From: Euglena gracilis
Lineage: Eukaryota
Assembly: GCA_039621445.1 (NCBI GenBank)
Contig: CP154954.1
Coordinates: 17,266,589-17,330,588 of the forward strand
Length of the DNA stretch: 64,000 nucleotides
Direction: 5' to 3'
Both the position numbers and the translations under genes were made by a program. Of this stretch, positions 1 to 64,000 are shown in pieces. The notes beneath the pieces are model-generated. The model was not told where the DNA came from, made no database searches, and saw nothing but the letters and a program-made list of their open reading frames with translations. Position 1 is the stretch's first letter; the number at the start of each line of letters is the position of its first letter.

Positions 1-1804
1 TTCATTGAAAATGGTCATTTTCAGGGGGGGGTGCCATAGCACTCCCCACCCCAGAACACCCCCCACCCTGGGGGGGGTCGAAAATGCCTGACCCTTGCTT
101 GAAACTGGTGGAATTTGAGCAAAATGAGTGCAAAGTTGTATTGGGGAAAGGTTGGACTTTTGATCTGGGAGTTTGATTAAAAAATTTTCCCACCCAAGTA
201 TAAACCCCAAACATTAAACCTTCCTGAGGGGGCCTCCTCCCAAATATGAAAGGCGGGGGGATTTGCTGGATCCTAAATCCACAACAGATTTTTCTTACCA
301 GGCTTCTGTCCACCAACCCAGGGGGAGGGTGCCTGTTCATGGGATGCCTGTACATAGCAGACACCCCCCCAGGGGGGCAGGGTCAGTGTTGGACCCCAAT
401 GCATACCAACCAAGCCAAGTTTCCAATGAAAATGGCCATTTTTAGGTCCCGGGGCCTTCAGTGACCGGGGTGTGCTACAGCAAAACCCACCCCAAAACCC
501 GACCTGAAATGGCTTTAACCCCCTGCCTGCCCACAGCACCTCCGGGGGGGGGGGGTGCAACTTTCCTTAACAAGAAGCCCGTTTCTCACCCATTATTGGC
601 AGTTTTTTTTGGCCAATTTCGGACCAAATAAAAATAGAAATTTAGAAGATCTCAAAAAAAGAAGAGACAATTTCAATCAAAGACAATTTCCGGAAATCTG
701 CACTCTTGTTGAGAAGTATTCTCGTTTGCCGTGTTTCCCATGTATTTTTCAAGGTTTGATGAAATTATTCTCTCAAAAAGTGTTGCAGACTCCTGACTCT
801 GCCGTTTTCAGTCATATTTGGCATATTTGGGTCAAAGAATCATTTTTTCGAATTTCTGAAAAAAAGAGGGGAATGAGAGTAAACGTTGGCGCTGTGAAGA
901 ACAGTTTCTGGGACCCAAGACACCGCTCAGGTCGTTGTACAACCAACACTCTTTCTGCATTCTGCATTGGCGTTGCATATTTTCCATAAATTTCTCTTTT
1001 CATCATCGTTTCTGTTGATCAAAGAAAGGCAAAAAGAAATACATGTCAATCCAAGATCTTACTTTTATGGTCATGGGCATGAGATTTTAAATTTACATGC
1101 AGACATTCTTTGCCTTCTTTTCGAACGAACAGATGATGAGAGAGAAACTCATGGGAAATGTGCGGCAGGATGCAGAAAGAGAGTATGATGAACTGTTAAA
1201 ATGGTGCACAGACGGCATGCACACCCACCACAACCAAGATTTCTCCGAGATGTCACTCATGGTCCCTCCGCCTTGCAGGTCACCAGCATTAGTTGCATGT
1301 CTATCCCCAGGTGTGCTAATATTTATTTGATTTATTTGTTTATTAAATTTGTTCAGTTTCAATTATAAAAAGTTTCTCCTATTTTGGATTTTTAATGTTG
1401 ACATCTTTTATATTATTTTATGCAATTTTTATTTCCTTTTGTTTATCAACATTTTTTCTTCTGTATTTTCTTTTTTATCTATTTTGATTTTGATTTTCCT
1501 TTTTCAAAAAATCTTTCATTCCGTTCAATGTATTCAAGGGTGACAACTTCCCAGGGTGAGGAGGTTTTGTGCATGTATACCACACAGGGGCGAATACATG
1601 TTCAAATCCGGTTAGGGAGAATAAAAGCACCAGAAAAGAGAAAACAATAAACAAACAATAGCCCATCAAAAAAATGCTAAAAATCAAAATAGTTTTAAGA
1701 ATCCTAAAATTCTAAAAATAGAGAGAGAACAGAGTGAATGAAAAGAACAAATGTTTGTCCTTGCGAGAAAGCGACCTCCCTCGAGGCTTTCAGGACGTGC
1801 TTGA

Positions 1805-4800
1805 CCCTGCGGAAACCCGTCCAACTGGCTCCGCAATTCATCGCTGAGGGTTGCTGCCGCTATATTGATTGTTAACAGTATCCACGTCCCGTTCTGGGCG
1901 GGAAACCCGCCTCACGAGGTCGCCTGCAGCAGCCGATGAGGCCACATTGTAACCAAGGGTCGAAAAATACGCACTACACATTCTACTGTGGGGCACAACC
2001 TCAACAAAAACAACAACCAAAATGTATGCTGATCCGTGTAGCTGCACCGAAAATAATCAATCAACCAGACATTGCAGGAGATCCCCTGGTCTCTGCCGAC
2101 GGACTAACGCCACCTGCCCAGTGAAACGGTTGAATGCCATCGTCGTGAGCCACCCATTTACCCATTTTGGCACTTTGGAGGCCGGCCCCACGCTGTCATC
2201 GGACCAATAACACTCACAGTGACCATTGAAACTGCTCAACCCCCCAAATGAGACCACAGAATACCCCCCCCCCCCAAACATAAGACCCCCATAATAAGAC
2301 CCCCCTAATAAGATTCCCCTCCCAACTTTCAGCAGAAATCCTACAAATAAACACCAAAAAGGCAGCACCTTTAATTCACTCCGTCTCAATTATGATGCCC
2401 GCTTGTCTGTCCGGTGCTCAAGCAGATGGGGGGGGACTTCAGCAGCCAACCTTGCACCTAAGCAAGATTCTGGTCCAATTGCAAAAATTCACAATATTCT
2501 ATTCTGTTGATATTCCAGGATCCCGGTTGTTGCCGCTCATTGCTGGTTACACACCAGCCCAGCCCTCCAGCCCTCCAGTTATGCGCAACCAGAGAAAGGT
2601 CAATTTTAGTGTTTTTTGGCCCTCCACAACCTGGGTTTAACCCCCAAAATGAGAAATGACCCGAAAATACAAAAAACATCAGATCCTTCCACCCTGCATT
2701 TCCTGCGTGGGCAACTGGAACCACCAGGTGATGTCGGTGCAATTTGAAGTCAGTCAAGAAAAGAATGCCCTCTTGTTGGGGATTTATTTGACAAAGAATT
2801 TCAAATTTCCCTCCCCCCCTCCAATAGTGTTACCCCCAGATATCTTTCGAAGTCTCATAGGACCCAAAATACACCCAAAACCCCACTTTGGGGTCATTTA
2901 TTGTACTTTCTCATGAAATTTGACATTTTGGAGGCCAGATGATCCAGAAAAAGGTGTACATGGCCCCCCAAAAATTGGTGCATTGAACCTCCCCCCCCCC
3001 AATGACGCCTTGAGCCTTGTTTGTCTTTCTGGGGGGACATTCTTTTGGACTTTGCTGAAAATTTTGGCAGCCTTCCCTCGGGAGGGTCCAAAATAGGTCC
3101 AAAAGAAATCTTTCACGATGAACAAAATTGTTCCAAAAAATGCCAGCACTGGATGAGGAGGTATGCTGACTTTCACAGAAGAAATTTACTTTTTAGGAAG
3201 TGAATCAAAATCAAAAAAAATCTGCCTCGAATGGTGAGTTCAGAGTGTGGGCATCTGGATGGGGCGTTCCTGTCTGCATTGGGCTGCATAACACGCCAGG
3301 AACTGACGGTGAATTTTGCAGTGGACCATTTCAGATCAGCTTATCAAAAGTGAATTCCAAGTCTTTTCCCTCTTGAAAGATTTCCGGCAAGGGCCTTCAG
3401 GGCACGGCCGGTCGAAATAGGCAGCAGGTGCAGTTTGGTTTGAAAGCAGACGCACGGGCTTGCCTGTGATCTGGTCAACCTGCGAGATGTTGGCTTGGGG
3501 GCCCTCTTCTGTCGCAGTCCATGCCCCACAATTAAAGTTTGTTCAAGCTGGGAAAATGGTGGTGAATTGGGAATCACAGGCCAGAAGTGAAGACAACGAG
3601 GATGAGCAGGCGCATCACACATTTCAAATAAAAAAAACAGTGTGTTGTTATCATCAGAGGATGTGAAACCTTAAATGCAATGCATCCATCCATCCAGCAA
3701 AAAAAGAAAGCAGAAATATTAGAGAGTCCCCAGCTCAGGGTGGACACCTTCTCGTTGCGGGCCATCATCAATGGGGTGCTGTACAGTGTGTGGGTCCCAT
3801 AGGTGTTGTTGAGGTCATAGAAGAGTGCAACCCACGTTACCCAGAAGGTGGGGATGAAGAAACTGGGAGGGCAGGGGCGGCATATGAACATGTCGAAAAG
3901 ACTGAAAAGGCCCTCACTCACTCGACGAATGAAATGCAAGTTGCGAGTCGAGCAGCCTAAAGGCCATTGCTACGTAACCCCCCCCCAAAAATGTATGTGT
4001 GTGTGTGTGTGTGTGTGTGTATGTAAAGCCCCCCCCAGCTCGACATTTGGGTGGGATTTCAAAACTCTCAAGAAAGCTTTATAATTGAACGGGGGCCTCT
4101 GCGAACTCTCACTTCCTTCAACTCCACTCAAATACCAATATTACACCAAAGTTCCTCCCAGTTTGCACCTCCCAGTTTTCCCCGAGATCCGCAATCCTTG
4201 CCAAAATCCTTTCATCTTGCAAAAAATGGACACACATGGGGTTTCCAGATTCATTGTGGTTCCCTCAGCAATTGTATTTAACGGATGGATGGATGTGTGG
4301 TTGGATAATTTTGTTGGTGGATTTGTGCTTTGGGGTGAAGGGAGCACAGGACATGCGCTGTGTCTTCCTCCTCAAACGAGTCTAAGCCAGGTGGCGACCT
4401 GATGTCTTTAAAAGACACTGGATTTTTGCTTTGGCCAAACGGCGGCCAAAAGGCTGGGCTCGAGCAGGGAATGAAAACGGAAAAAAAACACATCTTTTTT
4501 GTTGTGTGGGGATGGGCGATTTTTCAAGGATTCCAGAAATCTTTCTTCCTTGATGTCAACCTGTTTTAACCAAGAAATTCTCGAGCTTTCTGTCCATTTT
4601 ACTGGTTGAATTTGCCAGTGTTTTTTACCTTCAGGACCTGTCCTTGGTGGCATAGGTTCCAAGGGAAATTATTTCATGCCATTTTATCATTTTTCCCACA
4701 TAATTTGCCAAAATGTGAGATGAACCTGATATCTTTCTGAATACCCCCCCCCCATGGAAAGCCCCCAGAGGGTTTGATTTTGCCACCAAATATAAAATCC

Positions 4801-7800
4801 CTCCCTCAACACAAAACCACCTTGAGGGTGCCATTCAGGGCAAAACATAATTTTTTTGGGTCGAGAGAAGCCAAATGGTTGTTTCTTTTCTGAAAACCAG
4901 AAGACTCTGCCAAGCCGCAAAGATGGAGGGCGTTTTGGCACCCCTGGTCCTCGGTGGGATCCAGGAAACACCCGATCAGGGCCACCTGGGAGAAGACGGG
5001 GTGGCCCTTCATCATGGTGAAGGTCTGGCCAGTGAAGGGGGCCGCTGGCACCCCTGCCCTTGCCACCACCAAAAATCTTGGAAACGATACTTTTGTCACG
5101 TTGGCGGAAACCTGTCCATCAATACTTGGCCGCTCCGAATCTATCCACCATATCCGGAGGGTTCTTTCCCTGCATTTTCCCCACCCCGATCCTTTTTTTT
5201 TACGCCCAATGTCGACTCCGTGATAAGGAACAAAGAACAGGGCATGCGTGAATGGATAGGAACTCCACACCGACCCAAAGGGACTGATTTCGAACTAAAG
5301 ATGCGTTTGAAGATAAAATGCAAATTGCATACGTTGTGTAAACTTTGCTATTTTTAAAAAAAAATCACAATACATGGAATAAACATCACAATTTCTGGAC
5401 ACAAAATTCAAAACATACTTAGATGTCATCGGCTGCCCCAGTACCATGGGACGAAAGCAAGGTCTTTCTTAATTGGGAAATTTGGGTACAAATGCCTCCG
5501 AAACACCCCAGGTGCAGCATGTCTTTTTGCAGAATGCCCAACATCTGCTTCATCAAAGGAGTACGTCGAGGGACGTTTTTGGTCGAGTGAAACCAAATTC
5601 CACACCATAACATACACACACATGCATGTACATATGGTTCCCAATTTGATTTTGAAAAATCGTTGGTGCTCTTGCCCAATTGCAAAAACAGTTTGAAAAG
5701 CTGTCAATTTAAACATTTGTGTGCTCAGGCATCCAAATTAAAATCGTTGAAGCGTTTGGACAATCGTGCAAATGTTTCATTGAAATGTTGCACTTGTGCA
5801 ATTGTCCAAATGCATCATTGGAATGAAGCACTTGCACAATTGTGCAAATGCTCCATTCAAACTTGTGCAACGGTGCAAATGTCTAAACAGATTAAAACCT
5901 TTTATTGAAAAAAAGCAAATTGACCTGCCTTTTGGGCCCAAACTTGGGCATTTGAGCCTGTGAGAAACCATTTCTGACACCAATGGGCTCAAAAAAACGC
6001 CCGTGAAAGGCCTAAACCCCAGAAAAAATGAGTTGAAAAATGCTCTTCATCCTGGTTTTCAGAAATGAAATCAGCATGTTGGCTGTGAATATGTGTATTT
6101 GACAAATTTCAAACCTTGGCGTACGTGGAGGGGGTTGGAGAAACACCCTGACATGCTGCCTTCCACCATCGAGTTGTATATATATGCATGTTCCACAACA
6201 TATTGGACGTCATGGACGCTGCGTCTCCACTCTGCTCTTTTTTCCAAAATCGATAAAGGCTTCAGAAAATAAAGCATTTGCACAATGCAAGAAAAGAGGT
6301 ATGTCGCTAAACTCCCACAGAACTGAACTGGTGGCAGTCCTACTGCATTGTTTTCCCCTGCCATTTGTGGGTTGATGCCAGACTTCTGCTTCGGGGTTTT
6401 CAGTAAACTCCCCCAAATAACCCCCCCCCGGGTATTATTTGGTATTATTCTTTCGCCCGAAGTCATGGCCCGAGGGGGGGGTATTATTTGGGGGGGGGGG
6501 CATTTTTTCCCAAAATTTTCGAAATTTTTCGAAGTCCCATAAAACCCAAAATAGCACCCAAAACCCTCCTTTGGTGTCATTTTTTGCACTTTCTTGTGAA
6601 ATTTACCATTTTTTGGAGGTCAGATGAGCCAGAAAAATTGATTTTTTTTCGTAATTTGTTGTCAGAATATTGTGATTTTTACCTACATTTTCAAGTAAAA
6701 ATCCGGGCCTTTGGCCCGAAACCGGGGGGGGGGTATTATTTCGGCGGCCGAAGTCGGACCCCAAGGGGGGGGGGGTATTATTTGGGGGGGATTATTGGGG
6801 GGGGGTATTATTTGGGGGGGTTTACCCTGGGGGGCTCGACTACGCCAATCCATTTGGGGGGTCTGCTAGCAGGGATAATTATTGAATATTGTTCCCCAAT
6901 GACCGGTGTGAAGCGGCAAAAATTTTTGAAACCCCCAAAACCTGCCAGAAACCTGCCCATTTTGGCTTTTTGGGTTTTTTTTTGGAACAAAATCAGACAA
7001 AGGAGATCAGGCAGTAGACTTTGGTCATTTTGACCCCCCCCCTATGGTGAAGTTCACCGTTTGAAAGTTCACCGGGGGGTTCCGGACCCCCTCCCCCCCC
7101 CCCTCTGCCTAACCCATCGGTGAACTTCACTGGTGAAGTTCACCAAGAGAGTACTTTTTTGGCCAAAAATGGCCAAAAATGGCATTTTGGGCAAGTTTTT
7201 GGAAATTTCGCTAAAATTCCATGAAGCATCAACCTCAAAATGACCATTTTGAGAGGAAAGGAGCAAAATTGTACCAGTGAAAATTTCACCCCCAACCATC
7301 AAAACGGTGAAGTTCACCGGTGAACTTCACCGGTGAACTTCACCGCCGAAAGTACCCCCCCCTCCCCCCCGGTGAATGTTCACCGGTGAACTCTCACCGG
7401 GGGGTCCACAGCCCCCCCCCCCACCCCTGCCTAACCTCCAAAGGTGCTGAACACCTCCCCCATCTGACCAATGCAGGGTGGGGGGATGTTGACCATTGAA
7501 AATTCCCAAATAAGATAATTTATAACTAAATTAATTATTATTATGGAATAAAACTATGTTAGAAAATGCTCTTTTCCAAATCGAATCTGGAATCAAGGGA
7601 AATGCATTCAGAGAATAGTGGTCTCTTTAGGAAGGAAAAATATTATTGGAGATTTTTTTTGCAACAATTTCTCCACCCAGGGAGAGAGTCCTCCAACTGG
7701 TGGATGTTGAACAAACTCCTCTGAAAAAAAAGTTGGAGAAATTAACCAAAAAATTGAGGGTTCGTTAGAAACCCAACATTGGCCTGCCATATGCCGGCAT

Positions 7801-10030
7801 TCTCTTTTAGCCGTGGCCAGAACGTGCCCTGAAGACCTCAACCATGTTGCTGATGAAACCAGCACTTCATTTTGGTTACATTCTCATTAATTCACAATTA
7901 TTTGGAAGAGTTGTGTTGTGCTGTGTGCGGGGCAGGCAAGAGTGGGCAGACCCAACCGTGGGATATCGAATCGTGAGGGATGAAGGTCGATGCCAAGCAG
8001 CTCTTGAGCAACGGTATCTTTTGGGCAACAAAACCATCCAATGACTCAAAGGAAGAACTTTGACAAAAACCTTCCAGACATTATCCCTTTTCCCAAAGAC
8101 CCTCCAAAGCTCTTCGGGTATCCCCAAAATCCAGCATTCAAACAAAGCATCGTGCTGCGTTTCCCCACTCCATCAAAATCAGCTAATCACCGTTCCCCCG
8201 GAATGAATTGGTTCTGCCCAGGTTGGGTGACGTCAGGCACACTTGGGCGTAGGCAAGCACCCCACTCCCTTGCACCATCAAAGACACCTCCGTCATCTCC
8301 ATCTCCCCCTCCGACAATCGTGCATCGAACTGTTCTATCGCTTCACTCAAACACAGGGTGGAGAATTGGGAGTTCAAGCGCATGTGCAGAATCCATTTAA
8401 CATCCAAGAGATTGATTTGATGAAGAAACTGTATGAAGATTATGTCACAAAAAACTAAATTGGTGTGTGACATATTCACTTTCTTCATGTCATTAAAAAC
8501 GTGTTCAGCCCGCCAAATGCCTGCCCTGAAATTCGTGGTCATGAACACGTTTTCCATGAGGGCATTTGTGGCAATGACACGTTTTCCATTATGGCATCTG
8601 TGGCATTGACACGTTTTCCATTAGGGCATCTGTGGCAATGACACATTTTCCATTACGGCATCTGTGGCATTGCATTAGGGCATCTGTGGCAATGACACGT
8701 TTTCCATTACGGCATCTGTGGCAATCAAGTGTAAGATGGAAAAAACGCTAGCATGAAAATTCGGCGACAAGTTGAGAGGCCAGGGTGGTCCTCAACGGGC
8801 GAGGCGGGTCGGGGGCACTCTACAACACAAGAAACGACCAGAAGTTGCCTTGGAGCACAACGACAAGCAGTGGGAGACGTCACGGAAGACGACACGCTTT
8901 ACACACAAAAAAGAGCCATACTTTGGTGGCCGCCGCAAATCTTAGCAATGAAAATGATATGCCAAACCGCAGGCGTCACACACAACTTTGTTCAGCTCGA
9001 CATAATTTGGATTTTTGGGAATGGCAACACCACAAAAACCACATTTGTCCTGTTGTATAGGCAGTCCCGACTGCTGCTCACGTTGAGCCACACATTGTTC
9101 AATGACGCTCGCCTCATCGAACAACAGGCTGGGTTCCAGCTCCCATCCCGTCCAGGCAACAAAGAAATCATCCAGCTCAGGATAAGATGCTTGCCGATGT
9201 TGACACAGTTTGGCGAACTCCAAACAGTTGGCAACAGCAGCAAGCTCTGCACCTACGGTGCCAGACTTTTTCTTCGTGTTGCCCTGTGCCAGCAAGGGGC
9301 CATGAAGGGGGTCAACCTTCGGCTTCTTGGCATCTTGCTGGTATACCGCAAGAGCAGCCAGGAACAATTCCGCCCTAGGGGGAGGTGGCAAAAGACCATT
9401 CACGAAGTTTGCCGTGCGTTTAGCCATAGTGGGAGGGCTGCTAAAAAAGGGGGGGTAACACGTTTTCCATCACGGCATCTGTGGCAATGACACGTTTTCC
9501 ATTACGGCATCTGTGGTAAGGCACGTTTTCCATTAAGGCTCCTTTTTTTCGGTCCAAATTTCACATTTTCGCGATTTTTTTTTCCCTTGGCGTGAATCAT
9601 GACCACGAATTTCAGGGCAGGCATTTGGCGGGCTCTGAACACGTTTTTAAACAAATTGTGGCTGAGCCCAGATTTCAGCCTGAAAACGTGTTCAGGGGGC
9701 CCCCTTCGGGGGCCCCCCTGCTGAACATGTTTTTAGGCTGAATTTGTTTTTAGGCCACAATTTGTGTGTAGAAAAATGTGTGGAAAATGGGTAAAATAAC
9801 TCGTTCACTGGGCTCCATGCAGAGCAGAGGGTGACAATCGGAAAGAATGTGGCGGCAACACACCCATGGAAAGATTCACTTCAACCTGTACATCAACAAT
9901 TGCACAATGTTCTGTACTACGACGTCCATGGAGTCCCGTGTCGTGCTCTTCAGCAGGTCCACAGAGGACGTCATGAGGTCCATGAACACCACCCAGATGA
10001 TGATGGCGGGCACCAGCGACAGGGCAAGGG
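1805..10030 (-). CDS. Multi-exon host gene, N-terminal part: membrane-anchored protein resembling euglenid receptor-type adenylate/guanylate cyclases (no catalytic domain in this window)
   Basis: Ordered minus-strand exons, boundaries approximate except where stated: ~10030-9895 ALSLVPAIIIWVVFMDLMTSSVDLLKSTT (hydrophobic TM), ~8365-8295 LSEAIEQFDARLSEGEMEM, ~8040-7950 LLGIDLHPSRFDIP, ~5060-4942 FTMMKGHPVFSQVALIGCFLDPTEDQG, 3862-~3730 FFIPTFWVTWVALFYDLN, ~2210-2092 WVNGWLTTMAFNRFTGQVALVRRQ, 1907-~1805 FPAQNGTWILLTINIAAATLSDELRSQLDGFPQ. A GT-AG intron 4941-3863 and a non-GT-AG intron 2091-1908 both join in frame. Confidence 0.6.
6404..6824. mobile_element. MITE with CCCCCAAATAA / TTATTTGGGGG terminal and subterminal repeats
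   Basis: taaactcccccaaataa at 6404 and ttatttgggggggttta ending 6824 are inverted repeats. A partial copy lies in the opposite orientation at ~48420-48577. Confidence 0.6.
7032..7445. mobile_element. MITE-like element built from GGTGAA(C/G)TTCACC palindromes
   Basis: Repeated ggtgaagttcacc / ggtgaacttcacc units at ~7046, 7119-7144, 7306-7344 and 7371-7399, with C-run ends. Boundaries approximate. Confidence 0.5.
8493..9650. mobile_element. Non-autonomous TIR element (~1.16 kb) with ~52-bp TIRs, TTAA ends and ~32-bp subterminal tandem repeats
   Basis: ttaaaaacgtgttcagcccgccaaatgcctgccctgaaattcgtggtcatga (8493-8544) is inverted at 9597-9650 with a 2-nt indel. The unit acacgttttccattacggcatctgtggcaatg is repeated ~5x at 8546-8725 and 2-3x at 9458-9535. 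Confidence 0.8.
8942..9427 (-). CDS. 161-aa ORF inside the TIR element, ending in a PHD-like Cys/His finger fragment
   Basis: C-terminus CGFCG...CDACGLAYHFHC matches C-x2-C...C-x2-C-x4-H-x2-C. The ORF fills the interior of the element. Confidence 0.5.
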   Translation of the reverse strand: MAKRTANFVNGLLPPPPRAELFLAALAVYQQDAKKPKVDPLHGPLLAQGNTKKKSGTVGAELAAVANCLEFAKLCQHRQASYPELDDFFVAWTGWELEPSLLFDEASVIEQCVAQREQQSGLPIQQDKCGFCGVAIPKNPNYVELNKVVCDACGLAYHFHC

Positions 10031-11703
10031 TCGATGTGTGGCAGAGATGAGTGACACTTCCAGTATTAATCGGTTGAGCAACATCTTATAACAAATATTG
10101 AACTGCACAATAAACTTAACAAAACTCAAAAAAAACAACTTTTGTCTGGAGTGCGTCAGCCATTGCGTTCCTCGAAAGATAAAAGTAAACGTGTTCCATG
10201 CCAGGTTTGGAGTAGACGTTTTGGGGGGGGTTAGGGACCCACATTTGGGGGGGGGGTCAATTTTTGGTGAAATATTTTGGGTGCTTCGTGCCGAAAATAG
10301 AGACCTCTCCCCTTCAGAGGGTGCCCACTTGGCCCGACCTACTGGGTGGGAATACCCACCCAGTAACCCCACGTGGGTGATCAAAATTTTTTATTTCTAT
10401 TCTCTTTGGCTGAACGACCCATTGCATTTTAAAGCCACTAGTATGGGTCAAGGGATGAAGCCACTGCCAACGAACAATAGAGAAATTGCGGATTGCAGTA
10501 TGCATTTCCCCCCCTTGCATTCTCAGGGCCCTGCCAAGGTACAAGGGTCAGAACAAAGGTAAATGAGATTCGGAACTCCATTGAAAGAGACTGATGGGAG
10601 GAAATAAAAGATGGTGGGAAATTCAAAAATACTTGGACACATAACAATTTGAGTATAAACCGATCAAAATAAGAATGTTACTAGCTCGAGTGAGCACTTT
10701 GAGGGGGCCCAGGTCCCATATTTGGGGTCATCTATGCGTGTGTCTGCGTGTGTTTGCATGACAGGAATGGCCCATCCCACATTAATGTCCGCCCTCCTAC
10801 AGGGTATCACTGCGGACTACCTCAGAAGGCACAGTCACATGGTGAGGTCGTGGCCCAGCACGATGCTTGGTGGAAGACCGGCACATGGTGTTTGGCATTA
10901 TTATTCAACCGAATGATGAAACTTTGGGGGTGGTGCGGGTCACGGGGGGGTCACGGGGGGGGGGTCACGGGGGGGTCACGGGGGAAATATGCCACTTTGG
11001 AGGTAGTCGGGGGGTAGCATCCATCATGTTGCATCCCATCACGAGAAGGGCGGCACGCATCCAAAAAATCGGTGATTCTCAGGCCCAAAAAGTGGTCATT
11101 TTGAATCAGTTTTGGGCAATTTTTGAACACAAAAAAAAAACGCTTTTTTGGACCGAAAATGGTCATTTTGGGGTAATTTTTTATGTCTGAAATTGGTCAT
11201 TTTTTTCATTTTTGAAAGGGAATTTTGTTAGGATTTTCTTGACCATCACATTTTTTGGGATTCATTTTGGGCCATTTTTTGACAAATTCTGTTTTGGGTA
11301 TGGAAAAGCACCAATTTTTGGCACTTTTTTTAGGGGACAAGATTTTTGGCCATTTTTGGTGTGAAGGTGCGTTGGGCGTTGGGTGCCAAAAAGGGGTTTG
11401 GTTGTCCAAATGGAAGGTGGGGTGAGGACAATTCTTTTCTGTTTTTTGGGGGGTGATCTTCCACACAAATCTCATGTCCCCTCCCCCCTTCTTGCCATGA
11501 AATTCTTTCCTACTTGCACAATATCCTCTTTTGCCAATGGACATATTTTGGGCCAAATTGACACAAATAAAAAAAATTAAATTCCTACACCAAAAAAGCG
11601 CCATTGTTTGGGTCGAAATTTTTTTCACCTCAAATCTTGGCATTTCCTTCCATTTTTTGACCATGTGAAAGCAAATTTTCGCTGGTTTCTGATACGAAAA
11701 TTA

Positions 11704-11811
11704 TGTCCAGAACGCCGGTTCGGGCGTGAAGCCGTGTTCCAGAACGAACGGGCGGCAGCCCGAACCGGCGTTCTGGAACACGGCTTCACGCCCGAACCGG
11801 CGTTCTGGACA
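11704..11811. repeat. Perfect 43-bp inverted repeat (hairpin) with 22-nt loop
   Basis: 11704-11746 tgtccagaacgccggttcgggcgtgaagccgtgttccagaacg is the exact reverse complement of 11769-11811. Confidence 0.9.
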
Positions 11812-12471
11812 CAGTTGTTGAAACCGTGTATTAGGGGCTCTGGCTTCCCGCCCGTTCATGGACGCATGGTCATTTGTGACTCCTCTATGCAGATTTCTTC
11901 TAAATGAACGCCGGTCAGGTTGCTACCGTTTGCACCAGTGCACTGCCCCAACCCCCCACACCAGCTGAATTCTTTGCTGGCCTTGAGGCTGCCGACGCAC
12001 CTCGGAAAACAGCAGAATGCCATATAAAATTGTTTTGGGGATACGTTTGTCGACAGTTGCCCCACTGGTGGATTGGCAAAAAACAAAATAGTGGCTCTTG
12101 CAGTTGCGCGGGATTTCCAAAAGGTTTGCGAACTACGTGGGGCAACGTTTGACTTTCTGGATGACTGGCTGGTGGCATTTGCCTTCTGGACGGTAAAAGT
12201 CACGTGCCTTTTTGATCACGGTGACGAGAAGCAACAGGCAGCCGCCGTCCAGCGAAACAAAAACCAAAACAAAAAGCGTAACAGTGCAATCAACAGAATG
12301 CCAAGCAACCGCTCCGGGAGCAGCTTATGCTGCCCCGTGACAACCCCAAAATTTGTGGGGTGGAGACATGGCAGCGGCAACTGGCACTGCTGCCAGATGC
12401 CGCTAATCCCTCCTTACCATTCTGGTGCTCCTGCAAAATTATCTGCAAAATTCCGGTCCCGTCAAGGCATA

Positions 12472-12853
12472 GTGGGCCGGCCTGTTTTTTTTGACGTTGT
12501 TTTTTTTGTTTTTTTTAATTTTAACAATGTTTTTTTTAAAAAAAAAACAAAAAAAAACGCCCACTAGGTTTTGCATGGAAAATTTTTTGAATGAACATTT
12601 TCAATCATTTTTGGCAATTTCTGGGTAATTTCTGCCAAAAACTTCCTTCCACAAAAATGAAAAAAAAGTCATAAAATTCCATTTTTGTTGCATTTTGGAT
12701 GTTTTTGACCATTTTTGGCAGTTTTTGAACTGAGTAGGATTCAAAATATGGTTTGGGTGTTTCATAACGAGTTTTTTCAATGAAATTTTCCTTTTGTTTT
12801 TTTTGATGTTTTTTTTACTGTTTTTTTTTAAAAAAAACAAAAAAAATGCCCAC
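12472..12853. mobile_element. AT-rich MITE flanked by TA
   Basis: TA|gtgggc...gcccac|TA ends (TA at 12470-71 and 12854-55). The right-end sequence is duplicated internally at ~12530-12566. Confidence 0.55.
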
Positions 12854-12855
12854 TA

Positions 12856-13095
12856 TGCGTCAAGGCAACTTATGCAACGTTTCCTGGGGCAGCCAATTGG
12901 GCGCGGGACGTGCTTGACCGGCCAAATTGTCTTCAAGGATCTGGCCCGCCGTCCGGTGGTGTCTGCTTTGGTGGACGAGTTGGGGTCGCATCGGGCGGCA
13001 AAGGCTGTGGGCATGTGCCCACGCAATACGGAAAAGTATTATCGTGCTCCCCAAGACGACACTTGTCGTCAGGCAGCGCAAGCTCTCCAAAACGT
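12856..13095 (+). pseudogene. Coding relic with a weak resemblance to a tyrosine recombinase C-terminus
   Basis: KDLARRPVVSALVDELGSHRAAKAVGMCPRNTEKYY loosely follows the H-x-L-R-R...GH...T-x-x-Y spacing, but the catalytic His residues are not conserved. Confidence 0.25.
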
Positions 13096-13641
13096 GTACA
13101 TTTTTACATTTTAATTTCACCTCGCATACACGTATTCCTTTAGCAGAGGCGGCTGCCCACGGACATTCCCAGTTCTACCCGAACCTTATTGACGCCGAAG
13201 AAAGAAGAGCCACGGGTTGTGGAACTGTTGGACAGTTCGGATGACGAGGTTTTGCAGATTCACCAGCTTGAAAATTCATTTTCCACTCACTCGAGGTCAT
13301 TGTGGACGGCGGTGTTGCACCACCTGTCCCACTTCCTAAAGAGGATCCCCTGCCGGCTAAGCATCTCCAATGCTCCAGCGGTGAAGCCAGAGGAGGTAAA
13401 AATCCCGTTTGACGGCAGTTTTACACTACTGTCTTCAGGAGCCGGCTGACCAGAGGCTGACAATCGACGACCTGTCGCATTACAGGCAACAATTAGCTAA
13501 AAATAAATTCGAATATAACGCCTTCGCGTTCTCTGAGCAGGGTCGTTTATAATTTGTCTCAATTTTCCCCCACCCCGCACCTCCCTGTTAAAATAAACTG
13601 TCCCTGTTTTCGCCCTTCCAACGCCGCAGTGCCAAACGGTA

Positions 13642-14578
13642 GACTGGGGGGGGGGGGGTAGTGGGTAGTCGGCCGACTAGTCGGCCGACCAATTGGGTAG
13701 TCGACTACCCACTCTAATGTACTAACGGGTCAAAACCGCCGACTTTTAAGCCCCCCCCTGGGAAATTTTTTTGTCCAAATCACCTCAACACCAGTCAAAA
13801 CCCACCCAAATGGCTCCAGAACCCCCCAATCGGGGGTGAATATGCAAAAAAATTGGGGGAAAATATCCATTTTGGGCCACTTTTGACAAAAGTACACCTC
13901 TCCCCATTTTCAATATAAGTCAAAATTTGCACAAAAAAAGGTCTTATCAAGCCAAGTCTATTGCCAACATAGAAGGGATTTTGTTATTTGAGGGGGGGGT
14001 GCGGGGGGGGGGGCGGAGCCCCCCCGCCTATGCCAAAGTGAGCCACAAAAACGACTTAGCCCCCGAGTATGTTGCCAACACAGAAGGGATTTTGTTATTT
14101 GAGGCTCGGATTGGGGTGGAGGGGGGAGTTTTCTGCCTCTCGTGATACAGAATGCTTGCATTCCTGAAGGATTTTCATGTAATCCCTGTTTCATCAGTGG
14201 TTTTTTACCCCTCCGGACCCCCATCAAGGACCCACCGACCCCCCACTGACCAAAGATTTCCATCTGGGGGTGTTTATTTAGGCGTAAGACACCTATTTGG
14301 ACCCATCCGGACCATTTCCGGGTGATTTGGGCCCGCCACAGACCATTTTTATGACCGCCGACTAGCCACCGACTAGTTTGCATTGGATTTTGTTCATGGG
14401 GGGGGCTTAAAAGTCGGCGGTTTTGACCCGTTAGTACATTAGAGTGGGTAGTCGGCCGACTAGTTGGCCGACTACGCACTACCCCCCCCCCCATGTCTCG
14501 CCGACCAGCTACCGACTAGGCCTAGTCGGCGGACCAATTGGGAGTCGGCCGACTACCCACTACCCCCCCCCCCCAGTC
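13642..14578. mobile_element. MITE with long TIRs and AGTCGGCCGACT palindromes, TA target duplication
   Basis: TA|gactg(G)n tagtgggtagtcggccgact ... agtcggccgactacccacta(C)n agtc|TA. The arm 13700-13757 is also inverted at ~14400-14455. Confidence 0.85.
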
Positions 14579-14919
14579 TACCGCCTTGCGCCCAACGCCG
14601 CCAACTGCGGCGTTGCCCGTCGACTTGTCCAACGCTCCGAACCCCTTCCGCCCCCAGCCGGGATTTTTGGGCTTCGGCGCTTCGGCGCCAAAAGAAATGG
14701 CCACTTCAAGGGGGGTAAACCAAAGTTGCCAAAAATTATCCACACCGAGGGGGGACACTTTGAGGGGGGGGGTGAGGGTGCCCACAACGTTGCACATAGC
14801 CGGAGAGAGATATGCTCGCGATCGTCGGATGAGACAAGAACAGAGTCGAAATTCGTGGTCATTTCTGGCACTGCTTTATTTGAGAAACACATTGAACAAT
14901 ACAATAAATATTCTTTTTC

Positions 14920-15165
14920 TTCTGGCCAGTTTTGGGCCAAAGGTGCTGGCCAGTTTTGGGCCAGATGTGATGGACACTTTTGCAAATGGAGAATGCCACG
15001 GGGGTTGGCCAGCTCTGGGCCACAGGTGGTGGTCAATTTTGTGCCACCTGTGGTGGCCATTTTGGGCCAGAGATGGTGGCCACTTTTGCACCACAGGTGG
15101 TGGCCACTTTTGGGCTAGAGACGGTGGCCAGTTTGGGGCCAGAGATGGTGGCAAGTTTTTGGGCA
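14920..15165. repeat. Degenerate minisatellite (ggtggccagttttgggccagaga-like unit)
   Basis: About 8 imperfect tandem units are visible. Confidence 0.7.
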
Positions 15166-16809
15166 TAGAAAGGGAGGGCAACCATTTAGGGACAGTGTAG
15201 TTTCTATCGAGTCAGCAGACGCTTGCTTGCTTGTTGCCATCGACTGAGAAACGCGGGGTCCATGAATGACGGGGCAGCATTAATGAATGCTCTACTGGTC
15301 TCCCCGTAACATTTTGGACAAAACCGATGTAAATAATTCCCTGGGTTTCTGACTGACAAGGATAAATGTCTGTTTTTTACGATTGAGAAATGTCCTCCTT
15401 TTTGACGACTGGAATGTTGTAATGCGTAATTATACTGTCGGTAATAAACACAGAATGCAAAATACCATTACTCCCCCTTTAACGACCCCCCCCCCTAAAT
15501 GACCCTCCGGGGTGGGGGCCCAGACAATGGAAATTTTTTCAAGAAAAAAGTCTTCAAAAACCACCGATCTTTTTGAAATTTTTAGAAAAGGGAGTTTTCC
15601 TTCTGGTAGAAATGGTGCCAGAGAAAGGCATGAAGCAAGCAAGCAATTTGGAACAACAGCCGCCTGGCCGAGGGATTCCGACTCCACCTACCAAATCGTC
15701 ATCGAGGGCCAGCCAGTCTGGTTCACGCGTCACTGCCTGGAAGTGGTCGGAGATGGCAACGTTCAGGACACTGCTGCCAACAGCGTGGACCAAAACTGTT
15801 GCTGTTTTTTTGCTGCTCAATGCAAAGTGCCCTGTCGCTGGGGGTGGGGACAGCTGCACCATCACAGGCTGCCGAGTACGAATGCGGAAAGCGGAAGAGA
15901 TTCGAGAAGCCCTGCACATAAGTGCCTTCATCAAATCACCAGTATCCCTCATAAAAGAATACGCGAACTCCCAGAAGACCACTTTGACCTTTTTTTGAAA
16001 ATGTTTGAGTGCCTTTTTTTGCTTAAAATTTTTTATTCCTCACCCTGGGCTAAAGCACCATTTTTCTGTGAAAAGTTGAATCTTCCCATCCAGGCTCATG
16101 CTTAGTCGGGTGCCTGGGACCCAGAAAAATTTCATTGAAAATGGCTTTTTCCGGGCCGCTGGCGCCAGGGTTGGAGGGGGGTACCTGCCATGGGCAGGCC
16201 CGACCCCCCCCAGGGGCGGGTTGGATCAGGTGCTCTGGGGTGCCTGCCCCTAGCACCCACCTACCCCGTGGGGCCCTGGACCCCTACCCCCCTCCCCCGG
16301 GGTATACCTGCTAGGGGCAGGCACCCTATAGCACCCACCGTCGGTAAGCACAAGCACGTTCCCATCATCAAATTCTCCCAAAATAATATTATTTCATCAT
16401 TTTTCCGTCGGTTTTTTCCCATCTTTTTTGTTTCCTGCCATTTTTGTATGGATTGTATGCACGTTTCACCTTCGAACTCTCTTAAACTGAAAATTCAAAA
16501 CCCCCTGTGGAAGCAACTCGCTACAGGTGTAGAGAACGTATACCACAAAAAAATCAAAAAAGTATTGTTGAGATTTGCGAAGTAGCCCGTCGTTTTCATT
16601 TTGTTCATTACGTTTCCAATTTATTCCCGGACTGTGATAATAACTGGGCTCTGCTCTCTGCTGATTAATCTTTCAGGATTTGAGCAAGTGAATATACGCT
16701 CCCAACCATAGAGTCATTTGACACCTGTGAGACCCCAACCCCGGTGGGTATTCGAGAGTGAGTTGGAGTTGAGTGGGTTGGAGCTGCGGTACCCCCTCCT
16801 TGAACACGG

Positions 16810-16977
16810 ATGCGCGTATGGCAGAGCCCGCCGTGGAGGCGGCCGCGCTCGCCGCGCTCGCCACGGGAGGGCACCGTGCAGCGCTACACCGCCGCGGAGG
16901 AGAAGTACCTGGTGGACTTCGGCGGCGCAAACTCGCACTGGGTGCCGCGCTCCGCTTTCAACGTGGCCCTCGAGTGA
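16810..16977 (+). CDS. Short GC-rich ORF or exon with a Tudor/chromo-barrel-like pattern
   Basis: MRVWQSPPWRRPRSPRSPREGTVQRYTAAEEKYLVDFGGANSHWVPRSAFNVALE* (55 aa, below the ORF-track cutoff). G-T-V...K-Y-L-V-x-F...W-V pattern and high GC3. Confidence 0.35.
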   Translation: MRVWQSPPWRRPRSPRSPREGTVQRYTAAEEKYLVDFGGANSHWVPRSAFNVALE

Positions 16978-18299
16978 GGTGGCATTGAGCACACAACCTG
17001 GGCTTTTTTTGGATTCCCAAGGTCGCGCATTTATGATAATTTTTTTGTTTCATGCAATTTTACATCAATTTGAGACTGAGACGTCCTCGAAGGTGCAGCG
17101 CCATGGATAGGCAGTTGTCCCCCCCCTGTGCTGCCCTGTGCTGCTTGTCACTTGGCAACTTCCTGGGGGCAGGGCTGCGCGGGAATACAAAACCTGATGG
17201 GTGGGGGGTGTCGACCCCCCACCAGGCGTTTCAGTACAGCCTCCTTCCTGGGGGAGATTTGTTACGTTTGTGACTGTACGGACCCCTCCTATTCGAGGGG
17301 AGATTCTGAACGGGCTAACTTTTGGACATATATGCACACAAGTCTTGAAGATGCCAAAGAGGTTTTTCAATGCATCGGCTGTCTTCACCTGGAATTGTCC
17401 ATTTGCTGTCTTGCTGTGTATCAGGGTCCCCATGTAATCCTTGCTTGGCCACTTTGTGGTGTTCGCAATATTTTTTTTGGCGAACCGGCAGGGCGATCCA
17501 GAATGGACGGGATTTTTTTCCCCTTCCGTCAAGGAACATCCCTTGCCTTAGGAACGACCATTGGCTGTGGTCGATCTGGTCGCAAATAAAAGTTGAAAAA
17601 CACAAAAAAAATTTGCCGTTTTGGCCGGATGGGCGATGGGTAAGGATGGCAACATGACGACAACTCACTTTTTCCCTGAAAAGTCGGCCCATTTTCGCCA
17701 AAAACATTGACATTTATTTGTAGTTTTTCCTGTGAGCTTTTTTATATATATTGAATGTGCTGAAATGGGAATTTTTTGTTTTGCCAAAGAACCGCCCTGC
17801 CCCCAGGGGGGATGGGCAGGGTTCGACATGAGGAGGCTGTGGCAGTGGGTGTCCCCTCACCCCCCCCCTTGATCATGTGGGCGGGTTGCCGAGTCCCCCC
17901 AAGGTTTTTGCTCATTCACAATTACATCTTTTTTTTCACCTTTTGCTTGAAAAGTGCCTGAAACACCTTTACTTTGGGTGGTGAGAATTTCCTGCTTGCC
18001 TGGGGATGTCCCCACTCCTCCACTTTGGGGGTGGGACTCAGAAAGACCTGTGAATTCCTATTGAGTATTTTTTTGTTGCCGCTTCAATGCCGATGGTGGC
18101 AAGTACACTCGTTGGCACGTTGGCAACCAGGGGGTTGTATGCCATCCTCTTTTTAAATTCTCTGTGATGCAACCTTCGTTCAACATGTGGTCTGCCTGAA
18201 AATACCAATTCCGTGATCCGATTCCATTAGATTCCTCCCTCACCCCCGCTTTTGACAAAAAAAAGATGATCGTTGAACCACACTCCTGCCAGCAGCCGT

Positions 18300-22570
<4,271 letters not shown>

Positions 22571-24070
22571 AGGGGTGTGGTGTGTGGAGCACAGAACCCT
22601 GCGTGAGGGGAACGAGATAAATGGGAGGGCTGCCCTGTGTTTCTGTGACAACACACTGGCCCTGGCCCAGCCCACCAATGCAGCAACGATGGCACCCACT
22701 CGGTGTAAAAGAAGCTTGCTCCCTTTGAGGGTGGTGGGGTAACAGCCTTATTTTGGTCAGTTGTGTGCCCGAGATCTGAATAATAGCTCGGCACTCTCTG
22801 AAACGGGCATCCATCACCATTGAACAAAAGTAGGAGTAGGAACTTGAAACAGAACAGAAAATGAGACAGAATGTGTTGCTATGAATAAGACGAATTCAAA
22901 TTGGTAAAAATCAGGGCAAGGATTTCTGCTGGTACCAAAAGAGCATCCGCTTTTACATCTCTAACAATCTGGACAAAATAATGAGAGCCAAAAATGTAAA
23001 CATCCTGAACATCCTCATTTTGAAGTAATTTGTTTTTTACCCGTATTATCATTTTTGGGGGCTGCAACGAAAAAACAAAAAAAAAGGTCACCAAAGACCA
23101 TCCTGACCATTTTTTTTTGAAAAATTTGAATTTTTCTCTTGCCGAAATGCTCATTACAAATGCTAAATTACCATAATTTCCCCCAAAAAATTTTCATGAT
23201 TTTTCCCCGTATTTGTCGTATCCAGCAATTTTTGTTGTCCAGAATTATCCACAAAAAAAGGCAATACAAAATTGCCAGGATTGAAGGGTGGCCGTGGAGC
23301 CAACCATAGGGGGGCCAAGGTTGCAGTGAAAACTTGCAGAATTTTACAGAAATTTGTGAACATCTTTTTCGAAAAGGTGGGAGCTCGGAGTCAACCTCAC
23401 TTAATTACCGTTTTTTTGGCTGATTTAAGCAATTTTTGGATGAATTGTCAGCATTGTTTGGCCTTTTTGGTAAATTTGGCCAATTTAGTTTTCATTTTTT
23501 TTTTTTTGTTTTCTATTTTGGCCATTTTTTGGCATTATGGAAAAACTTTGGTATCTTATTAACTTTTTGTCTTGTCCTTGTAGTTCTCCGTGGTGTATTC
23601 CTTTGACAATCGCTCTGTGCCTCCTCGGTTTTTGATTTCACAACCAGGCTCCTTTTTACCAACCCCAGGGGGAGGGGGCTGCTTGTGCTATCTCCCTGGT
23701 GCCTGCCGACCAAGCAGGTTTTTGAAATTACCATTTTGATTGGTTTGATTTGGTGTTTGTCATTTTGTGCCTTTTGGTTTTGTGTTTGATTTCAACCAGG
23801 CTCCTTTTTTACACCCAGGGAAGATGCTTGCTTGCCTGCCGGGGTTTCCTGAAAATTACTTTTTTTTTTTCCGGGCCCCCCAGCGCAAACACACCCCACA
23901 AAACCACCCCAAAAACCCTGCCACCGGGGGTACGAAACGGGCTTGCCCACAGCACCCCTGCTTGGAGGTAAACCCCCTGGCTGGATCGCCCCAGGCGGGG
24001 GGGGTGATCTTAAGAAAATCCTAGAAAGGAGAGTACAAAAAGGTCACTTGGCTGAGAAAGGGAATATATG

Positions 24071-24113
<43 letters not shown>

Positions 24114-24153
24114 TGTGCGCGCGCGCACGCATGGACACACACACACACACACA

Positions 24154-24191
<38 letters not shown>

Positions 24192-27100
24192 TCCGCGTGT
24201 TGATGACTTTGGCCTTGGCATTTGATTTGATAATTTTCTTCTTTTAAAATACATGGCCACCATCAACACACAGAATTGTGAAAAGAAAAGGCAATAATGC
24301 CAACATTTCGTCGAAACATCCATCAAAAGCACATGTCAGAAGAGTACGCCGGGCAGCATTGCTGGTTATACCCTCTGAATGGACTGAACGAAACAGGATT
24401 GCGCCAGAAAGGGGACGGAACGGGCAGAAGGGGCGAAACAAACTTGGAAATTACTCTGATAAAATTCACAGACCAGACAGAAAATCTCCAAAAATACACA
24501 GGAAACAATTACATGGAAAAAATTTGGTGCCTGGGAGTAGTCGACCCCCCCCAGAGATTTAAATGAATGAATTTTTTTTTAGAGTGAAAATGACTTCTCG
24601 GGGGTCTTTCAAAGAAGCCTAACAGCGTATCTCCTCGCCTCACGTTCTTTAGCTCAGGTTGAGCGCACGCTGCAAAGAGCGAAACACGAACAAATGGCGA
24701 ACATAATGCCGGCCAATAATTACGCAAGCCTCCGAACGAGAATTTACCTCTTGGCCCATAATTTGTCAAAAATAACCTTAGCAGAGGATTCTGTATCACC
24801 ACGGTCAATCTTTGATCAAATCAAAAAATATTTCACTAATTTGCCCCCCCAAAAGCCCACAAAAAAATAAAAATAACCCCACCACTAATTATTGTTTGAA
24901 CGTCCGAAGTTGGAAACCAGACCCTTTTTTTGAGTCCAAATAATCAACCACGCAGGACCTGGGGACCTGCGGGGTTAATGATTTGGACTCAAAAAAAATC
25001 CTAAACAGGGCCTTCACGGGATCCACCGGGTCGGTTGATTAACAACGGACACCATTTCTTGTATATTCACGGCTGTGATTTCATCAACCTCCATCATTTT
25101 CCAAAATATCGAGTCACTCTTCTGCCTTTTGTTTTGTACTTACCTCATTGTCACTTCACCTCACGCGGGTGTGGCAGGGGCAGGACTGTACGGGAAGTCC
25201 TGGTGGAGGGGGGTTGACCCCCCACCCGAGACGTGGGCGGGGTGGGTTGACCCCCCCACCCGCCATGGTGCCCAGTCAAAAAAAAATTCCTTCGGCACCG
25301 AAAGATTAAATTCATCCTGAAAATTGCCGCCCCTTGAATACAGGAAAGCCTGGTGGGTGGTGGGCGGTGGGGGGGGGGGGTCGGACCACCGTCCCCCCCA
25401 CCAGGATCAGGGTGGGGGGGGGTGGACCCTCCCGCACACACTTCACTCATGGCGGTGGCATCAACAACCCCCCCCCAACGCCATGTGCGAACGCTTGGTG
25501 GGGGGTTCGACCCCGCATGGCAGGATGGCAAAGATAAACGCCCTTGGCGCAGAAGGCACCGACATTTTGACCAAAAAAACTGGCACTCTGAAATGCAGGA
25601 AGGGGTGGGTGGGTGGAAGGTCGCACTCCCCTGAAGAACCAGATGGTGGGGGAATAGAATTTCCAGAATTCTTGTTCAGCCTGAATTCCCAACAAGGGAT
25701 AATTGTCACCTGGAAGGTCAGACATTCAGGGACCCCGACAACGTTCTTTGTCACAAATTTGCCAGCACCGGAGATCCTGACAGTTTCCTTTTAATAATGG
25801 AAATAACCCAGGGTGGGTAGCCCAAGCCGGTCCTCAAGGCCTTTTGGAAGGGGGGGCAGGTAACCCCCCCCCCAAAACTCCAGGGGGCCTTATTTGGGGG
25901 GTCTGACTTTTGGATTGTTGCTACACGCCCCAATTGGAGAAAGCGGATCAGGGGGATCCAAACCATACCATTGCTTTGCGACCCCCCTGGGGGGGAGGGG
26001 TGGTCGCTTTCCACTCTGAAAAAACCAACCAGTCACTTTCCCCCCCCAAAAAAAAACCAGTCAGCCACTTTACCCCCCCCCCCCGGGAGGGATTGAATGT
26101 GCCTGTTTTGGTAAGCCATCGTGGTGAAGCAATGAGATTGGAGGTATGTTCTCATGTGTGGTCTCGCCCAGTTTGAAAAAAAGAGGCATAATTACATCAG
26201 AAAAATGGTCAGAAGAATCAGATTCGGACGATTTGGCACTGTCCAATGACGATGAAACCCTCTTATCATCTGACACACGAATTTCCAGCACCTTTCGGCG
26301 ACGCACAAAATTCCGAAAAATTTCCGGCGCCTGTGCCAGGCCAGCCACTTTTTTTTTTCATTTCCGGGCTTACCCCACCCCTGGGGGGGGTCTTGGCCAG
26401 AAAACCAGTAAGTCACTCTGAAAAAACCAGTCAGTCAACCCCCGGGGGTGGGGTGACACAGGTGTTAAACAATGGCATGATCCAAACCCACGGAATATGC
26501 CAAAGAAGTCACCTTGCAGACGATAGAGCAAGTTTTCGACAATAAAGCCAAAGACCGACTTTTCTGACACAAGTTTGCATTGTCTAGCACCTTGAAAATG
26601 TGTCAAAGAGCAAATATGCCACAGCAAAGTCCTTCAATTTTGTCACAAAGATTCAGGCAGCAAACAAATCAGGGAAAGACAACAATTGCGCGAAAAAAAA
26701 AAGTTTCTACAAAATTGAAATGCTGGCAAGCAGGCTTCAGGAGGTTCAGAAGGCTAACATTAATCTGAGGGGTGTGCTTTGAAAGTGGTGCGGGCTTGAA
26801 AAGCTAATATACTGCCAAAAGCAATCGAACATGGGGGATGGGTGTTTTGAGGGTTTTGAAGCCAGCTCATCGTCCAACAAACCACCTGTGGTGCCAGCGG
26901 CTATCTTTGACAGCTACGTGGTAAAAAAAAAACAGAAGTCCATCACACAATCATTCACTTGATCCTGCAGTGTTCCCAGGGCGACGGGGGCAACAGACTT
27001 AGACGGCCGGGAATGCACTTTTCTTGTGTAGTCACAAAAATATGACAGTTTTAGTGAAAATGCGCATCCGCGCATTTTGGACGCGGAATGCGCAGGTGCG

Positions 27101-28105
27101 CATTCCGGCCCTGTCGCGTGCGCTCTGAAAACACTATCCAAATCGCGTAATGGGAAGGCTCTAATATTTTGACGCGTTTTGAATGTTTGCTTCTTTCTGC
27201 ACAGTGTGCTTTGTATCACATTTCGACTGCAAAGAAGATTGTGAGGTGACTGCCCCTGACGTCAGCTACACTCCCACACCCCGCCGAGGCAGCAGTATTG
27301 CGGGATTGTCAAGATCCGAATTGGGGTGGTCTGGACGGAAAGGGGTGGTGGTGAGTGGGGTCGGGACCACCATGCAGGGGTGGGTCACATGTTTCCTATT
27401 GGAAGGTTCTAATTGGACCGGTGAGTGAGAGAGCGGGAGGGGATGCGACCTGGGTGGGTGGGTGGTTGTTTCACCGTGTAGTATACGAGGGGTCTGAATG
27501 TGCAGATGCGCATTCAGACCAATGAGTTGAAGAATGCGCTCCTGCGCATTCAGACTGTCCAGATGACTTCACTTTCCCCCCCCCCCTGCTTTCTGGGCTG
27601 ATACACGGGTACCGGTGTGTCAGTAAGCGTGGTGGTGGTTGCTCCCTTCTGAGACGTGAAGGACTGGTTTCCAGTCAGCCTTGTGATTTGTCGGTCCAGT
27701 GTTGGTACGGGGTGTGTCACACGCTTACCTGGCGATTGTGTTCCTTTGGTCCTTTGCAGTTGAGTGTGGTTTTGAACTGTGAGTCAGTCACTCCCCGCAG
27801 CCCGATGAACGGAGCGAGCACGCACGATTCTGATCCACTGTTGTCACACCGTCAACACCTGGCTTGACGTGTACTGATTGACTGTTAACGTTGTTTTCAG
27901 CTGGACGTCACACCCACAGACAGGCTGCGGTTATCAGAACACAAGCGAGACGACCCCAGACCGGCTACCAGTTCGTTACACAATGTACGACAGAATGCGC
28001 ATGTGCGCATTCTGTCGTACATTGTGTATTCTGTACCTTTTTCAGTTATATGTTACCACCAGACTGAACGATGAATGCGCACATGCGCATTGTTGAGACG
28101 TTTTT

Positions 28106-31100
28106 GTGGTAGTGCATTTCGATCGGTTTGTACCTCGTTTTACGAATGTTTGTTTGTCCTCTGACTGCTGTCTCGGCGGTTCCCGTCACTCGGCAGTCCC
28201 TACACCCCACCTCAGCATCCCCATGCCCCGACAACCCCAGTCCCTGTACCGTGCCCGGCACACGCACACCCCCGCCGTCCTCGCCTGTGCCACGGCGGGC
28301 AAGATCATCGGGCGGCTGGTGCGCGACACCTTCGTTGCCACGTACGCCGACTTCGTCACGGCCGTGGTGGACCCGCCCCACCCCCTGTACGAGTTGGTGG
28401 TCCTGGTGGCCCACACCCGGGTCCCGTTCCGCCGCTCCCCGGACAGCGACCACCTCCTGGCGGAGCTGACACGCCGCCCCCGCCGCCAGCGCACGGAGAT
28501 GCTGCTGCGGGACGCCTGGGCCTCGTACCGGGCCCACCGCCAGCACGCCTGCCCCCGCGCCCCACAGCCCCGCCTCGCCGCCGAAGACGTCCCCCTGCCC
28601 GCCACCCGCGCCCTGGGCCGCTTCCTCCGCCCCAGCGGGGTCCACCCCACCGCCCTGCTGCACTCCGCCGCCGACCGCGCCCGGCTGGCCCTGGCGCGGC
28701 AGGCCGAGCTGTGGCACGACCTGGCCGGGAACCCCGCGGTGCTGTGGTTCGACAACTACTACAAACGGCGGTACCGCAACACGCCGCCGCGCCAGATGGA
28801 TGCCCACCTGAACGTGGTGGTGGTGGCGGTGCTGCCGCTGGTGGACCCCGTGCCCCCGTTCCCCGGCTACTACTCCCTGGAGCAGCTGTGGCAGCGGCAC
28901 CTGCTGGTTGGTACCGAGCTGGCGGAGCACGGCGGCGGACGACTGCGGGAGCGCATCCGGGCGGTGGCCGACTGGGACCTGCCGGCGACGGACTTCCGCG
29001 TTCCCCTGGACGTGAGCCGGCCCCGGGTGGAGGCCCTGCCGTGGCGTCCGTTCCTCATGGGCGACCACGCCGTGTCGGCCCAGGTCGGCCTGCTGGAGGT
29101 GCTGCGCTACCTGCGGGGCTCGGTCGCCGACCACCTCGCCACCCGGTGCCGGTCCTCGTGGACGAGAACATCTGGTACCGGGTGGCGAAGCTGCTGTACG
29201 GCAGGGAGCTGCAGCGGTGGGACGTGTCGGCCGCCCTGACCCCCCTCCCCATGCTGTACGCGGTGTGGCACCCCTACAAACAGGTGGTGCACACCGTGTA
29301 CCGGCGGTTTTTGCCCCTTTTCCTCTACGTGCAGAGCGGCACCCTGGCCCGCAGCGGTACGGGCAGCTTCCACCGGCCCAACCTGCAGACCCTGGAGCGG
29401 TGGCTGGGGGCCCTCCTGCTGGTGCCGCGGGCCACCCGATTGCGCATCTGCGCATTCCGGGACCGTCTGGGGCGTCGTGACCGTGGTGGAACGCGAGGCG
29501 GCGCAGCGGGCCACCACCGTGGCGGAGCGACAGGCCCAGCTGGAGGCGGCCGAGGCCCACGTTCGGCAGCAGGGGTGCGGGGTGTGTGCCGATCAGGCCC
29601 TGGCGGGAGGAGCGTGCGATCGAGGCGGAGGAGGCGGAGGAGGCACAGCGGGCCGAGTCTGCACTGCGGGATGCCCAGCAGGTCGTGCGGATCCTGCGGG
29701 CGGACAGCACCATCCTGGCGGCGCTGGCGGATCTCCTGGGGGAGTGGGCTCCGGCATGTCTGGTCCTGGGGGAGATGGTGCGCACCTGCCACTGGGAGTC
29801 GGAAAGTGGGCCCTGCGGCGTGAGGGGCACCCAGTGAGCCTGCCTGAGCCCCCCCTGCCCCCAGGCCGGCCCGCACGGGGTGCAGCCCGCCGTGCAGTGG
29901 CACCCCGCGCTGTGAGCGTGCGGCGGAGGGGGCCCGGCTGAGGACGCGGAGCGCCGGTGGGGGCGCGCGGCCCCCCCCTTCCCCCGGGACGGGGGTGCGG
30001 AGGCAGCGTTGCCGTGGCGGACATGTGGTGCGGAATGCCGTGGGCCCCGCCCCTCCCTGCGGCGCCTCCCCGGCTGCCCCCGCCGGAGCAACGACCCACC
30101 TCCACCGGCGCCGGAGCGCCCCCCGCCAGCGACGTGCCCACCCCCGTGCAGGACGCCGCTGCGGGCCGGTCCGCGGCCCGCCCGAGGACCCGAGGGAGCT
30201 GGAGGCTGGGCCCTGCGCCGCGGGAGGTCCCAGGCGGGGAGAAGGCGACCGGGCGAGGGCGCGGCGGTGCCGGCCGCCCCGCCCGGTGCCTGTTGTGCGC
30301 GGCGGGGCATATGGGCGGATCTGGAGGCGACCGTGCGCAGTGCGCACTGTGGATGCGCGTGCGCACATGCGCAATCAGCGCTGTTTGCGCACATGCGTTC
30401 AGTGATTTACCAGATGTTGAATTGTGTTGGTTTTGACGTGCATGGCGTGCTGGGGGGGGGAGATGGTGCGCACTGCCACTGGGAGCTGCGACAGTCCGGC
30501 ACCGGCGGACACGCCCTCGAGGCACGCCAGTTTGGCCCTGCTGCTGCGTCTGGAGGCCCCCGGTGAGCGCCGCACGGAGTACATCCGGACCGTGGGGGTG
30601 GCCATGCTGTGCTGGACGCCGTGGCACGCCGCCCTGCCCGCGGCCTGCTTCAGCGAGGAGCTGTGCGAGGCGGCGCTGTCCCGGCTGGGGCGGGCGAAGG
30701 AGAGGCAGCCGGAGGCGGTGAGCACGGATCAGGTGGGGGACCGGTACGTGCTGCTGGAGACGGGTCGGTCAGGGTGCTGCGGGGTGGCAACGTGGGGCAG
30801 CGGTGGGTGGACACGGTGCGCGGACACGTGGAGGCCCTTCTGGAACGGTGTGCGGTGCGGAGCAGCGACTGCCCGTGGTGCCCGGACAGATGGTGGCGGT
30901 TGAGTCCGTGTCCGACGTGGTCCGCTACGTGGCCCGGCTGACGGAGCGGGAGTACTCCGTGGGTGAGCCCTGGCCCGCGGACTGGAGCCACCCCGCCAGC
31001 CTGCTGTCCGTGGACCTCACCCCGGAGGACGCGACGGCCACGATGCGGTACGCGTTGCTCGCCCTGGTCGGGGACGACCTGCCCAACGAGGACGTGCAAC

Positions 31101-31333
31101 GGGAGCTGGATGGCCTGTGCGCCCGTCGGAGCGAGGAGGAGGTCGTCCAGTATCTCCGGGCGTGGGACGGTGTGGCCGGGCGCGTCCGACCGGAGGCAAA
31201 GCCCAAGGCCCAGCCACAGGGCAAGCCGAAGGCGAAGCCCCAGCCAGTCGCCACCGTCCCGGTGCAACCAGCTGTTGCGAACTGGCGGGTCATATGGAGG
31301 AATTGTCTGTCAATCATCATGAGTGCGAAATAA
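28106..31333 (+). pseudogene. Frameshifted putative DDE-type transposase (Academ/DUF6589-like motif order) with a degenerate C-terminal zinc knuckle
   Basis: Stitched across frames: VLWFDNYYK...LNVVVVAV, PVLVDENIWYR, LYAVWHPYKQ, a helical insert, YIRT...CFSEELCEAALSRL, then a C...C-x3-GH remnant near 31265-31305. Strong GC3 bias; it is the first gene inside the left TIR. Frameshifts near 29140, 29470, 29580, 30530 and 30790. Confidence 0.6.
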
Positions 31334-33254
31334 CATTGTGATTGCGCATGTGCGCAAACAGTGCTGAATGCGCATGTGCGCAATCAGCACTGTTTGCGCA
31401 CATGCGCATTCAGGACTGATTTTACCAGATGTTCTGAATTGTGTTGGTTTTGACGACTCACCCGTAATACGAAGTGGACAGTGCAATTGCTGTGTCTTGG
31501 GTTATTCCACTGAGCTGTTCGATGTATACAGCGTGTTAAGAACGCTTTTGCTAACCCGTTCTCTTTCTTGTCTTGACTGAGAGGTCATGACCACAGAATG
31601 CGCATGTGCGCAAACAAACCACATATGACCGTCTTCACCATAATCTCTTGGAATGCGCAGATGCGCATTCGCAGTAACTTCGATCGTTGGGAATACACAG
31701 ACTGACTCAAACACCCGGTCAGTGTGTGGCAATGTTCTCTTTTCGCGAATTGACTTGGTGATTGCCCGGCCAGCACCCATCCGCCGCCGTGCTTCGCACG
31801 GCGCAGCCCCTGTGCGTCAGTCCGTTTTCGAGCAACCCGCTCCCTTGCGCCGCAGGCAGCGGGCCTGCCCATCCCGGCGGCTCCGCTGGTGGTGTGCGAC
31901 GGGTCCCCCACCCCCGTGCCGTCGGCCCAGAGGCCCGGGCCGGTCTCAGCACCCCACCTGGCCGGCCGCATCCCCGATCCCGTGCCGCCCGCCACGGGCC
32001 CCAACGTGTACCTCCCAGCCAACCCCGACGAGGACGTCGCCTGAGCTGGGACCCCGCACGGGCGGGGCACCCCCACCACCCGGGACACGGGGGCGCTTGA
32101 TTCGTCCGACGTTCTGGAACGATTGGGAGGACTGCGGGGGGTGCGCGCAAGTGTGTAGAACACCGGGGCGGAGCCCCCGCGCCTTGGTCAGCCTCCTTTC
32201 GGACAGCTGGGCACGAATTTTTCCTCCAAAAAATATCCGCGTACATTACGCGATTCTGCGCGACTAGCATTGCACACGTCAGGTGTGTAATTTTGTCCAG
32301 TGATTTTCGCCAAAACAGAGCCTCAGGACTCAAAATTGTGCATCCGAAATATTTCGACTTCCCCTGACCTGTCCAGAAAAACAGCACCGCTGGAGGCGCC
32401 GCCGTTGTCGAAATCGCCTGTTCTGGCCCTTTCAGAGGCATTCGTTAAAAAAAAAATTCGTTTTGGATGGTTTTTCCTCGGAGGGGATGGTACCAACTCT
32501 TGCACTGGGCTTGGGCGGGTGCGGGTGCGCGGCACCGCCCCACTGCTGGTTGCCGCGCACGTGGGGCCCCGGGCGCCGCAGGCCCCCGGGGGCGGCGGCC
32601 CCCCCGTGTGGGCAGAACGCGGACCGCCCAGGTCGCGGGGAGCGCTTGGAGACGACCGGGCCGTGCACCCGTGGGGCCCTGCCGGGGGGACGCGCACAGT
32701 GGAGATGGGCGTGTGTCGACGGCCCCGGGAGCCATACCCGTGTGCTGTGGTGGCGGCCCCTTCGTCCCGGGGGGGGAACCGTGGCCCCGCGGAACGGGAC
32801 TCGCCCGCGGACGCGACCCCCCGCGGGTCCAGGCCCGCCCGGCGGACCCCACCTGCGGGCGCGGGGCAACCCGCCCCCCGCGGCCCGCGCCCCCGCCCCC
32901 CCCCGTGCCCCGGGGGCCGGGCCCTGAGGGGGGGCGTGGCGGAGCGGCACCCGCCTGCCCACCGCGGGAGGGCATCCCTGACCGGTGTTGACCGGGCCAA
33001 CGCAACCCCCTGCGTGGACCCCACCACCCGGGGCACGGGGCGATTCGGTCCCGTTTGGGCGCTGGGGGGGGAGGGGTTGCGGCGTGGGCGGAGCCCGTTG
33101 ACCGCCTCCGTGCCCAGGCGGGATGGGTCTCCACAACGCGCTCGCAATTGCCACCCGTCTCGATGTGTGGCCCTTCACTTTTTCCCGCCGATTGCACCCC
33201 GTGCGCCCCGGGGCGGCGTAGGCGCCGTGTTCAGAGTTAAATTCGCTTGGAGCG

Positions 33255-36200
33255 GTGCAGGGGGGGGGGTGGTACCAATTCAGCTTCTATAGGGGTTGCC
33301 GCTCCGTACACACTGGGTCATGTACCATTTCTCGACCACAGGGCACCGGCACCCCCATGTCCCGCCCCCCATCGCCAGCGCCCTCAGTCCCCGACGTGCC
33401 GGAGCCCCTCACGGTACCCCCCACCCAAGGTCCCTTGCAGGAGGAGGAGGAGGAAGCAGAGGGGGAGAGGCGGAGGAAGAAGAAGAAGCGAGTGGTGGAG
33501 GCCATCGCGACATGGGCGGGCGGGAGGCCTGAGGACTGGCTGTTGCCGGGTGAGCAGCGCATCGAGCTCACCAAGGTGCGCTTCGACCTGAGCTGCCGAG
33601 AGGGGCAGGTGCGGTCGTTGGTGGCGGAGGACGTGGACCGCGTCTACGAGGCCATGCGCACCAACCCCCCCACCACGGTGCAGAGAGTCGTGGTCTGGGC
33701 GGCAGACACGATAGGTATGCGCATGTGCGCATTGTTTGTTGGTTGGTGATTTGCTTTGCATGATGAATTTATGGATGGATATGCATTGATTGAATTGGCG
33801 AATGCGCACCCGCGCAAACATGCAGTGGCTTTGGCATTCATACCTGGCTTGCAGCCTCTTTCCATCCCCCTGCCTTCCTCGTTCGTCTCGTCACAGATCG
33901 GGAGTACGTGGTGGTGGGCGGCCAGCACATGACCGCGGCGCTGAAGAGGATGGCGGAGGACTTCCTGAAGGAGCGGCGAGGTGCCGGAGCAGTACCGGTG
34001 GGTGCTGGCGAGGGTGCTGAAGCACGGCAGCTGGCCGGTGGCGACAACCAGGCGCAGCAGATGCAGGTCCACGGCCTCCCCCTCAGCAGCTTCGCGGCGC
34101 TGCTGCTGGGCGACGACGTGCGGGCGGAGGCCAACCCGAAGGTGAGGCCTGGCGGTGGCGCTGCGGAAGGCGGGGGGGGTTCGGTCGGAGCGGCGAGGGG
34201 GGCCTCACCGCGGGGCGCTGTCCAGGCCATGATGACCGAGATCACCACGATGCCAAGCGCCCCATCCCTCCTCCATTAGGTCGGTGGACCTTCAGCCGCT
34301 CGCCCATGACGGGGTAGCGGGGCCCTCGCAGGTTGCCGCCAACAGTCCAAGGTGGACTGACGCTTCGGTGGGGGCACGTCGGCCTCAGCGGCCGGAGACC
34401 GTGCCCTGGTTGATGATCGCGGCGTGGCGGGGGGCTTGGCTGACGCTGCTCGTGCCGGAGGGGCTGTCCGCTGCCTCTTCACTGGAGCCAGGTCCTCCAC
34501 CGCTCGCGCCCGCCGGTGATCCGCCTCCTCCGCCGGCGCCGAGACGCGTAAAGATGACAGGTAATCCTTCCACCGTTGCTGGAACAGCTCGTACCAGGCA
34601 GCTGGCTCCCCATGGGCGGGTGTTACGATCTGCACCGGCCAGCGCTGGTTGTGGCTGTCCCGCAGGCCCGGTCCCAGGGCACCGACCACATCTCGGGGGA
34701 TCATGTAATCCCGCAGCTCGTCGTCCAGGCCAACCTGGCGACGCAGGCGACGGGTGAAGCCCAAGGCCAGCGCGGACTCCGAGCTGCCCGCGGTGGACGG
34801 GAAGGGCATGCCCTTGTCCACCTCCCACAGCAGAAGGAGCGCTTTGCTCGGCAACCCCTGCTCCACCGCTGCCGCCCGCAGGTGGGGGTGATACCGCAGC
34901 CAAGCAGCAAGGCCTGCATCCACCTCCTCGATGGTTGCCGCGGAACGGGGAACCGGACGGGCAGCTAATTCGCGCTCAGCCCGCTGGCGCCACCGGTCCG
35001 CATCCCGATGCATGCTGGGGGTGCGGTTATACAGCCGTGGCGCTGCGGAAGGCGGGGTAAGACAGGACCCAGAAGACGGTGTGGCTCGTGCTGTATGGGG
35101 GTAATGGATGATGATGCAATGTGGGTGGTCAGGTTCGGGAGATGGCATGCAGCAGTGTGTGGCATAACATGATTGCGCACATGCGCATTCTTATAAGAGA
35201 AGAATGCGCATGTTCGCATTTTGGTCCGTTCAATGGAATGTTCATATACTTGTCTCCCGCCTCCCACACTCAGGACACGGCAACCAAGGCGTACAGCCCC
35301 CTCCAGCGCTGGGTGGAGCAGCTGGGGCAGCAGGCCATCGAGACGCTGCGGAAGCTGGAGGTGGCGAAGAAGGGGCTGACGGTGTCGGCGCTGCGGTCCC
35401 TGAGGATGCTGATGACACCGGAGGCGCGGGCGGCGGTGGTGCCGGCGCTGCTGGGGGAGAAGCCCAAGCTGCAGGACTTCGAGAAGGCGGTGAGCGACGC
35501 CTGCCTGGAGATGTGGATCAACTTCCACTGGACGGAGGCCAACCGCTTCATCCACCCGGACGTTGGTGTGTTTGTTGTGTCGCCCACCCACGTTTGCATT
35601 TCGTGCCATGGAACGTGATGGATGCAGCATGCTATGGGCATTGATGGCTTGGTGTGGGGTGCACTGCATAGTATGATTTGATTGCGAACCTGCGCATTCT
35701 CCCAACCACTCCCGTACACTGCCCTCGCAGTGGAGGACTGGGCCGCCAGACGGAGGTTCAAGGATGCCGTCGCACTCCGCCACCTGGTCGTGCGGCTCGG
35801 GCGGTGGGAGTGGCGGGAGGACGCGCCGTGCCCGCCCTTCACGGCGCTGGCCACCGCCGAGGTCTGGACGTCGGTGAAGTTCGAGGCGCTGCGGGAGAGC
35901 CTGGCCGCCCCGCGCCCGAAACCCAAGGTGGTGGTGACGGAGGACCCGGCGCACCTGGCCTGCGTGGACTACGCGCGGGAGATCCAGGGGGAGCAGAAGA
36001 CCCTGGCGAGGGTGTTTTGCTACTCGGCGTCGTCGGAGGCGGGGGTGCCGATGCAGGCGGAGCAGGCTCGGGTCCGGATGGTGGTTGTGCAGGCTGAGCG
36101 AGGGGTGGCGATCGCGCCGCAGGTGTACGCCGTGGCGGACGACGTCCCCGTGGTGGTGTTTGGGATGCCGGCGCAGGCGCTGGCCACGGTGGAGCACATC

Positions 36201-38448
36201 CACCGGCGGGTGGCCACCAAGCACCGTACCCGCCCCCCGGGCAATTGTCGCGTGACAAATCGGGCAGCACGGAGGGGGGTGACAATTTCCCGGGGTGACA
36301 ATTTGGCCGGCACAGAGGGGGGTGACAATTGCCCGGGGGCGTCAATTGCCCGGGGGCGTCAATTGCCCACCCATGTAGGCCACATTAAATCCAAATGACC
36401 AAAAACACCATCTGAAACACCAGTGAACACGCAAAAATGAACCTATGTTTGTGATATTGTGCAGAGCATTTGGTATGTGACATTTCTCAGCACGTTCTAG
36501 CGAAATAGAGGACCAATCGAGTCGTGTCGGCGAAAAGAAAGTTCACAAACATCTTCTGTGGGGGGGGGTGACAAATTGGGCAGCACGGACGGGGGTGACA
36601 ATTTCCCGGGTTGCAAATTGGCCGGCACAGCCAGGGGTGACAATTGCCCGGGGGCGTCAATTGCCCGGGGGCGTCAATTGCCCGGGGGCGTCAATTGCCC
36701 GGGGGGGGGGGCGGGTATCGATGTAGACTGCTGGGTGAGGACCGAGGTGGTGGAGTTCGGGGCGCAGCGCCACCGGCCGGTGAAGTTCTCCCTCCACGTC
36801 CTCCTCCACGACACGGAGCTGGACAGGCTCAAGGTCTGTGTCTGCAACCCCTCCCTGATGCTCTGAGTCAATGGCAATGCATAAACGCTGTGTCTCTGGA
36901 TGCATATTACGCCAGAAGAGTGCTTGGGTGCGGTCCTGGCAATGAATGCGCACTTGCGCAATCCTCCCTGCATGGGATGATTGCGCATGTGCGCATTCTT
37001 ATTTGCGTTTATAAGATGTTGCATTCCATGTCTCTGTTGGCATTCCATATGCAGTACTGAATGCGCACCTGCGCAATGCCTACCCCCTTTGCCATCCCTG
37101 CTCAGGTCCCCCCCGTCATCCTCTGGGACCGGGAGTCCAACGGCTCCTCCGACGCGTTGCACTGGGCCGTGGTGGACTACCTGTGGCGGCGGGCTGTCCG
37201 GCGACCGGTGGAGGCGGACAGCTTCCTCCTCCTCCAGCTCCCCTCGGCGGTGCGGGTGGGCCACATCCTCAACTGGACGCCCAACCCCCCGCACATGGTG
37301 GCGGTGCTGACGGGGAAGGAGAGGGTGCAGCCGGTGGAGTACACCGAGCACATCCGCCACGCCGTGCAGGAGGCCTGCCCGGTGGACAACACCGGGCTGT
37401 GGAAGCAGCTGCAGGACGCGGTGGAGAAGTCCGAGCCGCTGTGGACGGTGGTGGAGTCCGAGGTGCTGAAGCAGCTGCTGGAGGTGAAGGCGACGGAGGC
37501 CCAGGCCCGGAAGGAGGCCGTCCAGCGACGGGCGGAGAAGAAGAAGGAGCGGGCGGCCAAGCGGGCCGCACAGCGGGGGAAGGCCAAGGCCAAGCCCAAG
37601 GCCCGGCCCAAGCCCAGCACCTCCCAGGGGGTGCCCCAGTCCCTGCTGCGCACGGCCCGGATCTACGAGCGGCGGATCCGGAGGAACATCGCCCGGGAGG
37701 AGGGGCGGCCACCGGTGTTCACGTCGGATGAGGAGGAGGAGGATGAAGAGGGTGAGGAAGAGGAGGGTGATGATGAGGAGGGCCAGGGGGCCAGTGGAGG
37801 GTCGTCGCCGCTGTCGTCGCACCCCAGCTACGAGGAGGGGGAGGAGCCCGAGGGGGAGGCGGAGCCCGAGGTCCCGGAAGGCCAAGAGGAGGCCTCCGCA
37901 CAGGTGGTGGAGGGCGAGGGTGGCGAGGAGGGGGAGGGGGAGGGGAGCAGAGGGCCGCCCAGGCTGTGGTGGAGCCAGAGACCGTGGTGGAGTCCGAGGA
38001 GGAGGAAGGGGCCAGGGGGAGGGAAGAACGGCGAAGGCAGCCCGTGGTCCCGGTGCCCCCAGTGGAGGAGGTGGAGGCCCCAGAGCCCACTCCCCCCCCG
38101 CCCCGCCCAGCGCCCAAGCAGCCCAGCGGCCCCCCACCCCTCGGCATGGTCCGCCGCCCGGCGGGCAAGACCCTCCCCCCGCCCCGGAGGCCCTCACCCC
38201 CAAGGAAGAAGAAGAGGGGTACCCAGGAGGAGGAGCCGGAGGCGACGCCACCCCCCAAGCGGAGGACCTCCCTGCTGTCCAGCCCCAGCCCCAGTCCCAG
38301 CCGCCCCGAAGACCCGCCGGGCGGCAACGTCCCAAGCAGCAGCGCCCGCGCCTCCCACGCCTCCAGCCAGCCTCCCTCCCCCAGCCCCCAGCCCCCAGCC
38401 GGTGCCCGATCCCCAGCCCAGTCCCCAGCCCGCGGCCCCCAGCAGTAG
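33255..38448 (+). CDS. Five-exon cargo gene: N-terminal ParB/Srx-fold-like domain, central alpha/beta region, Lys-rich, acidic and Pro-rich tail; interrupted by a MITE
   Basis: GT-AG introns 33715-33896, 34142-35273, 35566-35730 and 36834-37105 all join in frame. The spliced N-terminus FDLSCREGQVRSLVAEDVDRVYEAMRTNPPTTVQRVVVW..D-REYVVVGGQHMTAALK..ARQLAGGDN follows the ParB pattern (R...L..S....P+.V...Y.++.G.HR..A...N). The start and the 3' end are uncertain, with a frameshift near 37940. Confidence 0.7.
34176..35036 (-). mobile_element. 861-bp insertion with a 21-bp target duplication, probably a 5'-truncated retroelement, in intron 2 of the ParB-like gene
   Basis: gtggcgctgcggaaggcgggg occurs at 34155-34175 and 35037-35057. 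The insert is open on the minus strand from its edge to TAA at 34278-34276 (…HGRAAEGPPT*), followed by a ~100-nt 3' tail. Confidence 0.7.
36229..36715. mobile_element. MITE (CAATTGCCCGGGG repeats) inserted at TA in an exon of the ParB-like gene
   Basis: TA|cccgccccccgggcaattg ... caattgccc(G)ncggg|TA. Removing it and one TA restores aag cac cgt atc gat gta gac tgc tgg (KHRIDVDCW). Confidence 0.9.
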
Positions 38449-41400
38449 CAGTCCCCCGCAGCGCGGACCTCCCTGCAGGAGCGGACGACCAAGTTCACCC
38501 TGCTGCCCTTCCCGCCGCCGCGGAAGGAGAAGTGAGTCCACAGGGGGGTGCACTCCTCTTCAGACTCCTCAGCCCAGTGCAAACATTGCGCATGCGCGCA
38601 TTCTTCTGCTCACAGTGTGCTGATTGCGCACATGCGCATTGTTTTCCCATGCACACCCCTCTCTTCCCCAGAGGCAATCCCCTCCCGTTCTGCCAACCCC
38701 TCTCGCGTGCACAGTCGACATAGCCGCCGGTGGGTACACACAGTGCACACAGCGTCCGGGCCAAAAGAATGCGCACATGCGAATTCATCCCCTCTCCTGA
38801 ATCGTGCATGCCTTTTGGATTTGGTTTACCACGCGGTGCATGCACACCGACCAGCAGCACACACCCCAAGCATACACCTAGGCGGTCCACTGGACCAGGG
38901 TGGCACACCCGAGGCCACTCGGGGGTGCACCCCTGGGAGGTGGGCCAGGTGCGAGCACGCCCCTCCCTCTCTCTCTCCCCCATGGGAGAGACACAAAGGA
39001 CCAAGGGGAGTGAACCTACCAGCGCGTCCAGCGCTGCGCCGGGGCCGGCTGCGGCGGGGCGTCGGGCGGCGCAGGCGTGCGGCCAGAGGGCCGCAGTGTG
39101 TGCGAGGCACGGCGTGCCTGAACCTGTCACACCCATCCGTCAACCCTATACACCCGGCGAAGCATACCCACGCCGCAGCAACCATGTGTCGGACCGCCCA
39201 CCTCTCAACCCCTGCACACCTCCCCCTCTATACCCCTGGCACTCTCCCCCTCCCTCCCCCCTATATCGGACCAAGGACCAAAGGACAGTGAGGGAAGGTA
39301 AGGGATGGGACCGGCAAGGGAGGGAAGGGTGTCTCCAGCCAAAGGCCCATGCTTTGCCTTCAAATCAAAATAAAGTTGGGGTGGGGGGAGGGGGGTGAAT
39401 GCGCACCTGCGCAATACCGAGGCCACCGGGGAATGGGGGGAGCCGGCGGGTACTATGCCTTCACCGGACGAGGGTGCCGCCCCGAAAAACAGTGTTTCGT
39501 GTCGCATCGGCTTCGCTTGACGAGGTGTTTCCCCCGGCCGGCGGAGAACAAAAACAGGTCTGCTCAGAGTCAAAAAAGTCGGATTCCTCAAAAAAATCCT
39601 CGCGTACCGGAAGTCGTGGTACACCTTTGCTCTCGATCAGCTCGGCTTGTCGGGTCGGCCGCCCCGTCGGGTGGTGGTGACTCACTTGATAAAAAAAGAA
39701 TGCGCGGGTGCGCAAACTTGGGCAAAATATGAAAAGTGCATTCCCGGCCGTCTAAGACAGATCCCTCACCCGAAGGAGAGACCTATCAAAAACACTCCGA
39801 GAATGGCCATAGATTGGGACACAAGAAAAAAGGCCAAGGCTCTGACTCGTAGCCGATACACACAGTGAAGCTCTGCCACTGGTGCATGTAATTTCAAAAA
39901 AATGGATTCTGCTTCAAATCATAATTTCATCAACATTACCATCGTCCCTTAAACATTGTTTTTGAATTATTTTGCATGAAAAGAAATAACACGACAGAAG
40001 GGAGGACAAAGATTTGAGAGAATCTTCGTCACCAACCGCCCCCCCCCCCGGCCATATTTTCAAATTTCCATGTCTTCCACAAAGATCCACACCTGCGACT
40101 GGTGTCACTGGTGTGTGACGAGTTTAACAAACTTATAAATTAAACTAAAAAAACAAACCACCGGGGCCATTCCAGGCAGGTTCCCGTCTTCCAATTGCCC
40201 CCATCGTTCACAAACCCTGCTTCCTTTCTGCCCACCCTTAAAGCATCGGACAATTTTCGCCTGAGCTCTCTGACCGCGCATTTGCCCCCCCCATTCGTCT
40301 CCAACTCTCTAATTGTGTTTCTGCAAACACCCTAAACTCATCAATAAATGTCGGCCAAGCCTCAGTGCTGAAGACGGACAAATCAGCCAATAGAATAAGC
40401 CTCCCGAGTGGGAAAACTGCATATTTTTTTTCGGCGGATAACTGCCTACTTAGTCTGTTGCTTCCCACCCAAACACCTGCTAACTGCTCAATTATTTTGA
40501 AATCTTGGGATGGTTAGGCAATTTGCCGCCCAAAGCAAGCATTGAAAGTTGGTGGAAAAGTTTTGTGAAAAGGAAATTTGATTTCCCAGTTTTTTTTAGT
40601 CCTGGGCTATTTTTGGAGATGAACAGTTTTTTCATTGTAAGAGGTCTGGTGAAGGCAAGATAACACCAGAGCACCTGCCCACATCGTTGGGGAGTTCCCC
40701 CGCTACCATGGGCTACAGGAGGTAGTCCCCATTGTGTAAAGACCAGCAGCACCAACGTCTGGCCAACGTCTGGCTTCAGCAAAGGGGAGTATAAGAATTC
40801 AGATCCGAACGCAAACACAAAAAAAATGGAATGGACGCTAAAAAGGCAAATAGCTTGGCCACAAAAAGGGACACCCATCCAAACGTTCACCCGCTGGGTG
40901 GGGCAAAAGATGCAAAACCGCCAGAAATGCACTCCCCAACACACATACCCCGCGTCATTGAGAATGGCAGCGAGGCCGCTGCCTGTCCAGTATGCAACGG
41001 CATCGGCCTTGTCGCAGTCCACGCTCCGCAGGCGGTCTTTAAAGGTCCACTTCCACCAGAAGGGCTTCCCCTCCTCCAACGCGTTCCAGGGCGGCTCGGC
41101 CATAGCACAGAATCCTGTGTGAGGGGAATGGGAAGTGAATGGGAGGGGGATGGGGGATCGATATGACCACATATCGGAGGCCTTCAGGAAAAGTGTGGGG
41201 TATCGCAAAAAAATGCCAATCACAGAAATTGCGGAAAATTACGGAAATACAGCTATCAACCCCGCCGGGGGGAGGGGGCTGCCAAGTGCCTCAGAGGGAA
41301 TCCTGGTCCACTTCGCCTCATGTACGCCCGGCCCACCAGCACAGGCACCAATGGTCTAGCTTCGTTGCACACAGGAGGACGGCTCCCTTTTTTGATGATA

Positions 41401-42044
41401 CCGATGTGATGTGATGCACGCTAAATCGTGCCCCCCCCCCGTCTGGGAAAAAAAGGGGATACCCCGACGTAAACAGTGGCATGGCCGAAAACTTTTTCCC
41501 AAAATTGACCCAAAAGAGACTTTGGGCGTTTCGGGCACATGGTTTTCAGATTCACTTAAAAAAATTGCAGAACAAAAGGGAGAAAAAATGAAGGGAAAAC
41601 ACCCAATCCCGAGATTTTTTCTCCGCACCTTTTACCAACGCCACCTGGGTGGCCCAAAAATTTACATGTGCAGCCAAAATAACCCCTCCCCGAGACCGAG
41701 CAACGTGGCAGTAAAGTGAACAGCAATTGTGTGCATTGAATGGATGCAGTGGTGGCAGCATTCGGACAGAACAATCACACCATGACCATCGCTGAGCCCA
41801 GATGTCTTCCTGGCACTCACTGCTGGGTGGCTCCCCCTGGCTGGGTGGATCCCTGGCCTGACTCCCTCAGTAGCGTCCGTCACCTTGGGGTAATTTGCGC
41901 GTTAGGGGTGAGGTTAGGTGCGGGGTTTTTCTTTCTTCGACAATGCAGCCCAGTGTTTATGCCAAAGTGTGGGACGTTTCGGGCCAACGTTCTTCCTATG
42001 TCCTAACCCTATGTCTATTGCTAACTGAACCAAAATCTTAATCC

Positions 42045-42200
<156 letters not shown>

Positions 42201-44475
42201 TAACCGGGAAGCGGCAGAATAAACGAGCGAAATCGGAGTTGGTTTTGGACGAGGGTCCACCCCTTTGGGGGCAATTGATCTGGTGTCGCCAGAAAAGCGT
42301 GTCGCAATCCGTCTTCCCCATCTCTTGCAGACAAACGCTGAGCCATTCTTGGGGGCTTCCAGATTGAGGGCGATACCGGCCTGTGCGAGAGGCAGACCTC
42401 TTTTCAAAAGTGGGAAAATGCCACCATCACTCACAAATAAAGCCCCACAGGATTACAGATTTGTCGTGAAAGAGCGGAACCTGTCTTGCGCCCTCTGCCT
42501 CTACCCTGCACCTTCTGACCATGGCTAGTACGCAACGGCATCAGAAGGGCTGCAGTCCACGCTCCGCAGGTTGTCTACATACCCCAGAAAGGCTTCCCTT
42601 CTCCAACTCGTGCTGAAAGACCCACTCCAGAGTGGTGTACAAGACCCTGGGTGGGATTTTTTTTCTGAAAAAAAAATTGGGGGGTTCAGGGATAACTTTT
42701 TTCAGATACACTCAAAAGAAACCCTCAAACCCTGTTTTCCTTTCATTTCTCACCCCCCCCAAGAAAGCTTCTCTCCAGCAAATCTCTACACAACCCAAAA
42801 CCAGACGCCTGTTGTGGAAGCATCCCTCCCAGGGGGGGGGGTCTTCTGAATTCAAAAACCTGAAACGTGAGAACAATAATAAATCGGATCATATTTTTTT
42901 CACCTCTTTGTTTGGAAATAAAATTTCGCAATATGAAGCACCTCTGTGCCGCATGCAACATTTGGGTTGTCAATTCCCCGGACTATTATTTGCAAAATTA
43001 ATTTAGAGAGTAAAGTTAAACAGCCAACGTTTGGCATCTTTCCATAGTGGCATCGACGCATATTTGCATATAAATGTGGAATGCATCTGAAAATTTTTTG
43101 TGTGAGCTAGCAAAGCACGGCAGAACATTGTCAGTGAATAATCAGGAATCACAGTTCGGATCAACAACGTCAACTGAATGGGGTCAAACAAACGGGTAGG
43201 AGCAAAGCTCAGGCAATATTCACCCAAATAAACAAAATGATAAATAAATAAAGTACACAAGGTTGGAGAGATAGAACAAAAGCAAGGGGGCAATGAGTAA
43301 TGCGACTGTTTTGGGGAGGGACAAATATCACTTAAAATAACAGATTTGTCCAGACATCCACACCCAGCTTCCTTACCATACGTCAGCACGTCCTTCCCGC
43401 CGTCTTGGTCACACGACACCCGCACACCCTGCCACTTCCTCCCTGCCCTTTGCCAAACTCCCCCAAAAAACCACAACGGCGCGCTGCAAGCAAAGCAAGT
43501 CCGGATGCACACTGCTGGCAGCTTAGGTTCACCTGGGGAAACAGCTGAAAGGAGCAAGAAGGGCAGTAAAAGTCCCGTTCCTGCGCCGCTTTTTTTGCTT
43601 CCCCCCCCCTGGGGGGAGGAAGGTTCGGGGATTTGGTGAACTTACCAAAGTAAGTTCAAAACATAATAACGATGACTTTTATTGTGCTTGTAGGATTTAG
43701 ATTTCTGTGGAACTTAACACACTGAGAGCGATGTTTTAAGGTCCCTATGAGACCACAAACACACTGAATCAACGACCAGACTGAATTATTCGCATTTTGG
43801 CATCATTTTGCATCGCATTTCGGCATTTTAACAGAAAATTCCAGGAAATTGCATATTGAAATTGGGGGTAAATGTTGAAGGAATCAAATAAAGTTGAAAG
43901 GTGCGTTTGTCAATTGGCAGCACACCAGATGCAGGTGGAAATACAAGGAAAATGAAGGGAAAAAAATGCATGCACCTCGGTTTCAAAAAGGCATATAATA
44001 TCGAGCCGTCTCTGTTTGTGGCACACAAAGAACATTGACGATGTTGAACAAAATACAAAAGAAGACACCTTTAAAATACACCTTTGTCGCCAAAAATGAC
44101 CCCCGTTTTAATGATTTTTCTGCAGGGAGTGGAACCAACTTACAATACCACACCTTGGTAATGAAGAGGTGTATCAAAAACAAATGTTAATCAAATCTGT
44201 CTATATGTCTTGGGTGTATGCAAAGCATGTATGCATGCATGAACGGATGTATGGATGGATGGATGGATGGATGCTACAAATATGCATACATGTGTTTTTA
44301 AAAAATGGAGAAAGGGACACAGAAGAGCGCTGGAGTGGAAAAGAATTGTCCTCTGCATATGGTGACCTCAAAGGAGAGTAGAACACCAGAGTTTCAGGAT
44401 GGGGTAAATGGAAATACACAGAAGGAACCCGTGCTCGACGTGGTGCCGGTGTGGCCATATGGCTTTGCTGAGATT

Positions 44476-44596
<121 letters not shown>

Positions 44597-45209
44597 CCAA
44601 CTGGATTTCTTTTCTTTGCTATTTTTTTTGCCTGTTTTCGGGTGCCAGCCAGGTTTAGCCCAGCAGTCGGGTGGGACTCCCCTGGACCCCACACCTTAGA
44701 GGGGGGTGGGGGTCCAGCCAGCACCTTTTTTCGAGGCAACCTATTTCCCCCCAGCACTGCTGTCCAACCAGGCAAATAACTTGCCACGATGTTCGGGCCA
44801 CCAATCATATTCTTTTTTACTGATCTCCGGGGCTCGCTTCCACCCTTCCAAAAACCAGTCAGCCCGAACCCGGGCCAGGGAGGTCGGACATTCTGGGACC
44901 CAAGACTGCAAGAAAAGGAAAATTGGCCACAAACCTGAAAAATGGACAAAAATTTTTCTTTCAGATTTGGCGCCGGGTCAAGTTGGTGTATTTTCCTTTG
45001 CAACGCCTCACCCGCCGGGGAGGAGGAGGTTGGACCAAAACCCAATCAGTCACTCTGAAAAAACCAGCCACCCACTCCGGGGCCAAGAGGGACCAACCAG
45101 TGATTGCAGTCCCCCAATGACGGCAAACCTCAGGAAGCCATGTACCCAGCTGTGACGAAAGCGAAGACGGGGGACGGCACACACTACACGCCGAGGGTCG
45201 CCGTCAGAC

Positions 45210-48200
45210 ACAGGTCGCTTCGAACTGCATCCGGATGTGGACCTTCACCTCGGTGGTGGGGGACGGCAGGGTTTCCTTGCGGCTGACGACAAAGCCGAGG
45301 TTGCACAGGGGCAGGCAAACCGAGTCGCCACATCGGCGGTTTGGGGGACATGGAGAAGCCAACAAACTGTGACCTTTGATACACTTCAGAGCTGCCAACC
45401 CTCATCAAACGCTGCAACCCAACTCCCCCCCCCCCGGGAAACTTGTCACCTGACAGGTCGGCCGGTACCGGGGACCCTGACAACTTCCTATCGTACCAAA
45501 GACCCTGACAGTCTGACGGGCGGGGACCGTGACAGTTTGCAGGGTGGGGAATTTCAAGGGAACGTCAATGAAAACCGACTCTGACAGGCTGGCCGGTACC
45601 AGGGACCCTGATAACTTCCTGTACTGACAGGTTAGCTGGTAACGGGGACCCTGACAGGTTCTCGAGCATGACAGTTTCCCGGGGGGGGGGGGGTACTTCA
45701 CGGAATAATAAGTCACTTCCAAGTTGGTGGGTGGAATGGTGTTGGGGCTTGGGGGGGGGGGGGTGCTCTTGGGAGTTGGTCGGAATTCTTTTGAAATATT
45801 TGCGGACTGGCTCCGCACAACACAGGGCATGGCTGGGACAGGGGGGAAAATAACATTTCAAGACAAAAAAGCAGGGCCCTACCGAGCGACATAGGGGAAA
45901 ATAACACAAAAATAGGTGGCCCATTTCAGAGTTCAACGGGACTGTTCACAGCAAGAAATATATAATTTTTTTTAATTTTTTTCAAAAATTTTTTGAAATC
46001 AAGTGCAGGATTTGAAATGAAGTGCAAAAATTCAAAAATATTTTTTGGAAACCAGCGCAGCACACTTGGGAAGGAAAACTTCCACAATTAAGGCTTGAAT
46101 CAGGGGACAGAGTTTGGGTTAGACCCACTGCACAGCACGGGGCGCTCCCCCCGTCTCATCAATTGTTCCATTTTGCACACACGAGAAGCGAACTGTTTTT
46201 TTTTTACCTTTGCAACTTCAGTACTCATAATCTTTCAAAGAGAACCAATCTAGGCCGCATATTTTTTTCTTCGTTTTGTTTTCTCTCAACACACCATCAC
46301 TGTAACCGCCCAGACTGTAATTTTTCCTCTGGGTCTAACTGGGCCTAACCCAGTTGGATCCAGGGTGTCTCTGCCATTATTGTCAATTTTAACTTGACTT
46401 TAAAGCCAACAATGACACCTCGGAGCGTTGGCAACAGTTGATGCTTGGACACACATAGATGGTCATTGTCAGGAAGCCCCCGCTTAGTGCCCAGCCGAAA
46501 ATCGCGTGAAAAAGCCCATTTTCAGGCCCTTGGGGCCTTCGGTGCGAGGGCGATAACACACAAAAACCCATCCTCCTGCAGGGGGGAGTGCACTCTCCCC
46601 CCTCACACCTTGGGGGTACGACCCCCCTTAAAAAGAAACCTTGGTGCGTGTCAGTGTCAGAAGCTTTTGTTGAGGGCGGACCTGTGCTTTCTGACCAACC
46701 CAAAGAGGTTTGGGGGGGAACACGTTTTGGCGACCGTGAATTGAGGGGCAGCCTGGGCGGCAGCAGGATTTCGTGCTCTCCCGGGAAGGCGCTGCAACCA
46801 CCCAAATGGATGAGCTTGTTGAAGAACGCGCGGGGGATCACGATGACGAAGAGGTGCACCGTGGGCATCCATTCACACTCGGGCCCTCAGGGGAGGAGGT
46901 GGGCACCTTTCCTGGGCCAAAACCCACCACAGAGTTTTCTGCCGCAGGACGTTGCAAATGCACGCATGTGGGGGCCGAATGATTCACTGTGGATACTTCG
47001 TCCTTCACTTTCAAGTACCGAAAGTTGACCCCCAGATTTTTGCCATTTTCGGCCATTTTCGGCCATTTTCGGCCATTTTTTCCTATAGGTAGGGGGTAAA
47101 ATTACCTTAAAACTCTTTCATACCAACAATACAGTAGGGAAACTAAATAGTGGGACACAAATTTTGTGGGTCATACCCAACCCCCAGCTCCAAAGCCGTG
47201 GTGATGGTGTGTGCGCACTGGCATGCCCCACGCACCAATGCCCCAGCCTGCTCCGCTGCAGCACACTGTGATAAATTTAAGCCAACCCCATGCGAGCAGG
47301 TCTTTTCCATTTTCTCACCCTTTTGAACTGCGAAGCTAACCCAGCCTCAGGTAAGGGGACGAGGCGGCTCACACTGCAGTGAGTGGCATTTGGACCCCAA
47401 CTTTGAACAATGCAAGTTGCCAATCCCTGTCAACGTGGACTGATGTGGCGATGGCCTCGACATGCCGACCAATTTGGGCAAAAGGAGGCCAAAAATGGTA
47501 CCCCCCCCTGTCCAACAACCAGGTCCACCTGCCCAAACCCACCCAGCCACTCTCGGAATTCCACTCACCCATCCCCCATGGGGGGTCACGCAGGGATTGA
47601 GTGAATGGATGGCCCCGAAGGTCGGGTTGCCGTCCTGGAGGCTAGTGGAGGTGAACCCCGACCAGACAAACTGCTTCAACCCCAGGGACTCCGGCGGGCA
47701 CTGCGGCGATGGGATGGTTTCGTGTGCAATGTGTGTACCTACCCCCCCCCCGGGAAACTGTCACCTGACAGGTTGGCCAGTAATGGGGACCCTGACAGTT
47801 TCCCGGGCGGGACCATGACAGGCTCTCGGGCATGACAGTTTCCCGGGGGGGGGGGGTATAGAATGCTGATGAACGCACCGAAAAAAAAAGGCTTCTTTAA
47901 CTTCACTTCGATCAATTCCATCATAGAAATATGTCACAATGGCAGAATACTTCTGGCGCAATTGTGCAAATGGCAACTGTAGGAGCAGACGGTTCCCGCA
48001 ATTAATTGCACAATTGGTTCTTCTGCACAAAGGAAATGGTCCATTCAGATTATGGATTTGCACAATTGTGTGGTTATCAATAATTGTACATGTGCAATTA
48101 GAAGGATTTTTGTGTTCAAAGGCTGGGACACTTTTTCCAAATCTAGTTTGGGTGGAAATGGTCTGTTTCCACTCAACAAATCTTTCTAAAGTCAAGATTT

Positions 48201-51200
48201 ACGGGTATGATGAATACATTTTGCAAATCTAGGTGCCGGTTATTGGTGCTGAAAAAAGAAAACGGCACCTTTGTGCTTTGTGAGTTCGCCCACCAAATCA
48301 ATGCCCCCAAATTTTGTGGGTACAAATCGTAATATCTGACAAAATTGTTAAAAAAATTGACGTTTCTGGATCATCTGCCGTCCAAAAAAAGCAAAATTTC
48401 AATACAAAGTGCAATAAATGACCCCAAAAGGGTTTTTAGTTGCTATTTTGGGTCCTATGGGAGTTGGAAAACTTTCGAAAAAATTAAGCAGCTGTTACAC
48501 TCCCAAATATCACCCCCCTCAGGACGGGACTTTGGGAGAAAAAAATAATACCCCGGGGGGTATTATTTGGGGGTGTAACCACAGTTTCACGACATTGATT
48601 GTCCAGCTTCCACCAGACTGGCTTTGAAAGCTCTTGGTTGGTTTTGAATTGGTTTCTTTGTGCAAATGCGCAAAATGTTCCAATTGTGCAAAGGCGAACG
48701 TGTTGGGGTCAACAAGTGTCAACATAAGGGGAGTGATGTGGCCCAGAACTTAACTACATTGTGGGAATCCTTCTGTGCTCTTTATGCCTTCACCTACCAC
48801 AATTTTCAGAGTCATATACCAGTCTGTTTCCTCCCATAATATTTTTGCGTGTGGAAGCCAGGCTTCGTTCAAGATCCCCGGGGAAGGGGGTCCCCCTTGG
48901 GAGAATGGGGGGTTCACTTATCCTGGGTATTTTCCTGTGTCAAACTGGGGGCAACAAATCAAGCTGCACTTGTCTGGAGACAGTTTCGGGGGGTAAGCTG
49001 TCTTCTTGTTCCTTTTCACGCATTTGCGCAAAGGAACCTGGGCGATTTTTTTTGGCAATGCCGGTTGGACACCGGCACTCTGTGTGTGGGCCGTCATCAG
49101 TTTTGCGGGGCTGAAACGCAAGGGAAAGGCCAAATTCGATGTTCTTGAACCTCCAAATCATCACGCTGCTCAGCCAGTGCAAAGGGAGGAGACAGGTCCT
49201 GATAAGACAGGTCAGTGGGTACAGAATGCTGAAGAGAGTTTCCTGGGCAGTTGGCAGTTAGAAGGAAAAAGTTGACAAAGGTGACAAAAAAAACATAAAT
49301 GAAATTATTCATAAAGTTCTTGGTGGCTTATCTGGACAATTACAGCTGTCGATCAATTCCAGAATCCCTGGCCTTCTCCACATACAGCTGCAGTTGGCTG
49401 GGCTGTAGAGTGGTACGGCGGTACAGCGTGACAGACTGGTCAGAAGGTTGCAATAATTTGCTCAGTAGCAGATCGCAACTTGGACTTCGGTGGCAAAATA
49501 GAGAACTGTCGACGATACACCATCCAGATGTGTTTGAAACGTTTTGTATGCCACACTGTTAATGTCAGGGTCAGGGTTAGGGTCAGGGTTAGGATTATGT
49601 CATGTTTACCCTACCCCAACCCTGCCCCTAGCCCCAGTCCTGACAATCACCCAACCTGAACACCAAGCAGCCTGAGTTTCAGGGGATGGGATAACCAGGA
49701 GGAAGCGGAGCTTTTGCACATGTTAAATTTTCATGCCCAGGAAGGTTGTTCAGGGCGCCGCTTGGGGGGGGGGGGGTGTATGCTGCAAGGAATGGTGCTG
49801 ACAATGCCCAGCCGCCTGGGTAGAGTTAGGGTTTGGATAAGGATTTCCTGGTTGATTTCCTTGCAGCGGACCGCCGCTTTCAGCCTTCGACAGCGGGGGG
49901 GTGCGCTTTTATTTGGAACCTGCGCTTTTGGCGGCCCCTTGCTTCTATTAGGTGGGGGGTCGCTGAGCTCTTATCCCTTTGTGGGCAAGAGCGAATCATG
50001 AGCGTTTTTCGACCCCCCCCCCCGCCCCACGTTTTTTGACCCGAAACCCATGGAGTTTGGGTCAAAAACGGGTCAAAAAAATCGGGGAAAAAACGAAAAA
50101 ATTTGCCTCCCGGACCCAGAAAAACTGTTTTTTGAACCGAAAATGAGCACCAAAACGTACCAAAGTTGCTTCCCATAACTTCGCCTCTGCCTAGCGTCCG
50201 AGCCACATTTTCGGTTTTAATATGTTCTGGTTGCCCATCAATTCATTTTTCAGTCAAAGACAACGGCTGTTTTTTGATTATTTGGGGGCAACGGTACCAG
50301 GGTGTTTTTGGGACCGGCACGCCATCAACCCAACCCCCAGAGCAGGGGACTTGGAGGTTGGGTGGGCACTGTTAACCAGGTTTTTGAAATGTGCTGAGCT
50401 CTTTACCTTTGCGGTTTTTCCAAATGGAAGCGCACCCCTGGAGGCGACGGTCCACTATAAATGCACCTTACTATTAGGGGGCTAGGGGTTAGATGGGTGT
50501 ATCCCGTATCTTTACCCAACAACGCCAAATCCAAACATCATTTGAATGAAACGTACTCCACCAGTCAGTGTTCATAAAGGCCTTCAGAACAGCAAAGCCC
50601 AAGGTTGTGCATCGTGGCATTTCTGACACAGATGCTCTTTTGACGTCTGAGCCCAAGTTGAAAAACAAAACCATTTCCAGGAGACCAAGTGCTAGTGTTG
50701 AGTCCAAATCCGAAGGTTGTTTCAGCGCATATCAAATCGTTTGGCATTTACAGGAGGAGCCGGCAAGAGCATCCGGTGGTCCCCACCAGCAGTGCCTTGA
50801 TAAAAGGCATGAAGTGGGTGAGGTCCTCCTCCTTGTCTCTGGCATTGGGTGTTTATCGCTGTCTGGCACAACCACTCTCCGCGAATCTGTGCTGTCCTGA
50901 CACTTTCCCATATGTCCTCTCCTTGAACGCCATTGCCACTTTAGTGTTCATTGGGCTTGGGAGGCGTACTGCCTTCTCACCTTGGTATTTGTCCTGCCGC
51001 TGTCAACCTTTGTATTTCGCTGCAAGCGATGGATGTGACACAGGAGTGTAATGATCGGAGAAGAACATGGACACGGGCGTTTGCCGTTATCAGCCGATCT
51101 TACCAGTACGCTTAGTCAGCCAATGTTCTTCCCGGCAGGCTTTGTTGCACTCCTGGTACACCCAAGTGTCCACGGTGTAGAGCCACAGCAGGGCCTTCGT

Positions 51201-53800
51201 GATTTGGTTGGGGTCGTCTTTGACTGCCAAGCAAGGCACAGTGGAGGAAACCAGGTCAAAAGCTGCAACAGAATGGACATGTTGAATGCTGTTAACATAA
51301 AAAAACGAAACAAAAATGCACTTGGAAACTGAATATAAAGGCTATTTTGCATCATTTAAAAAGGAAATCATTAAAATACTGTGCGGCTTTTGTTGTTTGA
51401 TCCTCCAATGAGACACCCAAAAAACACCTGTTCCAGGCAGTATGGGAATGTATGTTGTCCCACAAGCCACCGGACGCCCCTACATACCCACCATCATACC
51501 AAGTATTTTTCCAGGACTGGATGGCAGCATGCCAAGGTTTTTTTTGAGACTGGGGGGGAAGGGAGCTCCCCACACTCACCAGGGCTCACCCCCTTCCCCT
51601 CGGGAAGGGCAGAGGGAGGGTGCAGGGGGGGGGGTCAATTTAGGGGCAAAAAAAGTCAAAAATGGCCAAACCCTGGGGGACCCACAAAGCAAAGCCCTTG
51701 GAGTACCCCTGGGTTCCGGTTGCCCCCCCCACCCTCCCCCCCCCACCGTTGTCCACTGGTCCTCTAGGGTGCTGCCCAGGAAATGGCTAGCCGTTTCAGT
51801 TTCAGCGTGGCAGCCCTGCATGGGGTATGCAATTGCATGCGATTGCTGAAGGCATCGATGTCGAGGGGCTCCAACCCTTTCCGGTCGCCGTACTCCAGAG
51901 CCAGGGCTGTGCGCTGGGCTGGGGATGCCCCCCCAGCACCGTATAAAGCACCGGTGCTGAAAGAAACTAATAATCCACTAAAATAATAAAATAAAATAAT
52001 AAAATAAAATAATAAAATAATATTACAAAATAATATTAAAAAATAACAAACAATATGTGGGAAAAAAGGGGGAAAAGCAACAGGGTGGGAGATGGCAGGC
52101 CCCCCTGCCAACCCCCCCGCAGAGCCGAGGTGGGGTTGGCATCGCCTGTTTCTTCAGCCTTGTGCCAGTCGCACACCGCTGCGCCACAAACTCAGGAAGA
52201 TGTCGTTCCCGGTGCAGCGGGCAGAGTGAATGAGTTCGAGGAAATTGGGCCCCGGCTGGAGCATGGCAGCGGAGACCCAACGAGTGGCAATGACATACCG
52301 GCAAACAGGAGGAAATGAATGGACCACTTCATTCAACCAAAGACATGCCAAAAGCATTTGTAAAAACAGATGTGCATTCGTTGTACATGGCGTTAACGGT
52401 GAAAATCTGCTTTTCACCCTTTGTGGTGTTGTACCTACACCGATGTATGGACCCGCACACGGTGTTTGTGCACGGGGGCTCCGGGGGAACGTCGGGGACT
52501 CCCGGTGCCGCTGTGGCCGGGGGTGGGGGTGGCTGTGGCCAGGTCCGCCGACCGCCCCTCCGGTGGGGGAATCCTGGAGGCGTTTCAATAGCAAAGCCAG
52601 GAGCACCAAGGGCAGATAGGTAGAAGTTGAACATCTACCATACACATACATGCACACACAGATGCACACACAACACACAACAATCACGCACACACACACA
52701 TACCCGCATAACACACACACGCGCGCGCGTGCGCAAAAAGCAACACAACCCCGACCCTGGAAGCCATTCCAGCGCAACCTGAATCACCCCAACCTAACCT
52801 TAACCTGATCTCTCTGGCCCTAACTAAGACCCTTGCAAACAACCCTTTTGGAGACATTTTCCAAACAAGACAAACTCCAGATGGGTCAGAAATCTTTTGT
52901 CTGAAAATGTAATTTCTAAAGTTGTCTGCAATCCGCCTTGAAAAGTGAAGGACGAAATATCCTCAGTGAATCATTCGGCCACAATATCCGTGCAACTGCG
53001 ATGCCCTGCGACAGAAAACTTGTCAAGAAAAGCTCAGAAGATCTGGTCCAAGCCATCGTCAGTTATCGGGTTCTGTGCTTCACAGAGGGAAACCATCAAA
53101 AAATGTCTGGAATTATTATTAAAGGCAGAACCGTCCAATTTCACAAAAAGAAACGAACGTTGGATGTGCAATAAATTTCAAATTGATGAGGACTCTCCAT
53201 TGGATCGGTTTTTGGTTTCAATAAAAGAGGTAAAGATGAAAGACATTACACCCATGGACGAAGGCGCCTAAAATGAATAGTTAGTAACATTGACACATGT
53301 CCTCACACAATTTGAAATGAAGCGGACACAATTAATTTTGGGACGGGACCTTTGTAGAAGCTCCTGGATAAAACAGCTTGTGGTTCCAACACACCAAGGC
53401 GCAGAAGGTCTTCTTTATTGGCCAGGGACAATGCCTGAAGTGAGTTATATCCCAGGCAGGGCACCGCGGTAAAAAATGTCTGTTCAACATCACAATCACA
53501 ACCGCAATCACAACACAAGGGGGGGGCTTTCGAAAGACACCAAGGAACTGATTGGATCCCCCAGCAATCCACATAGCACACCTTGCCAGGTCAAAAAGTC
53601 GCCGCTGCCACAGCACCTGCCCGCCCAAAATGCTTCCCGGAACCACATTCCACAGCCGCAATTTGTCAGTATTTGTGGTTCCAAAAAGGTGAGAATACAC
53701 TGCGCCCTGGGCCAGCCTGAGCCAGGCGAGCGGCGTACGGGGACAAATGCAGTTCAGCCAGGAGGGCCTCTAGGTCAGCCTGGGCCAGCGTGTTGGACAT
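45210..53800 (-). CDS. Multi-exon host gene: SAM-like N-terminus plus R-S-E (cholera-toxin-like/ARTC class) ADP-ribosyltransferase domain
   Basis: Ordered exons: 53800- MSNTLAQADLEALLAELHLSPYAARLAQAG; ~51915-51835 ALALEYGDRKGLEPLDIDAFSNRMQ; ~51230-51165 DDPNQITKALLWLYTVDTW; ~50860-50785 AIN..RDKEEDLTHFMPFIKALL (needs a 1-nt indel); ~49435-49374 VTLYRRTTLQPSQLQLYVEK; 47677-47615 KQFVWSGFTSTSLQDGNPTFG; 46860-~46755 VHLFVIVIPRAFFNKLIHLGGCSAFPGEHEILLPP; ~45255-45210 VKVHIRMQFE. The YR, FTSTS and E-x-E motifs are in the expected order. Confidence 0.8.
45425..45693. mobile_element. MITE, (C)nGGGAAACTGTCA...TGACAGTTTCCC(G)n family
   Basis: Inverted ends and internal ggaccctgacag repeats; same family as 47742-47856 and a fragment at ~25703-25788. 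Confidence 0.75.
47742..47856. mobile_element. Short copy of the same MITE family, TA-flanked
   Basis: TA|(C)n gggaaactgtca ... tgacagtttccc(G)n|TA. Confidence 0.8.
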
Positions 53801-54417
53801 CGCCGGGGAGGTGACGTGGGAAACCGATGAATCTCCCCGATGACATTTTTCGGGTTTTGTTTTGTTCATCTGTTTCGATGTCTCTTCTTTAATTGTCATT
53901 TTGCAGACGATGCTGGGGTTCACCTAAGCTGTGCATCCCACTGCCGCTATTCACCAAAAAATAACAGGATTTTTACTTTTTTTGGACAATAATATCTCAT
54001 CAAATGAAGCTTCTAAAGATTGTAAAGCTTTTTGAAGAGTTTTCCAGACAACGCCAGGAATCCCCAGCGTCGAAAATTGTGAGCATCTGTGGTTTGTGCA
54101 TTCCATTGGACCCGCTCTACGATGCAAATGCACAAATGACTCCCTGTGAATGAGTCAGGGTTGAATTGGGGGGGGGATGTTGATGATGTTGTGCATCCTC
54201 GTGCTTTCAAATAGAACAGTATACCAAAAGGAAAAGAAATTTGCCCATTCGGCGAGAAACGCAAGCTAGTCCTTTGATCAAGGTTTGTAGACTGGTCATG
54301 TAATAAATGGATCAAAGTTGCAACACACTGAGGGTGGGGGTAAAAAAAATACTTGTCACCGTGGCGTCATGAGCAAGTTACAGCTCGGGGTCGGATAACG
54401 AAAGTGGATGCTTGGCG

Positions 54418-54469
<52 letters not shown>

Positions 54470-54472
54470 TTG

Positions 54473-54528
<56 letters not shown>

Positions 54529-54530
54529 AG
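54418..54530. repeat. (TG)n microsatellite
   Basis: Direct reading. Confidence 0.95.
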
Positions 54531-55290
54531 TGTGCGCGCGCGTGCTGTGGGTGTGTGCGCGTGTGCAGGATTTGTTAACAACAGTTATGATAAACAAAAG
54601 TGTTGACGTTGACACAGTTTGACACCATGGTACAAAAAAAGGTAAACGTTTCCAGACAGCGTTCAGAAGCTGAAAAAACAACAACACAGATTAACACAAA
54701 TACCCAGATTCATGTTTGGGGTGCTCAGTTGTTAAAGAACATTTCCAACATCCCCTCCCTCCCAATAACAAACTCGCAAACACCCCTCAGGACTTGGGCT
54801 GCCCAATTCACAAACCCCGGCATTATGATTGAAGCAAAGAAAACAAGTCCAAAACATCACCAGATACACACACACACACACACACAAATCAGAGAGTTTG
54901 ATGAAATCAATGCAGGAGGAACTCCCAACTTTGCAAGGGTCCAGTAACAAAAATAATTGCAAAAGAAAGGGTCCGGCGACATGGACCAAATGCTTTGGTG
55001 GGAAACCTTTAAATTTCGGAAATTTTCGTAAAGCAATCAACCACCCCCCAAATAATACAAACTCGTGGGTCCCAACTTTGGTGCCCAACATAGATTCACT
55101 TAGTAACCCCACAGGGGTGTGCCAGGCTCAGTCTGGATCGCCCGAAATCCTAGCGTGGCATATTGTTTTAAGAATTTTTGGCTGATTTTGGGTAGGCTTA
55201 AGGTAGACTTTCGGCGAGTGGTTTGGTGGAAGGGGGTTCATCGTGCGCGGGGTGGGTTTTTGAAGAAGGAAAACAAGTGGTTGGGTGCAA

Positions 55291-56092
55291 GCTTCTTTTT
55301 AAGACCCCGGGGCAGGGATGGATGGGAAGCCTTGAGGGGGGGGGTGGGTCGGACCCCCCCTCCCGACACGGAGGGGGGGGGGGTGGGTCGGACCCCCCCC
55401 CCTCCTACCTCGAAACTGAGGGGGGGGCCGAAATTTTTTCGATTTCATGGACGGGCAAAGGGCCGGAAATTGGGTCAAAATCGGTCAAAAACCCCTGATT
55501 TTTCTTTGAAAATCGATCCAAAAATGCTCATTTTTTGAATTTTTTTGAACATGTTTTTGGGGGAAAACACCAACACATCAAAAAATGGGCAATATGTCCA
55601 AAAGTCAGCAAAAGGGGGTGTTTTTGCTCATTTTCCGGCGCTGCGCGCCGGAAGAAAATTTTCTGCTATTTTTGGCGCCTGTCAAGGAGGGGGGGGTGGG
55701 TGGGTCCGGACCCCCCCTCCCAACATCTAGGGGGGGGGGTGGTCCGGACCCCCCCCTACCACCTTACCCCCCCAGGGGGGGGGGGGGGTCGGGACTCCCC
55801 CCTACCACCTACCTCAATACCGAAGGGCTTCCCATCCATCCCTGCCCCGGGGGGGGAGGGGTTCCCCCCACCCACCCAGGGTGGCGCGGGACCCCCCGGG
55901 GGGGGGGGCAGGGACCCCCCCAAAATCAGGCCTGTTAAAAGCAATTTCCAAAAATTTTCGGCGCTTCGCGCCGAAAAGGTATACCCAGCGCCTCTGGCAC
56001 GGGACCCCCCCCGGGGGGGGGGGGGGGTCCGGCCCGGACCCACCCACCCACCCCCCCTCCCCAGGGGGGAGTCTGCTGACTTAAAAAGAAGC
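55291..56092. mobile_element. Nested MITEs
   Basis: Outer inverted ends gcttctttttaag (55291) / cttaaaaagaagc (to 56092). Inner element ccccggggcagggatggatgggaagcc (55305) / ggcttcccatccatccctgccccgggg (to 55852). Confidence 0.65.
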
Positions 56093-57989
56093 CTGGTTGG
56101 GTGGATTTGGGACCAGGAAAAAAGCCACCCACCTACCCACCCACCTACCTACCCCTGGAGGCAAGGCGTCACACCAGTGTTGAGTGAATACATGGTGCTC
56201 AATAAATAAACCCTTAGGATTTTAATTCCGAGGAAGCCCAAGCTTACCAAGCCTACCAAATTCCAAGCTTCCCAGGCCAAACAACCCGATATACGCTCCT
56301 CTTATCAAAAAAAAAAGATGACAAATTAATAGAAAAAAAAACAACGGAAAAAATACGAAACACAAAATTTAAAACCATGCAACGAAAAAAAGCTTTAATT
56401 TTAAAATACCATTTCTGAAAGCATTCCACAGCACAGATGCCTGGTAAAGGCTTTTTTTAACCTCTCCCAGTGGGGTTAAAAAGTGTCCCAGAAACCCACC
56501 CCTGTGGGAGGGGACGCTCAGGGGGAGATAAGCATAATGGCATTTTCTTAGAAAAAAAGTTTTGGACTGAAAATTTTCCAGGAGTTTCAAATCCACCATT
56601 TTCTCATATTTGGCCATTCCGAAAAAAAATTTCGTGCTTTTACACAAAACAATTTCGGCCCAACCCTTACCCAATCCCACAGGTTGGGGGGGGGGCAGCT
56701 CTAGCCAGGGGGGGGGTTCCTCCAACTCAGGGATTTTCTTAAAGACCCCTGCTGGGGAAAAAACCAGGGTCGAAAAAAGGTGCTAGCTGGAACCCCTCAG
56801 AGGGTGGACCAGCTGCGTGAGAAGCTTCCATCCAAAATTTTGAGGTAACGTAAAAATGAACGCATTTTCCCGCATTTTTGATGTCCAGCATTTTTGGTGT
56901 CCAGCATGGGCAATGCTGGACACCTCTGAACATTTGGGCCCAAGAAGATACCCTGTGAAAGGGCGGTGCAAACGCTGGATAAAAGCACCTGGGCCGCAAA
57001 TATCCCTGGCTTTGGGTACCTAAGACCTCCGACTTTGCAGAGGCAGAGTTATGGGGGCTTTGGCAAATTTTGGTGCACCCTATGCACACCACTGGCCAAT
57101 TGGAGCGGGAAGACAAGCAGGTGTATAATGCATTGCACACCCCATGGAGAATGGGATTATTTGGTCATTGTGTGTTTGCGCTGAGAAGTATCCAAAGAGC
57201 CTTGACCAGGCAGGACCTTGCACTGGGGAAAAAATGGAAAAACAAAACCGAAAAATAACAACTCAAACGGCTTGGGTTGTTATTTTTTCCAGTTGTTATT
57301 TTTTTTCCAGGGACAGTAATTGGTCAATGTGCCTTTGCGCTGACTTAGAGCAATGTCGGAGAACGCGGCCTGTGAAGGAAAAATCCAACAAGTTTGCCGC
57401 AACAAATTCTGGCTGTTGGTGTATGATGCGGTGCAACTGCTGCACTCCTCGTTGCCAGTGTGCCATCTGACTTTGATTGTGGAGAACGAAACGTCATGCG
57501 GAGGAACAAGGGGACGGATTGTTGGTGTGTATTCAAAAAGTTTGGGTACACAAGCAGGTGGCCTGGTGGGGAGAGGAAAAACATTATATGCGGGCATATG
57601 GAGCGCTCCTAAGGCTTTTTTTTTAAGGTCACCGGACATTTCTTTTGATTCCCCACCATTTTTGAGATATTTTGGAAAATCTATTTTCTGATCTGCGTTT
57701 TTTTGACCCCCCTGCCCAAAGGATGTTACCACCTAGCCTGAGATATGGCCAAATGGCGTTGCTCTGGAGAACAGTCAGTAACCTGGGGTTCAGGGTTGAA
57801 ATCAAGAAAGTGTCGGGGGTTTGGTTGGATGGTGTGCGGGAAGAGAAGAGGGTGGTGCCCCCTTCTCTTGCGTTGGTGGTCTGGACCCCCCCCCACCTGC
57901 TGGGTGAGTCTGAGTCGACCCCCGGGCTGCAAATTTTTTTTCCTGCCCTGTTTTTTGGTGGGGGTCACCTCTCACCAACCTTGACTGGA

Positions 57990-60790
57990 GCTGGGGGGCT
58001 CTGGACCGCCCTCCACCTGCCTTTGTGTCGAACCCTCGGTGTCAATGCCGTGCTGGCCAACGGAAGACATCAACCTGACCCCCAGCCCCTCGCCTGGGCG
58101 GTGGCACATTCATTTGTGTCACCCGTCCCCCGTCCCCGCGTGTCACCGGCCTGTCCATCCCCACCGAGCCCCTGGCCCCCACGGTGAGGGCGGGCAGCAT
58201 CATCGCTATGGTTGTGGCGGAGGGGCTGCTCACCGTCACGGTGGACGGGGTGGAGCTGGCCCCGGCGCCGGTGTTGGACAGGAGTTTGCCTCCCCCCGAA
58301 TTGTGGAGTTGCAGGGAAGATAAAGTACTGCTAGACAGGGCTTCAATTTAGGTCTTGGGGCTTTTTTCTTGTTTTTGCTTCGTTTTCAAGATACTGGGCA
58401 TTTCGCGTTTTTTTTCAACGCAAAAACGGCCCAAAACGGGGCCAAAAACGGCCGTTTCTCGGGCCGGTTGGGGATTTGGAAAAACATGACCAGACAAGCA
58501 TATGGAGTGTTCCTAGGATTTTGTTTTAAGTCGATAGAGATTTCTTTTAATTCCGCACCATTTTTGAGAATTTTCAGGAAGATCTTTTTTTTTTTGACCC
58601 GACAGTGGCCGAAAACGGCAAAGGCGGAAGCCCCCCGCGCTGTTTTGGGCTGTAAATTGGACATTTATGGGTATGTCGGATAGGTGGGAAGTTACATGAA
58701 AATCAAAATATTATTAGATAGGGCATTTGAAGTGCTTTTGGTGGAAGTGTGCTTCTGGTGAAAAAAATTCTGCTCAACTCCCAACCCCGGTGTATGTGTT
58801 GCACATTTCTTTGTTTTTGACGTGGAATTTAGCTGGATGTCCCCCCCCCCCCCGGATCGGGGATCGCATTCAGTTGGTTGCCCCAGACAGAGTGAGAGTT
58901 TTCCCTGTTCTCCCCCGTCCGAAAAATTTGACCGCTGGTTGGGAGTGTCCATATTACCCCCCACCTGACCTCACGTCAAATCTTGCCCAATGATATGCAA
59001 GGTTTGTGGCACGCAAAACCCATGGCAACACGGGGAACAATCTGGACTGCAAAAACCGAAAGATTGGACCCCTGAAAGGTCAGGCTCAAGTTCTGATTTT
59101 GAACAGGGATTCTCACAAATTGTGCCAAGAATAATCACAAATTTAACCATCCAGAATCACAAATGATCATGAATATTCATAAATAACCACAAACAACAAC
59201 AAGCAAGCATAAATAACATATTTATGAATGCGTCCCTCTGAAAATGGCTTTTCCATTGAGGATCAAGGATTTTCTATCAAAGTGAAGAACAAACATGGAA
59301 AAGATTAAGAAACAATATTTTTTTCTCTTTCTCTTTCATATTACCTCCCTCCTGATACTCCCTCCTGAATTGTCTGCAGCAAGGCAGGCCGGAATATTAC
59401 CTCCCTCTTTATATTCCCGCCTGAATTGTGTGCAACAAGGCAGGCCACAACCCATGTACATACACCATCCTCCAGAAACTGATTTTTTTTTGCGAAAGTC
59501 TGCAAATTTGTGCAAATTTTGTATTGTATTATCAACGTGGATTGGTGTTTAGTGCAACAAAAAAATGGAAATTGGCTTTTTTTGGTGGAACAAATGAACA
59601 AAGAATTGGGAATACTCGCAAATAATCAAAAATCAGGATCAAGGGTTGCCAGCACAAATTTGTGACAGTCCCTGCTTTGAATTTGTTTTCAAAGTTGTGC
59701 CGTCCTTCTTATGGTGAGCACGCAGGTCAGGGAACCTCTCAATGTGTTATCTCTCTCTCTGTTTATTTTACGCTGTGACCTATCCAAAGTTCTGGCACCA
59801 CTGGAAGGGGTTTGCCGTTTTGCGGTATCGCTGTGCCATGTTGGTCAAAGGGTGGAACCCAATTTGCCACTTGCCTGCGTCCATTTGGCAGGGTTGGCCA
59901 GATTATCCTGGAGTGGTAGAGAAAGTGTGACACTTTTGTACTGGCTGGGAGGCTGAAATAACTGGTTTTTATCAGCCGGTGTTTGCCAAATTGGGCAAAA
60001 TGGGGTCGAAACCACCGCTATTTTTGGGTCAGTTAATCTTTTCTGAATATTTTTTTATTTAATTTTCAAACAAAAATGGAATTTATTTATTTATTTTTCA
60101 ATTATTTTTAGTTGTGGGGATTTTCGAAGTGTCGATTCCTTGTATGGTTGGTGCTTAATGCTGAGTTGGCCGAGGCGTCCCTGGTCTATTTTGATAGCCT
60201 CTGAATGGGACGTCCCTGGGAGTATTTAAGGGAGGATGCTTTTCTGTGTCCTGAAACTGTGAACGCCCCAGAAGTTCAGATTGCAGAATTTCTCTGTAGA
60301 GTTGCCTGCCACCCTAGGACATGTTCTGGGGGGGGGGGTAAGCCATCGCAGGGACATTCTGGTCTTGTGTATTTTTGAGCTTTTGAAAACTACCCTCTGG
60401 TGTTGTTTTTATTCCTCGACCTTTTGCTCCATACGCAGAAAAGGATGTCTTGCATCCCAAGTGGCAATTTGGATACAATTCTTGGAGTTGTCGAAGACCA
60501 GGCTGGGTTCCCACTTGGGCACTACAGTGCCGGATTGGGCCGAGAGCGCTCCCGGATGCAGGGGCTGGGCACAGTGCCCCAAACCCGGCCTGCCCCCGAG
60601 GCCCGTCCGCCGAGCCAGCCGGAGGGGGAGGGCGGCAAAGCATCGGCCGACCAGAGCGCGGGGTCGTTGCTGATGGGGCAGCGGGTCGTCCTCAAGGACC
60701 CGGCGGAGATGTACGCTGTGCTGAGCGGCACCGCCGGCTGGTGTGGCAACACGGAGCAGCTGCAGCTGATGTGCATCGAGGAAGGCAGCC
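57990..60790 (+). CDS. Exons of a plus-strand host gene; beta-rich (NHR/SPRY-like) exon and a Mib/HERC2-SH3-repeat-like exon
   Basis: ~58184-58280 VRAGSIIAMVVAEGLLTVTVDGVELAPAPV; ~60665-60786 LLMGQRVVLKDPAEMYAVLSGTAGWCGNTEQLQLMCIEEG. Both are GC3-rich islands; the domain call is by eye only. Confidence 0.45.
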
Positions 60791-61039
60791 AGGAGCCTGG
60801 ACACCCCTCCATGGTTTTTTTCTTGTTTGGAGTAAGCCCCCCAAAATAGGACCCCCCAGGCGTCTTTGTTTTGGTGACCGTGTAGGCACCTGTTTCACAT
60901 AGGCCGCAAGAAAAACAGCCCAATAATTATAAAGAGACAAACATTTATATATTTATAGTATTTAATATAATATTTAACTGCAATATTTAATTGTAATTAA
61001 AACATTACAAGTATTATGTTATATTACAAGTGCAGTTAT

Positions 61040-61420
61040 AACACATAATATGATATAATATAATATAATATAACATAACATAACATAACATAACATAACA
61101 TAACATAACATAACATAACATAACATAACATAACGTAACATAACATAACATTACATAACATAATGTAACGTAACAAAACATAACATAACATAACATAACA
61201 TAGCATAACATAACATAACATACCATACCATACCATAACATAATGTAATACAATGTAATATAATATAATATAATATGATATAATATAATATAATATAATA
61301 TAAAATAAAAAAAATAATATAATATATATAATATAATATATAATATAATATAATATAATAATATAATATAATATAATATAATATTATATAATATAATATA
61401 ATACAATAACACAATTCAAT
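61040..61420. repeat. (TAACA)n/(TAATA)n pentanucleotide satellite in an AT-rich tract
   Basis: Direct reading. Confidence 0.9.
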
Positions 61421-61661
61421 ACATTATAATAAAATGCAATGTAACACAATATAATGCAACAAGATTACACATAGCATAATTACACAGTAAACAATATGTA
61501 AATATATAATATATAATAATATAATATATAATATATGATGTAAATATAAATATGTATATATAATATAATAAAAATGTATATATATATATATATATATATA
61601 ATTAATTTATGTCATTTTAATTATAACTGCAATTACGATGATAATTATAATTATAATTATA

Positions 61662-62073
61662 CCCCCCCCCCCCTAGTCGTACGACCACCCCTCATCTATG
61701 ACCACCCCCCGGTCACAGGTTGCAGGTCATGGGGGTGTTTTGACCACCCCCCCCGGTCACAGGTTGCAGGTTGCGAAAAAATTTAACCCCCCAAAATAAG
61801 TCCCCCCCCTGGCCGGTCCGAGCAAAAATCCATGAAATGGACCCCCCCAAAATAAGGTCCCCCCTGCCGGCGCGAAGCGCCGGATTTTTGAAAAATGGGA
61901 CATTTTGGGGGGGTAAAAAATGCCATTTTGGGACAGTTTTCACACACACCTACAACCGCCCCCTCATCTATGACCACCCCCCGGTCACAGGTTGCAGGTT
62001 AGGGGGGTGTTATGACCACCCCCCCCGGTCACAGGTTGCAGGAACCCGGTCATACGACTAGGGGGGGGGGGGG
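61662..62073. mobile_element. MITE, TA|(C)nTAGTCGTA...TACGACTA(G)n|TA, copy 1
   Basis: Inverted ends, TA flanks, internal tandem atgacca(C)nggtcacaggttgcagg units; near-identical copy at 62991-63400. Confidence 0.9.
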
Positions 62074-62091
62074 TAATTATAGTTACAATTA

Positions 62092-62523
62092 CTGTCCCCG
62101 GAAAAAATAACAACCGGAAAAAATAACAACCCAAGCCTTTCAGGTTGTTATTTTTTCGGTTGTTATTTTCCAAATTTTTTCCTGTGTAAAGGCCCCGCCT
62201 TCGCCATGGCTCTTTGGATACTTTCTCACTTGGCCTGGCTGAGAGGGTGGCGGGGCCAGTATGGATGAGCAAACCCCTTTGTTCCTTTCAGAATCGTCAT
62301 GGAAAAGCATGTCCTTGCAGCAAAGCCTTCCGTGAACAAGAAACTAGTCGACCAAGAATTTGCGATTTTGACCTGTCAGATATTGACGTCGCTGACCTTA
62401 TTTGATGACCTGGACCCAGTTTTTCGTGAATTCCATATTGACGTCCTTGTTGCTCTGAAGCCTTCCGGGTTGTTATTTTTCCGGTTGCTATTTTTTTCCG
62501 GTTGTTATTTTTTCCGGGGACAG
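62092..62523. mobile_element. MITE, TA|CTGTCCCCGGAAAAAATAACAACC TIRs
   Basis: Exact inverted ends with subterminal ccggaaaaaataacaa repeats; degenerate copy at ~57230-57320. Confidence 0.85.
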
Positions 62524-62990
62524 TATAAGGATAATTATAATTAAAATGACATAAATTAAATTAAATTTATTTTATATTATATATTTATATTATGTAATAT
62601 ATTCACATATTGTATATTATACTATATAATTATAATTATAAGTATAAGTATAATTATAATTATAATTATAATTATAATTATAATTATAATATAATAATTA
62701 TAATTATAATTATAATTCTAATTATATTATCATAATTATAATTATTCTCGTTCTCGTTAATTATTTCTCTTCTCCTTCCCCTTCTCCTTCTCCTTTTCCT
62801 TGTCCTTGTCCTTCTCCTTGTCCTTCTCCTTCCCCTTCCCCTTCTCCTTCTCCTTCTCCTTCGCCTTCTCCTTCTCCTTCTCCTTCTCCTTCCCCTTCCC
62901 CTTCTCCTTCCCCTTATAATTCTCCTTCCCCTTCCCCTTCTCCTTCTTATAATTCTCCTTCTCCTTAATTATAATTCTCCTTCTCCTATA

Positions 62991-63400
62991 CCCCCCCCCC
63001 CTGTCGTACGACCACCCCTCATTTATGCCCCCCCCCCGGTCACAGGTTGCAGGTCATGGGGGTGTTATGACCACCCCCCCCCCCGGTCACAGGTTGCAGG
63101 TTGCGAAAAATTTTAACCCCCAAAAATAAGTCCCCCCCCTGGCCGGTCCGAGCAAAAATCCATGAAATGGACCCCCCCAAAATAAGGTCCCCCCTGCCGG
63201 CGCGAAGCGCCGGATTTTTGAAAAATGGGACATTTTTGGGGGGTAAATCTGCCATTTTGGGACAGTCTTCACACACTTCTACGACCGCCCCCTCATCTAT
63301 GACCACCCCCCGGTCACAGGTTGCAGGTTATGGGGGTGTTATGACCACCCCCCCCCCCGGTCACAGGTTGCAGGAACCCGGTCATACGACTAGGGGGGGG
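62991..63400. mobile_element. MITE copy 2 (same family as 61662-62073)
   Basis: Colinear and highly similar, TA-flanked. Confidence 0.9.
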
Positions 63401-63449
63401 TAATAATAATAATAATAATAATTCCAAACAACCTAATATTTAAATTTAA

Positions 63450-63865
63450 CATAACCCCCCCAAATATAAACCCCCCCAAATACAAACCCCCCCAAATATA
63501 AAACCCCCCCTGAGGACCTTGAAATCACGCCCAAATATAACCCCCCCCCCTCCGGCGCAAAGCGCCGGAAGGAAAAATTTTCGACAAAATATCTCCCAAA
63601 ATTGTCATTTTTGTCAGATTTGGGAACAATTTTTACCAAAAACATGTGAAAATTGCTCCTTCGCCCGAAAAATGAAGTTTTTGGACCCCCAAGGGTGGGC
63701 GTATTTGTTATTTTGGACCAAAAAAGTGTCTACTGGAACCCACCGGGAAATTGATTTTTCCGACCGAATATAAAACCCCCCCAAATATAAAACCCCCCCT
63801 CGGGGTCTTGAAATTTCCGCCCTATTTTTAAACCGGGGGGGTTTATATTTTGGGGGGGTTTAGTA
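63450..63865. mobile_element. MITE-like element with CCCCCCAAATATAAA repeats
   Basis: Tandem ccccccaaatataaa units, inverted at 63842-63862 (tttatattttggggggg). Boundaries approximate. Confidence 0.55.
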
Positions 63866-64000
63866 TTGTGAATTTTTAAGTTTTCATTATTTATAATCAT
63901 ATATGTAATTTATGGATGATACGATGGACAATATCTCTATTAATAGCAGCTTCTAACACAATAAATATAGTAGTATTTTCATAACAGGAATTTTTTGAAA

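Follow-up and report, generated by a model that had tools for sequence, protein, structure and literature searches.

The window, that is, the whole 64-kb stretch of DNA analyzed, carries a single copy of a two-gene DNA transposon with terminal inverted repeats (TIRs), which spans 12,759 bp (26998..39756). The ends of the element are real, since its left (26998..27023, forward strand) and right (39731..39756, reverse strand) TIRs are one and the same 26-mer, with 26/26 identity between one end and the reverse complement of the other, and are bordered by the two copies of a 5-bp target site duplication, ACAGA, at 26993..26997 and 39757..39761. The two genes are set in a non-coding backbone of 3,756 bp, comprising introns, UTRs and subterminal DNA, which is AT-richer. 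No host gene was recognized in the 51 kb of flanking DNA, which is depleted in CpG (observed/expected 0.59).

Gene 1 (28223..31333, forward strand), delineated by homology to its relatives, of which we found 223, codes for a DDE-type transposase belonging to an unnamed family. The homologous blocks (28223-29137, 29137-29457, 29673-29819, 30474-30819 and 30908-31249) are interrupted by an intron (about 29820-30473) and the frame switches at about 29137, 29457-29673, 30530 and 30820-30908, and the reading frame is broken in the present copy. Gene 1 itself matches no Pfam model, and none of the 29 relatives scanned contains a Pfam family. Its AlphaFold model is confident and predicts a helical region (~155 residues) at the N terminus as well as a long coiled-coil hairpin; the model did not place the enzyme in a known group.

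Gene 2, also on the forward strand, is assembled from five exons. Exon A (33357..33714) supplies the start codon, a basic run reminiscent of a nuclear localization signal (RRRKKKKR) and the first half of a proposed ParB/Srx-like domain, and is followed by a 182-nt GT-AG intron (33715-33896) and exon B (33897..34141; REYVVVGGQHMTAALK...), which has frame switches near 33976 and 34043. A long intron (34142-35272) comes next, inside which a 304-codon open frame with no family match runs antisense (34276..35190, reverse strand). Exon C (35273..35564) is helical in a low-confidence model, exon D (35730..36832) is split by an insert resembling a MITE, and exon E (37106..38450) has a globular start followed by an acidic/basic low-complexity tail, its codon periodicity suggesting a further frame switch near 37900. 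Scans of the gene 2 pieces against Pfam, NCBIfam and PHROGs returned no family match and no enzymatic domain, methyltransferases included, and word-based searches detected no relatives. The sole methyltransferase hint is an NPPH tetrapeptide in exon E, which we take to resemble motif IV of these enzymes. With its frame switches and the insert in exon D, gene 2 is broken here; as this holds for the transposase too, the present copy cannot itself be acting.

The element is marked by a repeated palindromic word, TGCGCANNTGCGCA, for which the earlier sequence-only reading counted ~27 copies. We indeed recovered 27 within 26998-39756, of which 17 are exact, nine have one mismatch and one has two. 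All 17 exact matches in the window fall between 27089 and 39413, against a mean of 0 and a largest count of 0 in 100 dinucleotide-preserving shuffles. Allowing up to two mismatches across the whole window gave 33 matches, with only six outside the element (5833, 13008, 47955, 48659, 49017 and 52722; five with two mismatches and one with one), which is about chance level given an expectation for the whole window of 2.31 +/- 1.40 (largest 6). The stated absence of the palindrome from the other 51 kb thus holds for exact copies, of which the flanks have none. The same bias is seen in the parts of the word: the hexamer TGCGCA occurs 50 times within the element versus five times outside, and the exact 9-bp half-site GAWTGCGCA 30 times versus none in the flanks.

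As had been described, 61 bp separate the left end of the element from the first site, and the last site stops 40 bp short of the right end. In total, 26 of the 27 lie in the non-coding backbone, at one per 144 bp. Each of the four gene 2 introns has one or more, as do the intron of gene 1, the subterminal DNA on either side and the stretch between the genes. From the left, pairs are found in the subterminal DNA (cores 27061 and 27089; 27059..27104), at 27497..27550 (27499, 27535) and in the gene 1 5' leader (27996, 28076; 27994..28091), the site at 27996 having 25-bp perfect arms. Another pair, 26 bp apart, occupies the gene 1 intron (30360, 30386; 30358..30401), and a three-site array with the same 26-bp period (31343, 31369, 31395; 31341..31410) comes directly past gene 1, followed by an intergenic pair (31599, 31654; 31597..31669). 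The first gene 2 intron has two sites (33718, 33803; 33716..33818), one of them just three bases past the splice donor; the long intron has two near its 3' end (35174, 35205; 35172..35220), the intron at 35565-35729 one (35683; 35681..35698) and that at 36833-37105 three (36947, 36982, 37062; 36945..37077). Three more lie past gene 2 (38587, 38625, 38770; 38585..38785) and two in the right subterminal region (39400, 39701; 39398..39716). Some of the sites stem from block duplication, a block of ~80 bp (30360-30438) in gene 1 having a similar counterpart at 31369-31455, so that the number of sites exceeds that of independent events.

The only coding site (29439..29456) lies in the transposase reading frame, where it encodes RLRICAF. 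It employs three codons that are rare in these genes with 93% GC3, namely CGA (8/117 Arg), TTG (7/113 Leu) and GCA (7/134 Ala), which suggests that the DNA word, beyond the peptide alone, is kept. Conversely, TGCGCA is absent from three segments of the element, namely a GC-rich (69%) stretch with no codon periodicity that could be a spacer or an old insert (31701..33356), the region 34142-35099 and the MITE-like insert in exon D (36229..36710; hexamer-free over 36227-36712). The latter has 17-bp tandem repeats and 23-nt inverted ends (91% complementary); as clear inverted ends are seen only there, the claim that nested insertions are free of the palindrome is borne out in the lack of the hexamer from all three, with nested status shown for the MITE-like segment alone.

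Across the 27 sites, information is high solely over a 20-bp unit, GAWTGCGCA-NN-TGCGCAWTC, with no conservation past +/-10. The two spacer positions are almost unconstrained (TG in eight sites, CA in seven, CC in five and others in seven), and WW is found on both sides of the core in 25/27. The W beside each core (the -1/+14 pair) is A or T independently in each half, being complementary in 11/27 sites where a fraction of ~0.5 is expected without pairing, which argues against selection for a hairpin. With half-sites conserved as sequence and not as pairing, the palindromes resemble the sites of a dimeric DNA-binding protein. The comparison supports a motif that is element-specific, far above chance and likely to behave as a protein recognition site. 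In these respects, including its element-wide spread, the earlier interpretation stands, whereas the ParB/Srx fold that lay behind it is not established.

The peptide on which that fold was proposed (GQVR...NPP...YVVVGGQHMTAALK...DN) is present, split by the 182-nt intron and two frame switches. We compared the spliced gene 2 reading with custom profiles of 38 chromosomal ParB proteins and 49 DGQHR proteins: as a whole it did not rise above shuffles with either, ranking 149 of 2001 with the chromosomal ParB profile. Only REYVVVGGQHMTAALKRMAED aligns to the DGQHR signature in the right register, at 4.7-5.2 bits. With the profile of the DGQHR N-terminal part it outranks all shuffles (rank 1 of 2001), but leads the next of 1027 window ORFs by only 0.2 bits. 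A 24-residue stretch (VVVGGQHMTAALK) alone weakly resembles the DGQHR branch of the ParB/Srx proteins. Its GGQH aligns in register with both the DGQHR and the ParB GERR profiles, with Met in place of the Arg of these signatures (GGQHM). A ParB/DGQHR-like N-terminal domain is possible. A partition system of the ParABS type is not supported, with no ParA-like gene found and no match to chromosomal ParB.

We tentatively favor, at somewhat under an even chance, the view that a self-encoded dimeric protein, likely the gene 2 product, reads the palindromes for element-wide self-marking. The palindromes would be recognition sites of a sequence-specific DNA-binding protein encoded by the element and would be retained wherever coding permits, such that the entire element, beyond its ends, is recognized as self. 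The most likely reader would be the product of gene 2, a putative nuclear accessory protein with the possible N-terminal domain described above, and the most likely use anti-silencing, or chromatin or DNA modification, of the element's own copies. That a protein binds the motif, which protein does so and to what effect, we infer from these patterns.

Several known systems offer parallels. In bacterial ParABS systems, ParB acts on palindromes of about 16-20 bp that occur in several copies. Our element shares with them such repeats and, possibly, a ParB/Srx-type protein encoded by the repeat-bearing replicon itself. However, beyond the want of a ParA-like gene, the 38-protein ParB profiles miss gene 2, the signature Arg is absent (GGQHM), and ours is an integrated transposon, with no sign of an episomal form. 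The maize En/Spm (CACTA) transposon likewise has two proteins and a repeated short motif: the second, TnpA, recognizes a 12-bp motif, paired in direct and inverted orientation, and contributes to joining the ends. In En/Spm these motifs stay within a few hundred bp of subterminal DNA, whereas the present sites span the whole element, which moreover has a target site duplication of 5 rather than 3 bp and non-CACTA ends.

Further parallels come from eukaryotic accessory genes. In red algae, the giant Plavaka transposons (EnSpm/CACTA) carry the accessory gene PAG3, which combines a ParB-like N-terminal domain with a 2OG-oxygenase domain and has inverted repeats in tandem arrays next to it; Petroll et al. 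(2025, bioRxiv 10.1101/2025.02.11.637652) suggest that the protein binds the transposon that encodes it, the same inference as in the sequence-only reading. Both are eukaryotic TIR transposons with a transposase, an accessory gene that is ParB-like (proposed, in our case) and inverted repeats nearby. However, the PAG3 domains are recognizable while the ParB likeness of gene 2 is marginal and no enzymatic domain was detected in it; the palindromes here are dispersed through all non-coding parts, introns of both genes included, instead of forming arrays beside the gene; and Plavaka elements measure 17-19 kb versus 12.8 kb here, with a transposase here that lacks any Pfam match. In Ectocarpus, Sola1-1_Ec32 similarly is a large DNA transposon with a ParB-like accessory protein, whose proposed task is to bind the element that encodes it and to modify that element (Dinatale et al. 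2025, PMC12477816, which cites Iyer, Abhiman and Aravind 2011 for ParB-linked proteins on green-algal transposons). That protein has a DNA-methyltransferase domain, none being detected in gene 2, and the accessible text of PMC12477816 mentions no repeated palindrome. The best match to the present site distribution is VANC, the anti-silencing protein of the Arabidopsis VANDAL (Mutator-like) transposons, which binds short motifs in non-coding regions of its own family and causes loss of DNA methylation (Sasaki et al. 2023, PMC10398659, citing Fu 2013 and Hosaka 2017). There too, a short family-specific motif repeated in non-coding DNA is read by an element-encoded accessory protein; the VANDAL motifs are short tandem repeats as against 20-bp palindromes, and VANC is not called ParB-like in the accessible text of PMC10398659. 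The role that we propose would thus be akin to that of VANC and to the one suggested for PAG3, in place of plasmid-style partition.

As the sequence-only reading itself noted, the sites could also be bound by the transposase or by a host factor. We consider the former unlikely, though the likeliest of the rival readings: a transposase dimer would bind the GAWTGCGCA half-sites, the subterminal ones aiding end assembly and the internal ones serving in autoregulation or letting the transposase drive transcription of cognate copies. Sites beginning 61 and 40 bp from the ends are where subterminal transposase sites usually lie, the predicted coiled-coil hairpin of the transposase, which also has the N-terminal helical region, could dimerize, and its closest relative, P0002, reads RVRICAL at the place of RLRICAF in the window transposase, so the word may travel with the transposase lineage. 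According to the abstract of a 2026 preprint (10.64898/2026.08.24.746577), a Mutator transposase switches on cognate copies in a sequence-specific manner. Yet most sites are intronic, kilobases from both ends and useless for end assembly. Each TIR does hold GAATGCACT, a 9-mer two mismatches off the half-site, but this is weak support, as such half-site-like 9-mers (up to two mismatches) occur at 4.06 per kb in the flanks.

Binding by a host transcription factor or chromatin protein, with the sites accumulated as enhancers, promoters or insulators, is rather improbable. A GC-rich palindrome of two hexamers is typical of dimeric eukaryotic factors, and site clusters precede and follow both genes, but sites in regulatory use are not normally packed nearly as densely as the one per 144 bp seen through the introns, the rare-codon site within an ORF is hard to square with promoter function, and the 51 kb of flanks, where no host gene was recognized either, have no exact full site or half-site. 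Still less probable is a structural role, in which DNA cruciforms or pre-mRNA hairpins would act in small-RNA production, recombination or replication. A 6-9 bp stem is possible at every site, the arms at 27996 are perfect over 25 bp, and the array at 31343-31408 forms a long imperfect palindrome; however, in most sites the arms past 9 bp are non-complementary, sequence rather than pairing is conserved (only 11/27 at -1/+14), and one word is common to all 27 although any palindrome would serve. Least probable of all is that the sites have no present function, being leftovers of short-block duplication or the remains of a very small, palindromic insertion element: duplication contributes, as seen in the 26-bp arrays and the ~80-bp block (30360-30438, 31369-31455), but most sites share just the 20-bp word amid unrelated flanks, which block duplication does not explain, lack target duplications of their own, and keep a two-CpG word despite the CpG depletion in the flanks (observed/expected 0.59).

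Returning to self-marking by a protein of the element, ParB-like accessory genes beside inverted-repeat arrays were already described in 2025 on transposons of red and brown algae, and the idea of a self-recognition tag has been proposed for algal transposons. What is new here is the placement of 26 of 27 sites in the non-coding backbone, the rare codons of the one site in the transposase ORF and the conservation of the half-sites as sequence. The present element may accordingly be read as a variant of such self-tagging transposons, one that would lie closer to VANC/VANDAL than to partition.

The element spans 26998-39756. Its 26-bp ends, CTTAGACGGCCGGGAATGCACTTTTC and its complement, are identical inverted repeats and have ACAGA on both flanks, which defines a 12,759-bp terminal-inverted-repeat (TIR) transposon whose target duplication measures 5 bp; these ends match exactly the coordinates proposed by the sequence-only reading. 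A different delimitation, with a 3-bp target duplication (GAC) and 25-bp TIRs, was rejected because the 5-bp ACAGA duplication and 26-bp TIRs explain one extra matched base per end. The exons of the element are ~70% G+C with a GC3 of 93%, and its introns and other non-coding DNA lie at ~47-61% G+C, partly as low as the flanks (48%). The strong three-base periodicity of the coding segments allowed us to trace them without a gene finder.

The palindrome TGCGCANNTGCGCA occurs in 17 exact copies, every one of them inside the element, and in none of 100 shuffles, which confirms and extends the earlier observation of a palindrome repeated along this transposon. When up to two mismatches are allowed, there are 27 sites inside the element and six outside, the chance expectation being 2.3 for the whole window. 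Alignment of the 27 sites in both orientations yields a conserved 20-mer, GAWTGCGCA-NN-TGCGCAWTC, with two nearly free central bases and nil information more than 10 bases from the centre, and the exact 9-bp half-site is found 30 times inside the element and never in the flanks. The A/T base beside one hexamer varies without regard to that beside the other (the two are complementary at 11 of the 27 sites), and long arms are restricted to one site (27996, 25 bp) and one array (31343-31408); hence, the palindrome is conserved as a sequence and not as a stem. Judging from the aligned sites, such conservation is as for the putative site of a dimeric protein. Literature searches for TGCGCA palindromes in transposons returned no such element among the entries listed.

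Twenty-six of the 27 sites fall within the 3,756 bp assigned to the non-coding backbone, i.e., one per 144 bp, and the 51 kb of flanks contain no exact site. Six of these sites belong to the left subterminal region and leader, two to the gene 1 intron and five to the stretch between the genes; gene 2 has eight in its four introns (2, 2, 1 and 3), one site starting just three bases past a splice donor, and five more lie from the gene 2 end to the right end of the element. The five sites upstream of gene 2 (31343-31667) include three that form an array with a 26-bp period, and part of the site count stems from local duplication, comprising the 26-bp arrays and an ~80-bp block present twice. The copies of this block, at 30360-30438 in the gene 1 intron and at 31369-31455 just after gene 1, include two palindromes, agree exactly over a 21-mer (TGAATTGTGTTGGTTTTGACG) and point to an internal duplication within the element.

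The sole site outside the non-coding backbone (29439-29456) lies in the transposase ORF, where it is read as RLRICAF. Its codons CGA, TTG and GCA each account for 5-7% of their own codon family in the genes of the element (GC3 93%), and the probability of this spelling given the peptide, taken as the product of the codon frequencies, is ~5e-5. The closest relative of the transposase, P0002, has RVRICAL in the place of RLRICAF. Together, the rare-codon spelling and the peptide of P0002 raise the possibility that, in the lineage shared by P0002 and gene 1, this coding stretch has kept the word at the DNA level.

Public contigs were scanned for palindrome pairs separated by 10-40 bp, which recovered at least 120 metagenome loci and three viral loci. 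The metagenome loci were rejected as relatives of the element, as they represent the repeat TGCGCAATTGCGCA-N24-TGCGCAATTGCGCA or 8-mer microsatellites; among the metagenome matches listed, the gap is 24 in 65 of the 126 palindrome-pair matches. None of the metagenome loci listed encodes a relative of gene 1 or gene 2, as judged by tblastn searches with 60 proteins and the gene 2 reading, and the three viral loci are likewise unrelated to the element. The TGCGCAATTGCGCA palindrome pair, 24 bp apart around GGGGAATCTCGAGATTC, is itself a very common metagenome repeat (loci L002-L119, e.g., positions 1418-1469 of L003) and makes up the majority of the at least 120 metagenome loci, among the matches listed. 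It is apparently bacterial and is unrelated to the eukaryotic element; the hexamer pair is common to both.

Gene 1 (28223-31333, plus strand) belongs to a sizeable protein family. A search of 1.84 billion representatives with its 307-residue first block (28223-29143) retrieved 223 proteins at E<=0.001, the best of which have 45-50% identity and lengths of 403-842 residues; for the ten best relatives with clusters looked up, the source contigs measure 1.6-6.6 kb and are from ENA, JGI and Logan. Pfam, whose models cover eukaryotic transposase superfamilies such as hAT, Mutator, EnSpm/Plavaka, KDZ, PIF and piggyBac, recognizes no family in the window pieces of the element or in any of the relatives scanned (29 of 29). 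Across 39 aligned relatives, D165, N166, R247, P249, D251, R254, D302, W337 and H338 are invariant and E379 is nearly so. An AlphaFold model of one relative (pLDDT 86.4, pTM 0.80) places D165 on the strand 161-172 and D302 directly after the strand 299-301, with a long coiled-coil hairpin (388-498) further on. The window copy retains the motifs WFDNYY, PLDVSR, LVDEN and WHPYK. The invariant acidic residues and the placement of D165 and D302 at strands of the model are those of a DDE (RNase H-like) enzyme, and we accordingly predict, from alignment and model, that the gene 1 product is a DDE-type transposase of an unplaced family. Foldseek matches to the model are all weak (best E 0.057; Hermes, E 0.072 with a probability of 0.63; ISCth4, 0.13), and the VIA-align lists are dominated by the coiled-coil hairpin 388-498. 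A search of IMG/VR for relatives of the transposase gave 66 pattern matches, none of them confirmed. Homology in the window copy changes frame at four places, implying that this copy is broken unless these are assembly errors. The existence of at least 223 relatives, the lack of a Pfam model for the 29 scanned, the confident model and the 5-bp target duplication of this copy together suggest that the family may constitute an undescribed superfamily of DNA transposons.

Gene 2, the putative accessory gene (33357-38450, plus strand), was traced as five exons. Its exon A (33357-33714) begins at 33357 with a proline-rich, acidic stretch that turns basic (RRRKKKKR) and is followed by IELTKVRFDLSCREGQVRSLVAEDVDRVYEAMRTNPPTTVQRVVVWAADTI; exon A is separated by a predicted 182-nt GT-AG intron from exon B (33897-34141; REYVVVGGQHMTAALKRMAEDFLKER...). 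Exons C (35273-35564), D (35730-36832) and E (37106-38450) follow; by codon periodicity, exon B leaves and regains frame within 70 nt, and a further frame switch is probable in exon E. An ~480-bp MITE-like insert (36229-36710), with 23-nt inverted ends that are 91% complementary, interrupts exon D; three GC-rich or inserted segments of the element are devoid of TGCGCA, and this insert is the only one of them with clear inverted ends. The insert contains internal 17-bp and 42-43-bp tandem repeats with the unit GGGGGCGTCAATTGCCC. A 304-codon open frame (34276-35190, minus strand) lies inside the long gene 2 intron, with a composition periodicity consistent with minus-strand coding and with basic NLS-like runs. 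It has no Pfam match and no useful match in the Atlas, and may represent either a third gene of the transposon or a piece of an old insertion.

The N-terminus of the gene 2 product had been read from the sequence as ParB/Srx-like. Pfam (E<=1) detects no family in the ORF pieces that hold either half of the proposed domain, which an intron and two frame switches divide, and these pieces have no match in NCBIfam or PHROGs (E<=10). Word-based searches with exon A, ORF-B and exon E found no relatives of gene 2; ESM Atlas scores for exon A reach only 0.76-0.78, without families, and for exons A and C a PDB sequence search returned nothing beyond chance matches. The spliced gene 2 reading, with X at the frame breaks, was compared with our own profiles of 38 ParB proteins encoded next to parS sites and of 49 DGQHR-domain proteins. 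Gene 2 is not clearly above shuffles with either the full ParB or the full DGQHR profile, being third of 502 with the full-length DGQHR profile. The stretch REYVVVGGQHMTAALKRMAED, containing GGQH, aligns with iiDGQHRlaaikeal, the Arg of DGQHR being replaced by Met. This stretch alone is aligned by a profile of the DGQHR N-terminal part (hmmsearch 4.7 bits, E 0.0018 for one sequence), and hhalign of the same stretch against DGQHR gives a P of 0.016 and a probability of 2.9%. The DGQHR N-part profile ranks gene 2 first of 2001 against shuffles, but its 4.0 bits compare with 3.8 bits for the runner-up among 1027 window ORFs. For chromosomal ParB, the N-domain profile aligns in the expected register, the same as in the DGQHR alignment, with a best local score of 0.4 bits and a rank of 149 of 2001. 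In our judgement, the hydrophobic pattern around the GGQH stretch looks like that of a ParB/Srx domain, and we lean modestly toward gene 2 having this fold. Exon C folded alone gives four helices at a pLDDT of 62; no HTH claim is made for it, the best Foldseek E of 1.8 being meaningless at this pLDDT.

The surroundings of the element (1-26990 and 39770-64000) are rich in GA, CA and other microsatellite repeats. Two minus-strand ORFs on either side of it, 22281-22895 and 40492-41238, have in common the peptide block EEGKPF..KW.FKD.L.SVDC..AD.VAYW.GS, lack Pfam matches and are, from this block, probably copies of another host repeat family. The CpG observed/expected ratio is ~0.59 in the flanks versus 0.71-0.82 in the element, a contrast compatible with host CpG methylation and a younger or protected element. 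Pfam scans of 13 flank or antisense ORFs gave no informative matches, and no Rfam family or tRNA was found in the window.

To our knowledge, the discrimination of transposon self from the genome, and active anti-silencing, have been worked out in molecular detail for very few systems, chiefly VANC/VANDAL. In the relevant passages on the Arabidopsis VANDAL elements, VANC is described as removing silencing marks and as binding, in the non-coding DNA of its own family, short motifs specific to that family (PMC10398659); the present element likewise has a family-specific motif enriched in its own non-coding DNA (26 of 27 sites in 3,756 bp). The giant Plavaka transposons of the red alga Bostrychia, according to the parts of the preprint that concern them, encode an accessory protein, PAG3, which has a ParB-like N-terminal domain and a 2OG-oxygenase domain and which, the authors suggest, binds and modifies its own transposon; tandem inverted-repeat arrays adjoin its gene (Petroll et al. 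2025, bioRxiv 10.1101/2025.02.11.637652). Gene 2 resembles PAG3 in having inverted-repeat arrays beside it, with further sites downstream and in every intron, but differs in that no 2OG-dependent oxygenase is detected in exons C, D and E (Pfam E<=1; two sub-threshold matches are at chance level). A ParB-like/methyltransferase gene is likewise described in a Sola1 element of Ectocarpus, in a text that also cites earlier green-algal reports (PMC12477816). Thus, the idea of the sequence-only reading was already in print for other elements. In the 2025 algal genome papers, accessory proteins resembling ParB are proposed to bind inverted repeats of the elements that encode them, and the portions of these papers at hand contain no site-level picture. 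Compared with these published elements, the one described here has a sharply defined palindrome dispersed through all of its non-coding DNA, including introns, no recognizable enzymatic domain, and a transposase from a different, unnamed family.

We tentatively favor self-recognition, wherein a protein encoded by the element, most likely the gene 2 product, would read the palindromes, with element-wide marking as the outcome. The DDE-type transposase could instead be what binds them, a reading that we consider unlikely though still a serious contender, and binding by a host factor appears less probable again, though it too stays in contention. We regard as quite improbable a further reading, in which the gene 2 product is a genuine ParB-type clamp, switched by a nucleotide, that is loaded at the 27 parS-like palindromes and from there covers the whole transposon, itself a member of a hitherto unclassified DDE superfamily. 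A partition-like ParABS system is not supported: its repeated palindromic sites on the same DNA are present (27 sites, 20 bp), but the proposed partition-type ParB did not hold up, given that the 38-protein profile fails to place the spliced gene 2 above shuffles and the N-domain rank is as low as it is; no ATPase family of the ParA type is seen among the 10 element ORF pieces scanned with Pfam, and codon periodicity leaves room in the element for just two genes and one antisense ORF.

Were the clamp reading nevertheless true, it would mean that a bacterial-style DNA-coating system has come to ride on a eukaryotic mobile element, one whose DDE transposon superfamily, with target duplications of 5 bp, had not been classified before, and where it would serve in shielding from silencing or in holding together an excised copy or the two ends. 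This transposon offers a compact 12.8-kb test case, with a sharply defined 20-bp site in 27 copies, only two candidate readers and one site kept inside an ORF. With the site defined and the candidate readers limited to two, the proposal of ParB-like self-binding becomes a direct question of binding.

Follow-up and report, generated by a model that had tools for sequence, protein, structure and literature searches.

A probable large DDE transposon with CTTAG ends and a 5-bp target-site duplication, present as one decayed copy and possibly of an undescribed superfamily

What kind of mobile element combines perfect inverted ends that begin with CTTAG, a 5-bp target-site duplication and a transposase-like gene, and does any described superfamily of DNA transposons accommodate it? 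This question is raised by a segment of the 64,000-nucleotide stretch of DNA analysed here (hereafter, the window), and our answer, held with considerable confidence, is that positions 26998-39756 are one decayed copy of a large cut-and-paste DDE transposon in a eukaryotic genome. The element possibly comes from an undescribed superfamily.

This segment is a 12,759-bp insertion between perfect 26-bp terminal inverted repeats (TIRs; CTTAGACGGCCGGGAATGCACTTTTC), the left copy of which starts with CTTAG. Allowing up to three mismatches, the TIR occurs exactly twice in the window, both times with none and thus matching at 26 of 26 nt, and a match was obtained in 0 of 100 shuffles; the inverted repeat stops at 26 nt, with no extension beyond. 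Directly outside both TIRs lies ACAGA, an exact 5-bp duplication in the one copy examined, and TIRs flanked by a target-site duplication are the arrangement that defines a cut-and-paste TIR transposon. Both the perfect TIRs and the exact ACAGA duplication had been claimed by an initial sequence-only reading of this DNA, and both are borne out. The base composition also changes at the element ends, from about 47% GC in the flanks (mostly 43-52%) to 63-71% within the element. In addition, GAATGC within the left TIR equals the opening six bases of the half-site of a 20-bp palindrome (GAATGCGCAnnTGCGCATTC) that recurs across the element, whose features are as follows.

26993..26997, no strand: left target-site duplication ACAGA, read directly and identical to 39757-39761
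26998..27023, plus strand: left TIR, 26 nt, 0 mismatches
27059..28092, no strand: left subterminal/upstream region at about 50% GC; the palindrome is present in six copies
27977-28028: 52-nt palindrome in the left subterminal region
28223..31333, plus strand: gene 1, DDE transposase-like and disrupted, with homologs at 45-50% identity
29768..30485, plus strand: internal insertion or duplication in gene 1, 0.69 kb
31339..31411, no strand: three tandem 26-nt units, each with the palindrome, just past the gene 1 stop
33357..34279, plus strand: gene 3, earlier called ParB-like, with GC3 periodicity
34276..35013, minus strand: gene 4, an open reading frame of about 245 codons whose codon-position GC pattern fits the minus strand
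35238..36398, plus strand: gene 5, two blocks in one frame, GC3 0.92-0.96
36252-36368 and 36568-36683, no strand: two 117-nt repeats with 17-nt tandem units, 93% identical
37061..38623, plus strand: gene 6, an N-terminal domain followed by charged, proline-rich low-complexity sequence
38583..39717, no strand: right subterminal region with five palindrome sites
39731..39756, minus strand: right TIR, 26 nt, 0 mismatches
39757..39761, no strand: right target-site duplication ACAGA

The palindrome has 26 sites in the element as against one in the other 51 kb of the window, and its expected number in 200 first-order Markov simulations of the element was 0.04 on average and 1 at most; because of this distribution inside and outside, the element can be regarded as one unit. 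The 44 strand matches are all confined to 27059-39714, and the sites span from 63 nt inside the left end to 14 nt from the right TIR. They adjoin both ends and occur upstream of gene 1, in intergenic sequence and within introns elsewhere in the element, and one of them is inside the gene 1 coding sequence. Since the palindrome is absent from all four contigs of distant relatives that were searched, it is not family-wide. It is a candidate binding site for the transposase or for another protein of the element. Codon periodicity is absent from the left subterminal region, which holds six of the copies.

The other four or five genes of the element contain spliceosomal introns and have no recognisable function, and none of the 100 six-frame open reading frames of at least 75 aa in the element matches any Pfam family at E<=0.001. 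Gene 3 consists of two exons (33357-33714 and 33897-34279) separated by a 182-nt GT..AG intron (33715-33896), and once spliced it reads through to one stop, at its very end; because a canonical intron restores the open frame in this way, the element is considered to reside in a eukaryotic genome. The intron holds two palindromes, one of which overlaps the 5' splice site. Gene 3 also contains the letters that had been read as ParB-like (...YVVVGGQHMTAALKRM...), and the ParB-like cargo claimed on first reading found no support, as no ParB match to the exons was obtained in Pfam (E up to 10), PHROGs, NCBIfam or PDB sequences, or in the ESM Atlas, where the best score of 0.80 is at chance level, all of these searches having used the exons singly, so that the intron would split a ParB domain. 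Gene 4 gave no match in family searches. The two blocks of gene 5 can be joined by frame-keeping GT..AG introns in 14 candidate pairs, one of which (35566-35730) holds a palindrome. The N-terminal domain of gene 6 (37118-37609) has a homolog in one uncharacterised 424-aa protein (30% identity over 165 columns, E 2e-13), and the GC3 phase of this gene shifts near 37950.

Gene 1 encodes the motifs WFDNY (28745-28759), VDENIW (29158-29175), VWHPYK (29263-29280) and SEELCEAALSRL (near 30652-30687), all of which align with family columns that vary little or not at all, and the transposase motif order DN...D...[A/G]xWH...ExxxE proposed earlier is thereby confirmed. The family comprises 221 cluster representatives (50% identity) at E<=1e-3, 72 of them at E<=1e-10 and nine at E<=1e-30. 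D, N, D, W, H and E are each conserved in its alignments (A1 and A2), the acidic residues being those in W-x-D-N, L-L-V-D-x-N and E-E-x-x-E-A, and a conserved G-x-W-H stands just past the last core strand. Among 47 members scanned, none has a Pfam match to a transposase or to PF20231 (DUF6589; E up to 10 for the latter), and no Pfam family at all is matched at E<=0.01 by any of 24 full-length members. All 20 clusters that were looked up come only from environmental or run-derived assemblies.

Two proteins were modelled, namely a full-length relative (P0003, by AlphaFold; pLDDT 89.3, pTM 0.83) and the core alone (P0001; pLDDT 88.8). The P0003 model predicts an RNase H-like core, which a long coiled-coil hairpin (residues 391-517) interrupts ahead of the glutamate helix. 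P element and Hermes transposases are the top two families for P0003 in Foldseek, in which neither model has a match at E<=0.001, and they are also the best solved matches over the whole catalytic domain (Z 9.2-9.5, about 280 residues). The alignments span model residues of about 130-620, with Z 9.5, 280 aligned residues and an rmsd of 6.2 for the P element transposase (6pe2_A) and Z 9.5, 274 aligned residues and an rmsd of 4.9 for Hermes (4d1q_A), and these whole-protein matches stand among coiled-coil matches of Z 10-12 that reflect the hairpin only. With the core alone no chain reaches Z 8, and about 40 of 50 VIA rows are, by our reading of them, RNase H-like enzymes; the rows include retroviral integrases (Z 6.3-5.7), RNase H domains, Tn5, P, Hermes, RAG1, Transib and ISCth4. 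Overall, the structural scores are modest, and the predicted RNase H-like fold together with the conserved D/D/E columns supports the DDE-type enzyme in a TIR transposon that the sequence-only reading had proposed, and had made dependent on the presence of such a fold.

By described criteria, CTTAG ends with a 5-bp duplication (in one copy) fit no superfamily with which we compared them, in agreement with the earlier claim that ends and duplication lie outside the familiar groups. The P element transposase of Drosophila (6p5a, 6pe2) is the best Foldseek match for both models, aligns in VIA at Z 9.2-9.5 over about 280 residues in both halves of the catalytic domain, and shares with the modelled enzyme an RNase H-like core with a large insertion before the glutamate helix. 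P elements, in contrast, have a THAP DNA-binding domain, a GTP-binding insertion and an 8-bp duplication, whereas here there is no THAP and no Pfam match of any kind, the insertion is modelled as a coiled-coil hairpin and the duplication is 5 bp. The hAT transposase Hermes (4d1q, 6dwz, 8sjd; VIA Z 8.8-9.5 over 274-286 residues) has an all-helical insertion at the same place and likewise a conserved histidine past the last core strand; hAT elements nevertheless make 8-bp target-site duplications rather than 5-bp ones and have a C-terminal dimerisation domain, and a hAT Pfam match was found in none of the 47 members here at E up to 10. Past the last core strand, hAT, P, MuDR, Kolobok and Dada carry C/DxxH, at least in the excerpted text of PMC10045372, whereas in the G-x-W-H here the position three residues ahead of the His is neither Cys nor Asp.

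Transib and its CMCT clade are described in the excerpts of PMC12730594 as having CA..TG termini (CAC..GTG), C(2)C/H(3-4)H motifs and duplications of 2-5 bp. The 5-bp duplication of the present copy is within that range, and the enzyme likewise has a predicted RNase H-like core; the termini here are CTTAG..CTAAG, however, neither cysteine/histidine motif appears in the A1/A2 consensus lines, in which the span tested for them has one conserved Cys (V-R-x-C-x-W) and one conserved His (W-H), and HzTransib (6pqn_A) matches the core at only Z 4.4. KDZ elements (Kyakuja, Dileera, Zisupton) have a KDZ transposase domain, which none of the family members scanned here matches in Pfam, and duplications of 7 bp without TIRs in Kyakuja and of 8 bp in Zisupton (excerpts of PMC12730594), as opposed to 5 bp with TIRs here.

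A tentative but plausible reading is that the element is the first member to be defined anatomically in a new eukaryotic DDE superfamily, with CTTAG ends, a 5-bp duplication, G-x-W-H, a coiled-coil hairpin, private intron-bearing genes and an end-to-end palindrome as address label—the ends, the promoters and even a splice site would then carry a putative binding site of the transposase or of some accessory protein. That the element is instead a divergent branch of a described superfamily, most likely of Academ or the DUF6589 group (PF20231, which we take to be Academ), and hence a new family and not a new superfamily, appears to us rather unlikely. Academ elements, too, are long and multi-gene. 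The sequence-only reading had already likened the motif order to Academ/DUF6589-type DDE enzymes, and of our searches only the ESM Atlas points the same way. For the catalytic core, PF20231 is present in 14% and 33% of the members of the two nearest ESM Atlas clusters (scores 0.94 and 0.93; 187 and 184 of 256 features shared) and the ten best named matches are all in the PF20231 family or its clan, but the Atlas figures are unmeasured for parts of proteins, and one third of shuffled proteins also obtain ten of ten agreeing matches. The lack of PF20231 in all 47 members and of any Pfam family in the 24 full-length ones argues against such a branch, as do, within the excerpts of the sources cited, Academ duplications of 3-4 bp (AcademX) or 9-10 bp (AcademH) (PMC10045372) compared with 5 bp in the one copy here, and an Academ-encoded XPG-type nuclease or helicase (PMC10045372, PMC10799480), set against 100 open reading frames without a Pfam match.

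As assembled, the copy in the window is non-autonomous: a homolog-guided tblastn frame map shows at least six frame changes in gene 1, which is further interrupted by a 0.69-kb insertion. The reading frame is f2 to 29140, f1 to about 29478, f2 to about 29572 and f3 to 29819, and after the insertion f3 (30474-30521), f1 (30529-30816) and f2 (30896-31249), with a further f3 segment (30762-30875) from homolog P0167 only; switches of GC3 phase coincide with these changes. The insertion is bounded by direct repeats of 31 nt (29768-29798) and 30 nt (30456-30485), which differ by a 1-nt indel and enclose 657 nt at about 80% GC. Past the first repeat there is an in-frame stop, the second repeat runs on collinear with the homologs, and 30360-30438 is an 87% copy of 31369-31455. 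Reading of the sequence revealed no GT..AG pair that restores the gene 1 frame across the insertion. Neither the frame changes nor the insertion had been remarked on before. The perfect ends agree with the recent insertion that had been suggested, but the heavy disruption of the transposase gene weakens this suggestion.

Long-read assemblies tend to contain indel errors where the sequence is GC-rich, and some of the frame changes could stem from assembly errors. It is improbable, though, that they all do and that we are looking at an intact, autonomous copy: its ends match perfectly, as does the duplication, and the conserved motif residues of the family are all still encoded, but at least six frame changes fall within about 3 kb of gene 1, whereas genes 3, 4 and 5 (about 2.5 kb) each hold a single GC3 phase, which makes a uniform error rate unlikely, and a 0.69-kb insertion with flanking repeats of 30/31 nt and an in-frame stop is no indel-type error.

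As there is one copy only, we infer the link between ends and enzyme, and one might suppose that the two come from different elements, nested or captured, so that this enzyme is not the mover of these ends. We consider this very unlikely, since the same palindrome is found at both ends, around and inside gene 1, in introns and between genes, and, of the 25 longest inverted-repeat pairs listed, no second one encloses gene 1. Most doubtful is the idea of a virus-like integrated or episomal element, some 10-13 kb long, with the DDE enzyme as its integrase, which would fit three close enzyme relatives on contigs of 10,040, 10,559 and 11,028 bases as a discrete unit of similar size, as well as the many genes without known function and the repeated promoter-like palindrome, but which is opposed by the lack of a capsid, polymerase, packaging or other Pfam match in the 100 open reading frames, of PHROGs matches at E<=0.01, of viral fold matches at E<=0.001 and of relatives of the enzyme in viral_contigs, and by the spliceosomal introns, while a multicopy transposon also assembles into repeat-bounded contigs of element length.

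For the cut-and-paste DDE transposon that we prefer, the enzyme would be a DDE-type transposase of about 800-900 residues, with a predicted layout of an N-terminal helical domain, an RNase H-like core and a coiled-coil hairpin between the last core strand and the glutamate helix. It would bind the 26-bp ends, excise the element and join it to a target whose strands have been cut 5 bp apart, and subsequent repair may have given the ACAGA duplication. The present copy, if still mobile, would need a transposase from another copy.

Additions to the 23 superfamilies in which Repbase places eukaryotic DNA transposons (a number given in the excerpted text of PMC10045372) are rare. The absence of Pfam matches in all 47 members and the restriction of all 20 clusters to environmental or run-derived assemblies point to a common eukaryotic mobile element that is invisible to annotation pipelines, and the family is indeed common in environmental eukaryote sequence and absent from named protein databases. 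What the window adds to the protein matches is a pair of ends with their target duplication, a set of genes and a putative binding site. If the family is a deep branch of Academ/DUF6589, the range of ends and duplication lengths would be widened for that group. Furthermore, a confident model with an unusual coiled-coil insertion is a starting point for biochemistry, and the element-wide palindrome provides a testable case of a transposon that may carry its own dispersed recognition sequence.

The element in the window is a real, well-bounded DNA transposon of 12,759 bp, and its ends were read directly as follows.

Terminal inverted repeats (TIRs) of the element
26998-27023, + strand: left TIR, 26 nt, CTTAGACGGCCGGGAATGCACTTTTC
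39731-39756, - strand: right TIR, exact reverse complement of the left TIR

The inverted repeat is limited to these 26 nt, with no extension, and the five bases immediately outside either TIR are ACAGA. With up to 3 mismatches allowed, CTTAGACGGCCGGGAATGCACTTTTC has just two matches in the whole window, and no match arose in 100 dinucleotide-preserving shuffles. The perfect TIRs and exact ACAGA duplication described in the sequence-only reading hold on rereading. A search of viral_contigs with the TIR gave no match. GC content is 63-71% across 28-40 kb (2-kb bins) and mostly 43-52% in the remaining window, and the high GC of the element lies in blocks with strong codon periodicity, in which third-position GC (GC3) rises to 0.99 and between which lie spacers of ~50% GC.

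The flanking DNA is unique within the window and rich in microsatellites, including (GA)71, (CA)80, (CAA)40, and (GT)73, with frequent runs of G or C. In the left flank, units of 32 nt and of 24/48 nt are repeated in tandem at 8545-8725, 9458-9539, and 14995-15164, and there is also an isolated block of 58% GC (20001-22000) surrounding the (GA)71 array, whose open reading frames (ORFs) gave only a low-complexity Pfam match far under the cut-off. Nothing else was found among the 102 flank ORFs (24 + 78), and an Rfam scan of the window gave no match. The arrays, microsatellites, and G/C runs point to a part of a large eukaryotic genome that is rich in repeats and poor in genes. In a search of sequencing runs, those from one organism contained 0.32-0.36 of the sampled words; rows with small shares say nothing about habitat.

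The DDE enzyme encoded by gene 1 belongs to a large family that has no name in current annotation resources. With the frame at 28097-29239 of the window as query, the search retrieved 221 cluster representatives at E<=1e-3, of which 72 fall at <=1e-10 and 9 at <=1e-30. The nearest relatives show 45-50% identity, and the length of full-length members is 690-890 residues. In the alignments, the motifs W-x-D-N, R-x-P-x-D-x-x-R, L-L-V-D, and W-H-x-Y, together with an E further on, are invariant or nearly so; E-Y-x-R and E-E-x-x-E-A-x-L-S-R-L are strong consensus blocks. Gene 1 of the window encodes every one of these conserved motifs, so the motif order first noticed by eye is real and is the signature of the family.

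Annotation resources offered little for these proteins. None of 24 full-length relatives matched Pfam at E<=0.01, and when the 47 members of alignment A1 were compared with Pfam at E up to 10, the result was 22 families, each matched by one member (best E 0.018), with no transposase family and no PF20231 (DUF6589) among them. NCBIfam gave no meaningful match, and a search of PDB sequences with the family profile gave 4 chance-level matches, with E of 0.25 or more. For all 20 clusters inspected, the source is exclusively ENA, JGI/IMG, or Logan assemblies; the contigs measure 1.3-11 kb, and the sole name that the clusters carry is "hypothetical protein." Three of the closest full-length relatives, P0164, P0165, and P0167, are on contigs of 10,040, 11,028, and 10,559 bases, respectively; these lengths, near that of the element, suggest repeat-bounded or complete units. 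Distant relatives (27-31% identity) are present on 4 short contigs (2.1-3.6 kb) in metagenome_contigs, which show no element ends, and viral_contigs, queried with the family member P0001 and with A1, contained no relative of the enzyme. One of the four, the 3.6-kb contig L004, has five CCCTAA telomere-type repeats at 3440-3471, ~800 nt downstream of its transposase ORF.

The fold of the enzyme was predicted with AlphaFold2 for the relative P0003 (799 residues) from 47 sequences, giving a model with pLDDT 89.3 and pTM 0.83. Its N-terminal region is helical and is followed by a mixed sheet, in which the first Asp sits midway along a long strand and the second immediately follows a short one. W-H opens the helix that follows the last core strand. 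A hairpin, whose two helices (391-446 and 450-517) are both very long, then precedes the helix bearing E-E-x-x-E. In Foldseek against the PDB, the top rank went to P element transposase (E 0.044, probability 0.90) and the next to Hermes, with no match at E<=0.001. Structure alignment with VIA gave Z 9.5 for 6pe2_A (280 aligned, rmsd 6.2), 9.5 for 4d1q_A (274 aligned, rmsd 4.9), and 9.2 for 6p5a_A (281 aligned), all covering residues of about 130-620 of the model; the search with the full model is dominated by generic coiled-coil matches, and the higher rows (Z 10-12) cover the hairpin only.

P0001, a naturally truncated relative of 403 residues, was folded to exclude the hairpin (pLDDT 88.8). 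The resulting list is coherent: in our own reading, RNase H-like enzymes make up ~40 of its 50 rows, and the remainder are mostly sugar kinases and actin-like proteins. Lentiviral integrase cores scored Z 6.3, 6.2, and 5.7, and the lower rows include RNase H domains of reverse transcriptases, Tn5 (Z 5.0), P (4.8, 174 aligned), Hermes (4.8, 162 aligned), RAG1 (4.7, 175 aligned), HzTransib (4.4), and ISCth4; no chain reached Z 8, and just 9 reached Z 5. P element was again the top Foldseek match (E 0.037). A BFVD search gave nothing at E<=0.001. We conclude from these models that the enzyme probably has an RNase H-like catalytic core of the type in which a large insertion precedes the glutamate helix, although the structural statistics are modest. 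The core appears in both models, and the large insertion is common to the enzyme model and the enzymes of P, hAT, and RAG/Transib.

As found in the window, the element is a decayed copy. Homolog-guided tblastn mapped gene 1 in the following pieces.

Pieces of gene 1 (tblastn, all + strand)
28223-29140: frame 2
29143 to about 29478: frame 1
29483-29572: frame 2
29622-29819: frame 3
30474-30521: frame 3, resumed
30529-30816: frame 1
30762-30875: frame 3, with P0167 only
30896-31249: frame 2

Adjoining pieces abut, leaving no space for introns between them, and switches in GC3 phase coincide with the frame changes. Homology is broken by an insertion between 29819 and 30474, which is associated with a repeat of 31 nt at 29768-29798 that recurs as 30 nt at 30456-30485, the two being separated by 657 nt of ~80% GC. 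There is an in-frame stop after the first repeat, and beyond the second the homology is restored; in its 3' part the insertion is an 87% copy of the spacer downstream of gene 1. This 0.69-kb insertion was considered as a spliceosomal intron and rejected because, in our own reading of the sequence, no GT..AG pair restores the frame. Likewise set aside was a likeness between the tail of the relative P0005 and frame 1 of the window, which is compositional (Arg/Gly-rich) and was scored with filters off. A single GC3 phase is kept throughout genes 3, 4, and 5; most of the damage therefore lies in gene 1, and perhaps in gene 6. The perfect ends had been taken as a sign of fairly recent insertion; they stand, but the heavy damage to gene 1 weakens that claim, and because the ends amount to 52 nt, a small target, they are compatible with the decay of the gene.

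The interior holds further genes.

Accessory genes of the element
33357-34279, + strand: gene 3, with a canonical intron at 33715-33896
34276-35013, - strand: gene 4, open frame
35238-36398, + strand: gene 5, two same-frame blocks joinable by a GT..AG intron
37061-38623, + strand: gene 6, whose N-terminal domain shares 30% identity with a single uncharacterised protein of 424 residues

The exon phases of gene 3 match and its spliced frame is open up to one terminal stop; this open frame and the canonical intron suggest that genes of the element are read by the spliceosome. An earlier suggestion of ParB-like cargo was based on words around YVVVGGQHM in this gene. When each exon was searched separately, nothing ParB-like was found in Pfam (E up to 10), PHROGs, NCBIfam, or PDB sequences, and the best ESM Atlas score (0.80) was at chance level; the intron would cut such a domain in two, which may hide it from searches by exon. 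The GC3 phase of gene 6 changes near 37950. None of 100 six-frame ORFs of the element (>=75 residues) matched Pfam at E<=0.001. Between genes 5 and 6 there are two 117-nt repeats (36252-36368 and 36568-36683; 93% identical) that contain 17-nt tandem units (CAATTGCCCGGGGGCGT). The ~800 nt at 32400-33200 are roughly 80% GC, show codon periodicity in no phase, and have no family match; this stretch is neither clearly coding nor similar to the other spacers of the element.

A 20-bp palindrome recurs throughout the element. With one mismatch tolerated in 12 core bases, GAATGCGCAnnTGCGCATTC has 26 sites within the element vs. 1 in the other 51 kb of the window, whereas 200 first-order Markov simulations of the element gave a mean of 0.04 and a maximum of 1. 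A 21-nt palindrome unit is present in 23 copies, in agreement with this count.

Placement of the palindrome
Left end: 63 and 91 nt inside the end
Right end: 14 nt inside the TIR
Upstream of genes 1, 5, and 6: pairs of sites
After gene 1: three tandem units
Gene 3 intron: one site overlapping the 5' splice site, and also inside the intron
Gene 5 intron: inside the intron
29439-29456: single site in gene 1 coding sequence, encoding L-R-I-C-A-F

This distribution joins the ends and the interior of the element as a single unit. The TIR, too, contains GAATGC, the six outermost bases of the half-site. At the position of the coding site, relatives of ~50% identity have R-I-C-A-L or R-I-C-A-Y, keeping R-I-C-A, and related elements may preserve the palindrome DNA in their coding sequence. 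It was found in none of the 4 metagenome contigs with distant relatives. At 27977-28028, ~200 nt before gene 1 starts, there is a 52-nt near-perfect palindrome with two 25-nt arms, 100% complementary and 2 nt apart, and a copy of the 20-bp motif at its centre. The 20-bp palindrome would be the leading candidate for a site of protein binding.

The element differs from every superfamily checked in features that define membership, in keeping with the initial view that it bears no familiar signature. According to PMC12730594, the CMCT/Transib clade is defined by CA..TG ends and C(2)C/H(3-4)H motifs; the 5-bp duplication of our element fits this clade, but those ends and motifs are absent. The same source gives 8-bp duplications for Zisupton and 7-bp duplications, without TIRs, for Kyakuja. 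According to PMC10045372, C/DxxH after the second D is common to hAT, P, MuDR, Kolobok, and Dada. Our enzyme keeps the His, but its motif is G-x-W-H, and no THAP, BED, or hAT dimerisation domain was found. The hAT/P-type duplication is 8 bp, in contrast to 5 bp here. Academ, as described in PMC10045372 and PMC10799480, has duplications of 3-4 or 9-10 bp and encodes a nuclease or helicase; neither duplication length, nor a nuclease or helicase, is seen in the element. In the ESM Atlas, the nearest clusters to the catalytic core score 0.94 and 0.93, share 187 and 184 of 256 features, and have PF20231 in 14-33% of members. This nearness agrees with the proposed Academ/DUF6589 resemblance and serves as a lead, to which the HMM scans add no confirmation; in the literature found on DUF6589 the term is just listed, with no statement of the type of element hosting its proteins. 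The literature on new superfamilies, AcademH, Lanisha, and dinoflagellate transposons, searched apart from Repbase and Dfam, yielded no description of such an element.

Overall, the element is predicted to work like a P/hAT-type cut-and-paste element. On the basis of a single copy with its one duplication, and of structural scores that are modest, we tentatively propose that it could be a new superfamily carrying an element-wide recognition palindrome.

Follow-up and report, generated by a model that had tools for sequence, protein, structure and literature searches.

The locus raises the question of whether the four predicted introns of a transposon-borne gene are special carriers of a short palindrome or whether the palindrome belongs to the transposon as a whole, and of what could keep it there. 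A search of the window (the whole 64-kb stretch of DNA analysed) for TGCGCANNTGCGCA with at most one mismatch revealed 27 matches, 17 perfect and 10 with one mismatch, as compared with a mean of 0.10 and a maximum of 1 in shuffled sequences. All but one of the 27 copies lay within 27061-39714, inside the transposon, the remaining copy being at 48659. The extended consensus, [AT][AT]TGCGCA-NN-TGCGCA[AT][AT], is dyad-symmetric, spans 18-20 bp and often reads GAATGCGCA..TGCGCATTC. The central dinucleotide on the + strand was TG in 8 copies and CA in 6, showing the absence of strand bias, and the palindromes were often paired as doublets 26-38 bp apart.

The host of these copies is a GC-rich DNA transposon of 12.8 kb (26995-39757) with a 25-nt TIR and a 5-bp target-site duplication (TSD), its TIRs being bordered by the duplication as in cut-and-paste (TIR) elements. 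The inverted-repeat arms at the element ends (26989-27023 and 39731-39765) extend over 35 nt with 89% identity. The TIR contains GAATGCAC, which matches the half-site GAATGCGCA at 7 of 9 positions, possibly by chance. The element encodes two genes, and everything reported on it was read from one old, decayed copy. The features are listed in the table below.

Table. Features of the transposon and of its two genes (positions in the window)
Feature	Position	Strand	Remarks
TSD ACAGA	26990-26994; 39758-39762		Left and right of the element, respectively
Left TIR	26995..27019	+	CTTAGACGGCCGGGAATGCACTTTT; inverted-repeat listing and sequence
5' subterminal/leader region	27061..28089		6 palindromes in three doublets: 27061/27089, 27499/27535, 27996/28076
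Gene 1, DDE-type transposase-like, decayed	28223..31333	+	tblastn with P0002 and P0003; family search; fold
In-frame palindrome copy	29441..29454	+	CGA TTG CGC ATC TGC GCA TTC = RLRICAF
Gene-1 3' flank	31339..31667		5 palindromes: 31343, 31369, 31395, 31599, 31654
Gene 2 ('cargo' gene), five exons	33357..38535	+	GC3 0.85-0.91, similar to gene 1
Gene-2 exon E1	33357-33714
Predicted intron 1, 182 nt	33715..33896	+	Palindromes 33718, 33803
Gene-2 exon E2	33897-34141
Predicted intron 2, 1,132 nt	34142..35273	+	Palindromes 35174, 35205
Gene-2 exon E3	35274-35565
Predicted intron 3, 165 nt	35566..35730	+	Palindrome 35683, 1 mismatch
Gene-2 exon E4	35731-36833
MITE-like insertion, 487 bp, in exon 4	36229..36715		TA target duplication
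Predicted intron 4, 272 nt	36834..37105	+	Palindromes 36947, 36982, 37062
Gene-2 exon E5	from 37106
3' region	38587..39714		5 palindromes: 38587, 38625, 38770, 39400, 39701
Right TIR	39733..39757	-	Inverted-repeat listing and sequence

The intron predictions in gene 2 were evaluated from the sequence. All four begin with GT and end with AG, contain in-frame stops and have a pyrimidine-rich tract ahead of the AG; GC3 falls to ~0.5 in the introns vs 0.85-0.91 in the exons, and joining E1-E4 after intron removal gives 464 codons of open frame. In their borders, loss of coding signal and restoration of the frame, they resemble spliceosomal introns. Intron 2 harbors a nested GC-rich insertion of 882 bp (34159-35040) with a 17-nt direct repeat and measures ~250 nt without it, and the frame of exon 4 is restored (..KHR-I-DVDCW..) once the MITE-like insertion is removed. 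The 3' end of gene 2 is not certain, being at 38535 or 38623 according to the frame. Gene 2 showed no detectable family, and no homologous protein spanning the predicted junctions was found. The initial annotation had counted 2, 2, 1 and 3 copies of the motif in the successive introns and none in the exons, and a recount gave identical numbers. The intron palindromes amount to 8 in 851 nt vs 0.018 expected under a first-order Markov model, and the exons hold none in 2,940 nt. A copy beginning at the second base of an intron, also described previously, was found in intron 1, where the 18-mer TATGCGCATGTGCGCATT starts at intron base 2 and its flank shares bases with the 5' splice site. An origin of the introns from introners or MITEs was rejected, as self-BLAST found no similarity between introns beyond the motif and their borders were devoid of repeats.

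The introns are, however, not the only occupied places. Removal of the nested insertions left 25 of the 26 sites, 24 of them in 5,325 nt of non-coding DNA and one in 5,396 nt of coding DNA. The site density per kb was 4.9 in the 5' subterminal region, 7.0 in the gene-1 3' flank, 6-11 in the introns and 4.1 in the 3' region. The subterminal regions hold 11 copies. Distances to the left end are 66, 94, 504 and 540 bp for the nearest four, and the two nearest the right end are 44 (the copy at 39701) and 345 bp away from it. A distance of over 4 kb separates 13 of the 24 non-coding sites from both ends. The GC-rich intergenic stretch of 1.3 kb upstream of gene 2 (32045-33356) contains no palindrome. 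The motif is specific to the element and not to the introns, and it occupies every AT-richer non-coding part. The view that introns are special carriers was therefore not borne out, the sites being present in all AT-richer non-coding DNA. When compared with the density in other non-coding DNA, the occupation of all four introns gave P values of 0.13-0.25 on placing sites and 0.02-0.05 on placing clusters; any excess of 'every intron occupied' is marginal. The regular spacing proposed in the initial annotation was evaluated for 25 sites, grouped into 14 clusters, along 10,738 bp of sequence freed of insertions and did not hold, as the coefficient of variation was 0.74 and random placement was as even or evener in 17% of the trials (P 0.17). 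The gaps between clusters ranged from 164 to 2,134 bp, and the largest gap was matched or undercut in 41% of random trials. As a whole, the earlier reading of the motif is partly supported.

The only coding site lies in gene 1, and the in-frame copy reported previously (LRICAF, in the transposase region) proved real, at 29441. Gene 1 was described as intronless, which is true of its coding part, frameshifts (at about 29137, 29460-29672 and 30820-30907) and an inserted block of 654 bp (29820-30473), with a duplicated coding stretch on both sides, aside. The in-frame copy is free of indels relative to the homologues in tblastn, with residues 295-400 of P0002 collinear to 29137-29457, and the peptides homologous to RLRICAF are RVRICAL in P0002 and RLRVCAL in P0123, both of which could be encoded by the same DNA word. 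Since gene 1 is collinear with P0002 across the copy, at least one site appears to have been made by base changes within codons. Such an origin, deduced from the alignment, fits selection on the DNA sequence.

This bears on the possibility that the palindromes are functionless, being spread or kept by mutation (short insertion, hairpin-templated repair or gene conversion between copies, for example) and purged from exons. The motif-bearing segments showed no mutual similarity outside the 20-mer in blastn (E 1e-5, alignments of at least 40 nt), with the exception of one duplicated stretch of ~80 nt (30360-30438 vs 31369-31455); the repeat listing contained, in addition, one 33-nt match of 85% between introns 2 and 4. 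With flanks so dissimilar, the repeated unit is the palindrome itself. It is hard to see how 26 independent palindromes of one consensus, with flanks dissimilar at this blastn sensitivity, would arise without selection or a dedicated enzyme, and the in-frame copy at 29441 was not produced by insertion. On the other hand, some copies lie inside longer palindromes with mutually unrelated arms (27977-28028, a perfect palindrome with 25-nt arms, and 31356-31421), such as snap-back repair would give, and the three copies at 31343, 31369 and 31395 form a 26-bp tandem array. Two nested blocks between long direct repeats (17 nt and about 31-35 nt) point to repair-type rearrangements in the element copy, and absence from exons with frequency in AT-richer non-coding DNA is the pattern expected of tolerance alone. 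A purely mutational origin appears unlikely, if still worth weighing.

The palindromes could also act as RNA: hairpins that they form in pre-mRNA or read-through transcripts could modulate splicing or yield small RNAs that regulate the element. The 20-mer folds as an 8-bp hairpin (-11.6 kcal/mol), and neighboring copies pair into long hairpins, as in intron 4 (z -5.0), in 31276-31855 (z -6.7) and among the three copies spaced 26 bp apart; one palindrome encroaches on the 5' splice site in intron 1, and sub-threshold Rfam matches to miRNA precursors were found at 31339-31412, 36941-37003 and 27980-28025. These matches are, however, far under the gathering scores (best 38.6 vs 100 bits), the folding of introns 1 and 3 does not surpass that of shuffled sequences (z +0.5 and +0.4), and the arms of a single copy are separated by a centre of just 2 nt. 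The position relative to splice sites varies, the last copy being 30-80 nt from the 3' splice site, and a splicing role is unlikely for copies 44-94 bp from both transposon ends. The splicing hairpin that the initial annotation had offered as an alternative is disfavored by the subterminal copies, the absence of strand bias and the shuffle-like folding of introns 1 and 3, and an RNA-level role in general is considered rather improbable.

Binding of a host factor, either a transcription factor acting on an enhancer or promoter or a host repressor or silencer targeting the family, would agree with the dyad symmetry and the two CpGs per site, which suit a dimeric, methylation-sensitive protein, and with the six palindromes upstream of gene 1. 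The palindrome core also resembles, with different spacing, what we take to be the GCGCATGCGC-type palindrome of NRF1-like factors. However, the other 51 kb of the window, which is host DNA, contained one near-match only vs 26 in the element; hence, the palindrome is not one of the common host elements. No copies lie in the 1.3 kb upstream of gene 2, and the coding copy in gene 1 together with the copies at both ends fits an element-specific function better. Only a small probability is given to a host factor.

Another candidate is an element-encoded protein, and gene 1 is a plausible transposase as judged from its sequence and predicted fold. Its family comprises 224 clusters at 50% identity, which are eukaryotic and unannotated, and no Pfam model matches it. 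The family alignment showed D165, D252, D303 and W338-H339 among the invariant residues, and E584 and E587 were conserved in at least 90% of the sequences. The AlphaFold2 model (pLDDT 85.7) matched the Hermes hAT transposase with Z 9.2 and rmsd 4.9 over 268 residues (model residues 133-622), although Hermes ranked 48th among the structural matches, after many coiled-coil matches, and a Z of 9 is not decisive for a partly helical model. The P-element transposase was matched with a Foldseek probability of 0.66 (E 0.18), and no Foldseek match of the model reached an E value of 0.001 or better. No DNA-binding domain was recognised in gene 1 or gene 2.

The superfamily was evaluated from termini, TSD and domains. 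The termini of hAT elements are of the YARNG type, which is not matched by CTTAG...CTAAG of the present element. PMC12730594 gives the hAT TSD as 8 bp, or 5 bp in the hAT5 group. Within hAT, the 5-bp TSD is compatible only with the hAT5 type. The hAT dimerisation domain PF05699 was found in none of 30 family members (E up to 1) and in none of five gene-1 pieces. For the CMCT clade (EnSpm/Mirage/Chapaev/Transib), the same source describes 5'-CA..TG-3' termini and a 2-5-bp TSD (PMC12730594); the element agrees in TSD length but not in its termini, which are CT...AG. Among the best 50 Foldseek or VIA matches listed, neither RAG1 nor Transib chains appeared. DUF6589 (PF20231) was carried by 25 of 30 Atlas neighbors of P0002 (best score 0.92), its HMM matched none of 30 family members at E up to 1, and the link is taken as a lead only. 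The motif aside, this widespread, transposase-like family with its Hermes-like predicted fold and 5-bp TSD deserves classification.

It is possible, although we hold it with slightly more doubt than confidence, that the palindrome is a repeated cis-acting site of the transposon family, probably bound by a dimer of the gene-1 or gene-2 product; the reading draws on analogy with known transposons. The element-encoded dimer, whether the gene-1 transposase or the gene-2 product, would dock on the palindromes, and the sites would be maintained by selection rather than by a mutational process. They would persist where coding constraint is absent, in both subterminal regions, the gene-1 3' flank and the four gene-2 introns, with one site accommodated in the reading frame where constraint on the transposase is weak. 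Both ends carry multiple copies in their outermost few hundred bp, as is the case for transposase-binding subterminal repeats, and sites near both termini together with doublets are as expected of transposase or accessory-protein sites. Many sites lie far inside the element and none in 32045-33356, which counts against a binding-site reading. In an extended form, which seems quite improbable, a dispersed dyad array of more than 10 kb would let one element protein coat or bridge the whole element, and the gene-2 introns would be retained as site carriers. The candidates for such a protein are the gene-2 product, which has no detectable family, and the transposase, acting through its N-terminal helical region or long coiled coil, in likeness to centromere-like ParB/parS or to a zipper synapsing the ends of a very long transposon. 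If true binding sites are kept throughout, the element would be a DNA transposon with cis-acting signals beyond its ends and with introns retained partly as signal carriers, which would matter for the way in which cut-and-paste elements of great length locate their ends and regulate themselves. If the palindromes are merely tolerated, they would be nothing out of the ordinary for a single decayed copy of a transposon.

Several known transposons offer comparisons with an array of putative element-specific binding sites. The AAACGG hexamers of Ac and the subterminal repeats of Hermes are bound by hAT transposases; as in the present element, a short element-specific motif with a CpG inside occurs in many copies near both ends, and the predicted fold is Hermes-like. 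In the hAT element Herves, the short motif CG/AATTCAT repeated near both ends is described as transposase-binding sites (PMC3143072). The hAT repeats differ in being asymmetric words of 5-9 bp, whereas an 18-20-bp perfect dyad is found here, spanning the whole element, all introns and, once, coding sequence; further differences are the 5-bp TSD and the absence of the Pfam hAT dimerisation domain from the gene-1 family. To our knowledge, subterminal repeats do not extend farther than a few hundred bp inward. En/Spm (CACTA) is a two-gene element whose accessory protein TnpA binds repeated 12-bp subterminal motifs and helps to join the ends. It is thus likewise a two-protein DNA transposon with repeated motifs, which in En/Spm are partly inverted pairs, but its CACTA...TAGTG termini and 3-bp TSD are absent from the present element. 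In CACTA elements, the motifs do not extend beyond the subterminal 200-300 bp. Galileo, of the P superfamily, is reported to carry multiple THAP-domain sites in long TIRs (PMC3688188). It is similar in having many transposase sites per element, and gene 1 weakly resembles the P-element transposase in structure; however, the Galileo sites are in long terminal repeats and not in introns, and a THAP domain was not found in the present element. The internal inverted repeats of Tol2 are located in intron 1. This hAT-type element, for which internal inverted repeats are reported (PMC1635535), is alike in having such repeats away from its ends, although as one pair of long repeats vs ~26 short palindromes here. 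Introner elements and other transposon-derived introns, such as those of Amoebophrya (PMC7789003), also share a common repeated feature of inverted symmetry, whereas the present introns share only the 20-mer (and the 33-nt match of introns 2 and 4), have borders without TIR or TSD, and carry a motif that is also extra-intronic.

The 64-kb window contained 27 matches to TGCGCANNTGCGCA at up to one mismatch, against 0.10 expected; 17 were perfect, and 26 of the 27 were located inside the GC-rich element. The extended consensus, [AT][AT]TGCGCA-NN-TGCGCA[AT][AT], formed a dyad of 18–20 bp. With the nested insertions removed, 24 sites fell in 5,325 nt of non-coding DNA and 1 in 5,396 nt of coding DNA. 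The initial annotation had counted 2, 2, 1, and 3 copies in the four introns of gene 2 and none in its exons, and the counts were reproduced (8 in 851 nt of intron, where 0.018 were expected, vs. 0 in 2,940 nt of exon), as was the start of one 18-mer at the second base of intron 1. The copy said to be written into the code of the transposase-like gene 1 also proved to be real, lying in frame at 29441 and encoding RLRICAF. Gene 1 aligned without gaps to its protein relative P0002 across this copy; the counterpart was RVRICAL in P0002 and RLRVCAL in P0123, both of which the same DNA word could encode, and nine other distinct family sequences differed at this position, the comparison being based on the 15 of 162 stored family proteins containing the anchor used. 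One motif copy was the center of a perfect palindrome with 25-nt arms (27977–28028), and three copies exactly 26 bp apart (31339–31412) jointly produced a hairpin longer than 70 nt.

The GC content was ∼48% across the window and 60–74% in the block at roughly 27–39.8 kb. Because this block is bordered by a 25-nt terminal inverted repeat (TIR) with the pentamer ACAGA on both outer sides, it is a cut-and-paste DNA transposon of 12,763 bp with a 5-bp target-site duplication. Comparison of the TIR with the motif showed that GAATGCAC, contained in the TIR, equals the half-site at 7 of 9 positions, a resemblance that is suggestive but could be due to chance. A second copy of the element was not found within the 64-kb window, and all results on the element refer to a single decayed copy. 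The host flanks (1–26994 and 39758–64000) showed 48% GC, a CpG observed/expected ratio of about 0.6, and abundant microsatellites and homopolymer runs; the ratio for the element was 0.84. The 1.3-kb intergenic stretch between gene 1 and gene 2 (69% GC) had neither palindrome nor recognizable content; within it, an AT-richer segment of about 290 bp extends over 32200–32490. No tRNA genes were found in the whole window.

Features of the element and density of the palindromic sites by region
Feature	Position	Characteristics	Sites per kb
TIR	26995 and, inverted, 39757	25 nt, CTTAGACGGCCGGGAATGCACTTTT; borders of GC-rich block	
ACAGA	both outer sides of the TIR pair	5-bp target-site duplication	
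5′ subterminal region			4.9
Gene 1	28223–31333 (+)	transposase-like	
Gene-1 3′ flank			7.0
Intergenic stretch	32045–33356	GC-rich, 1.3 kb	0
Gene 2	33357–38535 (+)	3′ end uncertain (38535 or 38623)	
Gene-2 introns			6.1–11.0
Intron 1	33715–33896	GT...AG	
Intron 2	34142–35273	GT...AG	
GC-rich block, 882 bp	34159–35040	within intron 2; flanked by 17-nt direct repeat (CGCTGCGGAAGGCGGGG)	
Intron 3	35566–35730	GT...AG	
MITE-like insertion, 487 bp	36229–36715	splits exon 4 of gene 2; TA target duplication	
Intron 4	36834–37105	GT...AG	
3′ region			4.1

The frame of gene 2 starts at the ATG at 33357 and comprises five exons. The computational case for the predicted introns is good because, besides the GT...AG borders, all four have a pyrimidine-rich tract preceding the AG and contain in-frame stops, the lengths of three of the four are not divisible by three, GC3 is about 0.5 in every intron frame vs. 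0.85–0.91 in the exons, and removal of the introns restores an uninterrupted frame of 464 codons up to 36228. Two frameshifts considered in exon 2 were dropped, the junction-compatible frame being open across the entire exon. Excision of the MITE-like insertion preserved the frame of exon 4; the insertion has GC-rich inverted ends (CCCGCCCCCCGGGCAATTG...) and internal repeats of about 43 bp (GTGACAATT/GTCAATTGCCCGGGGG). The GC-rich block within intron 2 contains a 304-aa open frame on the minus strand, which matched no family.

The exons of gene 2 matched nothing in Pfam, NCBIfam, or PDB sequences, and a word-based protein search with E1, E4, and E5, a method yielding weak evidence, gave no match. 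The Atlas scores were at most 0.78, and a single-sequence AlphaFold2 model of E4 was unusable (pLDDT 34.9). E1/E2 (..YVVVGGQHMTAALKRM..) may contain a ParB/DGQHR-like domain; intron 1 interrupts this suspected region, and the separate E1 and E2 pieces matched nothing. GC3 was the same in gene 2 as in gene 1 (0.91–0.95). Owing to this equality, gene 2 seems to belong to the element itself and not to be a recently captured host gene; "cargo" was a label of the initial annotation only.

Measured against uniform placement over non-coding DNA, the excess of sites in introns gave a P value of 0.03 when all non-coding DNA was considered and 0.12 when the GC-rich stretch was left out, and the occupation of all four introns gave 0.13–0.25 when sites were placed and 0.02–0.05 when clusters were placed. 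On these values, the introns of gene 2 are at most slightly richer in sites than other non-coding DNA. The motif is not an intron feature, and the idea that introns are its special carriers was not borne out, as the motif is also dense in subterminal and flanking non-coding DNA. Removal of the three nested blocks left 25 sites in 14 clusters, with gaps of 164 to 2,134 bp between clusters (mean 815, CV 0.74). In these insertion-free coordinates of the single copy, random placement produced as low or lower a CV in 17% of trials, so that the proposed regular spacing was not upheld; the largest gap was equalled or undercut by 41% of random placements. Pairing was prominent, most clusters being doublets 26–38 bp apart and others 55–85 bp apart. 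The earlier interpretation was thus supported in part: the sites are non-random, specific to the element, and in at least one case were fitted into codons. Regular spacing and a carrier role for the introns found no support.

Gene 1 carries several frameshifts, and its product is collinear with the relatives P0002 and P0003 (46–62% identity in the best segments). At an E cutoff of 1e-3, the family numbered 224 cluster representatives, of which 73 reached 1e-10 or better; they derive from metagenome/transcriptome-type contigs of 1.6–6.6 kb, and searches of viral contigs and prokaryote genome contigs yielded no relative. No Pfam model was matched by window pieces of gene 1 or by 14 full-length members, and 30 aligned members likewise gave no match up to E 1. 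The family, with 224 clusters and no Pfam model, is a sizeable eukaryotic transposase-like family. Residues D165, N166, D252, D303, and W338-H339 are invariant in its alignment, whose sequences share E584 and E587 to at least 90%. Signature blocks are W.DNF.K, IRVPLD, LLVD.N..YR, GVWH.YK, and EE..EA.LSRL. The catalytic domain carries an inserted helical hairpin of about 120 residues.

An AlphaFold2 model of P0002, with the family alignment as input, was confident (pLDDT 85.7, pTM 0.79). Foldseek gave no match to this model at E 0.001; the weak matches included P-element transposase (probability 0.66) and Hermes. VIA-align superposed 268 residues of the model (133–622) on the Hermes transposase (chain 144–609) with Z 9.2 and rmsd 4.9, and its top ranks were coiled-coil proteins aligning only to the long helical hairpin 390–492. 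Gene 1 is read, from the predicted fold, as a putative DDE transposase of hAT/P-like architecture, in which a helical insertion domain splits the RNase-H-like core. The lack of a PF05699 domain, the 5-bp target-site duplication, and the CTTAG termini set it apart from canonical hATs. Among the language-model neighbors of P0002, DUF6589 clusters made up 25 of 30; membership of the family in DUF6589 was not confirmed by HMM. Within gene 1, about 31–35 nt of coding sequence (GGGGGAGATGGTGCGCAC..TGCCACTGGGAG) are duplicated on either side of a 654-bp block (29820–30473). This block includes an 87%-identical copy of 31369–31455 together with its palindromes and resembles the outcome of a repair-type rearrangement.

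The center of the motif showed no strand preference (TG 8, CA 6), copies lie 44–94 bp from both transposon ends, and their distance to splice sites varies. A role of the palindromes in RNA or small RNA, such as the splicing hairpin suggested initially, would agree with intron 4 (z −5.0) and the gene-1 3′ flank (z −6.7) being more structured than shuffles, which arises because neighboring copies pair with each other. However, introns 1 and 3 were not structured above shuffles, and Rfam gave only miRNA-precursor matches at the hairpins, far below threshold. Recognition at the DNA level is preferred on account of these two results, the symmetric and strand-neutral motif, the copies near both ends, and the variable splice-site distance; the RNA or small-RNA role is retained as a rival. 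A purely mutational origin of the copies, by snap-back repair or conversion, is likewise retained because longer palindromes with unrelated arms enclose two of the copies (27977–28028 and about 31356–31421) and three copies make up a 26-bp tandem array. The likeliest explanation, held tentatively, is that the palindrome may be a family-specific protein-binding site tolerated throughout the non-coding parts of the element.

Word searches of open-access text turned up no account of either the motif or the family; what the motif searches yielded were papers and primers without relation to it. A pattern scan for doublets returned 3 loci on viral contigs (L001–L003) and at least 120 on metagenome contigs (L004–L123). 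The 123 listed loci had no blastn match to the element at E 1e-3 and no tblastn match with the 162 stored family proteins, and their tblastx matches to the element were confined to the motif array. They were ruled out as relatives of the element, being 8-mer tandem repeats or bacterial/phage operator-like pairs instead. TGCGCA-NN-TGCGCA pairs occurred on unrelated phage and soil-bacterial contigs (L001–L003 and many of L004–L123); in the listed metagenome loci, a pair often covers 52 nt exactly, and such pairs resemble the operator sites of a dimeric regulator. Other doublet loci consisted of tandem TGCGCANN 8-mers.

The nearest precedent for the palindrome is the repeated motif bound by transposase or accessory protein in hAT and CACTA elements, e.g., the Ac hexamers and the TnpA motifs of En/Spm. 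In Herves, binding of the transposase is reported to require a short motif present at both ends, which also suffices for it (PMC3143072). Unlike the hAT and CACTA motifs, that of the present element is a long dyad and is distributed over the entire element.
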